The translations under genes were made by a program, and so were the position numbers. Shown piece after piece: positions 1 through 64,000 of a DNA stretch of 64,000 nucleotides. Under the pieces are notes generated by a model. That model was not told the origin of the DNA. It saw only the letters and a program-made list of their open reading frames with translations, and made no database searches. The DNA is from Stegostoma tigrinum (taxonomy: Eukaryota): positions 434,001-498,000 of the forward strand of contig NC_081402.1 of the NCBI RefSeq assembly GCF_030684315.1, given 5' to 3'. Numbering within the stretch: the stretch's first letter is position 1; every line of letters starts with the position of its first letter.

Positions 1-190
1 TCTGTGTTAGCCCCTTCTTTCCTCTTTCCTCGAACAGCAGAGGACACAATTTCACCAGGAGTGGGGCCACTGGTGTCTGAAACAAACAACACACTTTGTA
101 CGGTTCCAAAAGCAACACAGTGCAGGATTCCGGAGATCTGAAACCAGTACAGAGAGCACTGGAGAAACTCAGCAGGTCTGGCAACATCTG

Positions 191-191
<1 letters not shown>

Positions 192-240
<49 letters not shown>

Positions 241-250
241 GAGAGAGAGA
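192..250. repeat. (GA)n microsatellite inside a Penelope-like terminal fragment (~105-290)
   Basis: Direct GA run; the flank CTGGAGAAACTCAGCAGGTCTGGCA recurs at ~31440, ~45355 and ~62635. Confidence 0.9.
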
Positions 251-714
251 GTTAAGGTTTTGAGTGTGTTGACTCTGCATCAGTCTGCTTTCCTTCCTGG
301 CAAATGTTTCTATCAGATAAGAAGCATGCTGCGTCAACTGGTAAAGTTTAGTTCCTTTTTCTTTGTGTTTCGGTTGCAGGCAGTCCATTTGACTTGTCTC
401 TGCGTGGTCAGTGTCATTTCCTGTTCTCTCTGACGGAGATTCAGAGCTGCAGACTGATCTGAAGAAGCCAGAACCTAATCTTCCCCTTTAGATTACTTTG
501 CTGGTTCCTGGGGTGGGGTGGGTCCCTCGAGGTCATGTACACTTTGGGAAGGCCATGCACAGGTAAGTCATATTTGTCCAGCTTGTTGCTGGGAGAGAAG
601 GGGATGGAAAACTGGGGGCAACTCACTGTCTTTTTGATGAATTGATTGGAGAGATTGATCATTGTGACAAACCCGCTAATGAATGAAACAGAAATGCCTT
701 AAATGCTGAGCGAA

Positions 715-920
715 GGATACGACTTTTTCACACAGGTTGGTGTGGGTATGGATTGAGTTACGAGAGGAAGTGTAGAGGTGGGCACAATATGTAAAAGACA
801 GGTACATGGATTAGATGGATATGGGTCAAACACAGGCAAATGGGATGAGAATAGTATAGGAAATCTGATTGGCATGGACAGCTTGGGCCGAAGGGTCTGT
901 TTCTGTGCTGTATGATTCTG
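715..920 (+). mobile_element. CR1/HER1-type LINE 3' end fragment
   Basis: Tail GGGCCGAAGGGTCTGTTTCTGTGCTGTATGATTCT, similar to ends at ~2040-2075, ~12000 and ~51100. Confidence 0.65.
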
Positions 921-1819
921 TTTGATGATTTCCTTTCACTTGCTTCAATTAAAGGGAGAAAATTGTGGGTAAAGTAGGAGGTGGGATAAACTAGTTTGTA
1001 ATACTTTTAGGGAGATGGATCGTCACACATCACAAATATCCACAATCGAGTGGCCTCATTCTCTGCTCATTGAAACCACGATCCCATTTATTTTCATTAT
1101 CAGGAAAGTTGGAGGTGAAATTAATTGAATTCCTGAAGTATTTACCCTCCCAGAGACAGTGAGGTTGACTTTACATTTGGATTCCACGCGATGCATGTGA
1201 AGGTGTTTTCCCGACTCATTTTCTGTAAGTGATTGTTACATATTTATATACAAATGAAACATTGTGTGCAGTTATCTCCCAGATTAATCACGTGTGAATG
1301 AGATGCCAGGGCTGTGCTGTTAGGGGGAGTTAAAGTAATTCAAACTGATTCACGTTTTCAAGCCTGCAGTTAAAATTTCTGGAAGCGAGGAGGGAGAGAT
1401 GAAGGAGAGAAAGAGAGATGGGGGAAGGGTGAAGGGAGAGAAAGGGATGATGACAGAATTGAGAACGAGAGAGTGGGATGGTGACAGGACAGAGTGAGAC
1501 AGAGAGACAGAGCGAGAGAGAGATGGAGTTTCATTCAATGTTTTGGACCCGACAGCTTACTGTGGTAGAGAATCCCACACGCTCCCCACTCTATGGGTGA
1601 AGGCATTTTTCCTCATCTCACTCCTAACCCATTCCCTTTAGACTGTCACCCCTTCTCCCCCGGTTCTGGACTGCCCCGTCGTGACTGGGAAAATCCTTTA
1701 TTTTTGGTGGGTATAGTCTGGATGGATCGAAATGCCTCTCCAGTACTGTGAGAGTCTATCGTATTAAAGTGAGCATTCCTGATTATGTACCATCATTCAG
1801 ATTTCAATCTTGCTTTCAT

Positions 1820-2075
1820 CAGTCAGACCATTGATAACAGGAGTTGAGACGTTATGTTGCCATTGTACAGGTCATTGGTGTGGCCCCTTTTGGATTACTG
1901 TGTACAAATCTGGTAGCCCTGCTATAGGAAGGATATTATTAAATTAGAGAGGGTGCTAAAGGGATTTGCAAAGCCAATTGAAGGCATATGGGACTAGTTT
2001 ATTATGGGAAATCTGGTTGCCATGAATGAGTTGGGGTAAGGGATCTGTTTCCATGCTGTATGACTCTAGAACTCT
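1820..2075 (+). mobile_element. CR1-type LINE fragment (RT C-terminus and tail, internally deleted)
   Basis: Degenerate LYRSLVRPLLEYCVQFW-like coding trace plus 3' tail. Confidence 0.6.
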
Positions 2076-2728
2076 ATTGCGAGATGATCCAAGCTATTGA
2101 TCTGAACAGATTGGACAGGCATCCTCATTCATTGAAGCTCCATCCCCAGGACCCTTCCTTCTCACCTCTCGGTTAAAGCTCTCCCACTTTCTCTTCCGTT
2201 CCCCATTGCAAAGTATTACCCAGCTCCATTCTGACATTCCGGACTCAGCTTTCCATTTGGATGTCTGTCCAAGGATCCCCTCATGGGCTCCTGTGCTTCT
2301 GAAGCAAATGTACAAACTTGGAGCAAAAAAAAACCATGTACCCCTTCGACAGGCAGAACTCCTGCCCCAAAACCTGTAGCTACAGTATTTCAAACAGCAG
2401 GTTCCCCTTTACAAACAAATGACACATGATCGCGTGGGGGTGTGCATCGTTCCGCAGAGTTTGTAATGAGAACATTCACAGATGTAATGGGAATTTCTCT
2501 TTCTTTTAACAGTAAGAACCACTTCGTATTTGGACGCCCATGATAAGTTGAAAATGTTACATTAAATGATTGCATGCAAAGTGTGATCGAGGTTTAGGTC
2601 TCTATTTTATACAAACCACAGGCGTAGTTTTCAATCTGACAGAGTTTTTTTGCTTAAGGTAATAAGGGAATAGGAGCCAGACACAAGTCAATGGTGTGAG
2701 CCCACTGAATAGTGGAACAGGCTCAGTG

Positions 2729-2900
2729 GGTGGCAGAGTGGCTCAGTGGTTCGCGCTGCTGCTGCTGCACAGCGCTGGGGACCCGGGTTTGATTTCAGCC
2801 TCAGGTGACTGTCTGTGTAAAGTTTGCACATTCTCCCTGTGTGTGTGTCAATTTTTCTCCAGGTGCTCCCATTTCCTGGCACAGTCCTGAGACGGGCAGG
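2729..2900 (+). mobile_element. tRNA-derived HE1/V-SINE, 5' part
   Basis: GTGGCTCAGTGGTT A box, GGGTTTGATTTC B box, then V-domain GTTTGCACATTCTCCCTGTG..GGTGCTCC..TTCC. Confidence 0.75.
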
Positions 2901-3184
2901 GTAGAATCATGCTCCCCTGCCCACCTAACCTTTGAGACAAGCCATTCCTCCTCTTCTCTGTTTTCAATCTGCTCCAGCCCCTTATCCTGACATTGTGACT
3001 TCTCAATCTCGATTGTCCCACTTGAAGAGAAAACTTCTCCCTATTTTCGTTGTCAGTTCCCCCACTCCCTTTAGGATCTTATGTCCCTCAGTTAGATCTC
3101 CTCTCATTCTTCTGAACTCCAGAATGTATCAGCCAAAACTGCTCAATCTCTCTTCCTAAGATAAATGTTTGTTATTAATCAGTC

Positions 3185-3807
3185 TGTTATGGACCAGACC
3201 AGACCCCCTCCAAATAGTTTTAGAAAGGAGCCTAGATGCTAAATTTTCTTATTTATAAAAGCAAACACAAAGTGCTGGTTTCAGATACAGTGTGATTGGT
3301 CAAATAACTATATGTTAAGCAAAACGCAATTTATTTAAACACTGCAGTTAAAATGCAACAAAAGAAAGAGGACTTAAGAATAACAATTATATTGGAAATG
3401 TTGCAGAATAATTGATGCAGTAAACATTTCTAATAAACTCTTTCAAGACAGTAACATCCCCTTAACACACCCCTTGGCAAAATAAAAGGAAAATTCAGAC
3501 ACAGATTCTCATGGGCAGTTCTTTCCATCCAGGAGCAGTAAACATAGAGAGAAAATTCAGAGAGAGTAGCAGCCAGGAGACATTTCTTCAAGCTTCCAAG
3601 TCTGTTGAGACCCCCATAGCTTCAGATGCTACTAAATAAAACCCAGAAATTCTGCCTTGTGAGAGCTGGCCACACCCATTCAGGCTGTAAAACATAAAAC
3701 CCAAAACCCCTCAAGCTGTTTGGTTAAGTGGTCTTAACCAGCGAGCTCAACCCTTCTCATTCAATCTCTCCCTCAAAAGAAACCAGGACAAGAGCTCCTC
3801 ACTAACA
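3185..3807. mobile_element. Possible solo LTR
   Basis: Starts TGTTAT, ends TAACA, ~620 bp, non-coding; no target-site duplication seen. Confidence 0.35.
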
Positions 3808-4950
3808 TCTGGGGGCCAGTGTCAAAATTGGGAGGGTCACCGTCAGACTCCTCGAATCATACCTGACTGTCAATGCCCCAGGTACCACCATCACCGTCCC
3901 TGGATATGTCCTGTCCCACCGGCAAGACAGACCCAGAAGAGGTGATGCTGCAGTGGTATGCAGTCAGGCAGCAGTTACATTGGCAGGTATCATCTTGACT
4001 CCGGATAACGTGAAGCCTCGTGGCTTCAGGTTAAACACGGGTAAGGAACCCTCCTACTGATTACCACGTACCGCCCTCCCTTGGCTGATGAATCAGTAAC
4101 ACCTCCATGTTGAAAGACACTGAGATGAAGCACAGATTTCATTGCCCACCTCCTAGTGTAGCTCGGCAGCAGCACTGCTAGCCGGGCTGGTCAGATCCTA
4201 AAAGACGTTCCTACAAGATTGGGTCTGCGGCAGGTGGTGAGGGAACCAACAGGAGGGAAAAAATCATACCTGACCTCATCCTTACTGATCTGTCAGTTGT
4301 TAATACATCTGTCCTTGACAGTATCGGTGAGAGTGACCACGACACAGTCCTTGTGGAGATGGAGTCCCATTGAAGGTAGCTTCTATTGATGGAACATGGG
4401 TGTCACTGGCTCGGCCCAGCATTTATTGCCCCTAACCCTAGTTGCCCCTTGAGTAGGTGGTCGTGAGCTGCATTCTTGTACCACCACAGCCCACATGTTG
4501 TAGGTAGACCCACCATGTCCCTAGGGAGGGAATTCCAGGATTTTGACCCAGCAACACTGAGGGAATGACTGATATGTTTGCAAGTCGGGATGGTGAGTGG
4601 CTTGAAGGGGAATGTGCAGGGAGTGGTCTTCCCATGTAGCTGCTATCATTGTCCTTCTAGATGGAAGTAATTGTGGGTTTGAAAGGTGCAGCCCGAGGAT
4701 CTTTGGTGAATTTCTGCAGTGCATCTTGTAGATGGGAGACACTGCTGCTACTGAGCGTCAGTGGTGGAGAAAGTGGATGTTTGTGGATGTGGTACCAATC
4801 AAGTGGGGTCTGCTTCACCCTGGTTAGTGTCAAGCTTCTCAAGTGTTAATAGAGCTGCACCCAACCAGGCAAGTCGGGAGTACTCCCTCACTCCTAACTT
4901 GTGCCTTGTTGGTATTGGGCAGGCTGTGGAGAGTAGAATCACTGATTAAT
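3808..4950. mobile_element. Fragments of a second LINE family (endonuclease-like piece +, 3' end -)
   Basis: Tail CAATAAATGCTGG (reverse at ~4410-4430) shared with copies at 8510-8915, 13600-14110, 30050-30680 and 47730-48000. Confidence 0.6.
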
Positions 4951-5069
4951 TGACCAACTGTGTATTTTTGCATTGGATAGAAACAGCAAATGCATTAATT
5001 GTGATGAAGAGTGAAACATTTCGATTGGAGTTTTGCTTGTTGGAAATAACTACTGCTTTTCTTCTGCAG

Positions 5070-5321
5070 GCCATTACCCAGAAGTAGTTATAACTAATCC
5101 CAGTGATGGCATCATCAAAGAAGGGCAATGGTTCACTCTGAAGTGTTGGTACAGGAACACATATATAAAAGCTTCCTGGTATAAAAACAACAATTATGAG
5201 GCTATATCTAGTGAATTTAATAAAAGAGCTGACAGAAAAACTGGAGGCTCTTACCTGTGTCAAAGATTCTACTTAGTGAGTCGCTCCTCAAGAAGTAAAC
5301 CGTTGGAAGTGGCGACTATTG
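5070..5321 (+). CDS. C2-type immunoglobulin domain exon (FcR/FCRL-like)
   Basis: Acceptor cttctgcag, donor gtacgt, phase 1-1, open frame: PEVVITNPSDGIIKEGQWFTLKC..WYKNN..GGSYLCQ..SRSKPLEV, with B-strand Cys, C-strand Trp and F-strand GxYxC. Confidence 0.8.
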
Positions 5322-5654
5322 GTACGTAAACGTTGAGTGCTGATGTCCGTATTCTGTGTCGAACTACAACCCTTTTTGCAGAGAGACCACGCAGTATATC
5401 ATACTGCACGCTGTTCGATTCATCGAGTCCCAAAGGTCACGGTGACGCAGAGATGCTTTTGATCCCACTTCCCAAATGCATGAATTCTTGCCCTCTCCAG
5501 ATTTTAACTTTAACCATCGGGTCCAGAAGGAATTGGAACAGGAGTCGGTTATTCGACCCTTTGAGTTTGCTTTGCCTTTCAGTCAGATACACGACTGATC
5601 TGAGACATGGTTTCAAGTCCCACCTGCTGCAGAGAGATTTAACCACTTCGCTGA

Positions 5655-6490
5655 CCAGGCTGGGCTCTTTACAAACTGGCCCCCATTATAAATTGAGCCA
5701 CATTTTACGCTGGGTCCAATCCTAAACTGGGCCACATGTAACTTGGGATTCATGCTAGCCCTGGGCCTCATCATAAACTGCGAAAAATCACAACATGCAA
5801 AACATCCTGTATTGGGCCTCATCCTAAACTGGGCCTGAGCATAAACTGGGACTCGTCATAAACACACCCACAACCCAAACTAGGGTACATCTTACATTGG
5901 GCTTCATTCTAAACTGGGCCACATCCTAAACGGGGCGAAATCTTACACTGGGCTAATCTTAAACTGGACCATCACTAAACTGGGTTAATCCTAAACTGTG
6001 CCACATCCTAAACCTGTCCATCTTCCTTCCCACCAATCCACCCCCACCCATCCCATTGACCAATCCCCACTACTCCCGACCTGCATCAAACCATCACCAT
6101 CCCTCTTACCTTTCCCAAATCCCATCCCTTCTATCTTTATTTATTTCCAGCTCCCTAAACCTGCCCAATTTCTGAAGAAGGGTCCCAACCCAAAAAGTCA
6201 ACTTTTCTGCTCCTCTGATGCTGCCTGGCCTGTGGTGTTCCTCCATCTCCACACTGTGTTGCCACATCATAAATTGGGCCACATCCACACTGCGAAACAT
6301 TTGAAATTTGGAAATTTTCTAACCTGGGCCTCATGTTAAACTGAGACACATCCTACACTAAGAAACTTCCTACACTGAGCCACATGCTAAGTTAAAAGAA
6401 GATCCTACACTGGGACATGTTGTGCACTGGGTTACGTCCCATACTGGCCCACATCCTCCACTGGGCCTCATTCTAAACTGGGCCTCTTCT
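5655..6490. repeat. ~17-bp minisatellite (AAACTGGGCCACATCCT), interrupted by a Penelope-like fragment at ~6014-6260
   Basis: Many degenerate 16-17-bp units visible, e.g. 5911-6013. Confidence 0.85.
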
Positions 6491-6739
6491 GATATTTGGC
6501 CAAGTCCTTTCCAGGGTCATGTTGTACTCCCTGTCACATCCCAAACATTGCTGAGGGCTCAGGTGATGATAGAAGCAGTGGAAAACCAGCTTCACCATCT
6601 CCCACCGTGTGCTCACTGTTATGACACAGAGAGCGAGATCCTGTTGAGCAGAATCAATCACCTACTTTCACTTTCAAGTTAGTTTAGCTTCTCTCCCCTT
6701 TACTCAAGCGAATGAGTCATAGAGCTGTAGTTATAGATG

Positions 6740-7560
6740 GTACAGAAGAGACTCTTCAGCCCATCAATCTGCACGAACCTAGCTAAACTAATCCTACTTC
6801 CCCCCCACCAAGGATAACAGTCTTAAATACTATGACATAACAGTTGGTTGACCAAGAACATTGTAGAGTTTATTTCAGTGTCTCACCTGAAATATCCTCC
6901 AAAGTCATGCTTTTCAGACTCCCATCATTCTCTGGGTGAAGCAATTCTCAAATCTCCCCCGAAACCTCCTGCCCTTACCCACATTTATTATTGACCCTTC
7001 AACCAAGGGCACCAGCAGCTTCCTATCCCTCCTGTAAATGCCCCTCATAACCTTACACTACCTCTGTCAGGCCTATCCTCAGCCTTCTCTACTCCAAACA
7101 TCTCGAGCCTATCCAACCTCTCTTCATTGTTTAAATTCTCCATCCCAGGCAACATTTTAGTGAATTTCCTCGGCACCCCCTCCAGTGCAATCACATCCTT
7201 CCTATAGTCTGGAGACTGGAACTGCACACAGTGCTCCAGCTGAAGTCTCACCAAAGTCCTGTCCAGCTCCAACATCACCTCTTTGCTCTCACAATCTGTA
7301 CCTTGACTGATAAAGGCAAGTGTCCCATGTGCCTTCTTAACTGCCCTATCAACATGTCCTGCCACCTTCAGGGATCTGTGTACAAACACCCTCACATCCT
7401 TCTGTTCCTCTGAGCTTTGTAGTGCCCTGCCTTTCATTCAGTACTTCCTTGTCTTCCTTCTGCCAAAGTGCATCACCTCCCATTTATCAGGGTTCAACCC
7501 CATCTGACCAATTGTCCTGTAAACTGACACCTTCTCCTCACTGTCAATCACCCGGCCAAT
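6740..7560 (-). mobile_element. CR1/HER1-type LINE 3' portion
   Basis: ORF 7045-7437(-): ..LVRLQLEHCVQFQSPDYRKDVIALEGVPRKFTKM..EERLDRL, typical CR1 RT C-terminus. Confidence 0.85.
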
Positions 7561-7654
7561 CTTCATTTTATCCGCATTATTTTTTGTGTTGCATTAAAAC
7601 GGACGACTAACCTGCCACCTTGATATTCCATCCCATTATCTCTTCAGATTTTCT

Positions 7655-8185
7655 TGGGCTGTGAGTGGTGCTGGCTGGGGACGGCACTCATTGCCCATGC
7701 CTAATTGCACAGAGGGCAGTGAAGAGTCAACCACATTGCGGTGCATCTCGAGTCACGTGCAGGCCAGACCAAGTATTGATGGCAGATTTGCTTCTCGAAA
7801 GGGCATTAGTGAACTAGTTGGTTATTCCTGAAAATCAGCAATGAATTTGCGGTCACCATCAGACTCTTTCATTCTAGATTTTTATGAACTGATTTCAAAC
7901 TCCACTATTTTCCATGATAACAAAGTGTAGAACTGGATGAACATAGCAGGCCAAGCAGCATCTCAGGAGCACAAAAGCTGACGTTTCGGGCCCGAAACGT
8001 CAGCTTTTGTGCTCCTGAGATGCTACTTGGCCTGCTGTGTCCATGCAGCTATACACTTTGTTATCTTGGATTCTCCAGCATCTGCAGTTCCCATTATCAC
8101 TCCACCATTTTCCATGGTGGGATTTGAACCCAGGCCACTGGAATAATAGTCAAGCGACAATACCGCTGTGTCTCCACCTCCCCAT
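7655..8185 (-). mobile_element. tRNA-derived SINE (DeuSINE/SacSINE-like) interrupted by a palindromic insert
   Basis: Same sequence family at 17963-18130(+) and 60385-60690(-); B-box-like GGTTCAAATCCC on the minus strand. Confidence 0.6.
7917..8098. mobile_element. Non-autonomous Penelope-like palindromic insert
   Basis: ~75-bp inverted arms centred at 7990/7991; TSD ACTCCACYATTTTCCATG at 7899-7916 and 8099-8116. Confidence 0.8.
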
Positions 8186-8450
8186 GTAAAAAGGATTCTC
8201 AAATCTGAATTTAGATACTAGATTCTTGACAAGCTGATCAAACTGAGATTGTCCAAGAGTATCTCCTATTCAACCATCCAACAGGATAATGATTGATCCG
8301 ACATTCCTCACAGCAACTTTCCTGCCCTTTCCCTTGATTCCCTGACTGATCAAGAATCTGTCTGTCTCAGCCTTTAATATACACAAGGACTCTGCACCCA
8401 CACAGCTCTCTGTGGCAAGGTATTCCAAACACACGCACTTTCTCATAGAC

Positions 8451-8495
<45 letters not shown>

Positions 8496-9399
8496 TTCAC
8501 AGGGATGACATTCACTAGCATTGAATCCCTCCACCACTGACATTCAGCAGCAGCAGTGTGTACCATCCATAAGATGCACTGGAGAACTTCACCAGAGATG
8601 CTGAGACAGCACCTTCCAAACTCATGCCATTTTCATCTAGAAGGCCAAGGGCAGCATATGCACAGGAACACGACCTCCTGCAAATCCTCCTCTCAGCCAC
8701 TCCCATCCTGGCTTTAAAATATATCAGTCATTTCTTCAGTGTCTCTGGGTCAGTAAATCCTGGAATTCCATCCCTAAGGGCATTGTGCATCTACACACAG
8801 CACACGGACTGCAGCGGTTCAAGAAGTCAGCTACCCTCGATCTTCTCAAGGCGTCAAGTAGGGACAGGGGCAATAAATGCTGGGCCCAGCCCGTGACGTC
8901 CATGTGCCACAAGTGAATGTACTTTGTGAGGGTGTGAGCAGGCTGAATGAGCAGCAGATGGAAATACAAGGGAAGACAGACAAAGTAATGCGCCATATTC
9001 AGAAGAATGGTCAGCACAGATGTAAATTAAAGATTAAAATTGGAATTATTGCTACCTGCGCATCAGTTGAGGAAAACAAATTCATTTGCAAACAGGTGAA
9101 GCCAAATATTTACAGTAAAACATTCCCATTTTTTTTCCTCTCTCTTATTTTCTCCACCTGATTCTTCCAGCAGATCCCGGCAGCAGAGGTAAGATAGTAA
9201 GGTGGTTAGCGACTTGTAACAGGTTTCAAGAACAGTGCAAATGGGGCGAAAATCGCTATGGGGTGCATACCCAACAATTTTACATTGTGGCAAATGTACT
9301 ATTGTGTCTGACTCATTTGCAAATTGAAAGCAAAACAGATCAAATTGAGGACACCCTCCATCTGACACTGAAATGTGTGTGGCTCAGTCACATCAATGA

Positions 9400-10990
9400 T
9401 GGGGTTATCCATTGTAGTCAGAAGAATTGAAAAAGGCAACTTACCATCCGAACGGGAGAGAAAATTAATAATTTATTAGTGCAGAGAGATTCGAATGTCC
9501 TTGAGCATGAATCTCAGAAATCTAGCATGCTGCTTCGGCAAGTAATAAGAAAGTCATTTATTGCTAAAGGAATCGAGCATAAACGTAGGGGAGTGTTGCT
9601 TGGAACGTACAATGAAGTGGAGGTGCTGGTGTTCGACTGGGGTGGACAATGTCAGAGGTCACGTGACACTGGGTCAGTGTCCAACAGATTTATTTGGAAT
9701 CACAAGCTTTAGGAGAAGCACACAGACACGGGATTTGTAGCAGAGAGATCAAAATATCATATGAAGGTTTTGAGTGGAGTGTCAATAATAAGTCCCTGCA
9801 GGTGATCGAAAGTGTTGACTTTTATGATATTAAGAATCATTCAGTGACCCCCCGCCCCCACCCCCCAATCTTTAGGCAAGCATCCTCCAAGGGGGCCTTC
9901 GAGATACACAACAATGCAGAATCGCCGAGCAGAAACTGCCAGCCAAGATCGATACCCATGAAGACGACCTCAACCGTGATCTTGGGTCATGGCAGGCTAT
10001 GTGTAACCCTACCCGTAGTTCTGTATTTGTGAAACGTTCTTCACTGTCCTGTTCTGACACAACCACCTTGATAAATTAGTATGATCTCTCTACCTCCATT
10101 AGTTTATACAGTTTTAGTTTACTTATTACTTTGGTTAAACCCTTGGCATGTGACTCTTGTACCTGTCATGTTATTCCATTCATTTGTTTGCAGCTCCACC
10201 ATATTTTTAAGTTTTTGCAATTATCTCGCTGCTTCATTTTATCAGATTTTAGCTCATCCCTTTGCTTGTTATTCAGCTGCTGACGTCCTATGAATACTCT
10301 GAAACTACTCGTCACCTGAAGAGACTAATTATTTGAGACTCCACTCAAAGCATTTGTATGATCTTTTGATCTTTCTGCCTATAAATTCTATGTCTATGCC
10401 TCTCCATCGCTTCACCTAACAAAAGGGTAGTGTGACAAAATCTTGTGATATCAAATAAACTAATTGGACTATAACCTGGTGTTGTGCAACTTCTCAAATG
10501 TACAAAGTATTGGGATTTCTGCATCCGGAGTACTGTATAGTCCTTTGGTCCCCTGACATGAGGAGGAAAGCAGTTGCATTGGAGAGAGTTCACAGCAATT
10601 TCACTGGATTGATGGCCAAAATGAAATGTGAGCTTTGTCAGGAGAGACTGGGAGAATTTTGGTCTCTTTACATGAAGGCGGTTGTAGTTGTATTGGAGGC
10701 CGTTCAAAGGAGATTCACTCAGTCATTTCCAAAAATGACTGGTTTGCCTTAGAAGAGAGATTGAACAGTTTCTCTGCAGTTTAGAAGAATGAGAAGAGAT
10801 TAAACTGACGGATAGAAGATGCTGAAGGGGAGAATTGACAAAATAGATGGAGAGAGGATCTTTCTTCATGTGGGGCAATCGAGAACAAGAGAGTCATTGC
10901 TTCAGGAGAAAGTGGTGGGGCAGATCAAAAGCAGAAGTGAAAACAAATGGCTTCTCTCAAAAGGGGTAGAAGATTGTGAATCGTTGTGGC
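9400..10990 (+). mobile_element. CR1-type LINE remnant with a nested Penelope-like element (~9612-10497)
   Basis: LINE text resumes after the insert (MYKVLGFLHPEYCIVLWSP..); insert ends are inverted relatives (GTCCAACAGATTTATTTGGAATCACAAG / CTTGTGATATCAAATAAACTAATTGGAC) with flanking GTACAA. Confidence 0.65.
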
Positions 10991-11376
10991 AAGTGGAATT
11001 GAAACTTGCCTGGGCAACAATCTGAAAATACTTCCTTCCAAGCGAGGTGATGGGAAATCGAGCTGAGGACATGACTGAAGACAGACGCACAAGAGATTTC
11101 AATTATGCAGAGATTGGGCCAAGTCAACTGAATGGTGAGTGTGTGAATCTGTGAGCTACCGATCCTACAATATCATGTACTGGTCATTGTTCGAACTGGT
11201 ATTCATCCGATTGGGAAGACCGACAGAAACAAATCTTTTTTCTGTAAGTGATGGAGCGAAGTGTGGGTTGTTTTCTTTACAGCAGAGAAGATTGTTGAGG
11301 AAGACGGAAATGACAGAGGTATGTAAAATGGGTAGTTTTGTAGAACAGAGACCGATGGGTTGAGGCACATAATTCT

Positions 11377-12900
11377 TTGGAGATTGAGTCACAGGTCGAC
11401 AGGGTGGTTAAGAATTCATTGAGCACTCTTGCCTTCGTTGCTCAGACCATTGTGTATAGGAGTTCCGACATTATGTTGTGGTTGTACACAATGTTGTTCA
11501 GGCCTCTTCTGGAGTACTGTGTCCAGTTCTGGTTGTCCTGTTCCAGGAAGGATATTGTTAATCTGGAGAGGGTTCAGAGAAGATGCATCAGGATGTTGGT
11601 GGGAATGGAAGGGTGAGTTAAAAGGAGAGATGGATTAGGCTGGGACTATATTCACCACAGTATAGGAGGGTGACGGGTGACCTGACACAGGTTCATAAAA
11701 TAACAAGGCTATGTATAAGGAGAATGGCAGATATCTTTTCTCCAGGTTGGGCAGTTTAAAACGTGGGTTCTTCTTAAAGCGAGAGGACAAAGATTAAAAA
11801 AAAAGTCATAAGGGGCAATTTTTGTTTTACACAGAGAACAGTTCATGGAGGGAATGAACTTCCAAAGGATGTGGTGGATGTTGGTACAGTTACAGCATTT
11901 AAAAGACATTTGGAAAAGTACATGAATTGGAAAGGTTTGGAGGGATATGGGCCAAACACAGGCAGGTGTGACTAGTTTAGTTTAGGAACATGGTCAGCAT
12001 GGACGAGTTGGACTGAAGGTTGGTTTCACTGACTCTCTTATGAAGGGCATGGGCGAGGGTGATAGGAATCAGCTGATCCCCTCAGTTGAAGGGTCAATGA
12101 CAAAAGAAGAGGGGCCAACATTTTAAGGTGAATGGTAAGAGGCGTAGAAGGGGATTTGAGGACTGTTTGCCCCAGAAGGTGGTGAGGATCTGGAGTGTAT
12201 GAAAATAAAACATCTGGAAGTATTTCAAATCTGTAATTGTGCCAGTGCATGAAAATGACACTTCGTAACTGCAGATTCTTCCTGATTTATGAATGTTGAA
12301 CATTCGTACAAAAAAAAAGTCAGGACTGGGCCATTGATTTCCTTGAGAATGGTCTGCCATATACCATCCTTTGGTGTTTATCCGCTAAATACATTAGCTG
12401 AACAAAAGAATTCCCTCTCTCTCTCTCAGATTGAAAATTAACAACCGATCCAGCATCTGCTGTTGTTTGTGGGAGCAAGTTCCAAACCTCTCCCACCCTT
12501 TGTGTGTGGAAGTGCTTCCTGACATCTTTCCTGAACAGTCTGGCCCTAATTCTCAGGCTACACCGTCCGTAGGTCCAGAAACCCCAGCCAGTGGAAATAG
12601 ATTCTATTTATCCACCCTGTCTTTTCCTATTAATATATTCAATCAGGTCACCCCTTAAACTTGAAATTTGACAGAAAACAGGCTCATTTGTCTAATCTCG
12701 CCTCATGACTTAACCCCTCAAGTCCAGGTATCATTCTTGTCAACCTACATTGTGCTCCCTCCAAGGCCAATCTGTCCTTGCTGGTGTGGTGCCCAGACCT
12801 GCTCCAAGTGGGGTCTAACCAGAGTTTTGTACGAGTGCAGCATAACTCTGTGTCCTTGTCCTCCAATCCTCTGGATATAAAGGCCAGCATTCCATTAGCT
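11377..12900. mobile_element. CR1-type LINE fragments (11377-12030 +, 12400-12900 -)
   Basis: RPLLEYCVQFW..RKDIVNLERVQRR in ORF 11377; LEGAQCRLTRMIPGLEGLSHEARLDK in ORF 12684. Confidence 0.8.
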
Positions 12901-13301
12901 TTCTTCAGTCAATGAATATCAGATTTAAAAAGAAACACGAAAATTGTTGGAGAAACTCATCAAGGACAGATATTATTTGCCACCTGGGGACTGACTGTTT
13001 GCTGCTGATGACAATTCTCTGTCTTTTCTTTTGACCCTTTCGTGACAAGCTGTGCTGGAGCCGTGTACAGTTCTGTAACAAACACAGGGACGCACGATGG
13101 TAAACATTCATTTTGTTCACAAACCTCAATATTCTAGAGCAGTGGAGCAAAGTCAGAGAAATATTATTAAACAGCGGAAAAACAAAGGCTTTCCGTTTGT
13201 CTGAGGGAGGTTGCTTGAGATGGGTTTGGCTCAACTTGTAAATTGTAGGGGACACACAGGTGTCGACCACAGGAAGGCAAAACAGAATTGATATTTCATG
13301 A

Positions 13302-13520
13302 GATCATAGGAATTTCGGATGCTGGAGAATCTGAGATAATAAGGTGTAGGAACTGGATGAACACAGCAGGCCAAGCAGCATCAAAGGAGCAGGAAAGCTG
13401 ACGTTTCAGGCCCAGACCCTTGTTCAGAAGAAGGTTTTGAAGAAGGGTCCAGGCCCGAAGCATCAGCTTTACTGCTCCTCTGATGCTGCATGGCCTCCTG
13501 TGTTCATCCAGCTCTACACC
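13302..13520. mobile_element. Non-autonomous Penelope-like palindromic insert
   Basis: Inverted arms; 14-bp TSD TTGATATTTCATGA at 13288-13301 and 13521-13534. Confidence 0.8.
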
Positions 13521-14864
13521 TTGATATTTCATGATTTCATTCCTTTGGAGGTGATATGGTTAGAAGTTGCCCTGATTGAGTCATTTCAAGTATCTCAGTC
13601 ACAAGTGAGGAGTGTGAAGGAATACTCCCGACTTGCCTGGAATGGGTGCAGCTCCAACAATACGTGAGAAGCTTGACACCATCCAAGGACAAAGCAGCCA
13701 GCCCCTGCTTATTGACACCACATCCACAAGCCACCACTCCCTCCACCACTGACGCTCAGTAGCAGCAGTGTGTGCATCCAACAAGGTGCACCACGGGAAT
13801 TCACCAAAGACCCTGCAGCCACCACCTTCCGGACCCATAACCATATCCGTCTAGAAGCGCAGCAGATATATGGGGAATATCGCCCCCTGCAAGTTCCCCT
13901 CTGAGCCACTCACCATCCCGATTTGGAAATATATCAGCCACTGCTTCAATGTTACTCGGTCAAAATTCTGGCATTACCTCCCGAAGGGCTTTGAGAGTCT
14001 ACCAACAGCAGGTGGGCTGCAGTGGTTCAAGGCGGCAACTCACCACCACCTTCTCAAGGGGGCAGTTGTGGACAGACTGGGTGATAAATGTGGGTGATGC
14101 CCATGCCAGATGATTGAATAAAATTACTGAAACTTCCCAGGCCTGTCCCTTCCATTTCCGTATTGTTACCTTGTTCTGGGATGGTAGGTGCGCACTTTGT
14201 ACTGAATGTTTATGCAAAATATCCATGGAATTCATTGGATATCTCATTATTTCCATTGTCAATTTCCCAGACTCAGTGTTGTTGAGTCACCTTTCTGTGA
14301 CCTGCTGTGAGAAATGTCTGTACATTGCCAACAGCTTCGGTTTATATTCCTGCCGGGTTGGCTCTCTGACCTTAATTATCTCTCCGTCTTTAATCTGGAG
14401 GCGGCCTTTGCTGTCATTTTAACATTCTGTTCTCTAACCCTTCAATTCTCTTTGCTTATTGTTTCTGATTATAGATGATACCAAGATGGATGGTGGTTTG
14501 GTGTGCTCGGTCATCACGATCCCAAAGACAAGAAACACTGGTAAAGGATACATTATGTTTATTTTTATGACATTTCTGGCTCAGGGGAAGTGGAGATTTT
14601 CTCTGGTTCATCACGACCCTCAGAAAACCCAGCCACTTTTAATATCACTGGTTTCCTCTTGCTTAAAGCCTGGAACAAAGACCTGCCCAAGCCACTCGAA
14701 TCTTTTTATGTGATTTGAATTTATCTAAAATTTATTAATCACAATAGTGTTTGCAAATCACCAAAATCATTGTCAAATTCCATCAATGTCCATTAATTTG
14801 ACAACAGGGTAATGAGAATTGGAAGAGGGAAACAGACACTGATGGCTAACTGTGATATTGTTCA

Positions 14865-15060
14865 GAGATAATGGGAACTGCAGATGCTGGAGAATTCCAA
14901 GATAATAAAATGTGAGGCTGGATGAACACAGCAGGCCAAGCAGCATCTCAGGAGCACAAAAGCTGACGTATCGGGCCTAGACCCTTCATCAGAGAGCTCT
15001 GATGAAGGGTCTAGGCCCGATACGTCAGCTTTTGTGCTCCTGAGATGCTGCTTGGCCTGC
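14865..15060. mobile_element. Non-autonomous Penelope-like palindromic insert with hammerhead-like core
   Basis: 64-bp perfect inverted arms (14931-14994 / 14997-15060); TSD GATATTGTTCA at 14854-14864 and 15061-15071. Confidence 0.85.
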
Positions 15061-15224
15061 GATATTGTTCATCTTGTTTTGAGGGGGCGCCGAAAGTTTG
15101 GGCACTGCTTACTACCCTAATACAACAACTTAATGTCTGAGAGTGGCTCCTTTTGGCCTTGGTCACTGGGGCCATTCACTCTGGGTCCATCATCGTTCGC
15201 ATGGCGAGCTTTGTCATCTCCTAT

Positions 15225-16090
15225 TTCTTTGATGACAGAAAGTTAGGTAGAGGGACAGGTAATGGTGAGGAAGCAGAGAGGCTGCAGAAGGGCTTGGAAA
15301 AGCTCAGAGAGTGGGCAAAGAAATCACAAGTGGAATACAATGGGGGGAAAAGTGTGAGGTTATGCACTTGGGTAGGAATAGAGGCATTGACTGTTTTCCA
15401 AATGGGTAAGGCTTCGGAAATCTAAAGCACAAACAGACTTGGGAGTCCTAGTTCAGGGTTCTCTTAAAGTTAATATGCAAGTTCATTTGGCAGTTAATGT
15501 GACATTAGAATTCATTTCAAGAGGGCTAGAATACAACAGCAGAGATTGACTGCTCAAGATGTATAAGGCTCTGGTCAGACCGTATTTGGAATATTGTGAG
15601 CAGACTTGGCCCCTGTATCTCAGGAAGGATGTGCTGGCCTTGTAGGGAGGTCCAGAGGAGATTTACAAGATCCCAGAGATGAAGGTCATGTCTGATGAGG
15701 AGTGGTTGAGGACTGTGTGTCTGTACTCAATGGAGTCTAGAAGGAAGAGGGGTAATCTGATTGAAACTTACAGAATATTGAGATGCCTGGATAGACACTA
15801 GAACATGAGGGGCACAGCCTCAGAGTGAAGGGGTGACCCTTTCGAACTGAGATGAGCAGGAATTTCCTCAGCCAGAGTGTGATGAATCTGTGGAACTCAT
15901 TGCCACAGAGGGTTGTGGAGGCCAAGTCATTGAGTGATTAAGACAGTGATAGATAGGTTCTTGAATGGTAAGGGGATCAAGGATCAGGGGGAGAAGGCAG
16001 GAAAATATGATTTAGAAACATATCAGCCACAATCAGATGGCGGAGCGGATTTGATGGGCCAAATGGCCGAATTCTGCTCCGTTATCATAT
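15225..16090 (+). mobile_element. CR1-type LINE 3' portion
   Basis: FFDDRKLG (degenerate YADD) ..LQKGLEKLREWAKK.., followed by 3' UTR. Confidence 0.8.
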
Positions 16091-17586
16091 GGTTCTTAGA
16101 TTCACTCTTACTGAGTGACCTGTAATGGATTACACACTTTAGCACCTCAGAATAAGAGCTTTCTGTCCCTACTGTATGTACCACCCAAACTAAAATGTGC
16201 GCAGGCAACTGAATGACCAATACAACTTATGGGCTAGAAGCAGGAGAAGACCATTCAGCCTCTTGGGTGCTGGCGGCCCCTTTCAATACAGCGAGGCTGA
16301 CCCATCTTGGCCTCAGCTCCAGTTTCCTGCCCCCACTTCCATTCAGCCATCATTAATTACAAATCTGTGTGTCTCCTCTTCCAATTTATTCAGTGTCCCA
16401 ACATTCCCCACACACTCAGGGACAGCAGTAGTACCCACAGCACAGCAAATCCCCCAGATTCACATCCCTCTCTCCCTTGGAGAGAAGCCATTCCTCCTTA
16501 TCTCTGTTTTCAATCTGTCCCACCCACTTCTCCTGAAATGGTGACCTCTTGTTCCAGATTGTCCCACATGAGCAAACATTCTCTTTCCTTCTCCTTTCCG
16601 TCTTACATCCCTCAGCGAGGTCTCCTCTCATTCTTCTAAACTCCAGAGATTATCAGCCAAAACTGCTCAATCTCTCTTCATAAGACAAACCCCTTAACTC
16701 AGAAAATGAATTGGACAAAATCACTTTGTATCTGAATAGTATACTGGATGTAGAACACACATCTCAAAGTGAGCTAGCCACAGTGGCGGAGAGGTCACCA
16801 GCACAAAAAAAAGCCCACTGAGTCTGTGCTAGTCAAAAACAACCACCTCACTATTCTCTAATTCCATTTCCCCAGCACTTAGCCCATTGCCTTGGCATCC
16901 CAGCTGCACATCAAAATCCTTCTTCAATGTGATGTGGGTTTCTGCCTCTCCCATCTTCACAGGTAGTGAGTTCCAGATTCCCCACCAGCCTCTGGGTGAA
17001 AACGTTTTCCCTCACTGGTCCCTCTTTCAAGGAGGAAAAGTTTCTTCCTGCTTACCCCATCTATGGTCCCTCATCATTTGATACATCTCAATCATGTCCA
17101 GCGTCTCAATTTCCTCTGCTCTAAGGATAAAGAACCCCAGTCTGTCCAATCTCTCTCCATCAGTGACACACTCCAGCGTCTAAGGCAACATCCTGGTAAA
17201 TCTGCCTCTACACCCTCTCCCCGTGCATTTAGATACATTCTGTCATTAGTGTCTTTTCTTTTATTCACAGCTCACTGTGATGTTGCATCAGGAGGGAAAC
17301 ACCGAAGTTATTTTGCAGTGAAAAAGCTGGCAGTTAAATTTTAATCAAAGTTACAATTTTAGTCGGCGGTTAAGAGAGTCACTGTTGTCTCATGAGACAG
17401 AGAGAGAGAGAGAGAGAGAAGAGCAACAACAATTGTTTTACTGTTTAACCTGAGGGTCACCACATCTAAGGCATAGGGGAACGATCATTCACAGCAATCT
17501 CAACCAGTGCAGAAACTGACCCACACGCTTTCAGCACAACCAGACAGTCAACTGAGCTAACCAAGCCCTACATGGGGAAAACACTG

Positions 17587-17870
17587 GGCAACACAATGGC
17601 TCAGTGGTTAGCACTGCTGCCTCATATTGTCTGTGTGGTTTCCACCGGGGGCTCCAGTCTTCTCCCATTGTCTAAAGGTGTGCAGGTTAGGTGGATTGGT
17701 CATGCTAAATTGCTCATAGTGTCCAGGGGTGGTAGATTGGGGAGATTAATCATGGGAAATGCATGGTTACAGGGACACGGTAGCAGTGCGGGTCTGGGCG
17801 GGATGTTCCTCGGAGCGTAGGTACAGACTTGATGGGCCAATGGCCTAATTCTACACTGTAGGGAATCCAC
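17587..17870 (+). mobile_element. HE1/V-SINE, internally deleted
   Basis: TGGCTCAGTGGTTAGCACTGCTGCCTCA head; GTGCAGGTTAGGTGGATTGG core; CACTGTAGGGA tail. Confidence 0.75.
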
Positions 17871-18789
17871 GACTGTCAATGTTTAGCTCAATAGTGCGGG
17901 GCAATTTATTCTGATCTGAGCACTCCACTTTGATAAGATTCACTTTCAATTTCTAAACTAATGGGGAGGTAATATCTCGTTCTGTCAGACGTCCAGGGTA
18001 TACTCCGAGGACTTGAATTTGAACCTTGCTGTGGCAGGTGATGGATTGTGAATTCAACTTTAAACAAATCAGATCTGGAGTTGAGACTCGAATGATGACC
18101 ATTGTCAGGAACAAAGAACCATCTGGTTCACTCATGAAGACTGACATGAGAAGGTATTTCTTCTCTAAGGGAGATAAGAACCTTTGGAACTTCTTGCCAC
18201 AGAGAACATGTGTATGTGTGGCAGCAGCGGGAAGGCAGATTTAAGGCTGGGATTGACAGTTTCTTCATGAGCTGGGAATCAAAGGAAAGGGCAGGAAATT
18301 GGACATGAAGAATGGTGTATCAACCACAGTCCTATTGAATGGTGGAGCAGGATCGGGGGGCCATTTGGCCAACTCCCATACCTGTCTCTGATGGCCCTTA
18401 TGAGAGTGAAATTTGATGTTCTTACCGGGTCTGCTCTGTACATGACTCCTACCCTTTTGTGAACTCTTCATTGCCTTCAGGCCAAGCAAGTCAATCCATT
18501 CAAGGACATTTTGAGACTGTCATCCACTTGCCACCTTGGCAGAGCTGGTCACATTCTGTTCAGAGTACAGAGAAATAACATTAGTCATCGTCAGTTTTAG
18601 GCTTGTTCCAATTGTGTGCTTTTCTCAGAGGAATTGGTCTGTGTAATAAACCATCATGTTCACAGCTCATCCTGCACACTCTCACTGTTTTCCAGATAAA
18701 GTTTGTTATTCTCACGCCCAAGACCCTCTGTCCCCCACGCTCACTGTCTGCCTTCTCTGTGCCCATATGCTCACCACCTGCACCCTCTG

Positions 18790-19820
18790 AATTTCCAGCT
18801 CGTAGACTTGACACTGAAACGGTTCACCCAGTTTAATATGGATCAGCGTGAGGTTACCCGTTTTGGGAGCAAAACCAGGAAAACAAATTGTTATCCAAAA
18901 GGTGACAGATAGGGATGTGGGGGTGCAATAAGACCTGGGAGTACCTCGTACACCAGTCACTGACAGTGAGCATTGCAGCAGCCGCAGACACTGAAGAAGG
19001 CAAACAGGATGGTGGCCTTCACAGCGAGAGGGTTTGAGTCCAGGAGCAGGGCTGTCTTGCTGCAACTGTACAGGGAGAGACCACATCCTGCAGTATTGTG
19101 TGTGCAGTTTGGGACCTCCTTCTCTGAGCAAGGGTGTCCTGGCTATGGAAGGAGTGCAGCAGAGGTTTCCCAGACTGATTCCTGGGATGGCAGGACTGAT
19201 GGATAAGGAGAGACTGGATCGATTAGGATTATATTCACTGGAGTTTAGAAGAATGCGGGGTGATCTCATAGAAATCTATGAAGTTTTAACGGACAAAACA
19301 GGGGTAAACACAGATATTGCTGGCCGCCCGAGTAGGGGCTGAGGGTGCGCGAGTCCAGAATCAGGAAGTCACAGGCTAAAGGAGACAGGGAAGGACTGAG
19401 ACGGGGACAAATGTCTTCACCCAGAGGGATTCTTTGTCACAGAAAGTGGCCGGGGCCAGAGCAGTGAGTGTTGTTCAAGTAGTTGCATGGAGTTCTTCGG
19501 GATGAAATATCTTGTGCAGCCACATCATAACATCCCAACTCCTGTACTCAGTGTTGGAACTGATGAAGGGAAGTGTGCCAAACTTGCTGTCCACCTGTGA
19601 CCCCACTTTATGGAACTATGTGCCTGCACCCCTCGATCCCTCTGTTTGACAATGCTCCCCAGGGCCCGACCATTACCCTGCCCTGGATTGCCTCAGCAAA
19701 AATACAACACCTCTATATTTATCTAAATTAAACTCCGCCTGCCAGTCCTCAGCCCGTCGGCCCAGTTGATGAAGTTCCCGTTGTACTCTGAGATAACCAT
19801 CCTCACTGTCCATGAGGCCA
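18790..19820. mobile_element. CR1-type LINE fragments in opposite orientations
   Basis: MEGVQQRFPRLIPGMAGLMDKERLDRLGLYSLEFRRMRGDLIE in ORF 19034. Confidence 0.85.
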
Positions 19821-20449
19821 TCAAGTTTGCTCCTGCTCCTCATTTACTATCTTTCTGTATTGTCCTATTTTCAGGCTGACTAAGCAGACCAGCAACCATC
19901 CTGCATCACATACGCCACCCCGAGGCACACAGATATGCGAGGGGATGAAGAACCAGGTCAAGATGGAGAAGGAAACGTTTACGCCAACCTTCCATGGACA
20001 TTGTGAGACAGCACAGAAGAATCCCTTCAAAGCTTCACAAATTGATGGATAGCAATTGTTCCTTCCAGCAAATAAGGGGGAGAAGGAAGAGAGGACAGAG
20101 GAGTGTCAAGTTTCTGCAGCTGACAAATGGCTCAACTTTGTTTCCATTCATTCAGCCAGACATCAATTCTAAACATGAATTTGCCTTGAGAAACCATCTG
20201 AATAACTGTCTCTCACATAACTCTGAGTGAGCCAATTTCTCCTGCTGTAGCATGACCTGACCCTTGATGGCAGGGGTTTGAGATTTAGTGTTGTCCATTC
20301 CTAACTTGAGTATCCATTTGATCTCCTGGTCAGTGGGTCAGGGCAGATGAGCCAATGAATTGAATCTACTCTGCATTTATTTTTTAATTGTGGTGAGCTA
20401 TTATTGGAGGTGTGATTATTCTCCAGCTCAATCCACATTACCCTCTACT

Positions 20450-21250
20450 TCATCATTTTCAAACATATATCCAGCTCTCTCCTCATACCTCATATGGAAT
20501 CCACCTCCACCACTCTCCCAGGCAGCGCATTCCAAGTCCGAACAATGGTCCGAGTAAACATGTTTCTCCTCATCTCACTCCTAGCTCTCTTGGTAACAAT
20601 CTTGAAATTCTGACCCCTGGTTACTGACATAGTGGAAAACAGAGTATTCTACTTTACCCTCTCAAAATTCTTCATAACTGTGAACACCCCCATTTGTGTC
20701 CCCTCTGCTCCAGGGAGAATAAGCCTGGTTTCATTAATCTTTCTTCGAATGTAAAATCCTTCATTCCTGCTGTCATTCTACTAATCTACTTTAAACCATC
20801 TCCAGAGGGTTCTTCCTTAAATAAGGTGCCCAGAGCTGAACACAAACATAGTCTGAGCAATGTGGTCTCAACAATAATTTGTAGAGATGTAGTATTACTT
20901 CCTTGCTTTGAGACTCAATGCCTCTATTTTTAAACTCAAAGATCCTTTGAAACTGCTTCACAACTGTTTCAAATTGCCTGGCCACCTTCAGAGAATGATG
21001 CACATGAACCCGAAAGATCTCTCTGTTCCAATATTCCCTTTAAAGCTGTACCATTGAGCTTGTATTGTTTCTTTATATTTTTCTTTGCAAAATGCATAAG
21101 CTCATATTTTTCTGCATTGAAATTTATCTGGCAGGTTTCTGCTCATTTGGCCAATTTGCCAATGTCCCTGTGAAGTCACTCAGTATCATCCTCACAATTC
21201 ACTCTTCTCCCTGGCTTAGTATCATCTGTACATTTAGAGATTTTATCCTC
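20450..21250 (-). mobile_element. CR1-type LINE fragment
   Basis: ORF 20791(-): ..LHLYKLLLRPH..CVQLWAPYLRK. Confidence 0.7.
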
Positions 21251-21850
21251 AATACCCAACTCCAAACCATTTCTATAATCAATATATTTATCTACATACA
21301 CCTGTCAGTTTCTCTTATGTAAATGTATGACTGTATTTACCAGCCTGTACCTGTAGTTTCTGCTCTGAGAATTGAGAATGACAATACTAATCTGTATCTG
21401 TCAGTTTCTGTTGTGTGAATATGAGTTCCCAGTCTATGCCTCTCTGTTTCTGCCTTGTCAGTGTGTAAATGTACTTATCGAAGTACACCTGTCAGTTCCT
21501 GCTCGGTGAATGTGAGAGTGCTGTTCCCAACATGTACCTGTGAGATTCTGCTCTGTCAATAGGAGAGTCTAGTTAACAGACTATACTTGTCAGTTTCTGC
21601 TCTGTGAAACTGGGAGTGTAGTTATCATTGTGTATGTCCATTTTAGCTTTGAGAATGAGGGTGTAGTTATTCATCTCTCCCTGACAGTTCCTGCAACGTG
21701 AATGCATGACTGACATTAGCAGGAACCAACAGAGACTGATAACTACAGTCACACCTTTACATTGTAGTCAATGTGTTGTCATAACTTGTGTGTTTCTGCA
21801 ATATGAACAAGTGGGTGTAGTTATCAATCTGTACGTGTGAGTTTCTCCTC
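21250..21850 (+). repeat. Degenerate ~48-bp tandem repeat (GTTATCAATCTGTACCTGTCAGTTTCTGCTCTGTGAATATGAGAGTGTA-like)
   Basis: CCTGTCAG-like anchor at 21488, 21537 and 21586 (49-bp spacing). Confidence 0.8.
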
Positions 21851-23819
21851 ATGTATCAAATTGGCTAAGTCTCTGAAGGCCAGTAATATTCTCTGTGACT
21901 GTACGAAAAGGCTGGGTCTTAATCTCTTCTGCATTGTGTGATTTAGGAGTTGAGTGTCAGTCCGTGTGGTAGGTGAGGGGGTGGAGAAGTTGAGGACATG
22001 GGGTGATAACAGGAGGGGAACTGCTTTATTCTGAGAACCATTCTGATGAATGGTCACATATTTCCGATTTGGTCAGGCAGTCTGAGATCTGTGGTACCAC
22101 TGATTAAACTGTTTGTTTCTCACCAAAATCAGTAACACAGATATGGTACAGCATAGAGGCAGACCATTCAGCCCACTGTCTCTGTACTGGGATTTTTTAA
22201 TGCATCAGTTCCACAGTAATTGTTAGGAATGTGAACTTCATCTACTCATTGTCAGTGTCTATTTGTAAAGGCCAATATGACATTAGTTCTGTGGGTATCT
22301 GACTTTTCGTAACGGCAGTTTTGATATGTTTCCCACAGTCTCAGGGAGAGTATTTGGATCTCATTCTCGTATGTTCAGTTGTGGTTTCTGTCGGAGTAGT
22401 AAACTCTGTAAATAAACTCTTTTCACTTGTACTTAACTGCATTGCATTTCAGTCTCCATTTGTTTTTACACTGTGCGTGAGGTGGAGTGTGCAGTAGAAT
22501 CTGTCTGTCACTACTGGGCACTGTAATAGTCCAACATCTTCAGGTGTAATCAGAGATTTTGAGAGTCAGTTCATATCTGGAAATTACTGTGAGGCCATAC
22601 TTCATTCTTTTCCTTTTAGCATCCACTGGCTGTGTGTGAGAGAGAGTTTTCCCTCGTGCTGCCAGTCTGTATCTCAGTTCCCGTCTCCTGCAGTGAAACG
22701 GAAACCTTCGAAGTTCTTTAATTGTTGGTGCCTGTGGGAATCATGTGCAAGTGAAAGGCAACACACTGCTACAGAAGGGATTCTGTGCTGTTCCTCAGAT
22801 TCAAGACTCGAAACACAACAGACCGTTGTAACTTGTATAGCACAGAGTTGAACAGGGAGTAATGATATAAAGTGTTGACTGTCAGAATAACATCAGTTTC
22901 TTTTTCAGTGTGTAGTGATATGCTTTTCTGAATAATGTTAAAGTAGCGATCAGTGTAAACTGTGAAAGTGAATGGCAGTGAACAATTCATCTGCACTGCA
23001 GCTGACTGACTACAGTGTCGCTTGTACAGAAAAGCGAAATGGGTAATTTATTCCCTGATGGAGACAGGACATTACCCTGCTCTGTGCCGTGATGGTGGAA
23101 GCAATTAGCGGTGCTCTTGTGTTGTTCTATGTTAAGGAAGTGGAAAAGGAATTTTATTTTCTGTCATGCAGTGCAGCAGATTTAAACTGTGAAATTCAAT
23201 TTATTCAACAATCAACACTGTTCAACTCTGCTTTGAAACAAAATGAGTGTTTCACAAACCTACCAATTTTGTCTATTTTTATTTTGTGCACTGCTTTGAA
23301 GGGTAACTACTTGATTAAATTGATTTTTGTGAAAACTGTATTCAGACATCTTGCTATTTCTCTGTAATACATCCTCGGGAGGGCCAGGAGGAGTGCCAGG
23401 CTCTTTGTAGAAAATTGAGATTAATTTTGCAAGAGGTGCTAGAGGTTCTTGCTGGACTGAAAAAGACAAAGCAAATTCTATTCCTGAAAGGTGAAGAAAA
23501 GAAGAATGATGTTGTGATAAAGGTGGGGTTGGCAGCTCCTCTGCTGCTATCATACATTTATGTGAATGAAATGTTGAATGGATGGGATGAGAATTCTCGG
23601 TGCAGACTCAATAATGTGAAGGACTGCAGGCTTCTCTGACAATGGTTTTTTGAGTAGAAATCATTCCAAAATGTGACAGTTGCTGTTGCTTTCAACGTGT
23701 TTGGTACTGCATGGCTATTATATGTTGGAACAGTATATGTATTTGACTGACAGAGAGAGGGGAGGGCGTGAGCGGAGTGAGAGCGTATATTAACAATTCT
23801 CTCGACGTCAGGCTTTGGC

Positions 23820-24640
23820 ACCCCTCAGCCTCCTCTACTCCAAGCAATATAACCCCAACCTCTACAATCTCTCCTTGTAGATACAGTCTCCAGCTCTGCC
23901 AACATTCTGGTAAATCTCCTCTCCACAGCAATTACATCCTTCCTGTAATGTGGTGACCAGAACTGCACACAATAGTCCGGCTGCAGCCTCACCAGTTCCG
24001 TATACAGTTTCACAGTTATATCCCTACGTTTGTATTCCATACCACTGTCAATGAAGGGGAACATTCTACATGCCTTGTTTACAATTTGAAATGCCCGTAC
24101 TGCTATCTTTAGGGACCTGTGCACCTGCATGCCAAGGTCTCTCACTTCATCTACCCCTCTCAATATATTGTCAATAGTTTTCGATTCCCATTTACTGTTT
24201 GAGCTTCCAGGGTGCATTATCTCACACTTATCAGAGCTGAACTCCATCTGCCACTTTCCTGCCGACTCCACTAATCTATACCATTTTGCATCTTACAATT
24301 ATCCTCTACAGTACCCACTACATGGCCAAGTTTGTGTTGTCTGCGAATTTCTCAAATAAGCCCGCCACATTCAAGTCCAAATCATCAACGCAGAAAACAA
24401 ACAGCAGGGGTCCCAACACTGAGCCATGCTGAGCACCACTTGCAACAGCTTTCTATTCACAAAGGCAGCAATCAACCATTACATTTTGTTTCCTGTTACT
24501 GAGCCATCTTTGGACGCAATTCAACACATTGCCCTGTATTCCAGAGGCTTTTATTTTTTGGACCAGTGTACCATGTGGCACCTTGTCAAATATCTTACTA
24601 AAATCCATACAGATGCCATCCAATGCACTTCCCTCACACA
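23820..24640 (-). mobile_element. CR1-type LINE RT fragment
   Basis: MDFSKIFDKVPHG..WLSNRKQNV (ORF 24453) and KWQMEFSSDKC..YCVQFWSPHYRKD (ORF 23825). Confidence 0.9.
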
Positions 24641-24649
24641 TTCACATCA

Positions 24650-26350
24650 CATAAACTGACAAGTACAGACTGATAACTAAACTGATATACCTACATTGTA
24701 GAAACTGACAGAGACTGACTGATAAATATGTTTACATATTCACACAGAAGTAATTAGTTACTGCCTATTTCTGCGATATGAATATGAGCTTATTTATCTA
24801 TCTGTTTAGATTAGTTTCTGCCATGTGAAGTTTGAGTGCAGTTTTCAGTTATCTGTCAGTTTGTGTACTGTGCATGTGAGAGTGTAATAAATAATCTCTA
24901 GTTGAAAGCATCTGCTACTTCACAACATGAGTCTAATTATCAATCCTGTACCTGTTAGGTCCTGCTCTGTGAATGCATGAGTGCTGAGATCAATCTATTC
25001 TTGTCCTTGTGCTCTGTGAAATATAGTTTTAAATTTGTCCCTGTCAGTCTGATATGTGACTGCACGAGTGTATTTACCACTCTGTACCTGTCAGTTTCAG
25101 GTCTGGGAAGATGTAAATACAGTTATCAATTACTTTTCTGTCAGTTACTTCTTTGTCAATATGCAAATGTTGTTAGCTGGAACTAACAGCTAGCAATTGA
25201 TATGTTAATATGGGAGTGTAGTTATGGATCTGTACCTGTCAGGTTCTGCTCTTTGAATAGGAGTTCAGTTATCAATCTATGCCTATCAGTTTCTGCTCTG
25301 TCATTATGGGAGTATAGTTATCAATATTTAATTGGCAAACTCTGTTCTGTGAAAATGAATTTAGTTGTTCAAACGCACTGGTCAGTTTATGCCAAATGAG
25401 CCTGGGCGTGATATTTTTATTCTGTCCATGTCAGTTTCTGCTATGTGCATATGTCAATGTCATTATTATTCTGCACCTGTCAGTTTCTGGTTTGTGAATG
25501 TGTGAATGTGAGGATTTAGTTATACATCTGCACCTGTCAGTTTCAGCTAAAAGAATGAGAGTTTCACTGTCGATTTCTGCCTGTCAGTTTCTGCTCTGTC
25601 AATACGTGAGTTTAACAATCAGTCCATCCCTCTCAGACTGCTGTGTGAATATATTTGTGTCATTATCAATCAGTACACTTTCAGCCTCTGCTTGGTGAAT
25701 ATGTTTGTGTAATTCTCAGTCAATCGCTTCCAGTTTCTGTTATGTCAATATATGAGTTTAGTTATCAGTGAATACCTGTCAGTTTCTGCGATGTGAATAC
25801 GTGCATGTCACTGTCAATCACTACCTACGGCAGGAGATTAGCGTAGTTATTGGTCTATGCCTGTCAGTTTCTGCTCTGCGCATCGGTGAGTGAAGTTACC
25901 AAATTGTCCCCATCAGTTATTTGAAATCAAGACTGTTACAAACAATCATTCTGCTCTTGGAATGTGTGATTTTATCCACCAATTTCCATCTGTGAGTTTC
26001 TGGCTTTGAATAGGCAAATATATTTATCAATGTGTTCCAGTCAGTTTTTATTCTGTGAATTTGCATGTAATAACATAATTCTTCCTGTCAGTATCTGCAA
26101 CATAAATGAGAGAGTGCATTTCCCCAATTCTCCCAGTCAGTTTCTGCTGTGTGAATGGCCAAGTCAAATTATCAGTCTATGCCTGTTAGTTTTTGTTATT
26201 TGAATGTGAGAGTGTCATGATAAATCTGTACCTATAAGTTTCTGCCATGTGAATATGTGTTATCATCATCAATTTTCTTTTGTGTGTTTCTAGAAGGTGA
26301 ATGAGTCAATGTAGGTATCAATCCGTATCTGTCAGTTTCTACTGTTGTGT
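24650..26350 (+). repeat. Degenerate ~48-bp tandem repeat array
   Basis: Repeated CTGTCAGTTTCTGCT..GTGAAT units, same family as 21250-21850. Confidence 0.85.
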
Positions 26351-27799
26351 ATCAATGTGCCTTGATTCTCTTGCAGCCAGTAATATTCTCTGTGACTATG
26401 CTGATATAGCAATAGGGTGTTGAGTCTGGGTCGTAATAACTTCGGCATTTCGACACTTCTGAGTTCACTATCAGTTGGCAGGATCGAGGAGGGGTCATAG
26501 AAGTGGGACTGATTTCGTCTGAGAACCATTCAGAATCAACAGTTTGCATGCTGAATGAGGGTTTTATATACCGTATCAGATGCTGATTCTCTGTCTCAGC
26601 ACAGGATTCGTTTTTTCAGGTTTCCGTAGTATCAATGGAGACATTTTGATTCATATTTGTATTGGACATTGTTCGTGCTCTTTCATTAAAAGTTTTGTTC
26701 TGCACCTGTCTGTCTATTTCTAGATTATATTTTTATACTAAATACTCTATACAACAGAATGTCATTTACTTCATCACCAGGATCAGAATCAAGAGGAGGT
26801 GCAGTGCGGAAGCAGACCATTCAGCCCACTGTGCTTGCACTGGGACGTTCTATTCTGCATACTAGTTTCCAGTAATTGTTGGAATTGTGAACTTCTTCCA
26901 CTCACTGCCAGTGTCTGTTAGTGCAAATGTGACTTTAGTTCTCCAGTTCTCAGCCTTTGAACAGCTGCAGTGCTAGCTTTGTGATGTCTGCAACCATCTC
27001 AGATACAGTAGATATCCACTGACCCTGTATGATTGAGGGATTAATTTCACATTGACATTTGTCCCTACCATGAGGACAAACATGATTGTGCTGGAGGGAA
27101 GGTCGAGACGAACATCAAGCCCTTTGTAGAAAATTGAAAAAAAATTGAAAGAGATACACAATGTTTCTTGCCGGACTGAAGAATGAAAAAAAAGAAATAT
27201 TAACTCCTGTAAGGTGAAGAAATGATAAGGGTGAGGATAGCAGTTCCTCTTCACCCTCAATACATTCATGGAAACAGAATGCTGGCTGATTGGGATTAGT
27301 GATGTTCACTTTCTAAAATAAAAATGGTGCAGACCCAATGGGCTGACAGGCCTTTCTCTTGTGCTATAGAGTTCTATAACTTGAGGGGGTTAGCAGCGAT
27401 CATTTTGAGTCTATTATTTTCTATGATTTGCAGTGAACACAGAACGATTTGGTTGTTCCACATTGTAACATACACCTTCAGTCAGTGAGAGTGTGTGAGA
27501 GAGAATTATTCGAAGGACTAATTCTGTCCTTCTCAGTCACTGATAAAGTTCATATAAACATGTTTCATCTATTTCAGTAACTCTTGGTGCACAGGTTCTT
27601 CCCATTTCTGTTCTGAACATCTCACTGAGATATGACTGTTGAAACTATGTTACAGCATGATCTATTTGTTTGTCTTGATTGTAAGTTGGAAAATGCCCTT
27701 ATTCAATGCAGATTTAAGGCTGTTCCTGTGTGTCTATTTCGGATGACCAATCAGTCTATCCATCTTCAAAACTTGTGTCAACGTCAGTGGGCTGCATAC

Positions 27800-27907
27800 C
27801 TGCTGATTATTAGAAGTAACTGGTCAGACTTGGCTTTGCACCGAGGAAATACAACATCATCCTGGTCCTTCAAGTATTTGCCTGGAGGAAGTCAACATAC
27901 ACAAAGT
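27800..27907 (-). pseudogene. Unknown-gene 108-nt exon, copy A (in-frame TGA)
   Basis: cag/gtatgc boundaries; LPPGKYLKDQDDVVFPRCKAKSDQLLLIIS, homologous to four other copies. Confidence 0.55.
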
Positions 27908-28664
27908 CTGGCCGTATTGAACTAATCAACATAACATTAAGTTCATAATCATTGGGACGTGTGTTTGTTCTTAAGAGAAGAAAACTAGCAATTTGAACAG
28001 AACCAAAGGTCTTATTCCCTGTTCTCCAGAGCTGTTCCTTGTCTGGGGATTCTAATTGCACTTTTATTCTGAAATAATTCAAAACCAACTGAGTGAGGTC
28101 CAGAAACTGAGCAACAACTGTACTTTCATACATGGGGCTAACCGAAGAAACAGGCATGCACACACAGTTCAATATCCAGCTCCCAACGCACCAACTTAAA
28201 AGGAAGAACAAAGGGCGCTATTTTGAAGGTTTCAGGTGAGAAATTTAACCTGGTGACTCAATTACCTGGCCTTTTCAGGGTTATAACATGCCTCTAGTCT
28301 GTGTTTCCACTGTTCACGGCACTATGTCCAAAAACAGCGCGAAACTGAAGACGAACAACGAATTTCCATCAATGACTATCACTCTCTTCTATCCGCCCCC
28401 CTTCCCTTCTGTGCAAGAGGGACAGATACTGTGCCAGAGACCTGCACCCGACAGCATGCCCCCGGTAAGTCGTCCCCCACAACAGTATCCAAAACGGTAT
28501 ACTTGTTTTTCAGGGGAACGACCACAGGGGATCCCTGCACTGACTGCTTTCTTCCCCCTAACAGTTACCCAGCTTTCATCACGCTCAGGAGTAACAACTT
28601 CCCTGAAACATTTAGATTCATTTTTTGTACTGGACATTGTTAGTTTAGAGGAAGAAAAGCACAA

Positions 28665-29020
28665 GACTGACCCCCAGCAGCTTCTTGCCGTTGGGTCTCC
28701 AGGCCCACACACAGCCCGAGAAAGGCCTCTGTCTCCCCACCCCCAGGCCGCTCTCTCCAAGTTCCGGGACCAGTTCCTGCTCCGCTCGGCCTCTTACCAA
28801 CAGCCCCCGGTTCTCCCTGAACTGAGCCCGAATCAATGCCAGTCTCGGAGCCCCCTCTGTGTCCCAGACTCACATCTCGATGCGTTGCTAGAAGGAGCCT
28901 GCTGTTCCCTCGCTTCCCTGGGCGCTGGTGTCTTTCAAACAAACCTCTTCCACTCACTGAGTAAATGCTCCTCGATGGCAGCGATGGTGGGGGGGAAGGG
29001 CCTCACGCATAATTGCTCCT
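28665..29020 (-). other. Unknown-gene first exon (~28874-28990) plus intron start, duplicated module
   Basis: Near-identical to 46720-47090 and to the reverse of 53650-54000; donor AT/gtgagt. Confidence 0.6.
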
Positions 29021-29247
29021 CTCGGTTGTGTGACAAATGGAAATGCAGGGTTGCTGAGAAAGGGCGGTGTGGACTTTTATTTGGGCTGAAGTGTCTGTTT
29101 CCATATTGTAGGGATTCTATGATGATTCTATGAAGTGTGCTGCAGATTAGGCGCATAATTGTGAACTATATGCCAATGTTTTGCTCTGCTCATGTCACCT
29201 CCCCTACTGTTTTCATATGGAATAAAAGTTAGAGCATAATTTTGAAT

Positions 29248-29430
29248 GCTCCTGTTTCCTCCCGCAGTCCAAAGGTGTGCAAGCTAAGTGGATTGGCTAT
29301 GCTAAATTGCCCAGGGACGTTTAGGTTCGGTGAGATAGACGTGGGAAATAAATGGTCGGGGAATAGGTCTGGGTAGGTGCTCTTCAGAGGGGCGATGAGG
29401 ACTTGTTGGGCCAAATGGCCTGGAGCGGTT
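29248..29430 (+). mobile_element. HE1/V-SINE 3' part
   Basis: GTTTCCTCCCGCAGTCCAAAGGTGTGC..GGATTGGCTATGCTAAATTGCCC. Confidence 0.7.
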
Positions 29431-29469
29431 TCTCCGTGTGGCAGCATCTTCGAAGGAAAAAGAAACAAA

Positions 29470-29980
29470 ATTAAAATTCTGGGTCCAGTGACCTTTCCAC
29501 AGAATTGATCGTGGCTGGGAAAACGTCAGTTTCTATGCAGATAAAAGGGGATGGTGATGGGGTTTGGAATAAATGATATGATAGAGCCTAAACAATGAGA
29601 AGAACATTTGGACAGAGTTGATAATGATCATGCGGGGAGGTTGAATAGTAGTTAATGGGAACTACTAGTGGGTGGTGGATAATGGCAGGGTAAGTGGTAA
29701 CAAGGCCTTGTGAGGGGTAGAGTTTAGGCCCAAAAATTATTGATCTCGATATTGAGTCCAGAGGGCTGCCGGGTCCCCAAGTGGAAGATGAGGTCTTGTT
29801 CTTCTAGCTTGTGTTGAGCTTCAATGGAACTCTACAGCAAGACAGAGACAGAGATTTGGACTGGGAACGGGGTGGTGCATTAAAGTGGCAGGCAACAGGA
29901 AGTTGAAAGTCTTTTTTGCAAGCAGAACATAGATGTTCTGCAAAATGATTACCCAGTCTATGCTTTGTTTCACAACTGGG
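29470..29980 (-). mobile_element. Penelope-like (Neptune-type) GIY-YIG 3' fragment
   Basis: CETKHRLGNHFAEHLCS..LPVACHFN in ORF 29804(-), matching the element at 56820-57100. Confidence 0.7.
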
Positions 29981-31103
29981 TGCTTTAAGAGAATTTGGGC
30001 AGTCTTTGTTACTGGGCAAGAATAATACAGACTTTTCAAAGAAAAAAATGCTGGATATGGGCACCACCAACTGGTCTGAGCATTGATTGGCCCTCCTGAA
30101 ATGCCCGTGAGAAGGTGGTAGTGAACTGCCTTCCTGAACCATTGCAGTCTCTGAGCTGTAGGTCGGCCCACATTGCCATTAGTAAGCGAATTTGCAGGGT
30201 TTTCACCAATTGACACAGACTGAATGGCCAATATATTTCCAGGTCAGGATGGTGAGTGGCTTGGAGAAGATCTTGCAGGTCATGCAGTTCCCATGAACCT
30301 GCTGCCGCTGTCTTTCAAGATGGAAGTCATTGTGGGTTTGGAAGGTGCTGTCTAATTTCATATTTGAGAGAGTGGATGTTTGTGAATGTGGTGCCAATTA
30401 AACAGGAACAGCTTTTTCATGGATAGTACCTTGCTTGCCATGAGCAGTTGGAGCAGCACTAATACAGGCAAGGGGGTCTATAGAGGGGAAACCTTTACAC
30501 TCCTGACTTGAATGTTGGAGATTTTGGACAGGTTTGAGAAATCAGGAGGTAAGTTACTTGCTGCAGTATCCATCGCCTTGGGCCTGCTTTTGTAGCCACT
30601 GCATTTATCGGGTGAGTCCAGTTCATTTTGTCCTTCATGGTAGCTCCCAGGATGTTGATCGTGGAGGATACAATGATGCTGAGGCCCAAGTCAAAGGATG
30701 CCTTACTGCACGACTCTGTGACACAGTTTTACACTCACACACTGATCAGACTTGATATAGCCTCCATCCACCCTAACAGCAAGCTCCATCACTACAACCC
30801 CAAATCTCTCTGGTATTGTTTAGGTTAATGTGAGTGATGGTGAACAGAATTGGACATGTAGCACTGACCCTGAGAACAACCCTCCTGTATTACAGTGGGG
30901 CAGTCACTGTTCCTTCCCCTCGGGGAAGGTCTGCCCGGGCACCCAGACACCTTGACCAGTGGTTAGCTACATCCTCCATGCTGAGAAACTCCATGGTCTG
31001 TGTGTCTCTGTTTAGTGGAGAACAGCTGATCTCTGGTTGGGATTGATTTTGTACTGTTCACTGTCAGAGCAGGAGGAGCAAATACAATTGGAAACGCTCA
31101 CTG

Positions 31104-31300
31104 AAGCGAAGGCCAAGTTGAAAACCAAAGTGACCAAGAAAGCAGCAAATAAATGAACCTGTCGGTGCAACATGTAACCACCTGAACCCAAAGGCTCCTG
31201 TCAGAGACACTGACATCTCTCAGGAGAGAGCTGGGCCCGGATCAAAGGATCCCTGTCCCGGTTCCGAGTGGAGATATGGACATTAATTCATTTGAATAAC
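31104..31300 (+). pseudogene. H1: Orphan histone H1 3' fragment with degenerate stem-loop
   Basis: AAGGCCAAG..AAAGTGACCAAGAAAGCAGCAAATAAATGA..CATGTAACCACCTGAACCCAAAGGCTCCTGTCAGAGAC aligns with H1 52695-52840. Confidence 0.8.
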
Positions 31301-32664
31301 TCAAAGCACACTTTCTCGGCTTCATTTACACCCAGATCCTCTCGCACGTTCGACAATCAATCAGTGTGCGGATCCCCCTCTCATTTTCACTGACCATCAG
31401 TTCAGGTGCAGTTGCAGTTCATGAACAAAAACAAAGTTACTGGAAAAGCTCAGCAGGTTTGGCAGCATTATGGAGTGGAAAAAAAAGAGTTAACGAATCG
31501 GGTCCAGTGACCCTTCCTCAGAACTGAATGCAGATAGATAAAGCTGAGGCCTTTGCTGAGTACAGATCATTCAGCACCGGAGAGCAGAAGGTTAGGAGGG
31601 ATGGTGAATACCCGACGGGAGGTGGGGAGTTTGGCGGAGGGGATAGAGTCAGAGGGAAGGGAAGGGGAGGTAGTTTCCAGACAGCCATGGGTTTTTTTTG
31701 AGTTGGTGCATCTTGTGGGCCTTATTGCCTGAAAGGAAAAGAAACAAAAGTTCCTTGTTAGCACGACAAATGAGCCGGAGGTTGAAGTGAAACTGCGGAG
31801 TAGTGCAGCCCTGAGCCAGTGTGTTACGATGCTGTTGGAGAGAAAGGTTGAGAGTATGCATGTGCTGTCGCATCGCACCGAGGGTGGATCTCAGGATGTG
31901 GCCACAGCAGCTGTCCGTGGAATGTGGAACATCGTGGTGGTACCTATGATCCTGGGAGGATTCAAAACATGAGGGATGAAACTTGAGTTGGAAACCACAT
32001 GGGTGAGCCTGAGTCGGAGGCAGTCATTGAGGAATGTGATATGGCTGTGGAAAGTGATATGGCTGGATGAAGGGTCTCAGCTTTTGTGCTCTTAAGATGC
32101 TGCTTGGCCTGCCGTGTTCATCCAGCCCCACACTTTGTTATCATGGCTGTGGGAAAGTCAGTTTCAGTTCCTGTCCATTTCTATTTCACATAGTCAGGGA
32201 GGGAGTAACCCAGGCGCAGAAACCCCTCTTCACAACACAGTCCCCAAGAAATGATTTTGTCTGATTCAGCTGGAGCAATGAAAACTGACTTTGTCGGATT
32301 CTACAGCATCTGCAGTTCCTGCTATCTGTGAAATGGAAGCTGACATGCTGTCTTCTGAAAGAAAGGGCGGGGCATGGGCGTTTAATTTTTTCACAACTGC
32401 TTTGAAAAGGGTCTAGGCCTGAAACGTCAGCTTTTGTGCTCCTGAGATGCTGCTTGGCCTGCTGTGTTCATCCAGCTTCACACTTTATTATCTTGGATTC
32501 TCCAGCATCTGCAGTTCCCATTATCATTGTGTTCACTGCCCTTGAGGAGAAAAGGTTTAGTTCCAGATCCAGTTGGGGGCGGGAGTTAGCTGGAGGCGGA
32601 GCTGGACATTTCTCTGTCTGTCACTCAAGTTTCCTGCCCGGGCCGCCTCTCACTCTGTCAGCTC

Positions 32665-32700
32665 TTTCTCAGTCAGGTCGGGGCGGGCTGTATAAAAAAG
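32665..32700 (+). promoter_or_regulatory. H4 promoter: site II-like TCAGTCAGGTC, GC box, TATA
   Basis: TTTCTCAGTCAGGTCGGGGCGGGCTGTATAAAAA about 55-90 bp upstream of the ATG. Confidence 0.7.
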
Positions 32701-32744
32701 GAAGGAGAGGCAGCTCGGCTCTCATTCGGCAGCGATTGCAGTGA

Positions 32745-33065
<321 letters not shown>

Positions 33066-33095
33066 GCAAATCGACCCTTTTCCAGCGAACCCAAA

Positions 33096-33111
33096 GGCTC
33101 TTTTCAGAGCC
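33096..33111 (+). terminator. Histone 3' stem-loop (H4)
   Basis: GGCTCT TTTC AGAGCC preceded by CCAAA, followed by ACCCA and a purine-rich downstream element. Confidence 0.95.
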
Positions 33112-33790
33112 ACCCAAATCCTCCGATTGAGAGCGGAGACCTGAGGACGGAGAAGGCAATACATAGGAAAGGTGCAGCGACTCTTAAATTTTGTATCAAC
33201 CCCTTTAAGGAAATATATTAACTTCGTGTCCCGCGTTACAGGAGAGAGAGAGAGCGCGGATTTTCAAATTATACAGTCTGCAGTAACGTTTTATAATCAA
33301 GATATCCGCACACTACAGATAGAGGTTTCACGGCCATTCGAGATGTTACTGTTCTGCAGCTGGTTATGTCAGACACAAATGGAGCGGCCGGTTCCCTCAT
33401 TCGACCATGGCTGATCTGTTTTTCAACCCTCAACCTTTCATCCTCTTTCTCGTAAATACCAGTCTATCAATAATATTACCAGCTGTCCACGCCAGGAATA
33501 ATAATTTACTCTGCCCGTAATTTTGGGCCCACGCGCTAATGATACATATTTCAGTGTTTGTACTTCATTGACGCTCCCAGCAATGAGAATTTGTTCAGTT
33601 TTGATTCTGGTAGCCGTGCCGATGTTTTAGTGGCGTGTTCATTCTCCCTGCCTGTTAGAGACACATCAGGAAATGATTCAGAACCCTCTCCGCGCTGACT
33701 GCAAGAAATTTTGTAAAGCACAAGATATAGTCTTAGTTGCAGACGCATGGGACTTTACATTTTATTATTACCTAAGGTCAGGCTGAAATC

Positions 33791-33915
33791 GGCGGGCGAT
33801 TTGAAATGAACCAATCAGCCTCTGACAAATATTTTACTGCTTTTTCTGTCCTTCAGTGGCTGTTTCTCAGTGGGTTGAGGGACGGGACTGTATCCAATCC
33901 CAGCTCTAGGGCGGG
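33791..33915 (+). promoter_or_regulatory. H3 promoter: CDE/CHR-like element, two CCAAT boxes, GC box
   Basis: GGCGG-gcga-TTTGAA at 33791-33805; CCAAT at 33811 and 33895; GGGCGGG at ~33909; no clear TATA. Confidence 0.55.
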
Positions 33916-33961
33916 CTCTCCATTCCCTGAGTCGGCAGCGCAGCAGCAGGCTCAGCATTGA

Positions 33962-34465
<504 letters not shown>

Positions 34466-34831
34466 TCGATAGGCACTCTGACGTCTCGTCAAAGTAAACC
34501 GACAGCATGCTATTGATGTCGTGTCTCAATGCCACAGCTGTTACAGAAACTTAGTGCATCTCTCAGACCCGATTATTGCCCTGAGTTGTGAATCAGGTCT
34601 ATAAATGTCCAGTAATCACACCACAGTTCAAGCGCTGCACCTGACATTTTGCAAATTCCGATTGAAACGCGTGCGCCAATTACTCGCGTCCGGCCGCTGT
34701 TCTAGTTTTATTTCGGTTAAGGCGAAAACGAGAGGGATAGTTTTGCCTATTTAGACTCCCGTGTTTGCACATGAAATGAAAATTCTTCAACCAGCAGTGT
34801 CAGTCTAGCTGCTTTCACTGATGTTGTGAGT

Positions 34832-34847
34832 GGCTCTTAAAAGAGCC
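34832..34847 (-). terminator. Histone 3' stem-loop (H2A)
   Basis: GGCTCT TTTA AGAGCC on the minus strand, preceded by CCCAAA. Confidence 0.95.
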
Positions 34848-34877
34848 TTTGGGTTGTCAGGTTAATTAACGGTCTCT

Positions 34878-35330
<453 letters not shown>

Positions 35331-37057
35331 TTATACCTTCGGGAGGAATGGGGCTGCGGCCATTGCTGATTGGGCACATTGTTCAGTATCTCCTAATGTC
35401 ATTTCAATGCCCAATCAGATATCTGCTTCCCTCACCAATCCGGAGCGGGCCCGGGGAGGAGGCCGGAAAATCCTGGCGCCAAATCATCAACCGCTTTCTT
35501 TCAAACTCGGAAAGCCCGCCAATACTTTCAAAACGGGTAGAAGTTTTACAAAAACAATGCGTTCATACTTCAGATAATATACTTCACACCATTTCTGTCT
35601 GATTCTCCGGCCTAGTTGAATCCGTCTATTCTTGATCTTGAAGTTTTTTTTGCGACTAAAACTTAAGAATAAGCGGAAGGGGGAAAGAAAAGCCCGCCGA
35701 AAGTGATTCTCTTCACAGATTGAGTTTAATTTACATCAGCACCTGGATATAATGATAAAAGTATCACACGTCTGTTTCTTTCGCGTTGAGCGCATTACTG
35801 CTTTAAACAATATTTTACAATCGCGCTCCCTATTGCACAAGATCAACAATATTTCCACTTTTGCGATGCCGGTCTGGTTCTGTTCTTCCTTGATCTCGGT
35901 TCACTTGAAAATTTTTCCGCCGACAGCAGAAAAGCCTCATTTATAGCTTTCTGCAAAACGGGATAGAACCCGCGGGGAGATTTGAAAATAAAACAAAATT
36001 CCTCCGCGTGGAAACGGTAGGAAAATACCGGCTCCAAATCATCAACCGTTTTCTTTCCGATTTGAAAAAGCCCGCCAACGTGGGCAACACAAGGAAGAGG
36101 TTTTACAAGGATTTTTGCGTCAATGGTTACGATTTAATTTCCTTTCAGTTAAAAATGTTCACTTCACATAATCTCTCTCTTTGACTCCCTAAGCAACACC
36201 GTTTTCAGAAAATATTGTAAAATAGCCCTCACTTATTGTGCTGGATCAGTCTTTCCTGTCGGTCTCGGTTCATTTTGAAAGTCTCTCACCGACAGCAGAA
36301 AGCCCCACACACTGCAAACTGAAAAAAATCGGATAAATTTCCTTACAGATTTGGAAATTGAAAAAGGAATCGCACCACATTTTATTAATGAGACTCAAAT
36401 AAGAGATCAGAATTTTTCGTTCGCATGGGTGAAATCCAGCGTTCATACCTCATTGGGACAAATTGGAAAATCATGTCGGATAGGGGAGTTTTACAAAGAG
36501 GATTCAACAGTTTAATTTTCCTTTGAGCTTAATTCACTTTCACATTACAACTGAACGCTGACATATTTATAAAAACTTACACAACTTTTTTTTCGGGTTA
36601 AAACTTGAAGTTGCCCTCCCTCATTGTCCTTGAGCAGACAGTTTCACACTGGGGACTGCAATCCTGGTTCTGGCTTTATCTCAGCTCATTTTGAAACCCT
36701 CTCACTGACGGCTGAATCCTGAATGTCAGGTATTCTGCAAAATCTGTTCGTGGGACTCGAGCAATTAGTTTTCTTTCCAGGGGGTGAAATTCCTGATCAA
36801 AGGGGAAATAATAACTGGAACACATAGGAGTTGCTGAAAAAAAATGACGCAGTGACGATAAATATGCTTTCTGTACAGGGAAGGAAGAGAGACTGGGTAG
36901 GAAGGCAAACGAAACTAACGGACAGAGGGTCAGGGACCGCACGTAAATTTTTAGAACGTTTGTGTAAACAAAGATAAAGATTAGACATTAATCATAGAGA
37001 CCGAGAATCATTTTTGCAAACTTAAAATGGTCCAACTGCTTCATTGAAATTGTGGAT

Positions 37058-37073
37058 AGCTCTTAAAAGAGCC
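37058..37073 (-). terminator. Histone 3' stem-loop (H2B), terminal pair G-U
   Basis: GGCTCT TTTA AGAGCT on the minus strand. Confidence 0.85.
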
Positions 37074-37115
37074 TTTGGGTTTTGGATGTGTTTTTTCTCA
37101 GCACAGTGTGGGGTC

Positions 37116-37494
37116 TCACTTGGAGCTGGTGTACTTGGTCACCGCCTTTGTACCCTCCGACACGGCGTGCTTGGCCAGCTCCCCGGGCAGCAGCAACCGC
37201 ACGGCGGCCTGGATCTCCCGGGAACTGACGGTGCTGCGCTTGTTGTAATGGGCCAGGCAGGAAGCCTCCCCCCGCAATACGCTCGAAAATATCGTTGACG
37301 AACGAGTTCATGATGGTCATGGCCCTGAAGGAGATGCCGGTGTCGGGGTGAACCTGCTTCATCATTTTGTAGATGTCGATGGAATAACTTTCTTTCCTGG
37401 CCCTTGTGCTCTTCTCGCCGCCCTTCGCTGGCGCCCTCTTCACCACTTTCTTCGCGCCCTTCTTGGCAACTTGTCCTTTCTCCTCCTCCACCAT
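37116..37494 (-). pseudogene. H2B: Histone H2B, +1 frameshift; probable pseudogene
   Basis: [41 protein letters not shown], extra G in the run at 37268-37273, then [18 protein letters not shown]; 379 nt = 3n+1; several non-conservative substitutions. Confidence 0.85.
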
Positions 37495-37623
37495 TGCTGC
37501 ACTCAATGCCAGACACAGAATAAGGGGAAACGGGCCCGGAGCTCGCTTTTTATTGCCTGAGTGCGTCAGCAATGCTAATGAGGGATGGGGGGAGAAGCCT
37601 TGATCGTGATTGGGTAGTTTACA

Positions 37624-37960
37624 AGATAATAAAGTGTGGAGCTGGAAGAACACAGCAGGACAAGCAGCATCTCAGGAGCACAAAAGCTGACGTTTCGTGC
37701 CTAGTCCCTTTACCCTTCAGAAAAGGTGGAGGGTGAGAGCGTTCTGAAATAAATAGGGAGGGGTTGGCGAATCAAAGATGGATACAGGAGAAGGTAGATG
37801 GAGAGGACAGGAGAGTTGCAGTGGGATAGAGATCCCCCGAGGTTTGTCTGGATTCTCCAGCATCTGCAGTAACCATTATCTCTGATGCAATTTTAACTTC
37901 ACTGCGAAGTGTCTTCCAAGGATGCCTACCCTGAAAAAGTCACCATCCTCCCTCCAGAAT
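37624..37960. mobile_element. Retrozyme-like/Penelope-like insert (inverted arm plus sense arm) abutting the H2B promoter
   Basis: Same sequence family and arrangement as 55060-55683. Confidence 0.75.
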
Positions 37961-40570
37961 AAAAGCATGGACACTTTTCTAAATGGGCAGAAAATTAAGA
38001 AGTCTTAAGTGCAGAGAGACTTGGGAGTTCTACTCCAGAATTCTCTCAAGGTGAACTTGGTGGTTGAGTCAGTAGTCAGGAAGGCAACTGCAATGTTGTC
38101 ATTTATTTTGCAAGGACATGGGCCCCATATCTCAGGAAGGATGTGCTGGCCCTGGAGCAGGTTCAGAGGAGGTTCACAAGGATGGTCCCAGGAATGGAAA
38201 GTTTAACGTATGAGCAACGTTTGAGGATATTGGGATTGTACTCCTTGGAGTTCAGAAGAATGACAGGGGATTGAATCAAAACTTAGACTACTGGATGGCT
38301 GGACAGAGTGGATGTTGGGAAAATGCTTCCATTGGTAGGAGAGACTAGAACCCAAGGGCACAGCCTTCAGGTGAAGTGAAGACCTTTTAAGACCTTTTAG
38401 AACACAGAGATCAGGAGAAACGTCTTCAGCCAGAGAATGGTGAATCTATGGAATTCACTGCCACAGAAGGCTGTGGAGGTATTGAGTGCATTTAAGGGTG
38501 AGATAGATAGGTTTTTGATTATCAAGGGGATCAATGTCACAGAGAGAAGGCAGGAGAATTGGCTTAAGGATCTTCTCAGCCATGAATGAATGGCAGAACA
38601 GACTTGATGGGCCAAATAGCCTGATTTCTGCTCCTATGTTTTATGTTCTTATAGTAATACAGTATGGACATGGGCCCATCAGCCCAAACTGGTTCATGAT
38701 GACCATGGTGCCCAGTTAGTTCCAGTTGCCCACATTATATCCATCTAAATTGCTCCCATCCATGCACCTGTTCAAATTTTTAAAAAAAATATTGTTATTG
38801 TACCTGCCTCAACAACTTTCTCTCGCGGCTGATTCCACATGTGCTGCACTCTCTCTGTGAAGTTGACACCCCTCAGGTCCTTCTTAAATCCTTGCCATCT
38901 CACCTGAAACCTATGCCCTCCAGTTTTCAATTCCCCAACCTTGGGCAAAAACAAACACAATATGCATTTATCCTGTCTATGGTCCTCACAATTTTATACA
39001 ACTGAATAAACTCACACCTCATTCTCCTCCGTTCCAAGAAATAAAGTCCTATCCTGGCCAACATCTCCCTGTCACCCAGGCCCACTAGTCCTGTGTACAT
39101 CTTCTTTCAACACTTTCTAGTTGGACTATGTTATTTCTACAACAGGGTGACCAAAACTGTACACAATACTCCAAGTGTGGTCTCACCAATAATTTATACA
39201 ACTGTAACATAATGTCCCAACTCTATACTAAATGCCTCGATCAATGAAGGCCAGCATGCTGAATGCCTTCTTCAGCACCCTGTCCACCTGAGACACTGCT
39301 TGAAACAAACTACGTACCTGTACTCCTTGGTCCCTCTGTACCACATCACTGCTCAGGGACCTTGCCGTTTACTGCACAAGGCCTACTTTAGTTTGACATT
39401 CCAAAGTGCAACACCTAACACTTATCTGCATTGAATTGCATTTTCCAATCTTTAGCCCACGTCCCCATCTGATCAAGATCCCTCTGTTATTTTTCATAAG
39501 CCTCCCCACTATCAATGATACCTCCTAACTTTGTATCATCTGTAAATTTACTCATCAAACTTTGCACATTCACATCCAGATCATTTATGTTAATAACAAA
39601 TAACAAAGGTCCCAGCACCAATCCCTGTGGCACACCACAAGTCACAGGCCTCCAGTCCGAGAAACAATCTTCAACTGTCACCCTCTGCTTTGGACCATCA
39701 AGCCAATTTTGAATCCAATGAGCTAGCTTTCCACGTTCAAGTGAGCCACAACACACTGCAGCGTCCCGGAGTTTCACAAAGCCAAGGAAGAACACTGATA
39801 GTGTCTTTAGAAATACAGTTACCCAAAATGCATTGTTCGCGGATGCTACACAACTGATGAGAACAGGAAGACACAGCACATCCAGTGATAGTAGTCACCA
39901 GACTATGCACTGAGGGTGTGAAATAACCACCAGGTTACACTATCCCCTAAGAATCATGATAGCCCACGAACTGACAGCTGCTGTTGTGAACGAAGGATCC
40001 AACATCCACAATTAGCAGAACCAACGCTATTTACAAGATAGCATGCAAATACCGCCAAATACCTTCCCTAAGGCAAACCGGTAGGAAACTAGCCACCAGG
40101 ATTCACGGGCATCAACTCGCTGCCAAAAGTCATGACCAACTATCACTCATCTCAATGCACGTGGATGAAGAGGGACACCCATTCGACTGGGACAACGTAG
40201 CCATCAGAGGACAAGCCAGCCAAGGACACGCACGAGAATTCAAACTAGAACTCCATTCACAAACATGTCTAGCTGGACACCACACACCAAACACTAAGAA
40301 ACAAATCTGCAAGGGATTGAACTCCATCTGCCTTTTATCTGCCCAACTCTCCAGTCTATCTATATTCTGCTGTAATCTCTGACAGTCCCCTTCACTATCT
40401 GCTACTCCACCAATCTTAGTGTCATCTGCACACTTGTTGGTCAGACCACCTGCACCTTCCTCCCACTCATTTACGTATATCACAAACAACAGTGGTCCCA
40501 GCACAGATCCCTGTGGAACACCACTAGTCATAGGTCTCCAATTTGAGAAACTCCCGTCTACTACTACTAT
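37960..40570. mobile_element. CR1-type LINE fragments with a nested Poseidon-type Penelope fragment (~39740-40300)
   Basis: GVPQGLVLGPLLF..FTDDTKLGG and GVPQGSVLGPLLF..ADDTKIGG on the minus strand; nested HVDEEGHPFDWDNVAI..HAREF on the plus strand. Confidence 0.8.
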
Positions 40571-42272
40571 TCTCTGCCTCAATGATATGTGATTGTCACT
40601 TTCTTCTCTATGGCTGTGAGAGCGTATTTTCTCACTTGTGCCAGTCACATCCTGCCCTGTAAATCTGAGAAACTAATTATTAAGCTATACCTGTCACTAT
40701 CTGATTTGTGAATGCATGTTTCATTCTCTCCCTGTCAAGTTTCTGTTGTGTGAATGTGCAAGTGAAGTTATTGATCGGTGACTGTCAATTTCAGCTGAAT
40801 ATTGCACTTTCAACATCTGCAGGCTTTCTTTGATGTTCAAATATCTGCTCATCAACATGAATATGCAGCTGTGTGTGTAAGGGGCTGTAAGTGAAACTGT
40901 CAGTGTTTATACCATTCTCTGGTTTGAGCAGTGCGGCTGAAGTTTGAGTATGTTCCACAATATTCATTCTATGCTATGGTTTATGTTTTACTCTAATTTT
41001 GGTCAGACTGTGGTTTGAATGTGTTGAGTTTAATGTTCACATTTTTGTTACAAGTTCGCTGTACGAATCATTCTTAATTCTAAGTCAAAAACTTGGTATC
41101 TGATGAATATATGTTATTTTCTGTCTGTTTTCAGGTCAATATTTAATTTCTTTCTGGTAGATTTATGACTTCATATTCAGCAGTGGGTTCTGCTATTCAG
41201 TTTGTGGGGCAAACAAATTCAAAGGCAATATAGGTTTCAAACTAACCTTGTCCTGCTTTGCAATTCCTCCAGTTTGTACAAAAGTGAAAAAAAAACTTCA
41301 GTTACCTCTCTCAGTCGAAGACACGGTGAGATATTTGGAGGTACAACGAATCTCTGGTTCAATCTACTACTTGGAGTATTTCATGGGAATTCAGCATGTC
41401 AAAAAATTCATACAAATTTTTGATGATTTCACCAACAAATGATACTTAATTTATGACTATGGCCATTACCATATGTTTAAATCTTACAGGGACTGCATTG
41501 GAGATTGAAGAACTGAGCTCACTTTTTGTTCTGTTGTCTATTGCATAGAAGGCTATCTCTCTGACCTGAAATCTGAGAGTAGAAATCATGTTTAGTGTTA
41601 CATGTTCTGGGGCTTGAAGTGTACATGGTCTTCATGGCTGTTAGATGTTGAGGAATGTGTGTTGGAACGGTGCATGTATGTATGTGGAATACATTGTAAA
41701 TCACTCAGTGGGGGGGGGGGGCGTGTATGTGTGTGCGTGCATGTGCAGTTTATGTTGTGTGCTCTCAGAACCATTCTATGCCTCGCATTTGGAAGTCACA
41801 TGATTTAAATTGTTCTCTCTGTGCCCAGGACTTCAATTTGTCAAAACAGAGACACAGTGCTGCTCAGTAACCGATAATGTGAATGTTTTCTTGCGTGTCT
41901 GTACTCACAGTGCTTCACCTCTGGTTGGTGTAACTATGTAACAGCATGAACTATTGCTTCACCTTGACAGTAACTTTAAAAACATACTTACTAAATGCAG
42001 AATTACTGCAGTTCCTCAGTGTCTGTTTCAGATGAAGATTCAGTCTGTGACTTTTCAAAAATGTTGGAAATGACAGTAGGCTACGAATGAAGAAAATTGT
42101 TGCAACTGTGGAGGTGTGCATTGGGCAAAGAGAGAAAACAAACGATTTGTATTTTGTTGGTTCTATTTGACTGTTAGCTTGAATGCATATCACTGGAAAT
42201 TGAGTTCAACGTGTCCTGACTCAAACTGCTCTTTGCCTGCGCAAAGGAACCGTGCTGACAGCGGTAACATAC

Positions 42273-42380
42273 CTGCAGTTTGTGAGAAGCAGCTGCTCAC
42301 ACTTGGCTTTGTGCCAAGGGAATGATACACTGTCTTGCTCCTTCATGTATTTGCCTCGAAGAAAACAGAAGAGAAACATT
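42273..42380 (-). CDS. Unknown-gene 108-nt exon, copy B (open)
   Basis: tttacag/gtatgt; MFLFCFLRGKYMKEQDSVSFPWHKAKCEQLLLTNC. Confidence 0.5.
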
Positions 42381-44684
42381 CTGTAAATCAGCATCATCCA
42401 AGCTTGACAACCTCAATCAGAAAAACGTACGTTCCGTTGATAATTATGAGGATGTTTCTTTTCTTCAACTTCAACAGACAATGTAGCAGAGCTCCAAAAG
42501 TTTGTAATTTTAAATAAATCTATTGGACTGGAGCACATAATGAGACTTCTGTCTTTTCTTTGAAACCATCAGTTCAAACATAGGTCCGATTCCATTTTAC
42601 CTTGGAGGATTGCTTTCTTCATATATACATTTCAATCCCAATTGAGTGAAATCCAGAAACTGAACAACAACTGCACAGCTCCATCTGAGATGCTACCCAA
42701 AGATGCTGTAACATTGACACAGTTTGTATTACCAGATCCCAACACTAACTGTTGAAAACAACAATGGACACTACTTCAAATGTTATTGCTCAAGAAATAT
42801 AATCTGTTGTCTCCAATCTATGTCCTTTACAGGATTCTTATACGTCCATCGTCTTGTCTGTGTTTCCACTTTTAATTGTACAATGTGAAACAGTGGCCAA
42901 ACAAGGAGCATTTGGGCAGGGCCAGCATTGGCATTCACTGCTTTTCCCAATAATTCCAAACAACAGACATCAGTGGGTCATTCCCTAATTCCCTTCTCTC
43001 CCACTGTGAGCAAAGCAACTGGGCTGTGGGGAAAAGGGCAGAGAATGTTTCAAGCTGAGGCATTGGCCCTTTGTGGAGCTACAATGGAGCTCTTTCCCAG
43101 GGCATTTTAATAACTCCATGCCTCCAGCTCTCTCAGAATTTAATGAGCAATATTAGCGCTGGCCAAGTCTAAGAGACACGGAATGGATGGCAGCTAAGCT
43201 GCTTCTCTAGCACTGCTGAATATGACTGACAAGTGGTTAAACAGAATGTGAAATGCTGGACCAGGCTTTTTTCAAAGACACAACGGTACTTTTGAAAAGA
43301 GGTTATTCCAAAGCAAAAGGGAGCATCGCACAAACACCGGCTGCAAGAAGATTTGTTCGAGACAGTTTGAAGATTTGCAACAAACATTGAAGGGGACAGT
43401 AAATTCTGCAATAACAAACCGATGAACTAATGGGATTAAGACTCATAAAAAAATCTACAGGTCAAACAGGTTCACTAAAATTGATAAGCAATTGATTTCA
43501 GTCCATTCAGCGAAAGGATGTTGTCCCATTAGGTGAACAGAGTGAGTTAGGGTTAGGGGTATATATCATCCCGAAGAATGTCGGCCCAGCTCATCATGAA
43601 AACAGCAGATAACTAATTGCTACAAGATGGAGTTGTTTCTTTGAAATTATTCACAATATTAAGAAATTGGTTCCAGTTAAAGATTCTTCAGACAGATTTC
43701 AATGTAATTCTAAATATATGTATGTAATAAAATACAAATATTACTAAAAGCATGACGTGAAAAGATGCAAATATAGATATGAAAGTTAATTAGTCTCTGA
43801 AAGCTTTCCTCTGTCATTAAAGGAATGCCTGGCACATCCTAGAAGAAACAAATGCTCACAATTCATTCGCTAAAAGAGTGCTAAGAGGACGGGTACACGT
43901 AAAACTTTACAAGTAACTCACTCTATAATCAAATTATTATCATGAATCTTTTTGCAATTCATAAGAATCAACTCAGCGATAGCAAGACCTGCCAATGCAG
44001 CAGTTAGAGATAACACAACGTGGAGCTGGAGGAACACAGCAGGCCTGGCGGCATCAGAGATGGTGGAAAGTTCAAGTTTTGGGTCAGGACTCCTCTTCAG
44101 AAGCATCAACTTTCCTGCTACTCTGATACTGCTTGGTCTCCAAGTAGGAACTGTCTTTTTTTATTACAATTCAGACAGTGGGAAAATAAGACAAGTAACA
44201 GAATTTAATAGAAACAGGAAATTAATACAATTGACAGCAGAATTCAAGCAGGCCTGATAGGTAAGCAATTCTGGGGCATGACTGAAGGTGTACGGCCAGT
44301 AACTTGAAAAGTAAATTAATAGGATGTATGGAAAGATCCCAGGGCCTGGTGATTACATTGCCTGTTAAACATTATGAGATTGTGGTGAACCTTGGCCTGG
44401 CTATTGGAGGGCCCATCTTCAATTAGGAGTTTCAAAGGTTTGGTTGTATACAAAGGGGGAAGGGCACAGCGTTCGTGTTGTATTGGATTACTGTAACACA
44501 AAATGTATAATACTGTATTCCTTTGTGAGAATCAGAGCGTCATCAACCTCTCCTTTCCAATCTGAGCGAAAGATTAATGGGGTAACTGCATCAACAGGAG
44601 GCGGGTGGCTGCGGCTCTCTCCCTGCGTGATCTGGTGACTGGTTGACAAGATACTGCCATGGGCATGAATTCTGCCTGCCCCGA

Positions 44685-44838
44685 GTGACATCACCAACCC
44701 AAGGAAACCTAAACAGACAAATAGAAAGTGGGACATAACACCAGCTCCTCATCGGAGGCTCACTGATGATGTTACCGAGAATGGTGATGAAACGTCTGAA
44801 AACTAACCTTCCAGCTCAGTGAGCAAACTCACCTCCAG
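44685..44838 (+). mobile_element. Poseidon-type Penelope terminal fragment
   Basis: GGAGGCTCACTGATGATG..CCAGCTCAGTGAGCAAAC; a reverse relative lies at ~62205-62285 beside GIY-YIG remnants. Confidence 0.65.
44760..44799 (+). ncRNA. Minimal type I hammerhead ribozyme motif
   Basis: TCA CTGATGA T GTTACC gagaat GGTGAT GAAAC GTC TGA: complete core, 6-bp stem II, GUC triplet, short stem I. Confidence 0.6.
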
Positions 44839-45649
44839 ATATTCCTAACATTTTGTAGAAACTGGCATGCAGAACAGATAAAGAGTACAAATGTTCTCGT
44901 GCAAACACAACGGGCTGAACGGCCTGCTTCTGTCCTGTACCAGGTCTATATTTCTGAGGCATTTTCATTTATCCATCTGTTGTATAGTGTATCAGGATAA
45001 AGATATCATGTAGAAATGGACAGACAAGCTTATTTTTTCTTTTGAAAAAGCTGGCCCAGTAAGTCAGCGTGGGCTGTTTCCTCTTTTAGGGCTCAATGGT
45101 ATCACTGAGATACTTAGTTTTACTTCATACTGGGATTTTTAAAAATTATTTATTTGGAGAATTTTATTCTGTATCTGACAGCCCATGCTGCATTCTCCAC
45201 TTGTCAGGCTTTGGCAGAAAAAGTGCATTTGCATTTCACATTATTTCATTTCTGTGTCTTTGTATGGGACATTATTCATCAAAAAGATAATTTTAGTCCT
45301 AAATAAAAACTCAAAGAACTTCAGGTGATGCAAGTCAGAAACAAAAATGGAATTTGCTGGAAATGCAAAGCAGGTCTGGCAGCATGTGAAGAGAAATCAT
45401 AGTTAACTTTTCAAACACTTCTTCAGTTCTGCGCAAAGGTCACTGGATCTGAAACATTAATTCTGATTTCTCTTCACAGATGCTGCCAGGCCTGCTGAGC
45501 TTTTCTAGAAAATTCTGTTTTTGTTTATTATTTCTGCCCTCCTCAGTCACTGATAATATCAAAAGTTTCCTTTCCTTCTATATTTTTACTCAATACCGAC
45601 TCCATATATCGTCATTTTAACTATGTAACAACTTGATCTGTTGGTATCA

Positions 45650-45845
45650 GATAAATGGAACTGCAGATGCTGGAGAATCCGAGATAACAAGGTGTGGAGC
45701 TGGATGAACACAGCAGGCCAAGCAGCATCGTAGGAGCAGGAAAGCTGACATTTCAGGCCTAATCCCTACATCAAAAACATCAGCTTTCCTGCTCCTATGA
45801 TGCTGCTTGGCCTGCTGTGTTCATCCAGCTCTACACCTTGTGATC
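45650..45845. mobile_element. Non-autonomous Penelope-like palindromic insert
   Basis: Inverted arms AAGGTGTGGAGCTGGATGAAC.. / ..GTTCATCCAGCTCTACACCTT. Confidence 0.75.
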
Positions 45846-46161
45846 AGTCTGTCTACCTAGATCATAACGTTAAAAATACCCTCACTTAATGTGCATTCAA
45901 TGTATTTATTGAGAGTATATTTGTGACATAAATTCAATCTATCCTCTTCAAATGCTATGAATGACAATGGGCTGTTAAAGATGCACTTTACTGGAGCTGG
46001 CCTAGTTTACACTGACAAGAGAAAAAAGTTACATTTGTATTTCGTTGGTGGCATTTGATCGCTGGTTTGATTGTTTCTTTCTGGAAATTGAGTTCAACGC
46101 AAGTCTTACTTCAACCGCGACTGTGGAAAGGACAGTCTCCGCTCTGACACTGGTCACGTAC

Positions 46162-46268
46162 GTGCTGTGAGTAGCAGCAGCTAGTCACACTTGGTGTAGT
46201 ACCACGGAAATATGACATTGCCTGGGCACATCAGATATTTGCCTGGAGAAAGGCAAAAGAGATTTCTG
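46162..46268 (-). pseudogene. Unknown-gene exon, copy C (107 nt, TAG stop)
   Basis: RNLFCLSPGKYLMCPGNVIFPWYYTKCD*LLL; tttacag/gtacgt. Confidence 0.55.
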
Positions 46269-46940
46269 CTGTAAATCAACATCCACCGAGTTTCAAAATA
46301 TCAAAAACTCATCAATAGAAAATTTCGTGAATACTCATGATAATTCTTGGTTTTAAAGCCAACAAATCACACAGAAAAGGGCCCAGTTACACAATTGACC
46401 TGGGTTCCTCCTCTTTCTTTGAGCAAAATTCTAAAACTATTAATATACAAAAACTAACCAGATCCACGAATGGAATGTTTACACGGTTCAATATCCAGCT
46501 CCCAATACAGGAACTATTGAAGGGAAGCACAACAGGCACTATTTCAAATATTTTACTGGAGACTCTTCATCCGGTGACTGCTATATTCTCCTTCGCGGGA
46601 TCAGCCCATTTGTATTCACTGCTTTATTTTGACACGGTTTAATGCAAACTCGGAACAAACAGCGTGAAACAGCAGCCAAACAATTAATTTCCATCAGTGT
46701 TTAGAAGACTAAAAATTTCAAGACTGCCCCCCAGGAGCAGCTTCTTGCCGCTGGGTCTCCCTCAGCAGGCCCACACACAGCCCAAGAAAGGCCTCTCTCT
46801 CCCCGCCCCCAGGCCGCTCTCTCCAAGTTCCGGGACCAGTTCCTGCTCCGCTCCGCCTCTTACCAACAGCCCCCGGTTCTACCTGAGCTGAGCCCGAATC
46901 AGTGCCGGTCTCGGAGCCCCCCTCTGTGTCCCAGACTCAC

Positions 46941-47132
46941 ATCTCGATGCGTTGCTGGAAGGAGCCTGCTGTTCTCTCACTTCCCTGGGCGCTGGCCTCT
47001 CCATTGCGGTCTCTTTCAAACAAACCTCTTCCACTCACTGAATAAATGCTCCTCAATGGCAGCTCAACGGAGAGTCTCACGCATGCGCTCCTCTGGTCAG
47101 CAATATGAGCATTGGGAGGGTCACGCATGCGC
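46941..47132 (-). promoter_or_regulatory. Unknown-gene promoter (two NRF1-like sites) and first exon
   Basis: ACGCATGCGC at 47079-47088 and 47123-47132; donor gtgagt at 46940. Confidence 0.55.
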
Positions 47133-48379
47133 TGCATTCCCCAATGAGTCCCAGCCACAAACATCAGTTGGTTCCTTCCCCAATTCCCTTTGCTCCCAGT
47201 TTGAGCAAAGCGAATGGAGGCTGTGGGGGAAATGGCAGAAAATGTTTCAAACTGGGGCATTGGCCCGTTGTGAAGCTCCAATGGAGCTCATTCCCGGGTC
47301 ATGTTAATGTCTGCCTCCCCCCGGTTTTCTCACAATCTGGTGGGGAAGCGGAGAAGCTGGCAGCCGTTCGGCCCATTTAAAACCACTGTGATATTTCATT
47401 CTGCTGGCCTTCGTCCCACATTGACTCTGTCAAGGTCACACACAGAGCGATGGAATAAATGCGACATTATTACGAAGGCAGAATGTAACTGTGGTGCGGA
47501 GTCTTGCGGCGCAGCGGTAGTTTCCCTATTCCTGGGTCAGAGGGGCCGTGCTAAAGCCACACCCGGACCAGAGGTGAGGACTCATATCCCTGGGCTCGAT
47601 GCAAATACCAGTTTGGAGTTGATGACTGATTTTATTCTCAGTCTGCTGCAGACAGAAGCCTTGTGATGAATGTGTTACCGCAACGAATGACCCAGCTGTT
47701 TTTTTCTTGTTTGCGCATTCCTGGGACGAAGATGTCTCTGGCTTGTCCCAGCATTTATTGCGCGTCCCTAGTTGCCCCCATTGAGAAGTTGGTGCTGAGC
47801 CACCTTCTTAAATAGTTCCGGTCCATGTGCTGCCCACATTGCAGTTCGCAGGTAGTTCCAGGGTCTTGATTGAGAGACAGTGAAGGTACGGGGACATATT
47901 TCCAAGTTAGGATGGTGGGTGACTTGGAGGGGAACGTGCCTAGTATCGAGGTCGTGTTCCTCCACATCAGCTGCCCAAGTCCTTTTAAATGGATGTTTTC
48001 GTGAGGATGGATGGTGGTCTTTTTGCAGTCTACAAAACTGTCATTTTACAGGGCTATTTAACACGGTTTCTGATACACAGAACAGGCGTACAAATTGTGA
48101 AGAAAATCAGCTCGAAAGAAAAAAAAACAAGTCTCTGAAGCTGGAGAACATTTCAAAGTCAGGACAGAAGGAAATACAAATGTATTGATTATGACAGCGA
48201 AAAGGAGGAAATGTGTACGCTTGCAGAAGCCTTAAAAAACTAACAGTTAATGTACTGATAAATATGTAAAATGAGAATTGAAATAAAACTATGTTGGCTT
48301 ACACAAATGTACATCCGTTACAATCAAAAAGAGGGGACTCTATTGTGGGGAATAAAAAATGGCTATCCAACTCTCTACT

Positions 48380-51140
48380 TTTGTTCTTTGTTCACAAAGG
48401 AAGACACACGTAACACACTCGGAATGTTGGTCAAACAGAGTTTAGTGAGAGAGAGAAACTGAATCAAATCAGTACTATTCAGTAAATTGTGTTGGGTAAA
48501 TTCAAAGGATTGAAGGCTGGGAAATACCAATGCCTGATAATTTATATCCCAGCGCACTTAACACAGTAGCCTTCGAAGTAATGCATGTTTTGCTCGTCAT
48601 GCACCAAAAAGCTACAGGCTGGCCAATAATTTCCAAAGATTGGAGTGCAGCTAATGTAAGCAACCTATTTGAAAAAGGAGGTAGCGATTGAACTTGGAAT
48701 TTTAGAGTAGTCAACCTGAATGAAAAGAAATGCAGATAGTTTGGGATAAAACGTCAGGATGAGGCAGAGTCGGCATGGATTTGAAAGGCCTGTTCCTCTG
48801 CTGTTCTGTTCTATGTTGCCAGCTTGAAAATTTCCTGGAGTAGAAATGGCAAAGGTGAGGTGTTAATTATAATTAACAAAAGCTTTCTAACCAAATCCCA
48901 CATAAGACATTAGCATGTTAAAATGTAAAGCATTGAGAATGACTAAATAAAACTAGCTGGATAACAGGAAATGCAGAGGGAATGAATGATCATTTTCTCA
49001 ATGTCAAGCTGTGACTTGGGGTCATGGCAAGAATCAGTTTTCGGATCAAAGCTCTTCACAATGTATTCACAATGGTTAGATGGGGGAAATAAATGTAATA
49101 TCTCCAGAATTATTGATGACACAAAAGTGGGTTGAATGGTCAGCTCTCAAAGAGGAAGCATTGATTGTGAAGAAGTCGAGTCAGTGGGCAAATGCATATC
49201 AGGCACTGAATAATGTGGATGAATGGAAAGGTATGCACTTTGGAAACAAAATAAAAGGAAGGCAGGCCATTTTCTGAAAGTTGGGAAATGGACACCGTGG
49301 AATTTGGAACGACACCCGGGTGCCCACGTAAAGCAATCACTGAAAGTAAGCATGTTCAAGCAGCAGGCAGTGAGGAAGGCAACTGGTATGTGTGTCTTCA
49401 TGGAGAGAGAATTTGAGTACAAGAGAATGGATAAATTATGACAATTTAACAGGGCATCTGTCAGACAATTCCAAGAATACTGACAGCAGGTTTGGACTCC
49501 TTATCTGAGGAAAGATGGTGTTCCTGTGAAGGTAGTTTTTAATGGGAAGATTGCTGGGATGGAAGGCGAGGCTGAATTGGTTGTGACTGTATGCACTGAA
49601 ACTCAGATGAATGAGGGACTGTCTGAGAAATCTGTAAGACACTGACAGGCCTGAACAATATAAATACAAGAAGAATGCTTCTGATGGTAGGAGTCATATT
49701 TTTCAGAGACAGGATAGGCCATTTAGGGCTGAGATGGTGATGATTGTCTTCATTCAGAGAGTGGTGTGCCTGTGGAATTCTCTGCCACAGAAATCAGCCA
49801 TGCCCAACACATTGTATGATTTCTAAAATGAGCTGGGTACAGGCCTTTTGGACAAAGGGAGTCAAAATAAAATTGGCTGAATGACGAGAGACTAAGAGTG
49901 AAGATGGAGGTGATAATGGGAACTGCAGATGCTGGAGAATCCACGTTAATAAAATGTGAGGCTGGATGAACACAGCAGGTCCAGCAGCATCTCAGGAGCA
50001 CAAAAGCTGATGTTTCAGGCCTGGATGATGGAGGGTTGATTTTCAGACTGGAGGCCTGTCACCTGTGGTGTTCCACAAAGATTGGTTCAGGGTCCTCTTT
50101 TGTTTGCCATTTGTATAAATGATTTGAATAAGAATAGAAGGCACGGTCCGCACATTTTGTGGATGATAACAAAGTTGGTAGCATAGACAGGAGTGGAGAA
50201 GGTTTCCCAAGATTTCAAAGGAATCTTGATCAAATCAGCCAATGGGCTGTAAAATGGCTGATGGAGTTCAATCTGGATAAATGCACGGTTTTGCATTTTG
50301 GTACAACAGTTGGCCTTATATGATTAATGGTTGAGCCTTGGGTAGTGTTGTAGAACCGAGGGATAAAGAATTCTTTGAAGTCTGCATCACATCGCAACAG
50401 GATGGTTAAGAAGGTGTTTGGCACGCTTAACTTCGTTACTCAGTCCTTTGAATTTAGGAGGTAGGCCGTCACTTTGAGGTTCGAAGGGGCATTGGTGAGA
50501 TCACTTCAGGAATAATGCGATCAGTTCTGCTCGGCCAGTTAGAGGAAGGATGTTATCAAGCTGGAGAAATTTGAGAAGAGATTCACTGGTATTTGCAGAG
50601 TATGTAAGGCTCGAGTTATAAAGAACGGATGGATAGGGGTCTAGGCCCGAAACGACAGCTTTCCTGCCCCTAAGATGCTGCTTGGCCTGCTTTGCTCATC
50701 CAGCTCCGCACCGTGTTTTCATGGATAGGCTGGGACTTTTTTTCACTGTAAAGCAGGATGTTCAGAAGTCACCTTCTCGAAGTTTATAAAATACTGATGG
50801 GGTGAGACAGAGTTAATGGTCGTTGACCTTTGCCTGGGATGGAGGGATTAGAAAACCAGGGCGGACATTTTATTGTAACAGGCAAGAGATTTTTTAAAAA
50901 AAAGACACGAGAGGCATTTTTTTAACATAGAACACGGAAGAATGTAGAATGAACTTCCTGTTGAATTGGTCTATGTGGCTATAATTACATTAAAACGACA
51001 TTTGGACAAGTGCGTAAGCATGACAGGTTTGAAAGGAAACAGGTCAGGGACAGGTAGATGGAGCTAATTCAGTTTGGCATTATGCTCGGCATCCACTGAT
51101 TGGACTGAAGGGTCTGTGTCCTTCTGTCTCTGACTCTGTA
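48380..51140 (+). mobile_element. Decayed CR1-type LINEs with small Penelope-like inserts (~49910-50030, ~50635-50720)
   Basis: Degenerate PQ.LV.GP.LF / DD.K motifs and 3' tails; the insert at ~50635 is flanked by ATGGATAGG. Confidence 0.7.
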
Positions 51141-51952
51141 TGAGAGAAAAAAGAGAGACTGGTCATTGAGTTGGATGATCTGCCATTTTCATGGTGAGTG
51201 GGAGCAGAGGTTTGAAGGGCCGATTGGCATTAGCTGGGCCAGTTGCTATTCTTAACATTTCTATGACTGTGATTCCCAGAAACGATGTTGAGTATTGTCA
51301 CCGGAATGAAAAAAAAACAGACCTGGGTGATCAATGTAACTTCAAACCAGATGATTGGCTCTTGCAGCTGAATCTGCAGCAGAGCGAATCTCCGGCGCAC
51401 AGACCTCGGAGAGTTTAACAATTAATGAGGAGAAAAATTACAACTAATTCCCTGGGTTCCGGATCAAAGGCTGAAAGGAGGAGAAATTACATCCTTCCAC
51501 AGGTACATTTGGAGGTATTTCTGGCCTGTGACAGTATGAATGTGAATATGGAGTAAGAAAGACTGTAGATAAAGGGCGGGGGGTCAGTCACACGTAACTG
51601 TGTTTGTGTGTCCGCTCGTATCATGACATTTCCGCGTGTCTCTTGTACAAATCAAAAAGATTTTCATTTCAACTCATCCCCCTGCTCCTCCCCTAAACCC
51701 CAAAGATAGAATTCAAGGCAATATATTTGTTGATTTCAAGATTTCAGTCTGAAAGTGATGATAATGCCAGCGCTCAGCTCAGAGAGGGCGATCAGTGCAG
51801 CAGCAAAATGCGTTTAACTCGACAATGGAGCCGTCAATTCGAGTGAAAACTGTTCTGCCGCAAACCTTCCCATAACAGGGTCAGGAGAGATCGAGCCTGG
51901 CTCTCTGGAGAAGCGGAATTGCAGAGGAATTGGAGAGTTTCTGCCGAGAGAG

Positions 51953-52025
51953 AAACACAGAGAGGCAGCAGGAGCAGGGAGCTGAGGGCAGGTTGTCTCC
52001 GCGCCGTCCGCTCGCTGCCTTTAAG
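51953..52025 (+). promoter_or_regulatory. H1 promoter: H1/AC box and TATA-like element
   Basis: AAACACA at 51953-51959; CTTTAAG at ~52020; no CCAAT seen. Confidence 0.55.
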
Positions 52026-52105
52026 TTGCTCAGTGCCGCCACCAGCAGCTTCATTGCTGACCCAGTTCAGTCTGACAGAGAGAGATTCAGCGCAGAGTTC
52101 CCGAC

Positions 52106-52744
52106 ATGAGCGACAGTGCAGCCGCCGAAACGGCTCCTCCAGCCTCCGCCAGCACCAAACCCAAGCCTCCGAAGAAGAAGAAGGCGGCGGCTCCCAGGAA
52201 GAAACCAGCCGGTCCCGGGTTGGGCGAGCGGATTGTGAAGTTTGTCGAGGAGAGCAGCGATCGGAAGGGGATGTCTCTGGTCGCTATGAAGAAGGCGCTG
52301 CAGAGAAGCGGGGTCAATGTGGAGAAGCAAAATGCACAGATCAGGATGGCTATCAAGAGGTGTCTGGCGAAAGGCTCCCTGGTTCTGGTGAAGGGCCAGG
52401 GCATCTCCGGCTCCTTCAAACTCCCAAAGAATCCAGTCAAGGCAAAAGTGGGAAAGAAGGCGAGACCCGCAGCAGCCGCCAAGAAAGCAGCCGTGAAGAA
52501 AACAACGGCCAAGAAGGTGGCAGCCAAGAAATCCCCAGCCAAGAAAGGAACAGGCAAAAAAGCGGCCGGCAAGAAGACAGCAACGCCAAAGAAAGCGGCG
52601 AAGAAAGCAGCGCCTAAGAAAAAGACTCCCGTGAAGAAGGTGATAAAGACTAAGCGCCCCAAGGCCGCAAAACCGGCCCCGAAATCGGGGAAAACGAAGG
52701 CCAAGCCCAAAGAGAAAGTGACGAAGAAAACAGCAAAGAAATGA
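52106..52744 (+). CDS. H1: Linker histone H1 (212 aa)
   Basis: MSDSAAAETAPPA..; globular domain ..RKGMSLVAMKKAL..VEKQNAQIRMAIK..KGQGISGSFKL; Lys/Ala/Pro tail with SPAK/TPKK motifs; stem-loop. Confidence 0.96.
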   Translation: MSDSAAAETAPPASASTKPKPPKKKKAAAPRKKPAGPGLGERIVKFVEESSDRKGMSLVAMKKALQRSGVNVEKQNAQIRMAIKRCLAKGSLVLVKGQGISGSFKLPKNPVKAKVGKKARPAAAAKKAAVKKTTAKKVAAKKSPAKKGTGKKAAGKKTATPKKAAKKAAPKKKTPVKKVIKTKRPKAAKPAPKSGKTKAKPKEKVTKKTAKK

Positions 52745-52780
52745 AGCAGTCGGTGTAACATGTAACCACCTGAACCCAAA

Positions 52781-52796
52781 GGCTCTTCTCAGAGCC
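52781..52796 (+). terminator. Histone 3' stem-loop (H1)
   Basis: GGCTCT TCTC AGAGCC followed by ACCCA; AAAGAACT downstream element at ~52813. Confidence 0.92.
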
Positions 52797-52842
52797 ACCC
52801 ACATCTCTCAGGAAAGAACTGAGTCTGGATCGAATGATCCCT

Positions 52843-53016
52843 TAGAATAACATGGTGCAGAGCTGGATGAACATAACAGGCCAAGCAGCATCAGAGGAGC
52901 AGGAAAGCTGACGTTTCGGACCCAGATCTTTCTTCCTGCTCGGCCTGCTGTGTTCATCCAGCTCTACACCTTGTTATTTCAGACTGTCCAGCATCTGCAG
53001 TTCCGTCTAGATGTCA
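52843..53016. mobile_element. Penelope-like palindromic insert downstream of H1
   Basis: TSD AATGATCCCT at 52833-52842 and 53017-53026; empty site visible in the paralog at ~31245. Confidence 0.85.
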
Positions 53017-53586
53017 AATGATCCCTGTCCCGGTTCCGAGTGCAGACAGAGCATAAACTTGAATTGATTCGAGGAACTCAAATATCGCATTTCCGAGAGC
53101 GGAGACTGAGACTGGGGAAGGTATCACATGGGGAGGGTCACTGGTGCTGCATCTGGTTATTTCATTCCACAACGTGTAATTCTGCCCAGACACAAATGTT
53201 ACATAATGCAGTATATGCATCTCATTAACTCTTCCAGGAATGATAATTTGCTTAATTTTGATGACAGGACCTCTGGCGGTTTTAACAGTGTATTCCTTCC
53301 ATTTACCTTCGAAAGACCTTTCAGGCAGTAATTACAAATTGTGTTCGCAATGCTTACAATCTGGGCGAAATAAACATGTCCCGCAAAGAAAGGGATTTTG
53401 CAATTAATCGCTTTGAAGATGTTTAATTCGGCGGGTTTGATAAGATTGATTACCCACGGTTATGCGGCCGGTTGATCAGTTTGCCTGGGCTGTATGAAAG
53501 CCCGCGCTTTCCTCCTGCCTGTTGCAGACAGATCAGGCAATGATCCCGTGTCCTGTCCGCGCTCTGGGCCAGCTCGGTTTAAAAAA

Positions 53587-53791
53587 AAAATGGCGTTAGC
53601 AGCGCATGCGCGTTCCTTCCACCTAACGCCAAAAACGCTGGCAGCCGACGAGAGGAGCGCATGCGTGAGCCCCGCCCTCAGCGCTACTATTGAGGAGCAT
53701 TTTCTCAGTGAGTGGAAGAAGTTTGTTTGAAAGAGACCAACGCCCAGGGAAGCGAGAGAACAGCAGACTCCTTCCAGCAGCGCATCGAGAT
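53587..53791 (+). promoter_or_regulatory. Unknown-gene CpG-rich promoter (YY1-like, two NRF1-like) and first exon
   Basis: AAAATGGCG at 53587; GCGCATGCGC at 53602; GCGCATGCGT at 53657; donor AT/gtgagc at 53792. Confidence 0.6.
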
Positions 53792-54537
53792 GTGAGCCTG
53801 GGACACAGAGGGGGGCTCCGAGACAGGCATTGATTCGGGCTCAGTTCAGGGAGAACCGGGGGCTGTAGGTAAGAGGCGGAGCGGAGCAAGAACTGGTCCC
53901 GGAACTTGGAGAGAGAGAGGCCTTTCTCGGGCTGTGTGTGGGCCTGCTGAGGGAGACACAGCGTCAAGAAGCTGTTGCTGTGGGACAGTCTTGAAATTTT
54001 TAGTTTTCTAAACACTGAAAATTCACTGTTTTGGCTGTTGTTTCACGCTATTAGCTGCGAGTTGCGGGGAGGTGGGGGACCTGTAAAGGACGTAGATTGG
54101 AGTTAACAGATTATACGTCTCGGGGAAAACATTTGAAGTAGCGGCTGTTGTTTGTTTTCAACGCATTGTTTTGGGGTCTGGTAATGAGCTGTGCAGCATC
54201 TTCATGTCGCACCTTAGGTGGAGCTGTGCAATTATTGCTCAGTTTCTGAATCTCACTCAATTGGTATCGAGTTACATATTTTAAAAAATAGTCTTCAGCC
54301 AGGGAGCAGCTCGATGTAAGAATGGAATCAGACTTGTGTTTGAATTGATGCCTTTAAAGAAAAGGCAGAACTCTCAGGACACAATGTTGTGGTCCAACAG
54401 GTTTATGTAATTCCATTAGCTTTTGGAGTTCTGCTCCTTTTGAGAGGCGAAGTTCAAGAAAAGAAACACCCTAATAACTGTGAACTGAATATACATTAAT
54501 CTGTTTGATATCAAATTTGGCTGATGTTGTTTTACAG

Positions 54538-54645
54538 GAGATGTCTCTTCTGTCTTCCTCGAGGCAAATACTCAAAGAAACAAGTTGATGCGATAGTTCC
54601 TCGGTACAAAGCCAAGTGTGAGCAGTTACTTCTAATTAACAGCAG
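54538..54645 (+). CDS. Unknown-gene 108-nt exon, copy D (open, GC donor)
   Basis: tttacag/gcatgt; RCLFCLPRGKYSKKQVDAIVPRYKAKCEQLLLINS. Confidence 0.5.
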
Positions 54646-55059
54646 GCATGTTACCATGATCAGAATGGAGAATAGCTTTCCCATAGTCAGAGTGGATTGA
54701 ATCAGACTTATATTGAGCTCAATTTCCAGATACTTGTCGAAGAAAACCAACCAAGTACAACTGAGGAAAGGCAAGTTTCTTTTTTTTGTTTCCATTGTCA
54801 ATTGACATCATGCTAGTTCTAGTTAATGTCATTCATAGTCCATTAACATTCACATTTTAGACTAAAAACCACAAGACTGTCCCCCAGCAGCTTCTTGCCG
54901 CTGTGTCTCCCTCAGCAGGCCCACAGACAGCTCGAGAAAGGCCACTCTCTCTCCAAGTTCCGGGACCAGTTCTTGCTCCGCTCCGCCTCTTACCGACAGT
55001 CCCCGGTTCTCCCTGAACACATGCAAATGTTGAAAGTACTCAAACAGGAACTGAATCAA

Positions 55060-55683
55060 AGATAATGGGAACTGCAGATGCTGGAGATTCCAAGATAATA
55101 AAATGTGAGGCTGGATGAACACAGCAGGCCAAGCAGCATCTCAGGAGCACAAAAGCTGACGTTTTGGGCCTAGACCCTTCATCAGAGAGGGGGATGGGGG
55201 GAGGGAACTGGAATAAATCGGGAGAGAGGGGGAGGCGGACCGAAGATGGAGAGTAAAGAAGATAGGTGGAGAGAGTGTTTGCAATGGGAGAGAGATTCCC
55301 TGAGGTTGGTCCGGAGGGAGGAGGGTAACTTCATCCAGCCTCACATTTTATTATCTTGGAATCTCCAGCATCTGCAGTTCCCATTATCTCTGATACTATT
55401 TTAACCTCACTGCGAAGCCTCTTCCAGGGATGCCTAACCTGAAGAAGTTACCCTCCTCCCTCCGGACCAACCTCAGGGAATCTCTCTCCCATTGCAAACA
55501 CTGTCTCCACCTATCTTCTTTACTCTCCATCTTCGGTCCGCCTCCCCCTCTCTCCCTATTTATTCCAGTTCCCTCCCCCCGTCCCCCTCTCTGATGAAGG
55601 GTCTAGGCCCGAAACATCAGCTTTTGTGCTCCTGAGATGCTGCTTGGCCTGCTGTGTTCATCCAGCCTCACATTTTATTATCT
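55060..55683. mobile_element. Retrozyme-like non-autonomous element: inverted arm plus 327-nt terminally redundant monomer with hammerhead core
   Basis: TCCAGCCTCACATTTTATTATCT repeated at 55334 and 55661; CTGATGAAGGGTCTAGGCCCGAAAC at 55591-55615; TSD AGGAACTGAAYCAA at 55046-55059 and 55684-55697. Confidence 0.75.
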
Positions 55684-55736
55684 AGGAACTGAACCAAGTT
55701 TACATTTAGGAAGGGTATGGTATAATGTCTCAAACC

Positions 55737-55769
<33 letters not shown>

Positions 55770-55771
<2 letters not shown>

Positions 55772-57480
55772 AACTCCTCCTACCACCCCCTTGATCATGA
55801 CCCTGTTCCGATCACCAAAACATCATCTTCCAGACCATCCACAACCTCAGCACCTCCGGTAACCTCCCAGCAACAGCCTCTGACCTCATCTTTCCCCAAT
55901 GCCATGTTAACTGTTTCTGCCTTATTCCCAAAATCCACAAACCTGACTGCCCCTGCTGACCCATTGCCTCTGCGTAACCCTGCCCCACCGAACTATCTCC
56001 AATTATCTCAACTCCAATCTTCCCCCCCCCCCCACTTCCTCCGTTATATCAATGACTGTATCAGTGCCACCTCGTGCTCCCACAAGGAGTTCAAATAGTT
56101 CATCTACTGTACCAACACCTTTCACCCTAACTTTACATTCACCTGGACCATCTCTGCTACATCTCTCTCCTTCCTGGACCTCCCTGTTTCCATTTCTGGC
56201 AACCACCTGGAAACTGGTATCTAATTCAAACCAACCGATTCCCACAGCTACCTAGAATACACCACTCATCATCTAGTTTCCTGAAAGAATGCCATCCCCC
56301 CCTATTCCCAATTCCTTTGTTTCTGCTTCATCTGCTCCCGAGTTGAGGCATTCCACTCCCGGTCATTGCCGATGTCTTTGTCTTTATTTTTCAAGGACAG
56401 CCATTTCCCCTCCACAGTGGCTGAGTATGCCCTTAACCTCATCGTTCTCGTTTCTGCAACTCGTCCCTTGGACCCCCTCTCGACAATAACAACAAAGTCA
56501 GAATCTCCTTTTTCAACATGTATCACTCCATCAAACTCCAGATTCAACACATTTTCCTCTGCCACCTCCAATCTCACCCCACTCCCAAGGACACTCTTCC
56601 CTCCTCACCCCTATCTACCTTCGAGAGGGACTGCTCTCTCTGACTCCCGCAACCACTCCACACTCCCCACGAGCCCCACCACCCCGGCACTTTACACTGC
56701 AACCACAGGAAACGGACACCTGCCCCAACATCGCTCTCCCGCTCACTCTCTCCACGTATCCCTATCCCAGGTCCCAAGAAAACCTTCCACGCCAAACAGA
56801 TGTTCAGCTATATGTCCGCTAATGCGGTGCATTGTATCCACTGCTCCTGATGTGGCCCCCTCTACATTTGGGAAACCAAGCAGAGGCTTGGAAACCATTT
56901 TGTTGAACACCTAAACTCGCATTGTGACAAACGACTGCATCTCCCAGTCATGAACCACTTCAACACCCCCTCCCGCTCCTTGGACAACATATCCATCCCA
57001 GGCCGCCTCCAGTGCCACAATGTTGCCACCGGAAGGCTGCATGAATAGCACCACATATTTCACTTGGCAGCCCTGCAGCACCATGTTCTAAATGTGGGCT
57101 TCAAAATCTCTCCATCCCAAACCCATCCCTGCCTCCTTGACCTGTCCATCTTTTCTCTGACCAATCTGCATCTCCCACCTCACTGACCAACCCCCGCCGG
57201 CACTTCCGGCCTACTAACCTTATCCCTGCCTGCTTGACCTGTCAGCCTTCCCTCAACCCACATCCGAACTCCCTCCCTACACTTAGTGTTACTGGCTCCA
57301 GCCCTTTCTTGACTGGCCATCTGGTCCTTTATCCACCTTTTCGTTGTCATCTCATCACTTCTCTCTATTTATTGCAGAGTCCCTTTCTCTTCCCCCATTT
57401 CTGACAAAAGGGTCCAGTCCAGAAAAGTCAGCTTTCCTGCTCATCTGCTGTGTTCATCCAGCTCTACACCTTGTTACCCC
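55770..57480 (+). mobile_element. Decayed Penelope-like element (Neptune-type; RT plus GIY-YIG)
   Basis: FLRYINDCI (YIDD-like), FLDL, DSHSYL, then NAVHCIHCS*CGPLYIWETKQRLGNHFVEHL..PVMNHFN; many stops and frameshifts. Confidence 0.85.
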
Positions 57481-58619
57481 CGCAAAGAAAGACATCATGT
57501 TACATAGTTTGAACAACAACAACATGTGACAAGTACTGTTACTGACAAGTAGCAAATCACTACTGAGCACATTGCAGACACACAGACAAAGCTGCTGACT
57601 GAGTCCCAAATATGCTCATTGTATCAACGCAACATACAAAGACTAACAACAATGTATACCCATACACACTGCAGATAACAGAAGCAAATAGATACAAAAT
57701 GTTTACAGCTTTTTTTTTTAAGAAAAGCAAGTGTGTCTACAAAACAGCAAAGAAGACCTTTCAGCCCATCGGGTTGTTAATAGACAAAAACAAGTGCCTG
57801 ACAATTCTAATCCCATTCAGCCAGCATTCCATTTCAATAAGTGTGTCGTGGCAGTATACGATTTGCCAACCCCCAACTTTATCACAACGTGATTCTCAAC
57901 GTGTTCACCTTCAGGAATAGAAACCATATTCTCCATCTGTCTTGCAAAATTTATTTTTTGGAGTGGGGGAAGCATTGAAGTGAATTTGGCAACTAAGTTA
58001 AACAGTTTTCCTGTGTCACTTGCTCCTCGCAATGAAATATTGCAGAAACGAGCAGGAAAACAGAATGCTGTTTCTTCACGTTAATGATGTAATCACCATT
58101 TAAAGCAATGAAGAATGATCTGTTAAACTAAATCTTGTAATTGTCAATTTTTTTTTTCACAAGGAGTTTGACCATGTTCAATAAGTTTAAATCTTCTCCA
58201 CTCCAAGACAGAAAATACAAGTCCTTTTTCTTTCTTCATCCCCACCACAGTGCATTGTAAGAGTATTGCTGATGTTGTGCACCATCACACATCAGAGCAG
58301 GGTTATGTCGTATCCGTGGTAGAATAATTAAGTGAATTAGCCAATACCCTTCCCTGTAGCAGGAACATCGTGGTCATTCAGCTGAATACAGTTGATTTGT
58401 TCATTGCCCCTTTCCTTTAGACTCGAAGGAAAGGGATGCCACATCAATCTATTCCCTCGGCATTATTCACAAAATTATGTTACTATGCACTCAGAAAAGC
58501 TGATGTCATCTTGAAGAACAGCCCTTGATATAATTTCTGTCAGTTAGACTCTGCACTGTTAGAGTTACAAAACCTTTTGCTTTTACATTACGCAATCCAT
58601 TGTACAAAACAAATGCATG

Positions 58620-61520
58620 GAGCAATAACTGACAGGTACAGATTGATAACTGCATTCCTATGTTCTTAAAGCAGAAACTGACAGGCGTGGGCTGATAACT
58701 AAATCCACAGATTCACAAAGCAGCAGCTGGCATATACAGATTGATAACTATACTTCGATATTCACAGAGCAGAAACAGACAAATATTGACATCTGTACTC
58801 TTATTCATGTGGTAGAAACATTATATGTACAGATTTCTAACTCCACTCATTAACACATACAGCAAAACTGACAAGGAGCAATTGCTTATGTTTCTATACC
58901 AGGACTGGCAAATCCAAATTGCTAAGCACATTCACAGCACACTCACTGGCTGATAGGCAAAGATTGATAAATGCCCTGAAATAGTCCTTTAACAGAGACT
59001 ACCAGTTACAGACTTATAACTGCACACTCAGACACACACAGAGCTAAAACTGACAGGGACTGACCGGTAAGTGGACCCAGACGTTCACGCGGTAGTTACT
59101 GACAGAACTTTTGGTAACAAATCTATCATATCCACACAGCAAAAACTGACAGAAACAGATTAATAATAAAACTCCCAGTTTCACATTAGTTATCAAACTG
59201 TACCTGTCAGTTTAAACAATCAGACATTTTCACAGCAGAATCTGACAATAACTGATCGATAACTAAACTCAGATTGACAAGCAAATACAAACAGGTGTAG
59301 AAATGACAACTACACGTGCATTGACCATCAGAAACTGATGGTGTAGGTGCACACCTGCACTCATTCACATGGCAGTAACAGAGAGCTACAGCTTGATAAC
59401 TACAGTCACCCACCTGCATTACAGTAACTGTCAGGGGCAGGTTGATAACACTCACTCATTTATATGACAGAAACTGACATGTATTGATAATAACTAAACC
59501 CATATGGATATAGCAGAAACTGACAGACTGATAATGACACTCGCATTATCACTGCAGAAACTGAGATTTATAACTGCACCCTCTCATTCACGTAACAGAA
59601 ACTGAGTGTACAGATTTGATAGCCATAGCCGCACATTTGTATTGCAGGTCAGTGACAGGGATGGGATGATCCTTCCTACAAAATGTTATAAGAAAGCAAG
59701 AAAACAATGTCATTTGTTCAAATTATCAACGTAGCTTCCCGCAAATCCCGATGTCCTGAAAATCTACAAAAACTTGATTGGGTCCTGGCGATTTAGCCAC
59801 CTTTTGGGGTTTTTTTTTCTGCCTCGAACACCACCTGTTACGTCATGTGGACTGTTTTCAAGACATCCATATTTATTTCCCCAAGTTCCCTCGCCTCCAC
59901 AAGGACAGAAGGAAAACTAAACTCATGTTCACGGAAAAGAAACATGGGGAGAGAATGCTAATTACTCACATTCACAAACTTGAAACTGACAAGTGCAGAT
60001 GAATAACTGCACTCGGATTTACAGAGCAGAAGTTGATGGTGTCAGCACGATAAATGCTCTCGATACTTTCAGAGCAGAAACTGATGGTGTATATTCATAA
60101 CAGAACTCTTACTTTCACCTTGCAGAAACTGACAGGTATTGATTAATAACTGCACTCAGATTGACAAAGCAAAAACTGACAGGATCAATTTGATAAATAC
60201 ACTCTTCGCAGAAACTGACAGATCAGTTCTGTCATGGTGACATTGTAAAGCAAGTAAAATTGGTTATGGGCATTGCAGAAATTGACAGGTACAGGATGAT
60301 AACTTTCAACACATTAACCAAACAGTGACTGGAAGAGACAGATTGATAACTGCATTCCGACATGTTTCTTTTTTTGAAAATTTATTGATGGGACGTGTGT
60401 GTCACAGACTATCCTTAATTAGGCACAGAAGGCAGTTCGGTCCCAACCATATTGCTGAGAATCTGGAATCACATGTAGGCCAGACCAGGGAAGGATGGGA
60501 GACTTGGTTCCCAAAAGGATGTTAGAGGACCAGATTTATTTTGTGGAGAATTGTCAGTCAACTTTTTTCTTAGCAGATTGTTGAATTTTAATTCAACAAT
60601 CTGCTTTGATGTGACTTGAACTGCGGTCGCAGAATAACATCTGGCTCTCTGTAATAATAGTCCAACAACAATGCTATCAGACTGTTACCTTTTCTATTCA
60701 CATTCACAGAGTTGAACCTGACAGTTATGGATTGGTAACTACACTCTCAAATTCACTGAGCTGAAAGTGACGGAATAGATTGGTGACTGCACCCTCATAA
60801 ACCTAGGATGCTGACAGGAGCGGATTGATAACTGTATGCACAAAGACACATTGCAAAATTTGGCACATACAAATTGATAGATGCACTCACACATTAGAAA
60901 CCAGAAACTGATGGACAGAAGGTAATAACTAATTAATAATTCACAGCAGAAACTTACAGGTATAATCCTGATAATTACACAAGAATATTCACTGGTGAGA
61001 TACTGACAAGGTTCGGATTGATAATGACAATCGTATCCGTACAACAGAAATTGGTTGGTGCGCACTGAAAAGCACACTCTCATAATTACAGAACAGAAAC
61101 TGACAATCACAGACTGATAACTACATTTTCATATTCACATGTCTGAAAATGACAGTATGATTTAATGAATATGGTTGCATTTTTACAAGCAGAGACATTC
61201 AGGGTTATGTTAACAACTGCACCCACACATTCAAAGCTCGGAACTGACAGGTAAAGATGAAAAACCAAGCTCATGTGTTGACATGGCAGAAACTGAGAAG
61301 CAAAGTTTGAAGCCTGCTCTCTCATTCAGACAGCAGAAAACGACTGGCTGAGATGGATAAGTACACTCACCTTGCAGACACTGACATGAATATTCCCACA
61401 TCACAAACAATCAGGTAAAGACTTAGAACGACATTCTCATATTCACAAAGGGGAAAAATAAATATCACGGTCAAGTACAATTTGATAACTTCTCAAATAA
61501 ACACAGAGCAGAATCTCACT
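58620..61520 (-). repeat. Degenerate ~48-bp tandem repeat array in reverse orientation, interrupted by LINE and SINE pieces
   Basis: Repeated GCAGAAACTGACAGGTACAGATTGATAAC, the reverse complement of the 24650-26350 unit. Confidence 0.85.
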
Positions 61521-61868
61521 GGTCCCCGTCAGTCTCTGCTGTGTGAAATCATAAGTAATTTAACAAAGGCTCAGCTTGTGTGAGACATGAATAGATCAAC
61601 AAATAAACTCATATCCACAGACACACTCGCATTGTGTAGTCCCATTCATGGATCTGGACACTTAGTTAGTTTCTGGACTTCACTCAATTGATATGGAATT
61701 AATAAAAAGGAAAATCGCAAGACAAAGAAGCAGCTCAGAGCAAGGGTGGAATCAAACACCTAATTCTGTTCAGATTCCTGGCTTGAAATTAAATATTGTA
61801 ATGATTATTAACTGAACATTGCATTGATCAATGAAATATTATCAAACTTGCCTGATGTTGATTTACAG

Positions 61869-61976
61869 GAGGATTCTCTTCTGTCTTCCGCCAGGTAAAT
61901 ACTTGAGGGACAAAGAGAAAGTGATATTCCCTCGGTACAAAGCCAAGTGTGACCAGCTGCTTCTAACAAACAGAAG
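61869..61976 (+). CDS. Unknown-gene 108-nt exon, copy E (open; first exon absent)
   Basis: tttacag/gtatgt; RILFCLPPGKYLRDKEKVIFPRYKAKCDQLLLTNR. Confidence 0.5.
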
Positions 61977-62199
61977 GTATGTTACCGCTGTCAGAGCAGA
62001 GAACAACCTTTCCACAGTCACAGAGCAGATTGAGTCAGACACACATTGAGGTCAATTTCCAGTGAGATTTGTTCAAACAAAACAGAGGAAATACAAGTTT
62101 ATTGTTTTTTGTTCCACCATTCACAATGCACACCTGCCCAGTTCGAACAAAGTTCAGCATTTAAAGTTTTTTGCACGATCTGCAGCTCGGAGAGTGGAT

Positions 62200-62930
62200 A
62201 ATGTTGACTTGCTTGTTGAGCTGGCTTGCTTTTCTTCATACAGTTCATCACCACGCTCTGTGGCATCATCAGTGGAGCCTCCAATGAGTCAATGTTATTC
62301 CACACCCCGTGGAATTTATACTGTGTGGTCCATTATGGTGAGCACTGTCATTTCTGGTTTTGATCTGTATGAGTTTTCATTTATGGAGTCCGATTCTATA
62401 ATCTTGTTGATTTGAAGTATGGATGGAAAACCATGCCTCTAGGAATTCCTGTGCGTGTCTGTGTTTAGCTTGGGCTGCCATGGTTACTTTGTCCCATGTT
62501 AACCTGATGGCCTTTATTGTCTGAATATGTGATACATTCAGAGAATGAAGGCCATCAGTTGAAATGGGATGAAGTAACCATATTAAAAACAAAGAACTGT
62601 GATGCTGTAAATCAGGAACAGAAAACAAACTTGCTGGAAAAGCTCTGCAGCTCAGCAGTAACTGGTTCTGAGGAAAGGTCACTGGACCCAAAAGGCTAAC
62701 TCTGTTTTTCCCTTCACCGATGTTGTGAGACCTGCTGAGCTTTTCCAGCACCTTTTGTTTTTGTTGGATACAGTAACCACAGCAGCTTAAGCCAAATATA
62801 GACATTTACAGGAATTCCTGGAGACATGGTTCACAACACAAACATAGAATTGGACCACATGTGTAAACCCATATAGATCAAATCTTTAATGACAGTACTC
62901 AGCATAACAGGCCTGACAGTGTAAAGTTAT
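62200..62930. mobile_element. Poseidon-type Penelope remnants in both orientations with a nested palindromic insert (~62585-62765)
   Basis: AQAKHRHAQEFLEAWFS on the minus strand; ENEGHQLKWDEV and AKYRHLQEFLETWF on the plus strand. Confidence 0.65.
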
Positions 62931-63484
62931 TTTCAGCAATTTCTATGTGTTTGTATTTCTTTCTGTCACCCGATGAGTTCCCTGGGGGGAGAGGCAATTT
63001 AAAATATTGTCTAAAGACGGTGCGCATGATTAATGTGCTCACCCGGTTAAAAACGAAAAGTTATCGATTGGTTTATCAATATATCGAGGTGTTTTTGAAA
63101 TGCGAAATGAATAATCAGGTGCAGAGTGCAGATTTTGGCCTCTTTTTGCCGCTTGCAGAAAATCCGATTCAAGGTCAGAAATGGACATTGCACTCGGTTC
63201 GGGAATGCGGGAAGGGAGATGAAGTTAAATATACATTCATAATCTAAAAGTAAATTAATTCGTGCATTCTATTCTGTTAAACGTCCGACATTTCGTTACA
63301 TATTGGCGGGCATTTCGAGTTTGAAAGAAAGCGGTTGATGATTTGGTGCCATGATTTTCCGGCCTCCTCCCCGGATTGGTGAGGGAAGCAGATATCTGAC
63401 TGGGAAAATGAAACGACATTAGGAGATACTGAACAATGTGCCCAATCAGCAATGGCCGCAGCCCCATTCCTCCCGAAGGTATAA

Positions 63485-64000
<516 letters not shown>

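Follow-up and report, generated by a model that had tools for sequence, protein, structure and literature searches.

A hammerhead-bearing insertion in Stegostoma tigrinum as a probable deletion derivative of a Penelope-like element

The insertion at 55 kb of the window (the whole 64,000-nt stretch of Stegostoma tigrinum DNA analysed here) is very probably a deletion derivative of a Penelope-like element (PLE). Its 327-nt unit runs, in order, through a tail, a leader, the first 22 codons of an ORF, a jump, the end of a 3' UTR, a minimal hammerhead and the end of a pseudo-LTR (pLTR). We moderately favour the more specific reading that it is a non-autonomous, internally deleted PLE (a "mini-Penelope"), which would have been mobilised in trans by the RT/GIY-YIG endonuclease of a PLE. 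The sequence-only reading had described a non-coding, retrozyme-like unit behind which stood Penelope machinery. The machinery is supported; the unit holds no full ORF, but 22 codons of an ORF start lie inside it, and the term non-coding does not quite apply. The features on which the analysis draws are the following.

55046..55059, plus strand: left TSD, 14 nt; its last bases resemble the continuation of the element (ATCA)
55060..55335, minus strand: inverted arm, 276 nt, which begins within the ORF start, crosses the deletion junction, the 3' UTR and the hammerhead, and reaches 3' end site B at the tail's far end
55156..55187, minus strand: minimal type I hammerhead on the inverted arm, with a CpG-type transition at 55165 that turns the conserved G12 into A
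55330..55332, no strand: head-to-head junction of the arms, microhomology TTC
55330..55356, plus strand: 27-nt end of the upstream pLTR, repeated at 55657-55683 as terminal redundancy
55357..55389, plus strand: PLE "tail", 33 nt, between two preferred 3' end sites, both ending ATTATCT
55390..55429, plus strand: 5' leader of the PLE body; with the tail and the ORF start 87% (96/110) identical to 37849-37958
55430..55497, plus strand: ATG with 22 codons that match the N-terminus of P0001 exactly; deletion junction at 55497/55498
55498..55588, plus strand: pyrimidine-rich end of the PLE 3' UTR, low complexity; aligned identities 65/89 with the coding neighbour's UTR end, 66/89 with the 37.6-kb copy
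55589..55620, plus strand: minimal type I hammerhead with a 2-bp helix I, core from 55591, unpaired A, 4-bp helix II and cleavage site after 55618
55621..55683, plus strand: pLTR sequence past the hammerhead, ending at 3' end site A
55684..55697, plus strand: right TSD, 14 nt; GGAA after one base, like the continuation of the element
37624..37958, no strand: older related copy, with an inverted arm at 37624-37852, a 4-nt overlap at the junction and then a sense arm ending at 37958
55790..57476, plus strand: separate, older, decayed coding PLE with stops and frameshifts, not part of the insertion; 3'-end reference within the window

The sense arm (55330-55683, 354 nt) consists of the 327-nt unit and a 27-nt redundancy, and the insertion amounts to 1.08 units. 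A 32-nt direct repeat at 55330 and 55657 (97% identity, spacing 327) is in register with the repeat pair that had been placed at 55334 and 55661. Aligned with the unit continued in a circle, the inverted arm needs no gaps and shows 6 mismatches in 276 nt, one of them at the junction; this bears out the earlier description of a ~270-nt inverted arm of very high identity. The two arms are joined head-to-head at the 3-nt microhomology (5/6 if extended). The 14-bp TSD also proved real: its copies are identical at 13 of 14 positions and directly adjoin both ends of the element, and each of its edges looks like a continuation of the element itself. We rejected a site at 48454 as an empty-site paralogue; it matches the TSD at 13 of 14 positions, but its flanks are unrelated. 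A MITE or DNA-transposon reading was rejected as well, because the arms are not terminal inverted repeats with fixed ends and stop at two different sites of the family. Among the other repeats of the window, a GC-rich dispersed repeat has four copies (28643-29024, 46647-47101, 53644-54063 and 54859-55018), of which the one at 54.9 kb breaks off at about 55018, a short way ahead of the insertion site, and degenerate tandem repeats of 47-49 nt are common to 21280-25800 and 58600-61400, in opposite orientation.

This layout has the structural marks of PLEs, in which partial tandems, inverted 5' copies, tails of 30-40 bp, TSDs and internally deleted derivatives have been described (PMC8557442, PMC3846280), as have tandems, inverted pLTRs and 3' extensions (PMC8969392). 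The insertion has a partial-tandem pLTR (27-nt redundancy at 327-nt spacing), an inverted, 5'-truncated copy at its 5' end (the 276-nt head-to-head arm), arm ends 33 nt apart that correspond to a tail (for the concept, see PMC11167929, PMC8557442, PMC3846280), and a minimal type I hammerhead within the pLTR, where the motif is present and mutated. It thus resembles the EN+ PLEs (Penelope/Poseidon, Neptune) in its partial tandem pLTR, inverted 5' copy, tail and TSD, and these elements and their derivatives also in its minimal pLTR hammerhead and its internal deletion (PMC3846280, PMC8557442, PMC11167929). It differs from them in that nearly the whole ORF is gone, with 22 codons left. Its ATG lies about 40 nt downstream of the tail, whereas the anole and rotifer elements are described with the ATG inside the pLTR. 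The Chlamys element MRC1 likewise represents short non-coding PLE derivatives with pLTRs and an autonomous-like 3' end, but is described as algal, of a different clade, without a canonical hammerhead and in many cases multicopy in head-to-tail order (PMC8557442).

The unit carries a coding remnant. With the ATG at 55430 it has 22 codons that match exactly the N-terminus of the Stegostoma tigrinum protein P0001 (a 66-aa query gave one hit among 82 candidates, with 100% identity over 33% of the query, E 9.3e-4); the 22 of 22 matching codons support the proposed shark origin. P0001 runs on as an ORF past the shared codons, its similarity to the window ends at 55497, and from there on the unit corresponds in alignment to the decayed element at 55790-57476, namely to its 3' UTR end, hammerhead and terminus. 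The junction at 55497/8 is present in both arms and was therefore already in the template. The ORF region is shared by proteins of the whale, epaulette and bamboo sharks (3 hits among 392 candidates), and the same N-terminus opens longer ORFs in Hemiscyllium and Chiloscyllium (P0003, P0004). All of P0001-P0004 are truncated or frameshifted, and our searches retrieved neither intact donor DNA nor a full-length ORF with this N-terminus. The missing middle of the element would measure ~3 kb, if one goes by the average PLE length of about 3 kb (PMC6765202).

Pfam returned no relevant family for P0001, P0003 or P0004, the neighbours of the P0004 N-terminus in the Atlas are HEAT-like and uninformative, and a prokaryote genome scan for stray shark contigs gave 0 matches. 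In a representative-protein search with the 66-aa frame (5 hits), only P0001 is a real relative; P0005-P0008 are unrelated, mostly repetitive proteins and were discarded. A rolling-circle ORF was rejected too, there being a stop in each of the six frames of the circularised unit and no ATG in the single-stop frame. The shark reference models P0001 and P0002 appear to take in PLE ORF sequence as mis-predicted exons: P0002 is an acid-phosphatase-like model that ends in PLE ORF sequence, and P0001 holds a peptide resembling the translated tail.

The decayed neighbour at 55790-57476 closes with the same hammerhead-pLTR family as the 55-kb unit, in another subfamily. Read by eye in its translation, it appears to hold motifs of an RT, a linker and a GIY-YIG-like domain, and its decayed linker may be Neptune-like. 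Pfam found no relevant family in pieces of the element, a homolog search with its endonuclease-like stretch gave 0 among 199 candidates, and PDB sequence searches gave nothing significant; the Atlas offered a lead (0.94) to eukaryotic clusters of rotifers and flatworms, with DUF8422 on 19-23% of members. At 29804-30142 (minus strand) we noticed an endonuclease-like fragment that is 67% identical over 36 aa to this neighbour and lies beside a recurring repeat (4390-4906, 8508-8909, 13597-14094, 30079-30353, 47731-47991); fragment and repeat are probably the 3' ends of another PLE family.

The older copy at 37.6 kb shows a similar jump. Its sense arm holds the tail, the leader and the ORF start and is then cut off at 37958, while the jump leaves the ORF at codon 23 and lands no more than about 5 nt away from the UTR position reached in the 55-kb copy. 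Identity to the unit is 84-88% outside the low-complexity segment and 74% inside it; this post-junction segment is simple enough that 11 of 2000 shuffles score as well over its first 48 nt. The near-identical jump hints at the deleted form being a family, and we consider a family of independent copies likely. On the other hand, the ORF-bearing P0001 is closer to the 55-kb codons than the 37.6-kb copy is, which may point to two deletions that occurred separately. The sequence-only reading had seen at 37624-37960 an older copy of the same layout; its inverted arm and the start of its sense arm are indeed there, but a second hammerhead is absent and no convincing TSD was found at this copy (the best is 7/8, far from the ends). 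The locus probably counts as a second independent copy, sharing the ORF-to-UTR jump. The opposing possibility named in the sequence-only reading, a unit that is just the pseudo-LTR of a coding Penelope element without independent copies, is half borne out: the unit consists of PLE end sequence and the start of a PLE ORF, yet it goes beyond a pseudo-LTR alone and probably has this second copy.

The older copy lies ~130 nt upstream of the ATG of an H2B-like gene (37063-37494) that appears frameshifted. This gene belongs to a replication-type histone cluster (32754-37494, 52106-52821, 63301-64000) with H4, H3, H2A, H2B and H1-like ORFs, which we take to be these histones by recognition, and six Rfam Histone3 stem-loops; the C-terminus of the H3-like gene is altered.

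The same end sequence recurs in the window. We aligned to the unit 21 arms at 14 loci (13 besides 55 kb), leaving out the 37.6-kb sense arm and adjusting arm ends by hand with the help of TSDs and BLAST. The arms end at two main sites: 11/21 near site A (the equivalent of 55683), 8/21 near site B, 33 nt further on, and 2/21 elsewhere. Among the seven head-to-head pairs with both arms in the window, five have one arm at each site. Starts are also concentrated, with 10 of the 21 lying at unit positions 229-237, at the core (235) or immediately 5' of it; these ten lie 25-33 nt upstream of the cleavage site (263), at which none of the 21 starts. TSD-like direct repeats of 8-18 nt with at most one mismatch surround most short inserts. 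Diagnostic bases divide 18 arms into two subfamilies, one with the 55-kb and 37.6-kb copies and the other with the coding neighbour. The closest relative, at 14.9 kb, has arms identical at 64/64 positions that have a core mutation in common, which means either that the ribozyme was already dead when copied or that one arm served as template for the other; the latter could reflect fold-back copying or conversion.

Ten short inserts of this PLE end were recorded (7906-8101, 13300-13530, 14865-15060, 32066-32143, 32402-32525, 44008-44139, 45644-45845, 49912-50025, 50637-50721 and 52846-53004). Many are head-to-head with TSD-like repeats. The 5' ends of the ten inserts gather a little upstream of the hammerhead core, which may mark an RNA 5' end, the inserts then being strong-stop-like cDNAs. 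The insert at 32066 landed in an N-terminal ORF fragment of a related PLE (31250-32060, minus strand; tblastn to P0001, E 2.6e-12), which passes into different pLTR-like sequence near 31500 and is possibly a second deletion derivative or a nested insertion.

Hammerhead core positions are numbered here by the established nomenclature. The sense-arm core reads GAAACATC, as had been reported, and the short stem I is also confirmed, helix I being 2 bp. Both cores carry CpG-type changes: G12 to A at 55165 in the antisense core and G16.2 to A at 55616 in the sense core. The latter breaks the ACGU palindrome needed for dimer cleavage, which the consensus of the family retains in its core GAAACGUC. 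Judged by these changes, the ribozymes of the 55-kb copy would be dead. A strict core pattern found 0 intact cores of this family in the 64-kb window, and Rfam, at E up to 5 over the whole window, listed no hammerhead family among 17 matches; a MIR408 match on the arms was dismissed as a reflection of the inverted repeat. The active hammerhead fold is predicted at -3.6 kcal/mol, against an MFE of -11.8 kcal/mol, and would cost about 8 kcal/mol. Hammerhead pairs form in 82% of cells, with covariation not above shuffles (114/500). Cleavage is probably dispensable.

The motif itself is of a known kind. Minimal PLE hammerheads have an unpaired base after the core, a G-C closing pair and a palindrome in place of helix III, and metazoan ones occur as opposite-strand pairs 100-700 bp apart with low activity even as dimers (PMC4209133). 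Ours have the unpaired nucleotide after the core, the G10.1-C11.1 pair, palindromic 15.2-16.2 and no helix III, and form an opposite-strand pair at such a distance; the 2-bp helix I at 55 kb is also seen in a D. virilis variant, whereas the 4-bp helix II and the core mutations of both 55-kb copies depart from the hammerheads described there (PMC4209133). We also observed a hammerhead-like core at 44763 (plus strand) that ends GAAACGTC, has a different helix II and is apparently intact, with a related stretch at 62209-62288; it is probably the pLTR of another PLE family.

These observations can be assembled into an insertion mechanism along lines known from other PLEs. The protein of an anole PLE cuts and extends both strands, its RT starts internally at two sites bracketing the tail, the first 172 nt of the ORF are required, and uncleaved RNA is used (PMC11167929). 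At 55 kb, the PLE enzyme would have cut both strands about 14 nt apart, as the PLE literature suggests. Each DNA end would have primed cDNA internally on uncleaved RNA, one at site A and the other at site B, and the two cDNAs would then have been joined at a short microhomology. Self-priming has been favoured for head-to-head junctions (PMC3846280) and may have operated at the perfect palindromes at 7.9 and 14.9 kb. The 27-nt overrun of the sense cDNA would point to a donor transcript of the form pLTR-body-pLTR, or with more tandem units. The many inserts of 95-130 nt may have arisen where cDNAs ran to an RNA 5' end near the core or, alternatively, where the RT stalled at the pyrimidine tract. 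More tentatively, the enzyme may bind the RNA at the ORF start, which would be why this part was kept, and several independent insertions may make the deleted form a family.

A circular or multimeric template had been proposed for the insertion. The copy is indeed longer than one unit, but a linear transcript of pLTR, deleted body and pLTR gives the same 327-nt period, so no circle is required, and we regard the template as likely linear rather than circular. Should the enzyme require RNA of the ORF start downstream of the site where it begins, a further unit at least must have been present in the donor, for which a multimer or a circle fits equally well; this would also account for the kept ORF start.

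The main competitor of the trans-mobilised, internally deleted PLE is a bona fide non-LTR retrozyme, with arrays elsewhere giving multimeric RNA, dimer self-cleavage and ligated 327-nt circles, copied by a PLE RT over 1.08 units. In the published definition, metazoan retrozymes are expressed tandem repeats that have canonical type I hammerheads and form self-paired circles, and the minimal PLE hammerhead is set apart from their canonical type (PMC7229834). A 2026 preprint takes two consecutive complete units as the definition and derives vertebrate retrozymes from PLE pLTRs, those of one chondrichthyan (mean 363 bp) included, and it reports solo monomers; pLTR homology is the argument of its main text, in which the word "deletion" does not occur (bioRxiv 10.64898/2026.07.22.740005). 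The 55-kb locus shares with the described retrozymes a ~330-nt unit, a type I hammerhead, the lack of a full ORF, a TSD >4 bp and PLE pLTR homology, and with 327 nt, a 22-codon relic and a 14-nt TSD it lies within their published range (150-450 nt, no protein, TSD >4 bp). The chondrichthyan average and solo monomers of the preprint, a sense arm exceeding one unit, a second locus with a similar junction and the palindromic core kept in the family consensus all speak for this reading. It is nonetheless rather unlikely. None of 11 TRF rows in the 64-kb window is a tandem array near the 327-nt period, which disappoints the suggested array search within this scope, and the window holds no intact core of the family. 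The hammerheads are minimal and, at 55 kb, both mutated, where a retrozyme would have intact, typically canonical type I ones, and the ORF start is kept. The unit is 46.5% paired with a GC content of 51.1%, while retrozymes are highly self-paired with GC <50%, and it folds no better than shuffles (circular z +0.73 over 150 shuffles, linear z +0.55), so that no stable self-paired circle is predicted. Close relatives stop immediately 5' of the core, a position suggestive of an RNA end or a stalled RT, and in vitro cleavage was reported for 1 of 9 predicted Xenopus retrozyme dimers (10.64898/2026.07.22.740005). The locus behaves like the PLE-dependent element that a retrozyme is thought to be, but should not be classed as one, and the earlier assignment to retrozymes in the published sense is not upheld.

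Two readings stay closer to an ordinary PLE. The 327-nt unit might belong to an autonomous PLE that has it built in as a terminal duplication or a partial tandem, the insertion being a 5'-truncated copy of the end of that element. Only 27 nt are copied upstream of the unit, the 22 codons are identical to an ORF-bearing element, and axolotl PLE copies with tandem minimal hammerheads are known (PMC7229834), but the UTR of the 57-kb coding copy, though of the other subfamily, holds no ORF-start sequence (local score 28 vs 102 for the 37.6-kb copy); we consider this origin unlikely. Very unlikely, in our view, is the absence of any lasting mini-family, with a deletion recurring at a hotspot by a microhomology template jump or by splicing of nearly the whole ORF, so that the 55-kb and 37.6-kb junctions are independent. 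Junctions about 5 nt apart, the greater closeness of the 55-kb codons to P0001 and the microhomology deletions and introns known in PLEs (PMC3846280) are what it would predict; against it, the 55-kb junction was already in the template of both arms. The trans-mobilised, internally deleted PLE is the reading that we retain.

The arms differ at 5 of 273 nt, or at 3 without the two CpG changes. At 7e-10 per generation, a rate that goes back to the epaulette-shark mutation rate (PMC10587355), this corresponds to about 13 (or 8) million generations, with a range of 4-65 million; the estimate assumes arms identical at insertion, so that different templates or RT errors would make the insertion younger and conversion would make it older. 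At about 8-13 million generations, the youth in the earlier description is doubtful and recent activity is not supported. Literature searches, which went by titles and abstract starts, listed no paper describing this shark element; Repbase or Dfam may already have an entry for the family.

On present evidence the locus belongs to ordinary repeat biology: all of its structural features are PLE hallmarks already in the literature. The added value is anatomical and modest: an ORF-start-to-3'-UTR junction at two loci, which shows a way in which a PLE can give rise to a hammerhead unit of ~330 nt and suggests what cis signals stay. A more far-reaching reading, to which we give little probability, is that of an abundant, long-lived carpet-shark mini-Penelope family between PLE and retrozyme, reduced to cis signals (tail, leader, first 22 codons and hammerhead), with intact arrays elsewhere, dimer cleavage and circles copied by internal initiation. 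If it were true, such an intermediate would provide a sequence-level deletion route and a substrate with which to test PLE RT on circular RNA. Were the arrays and circles to exist, the mobilisation of retrozymes by PLEs, so far a hypothesis, would become directly testable.
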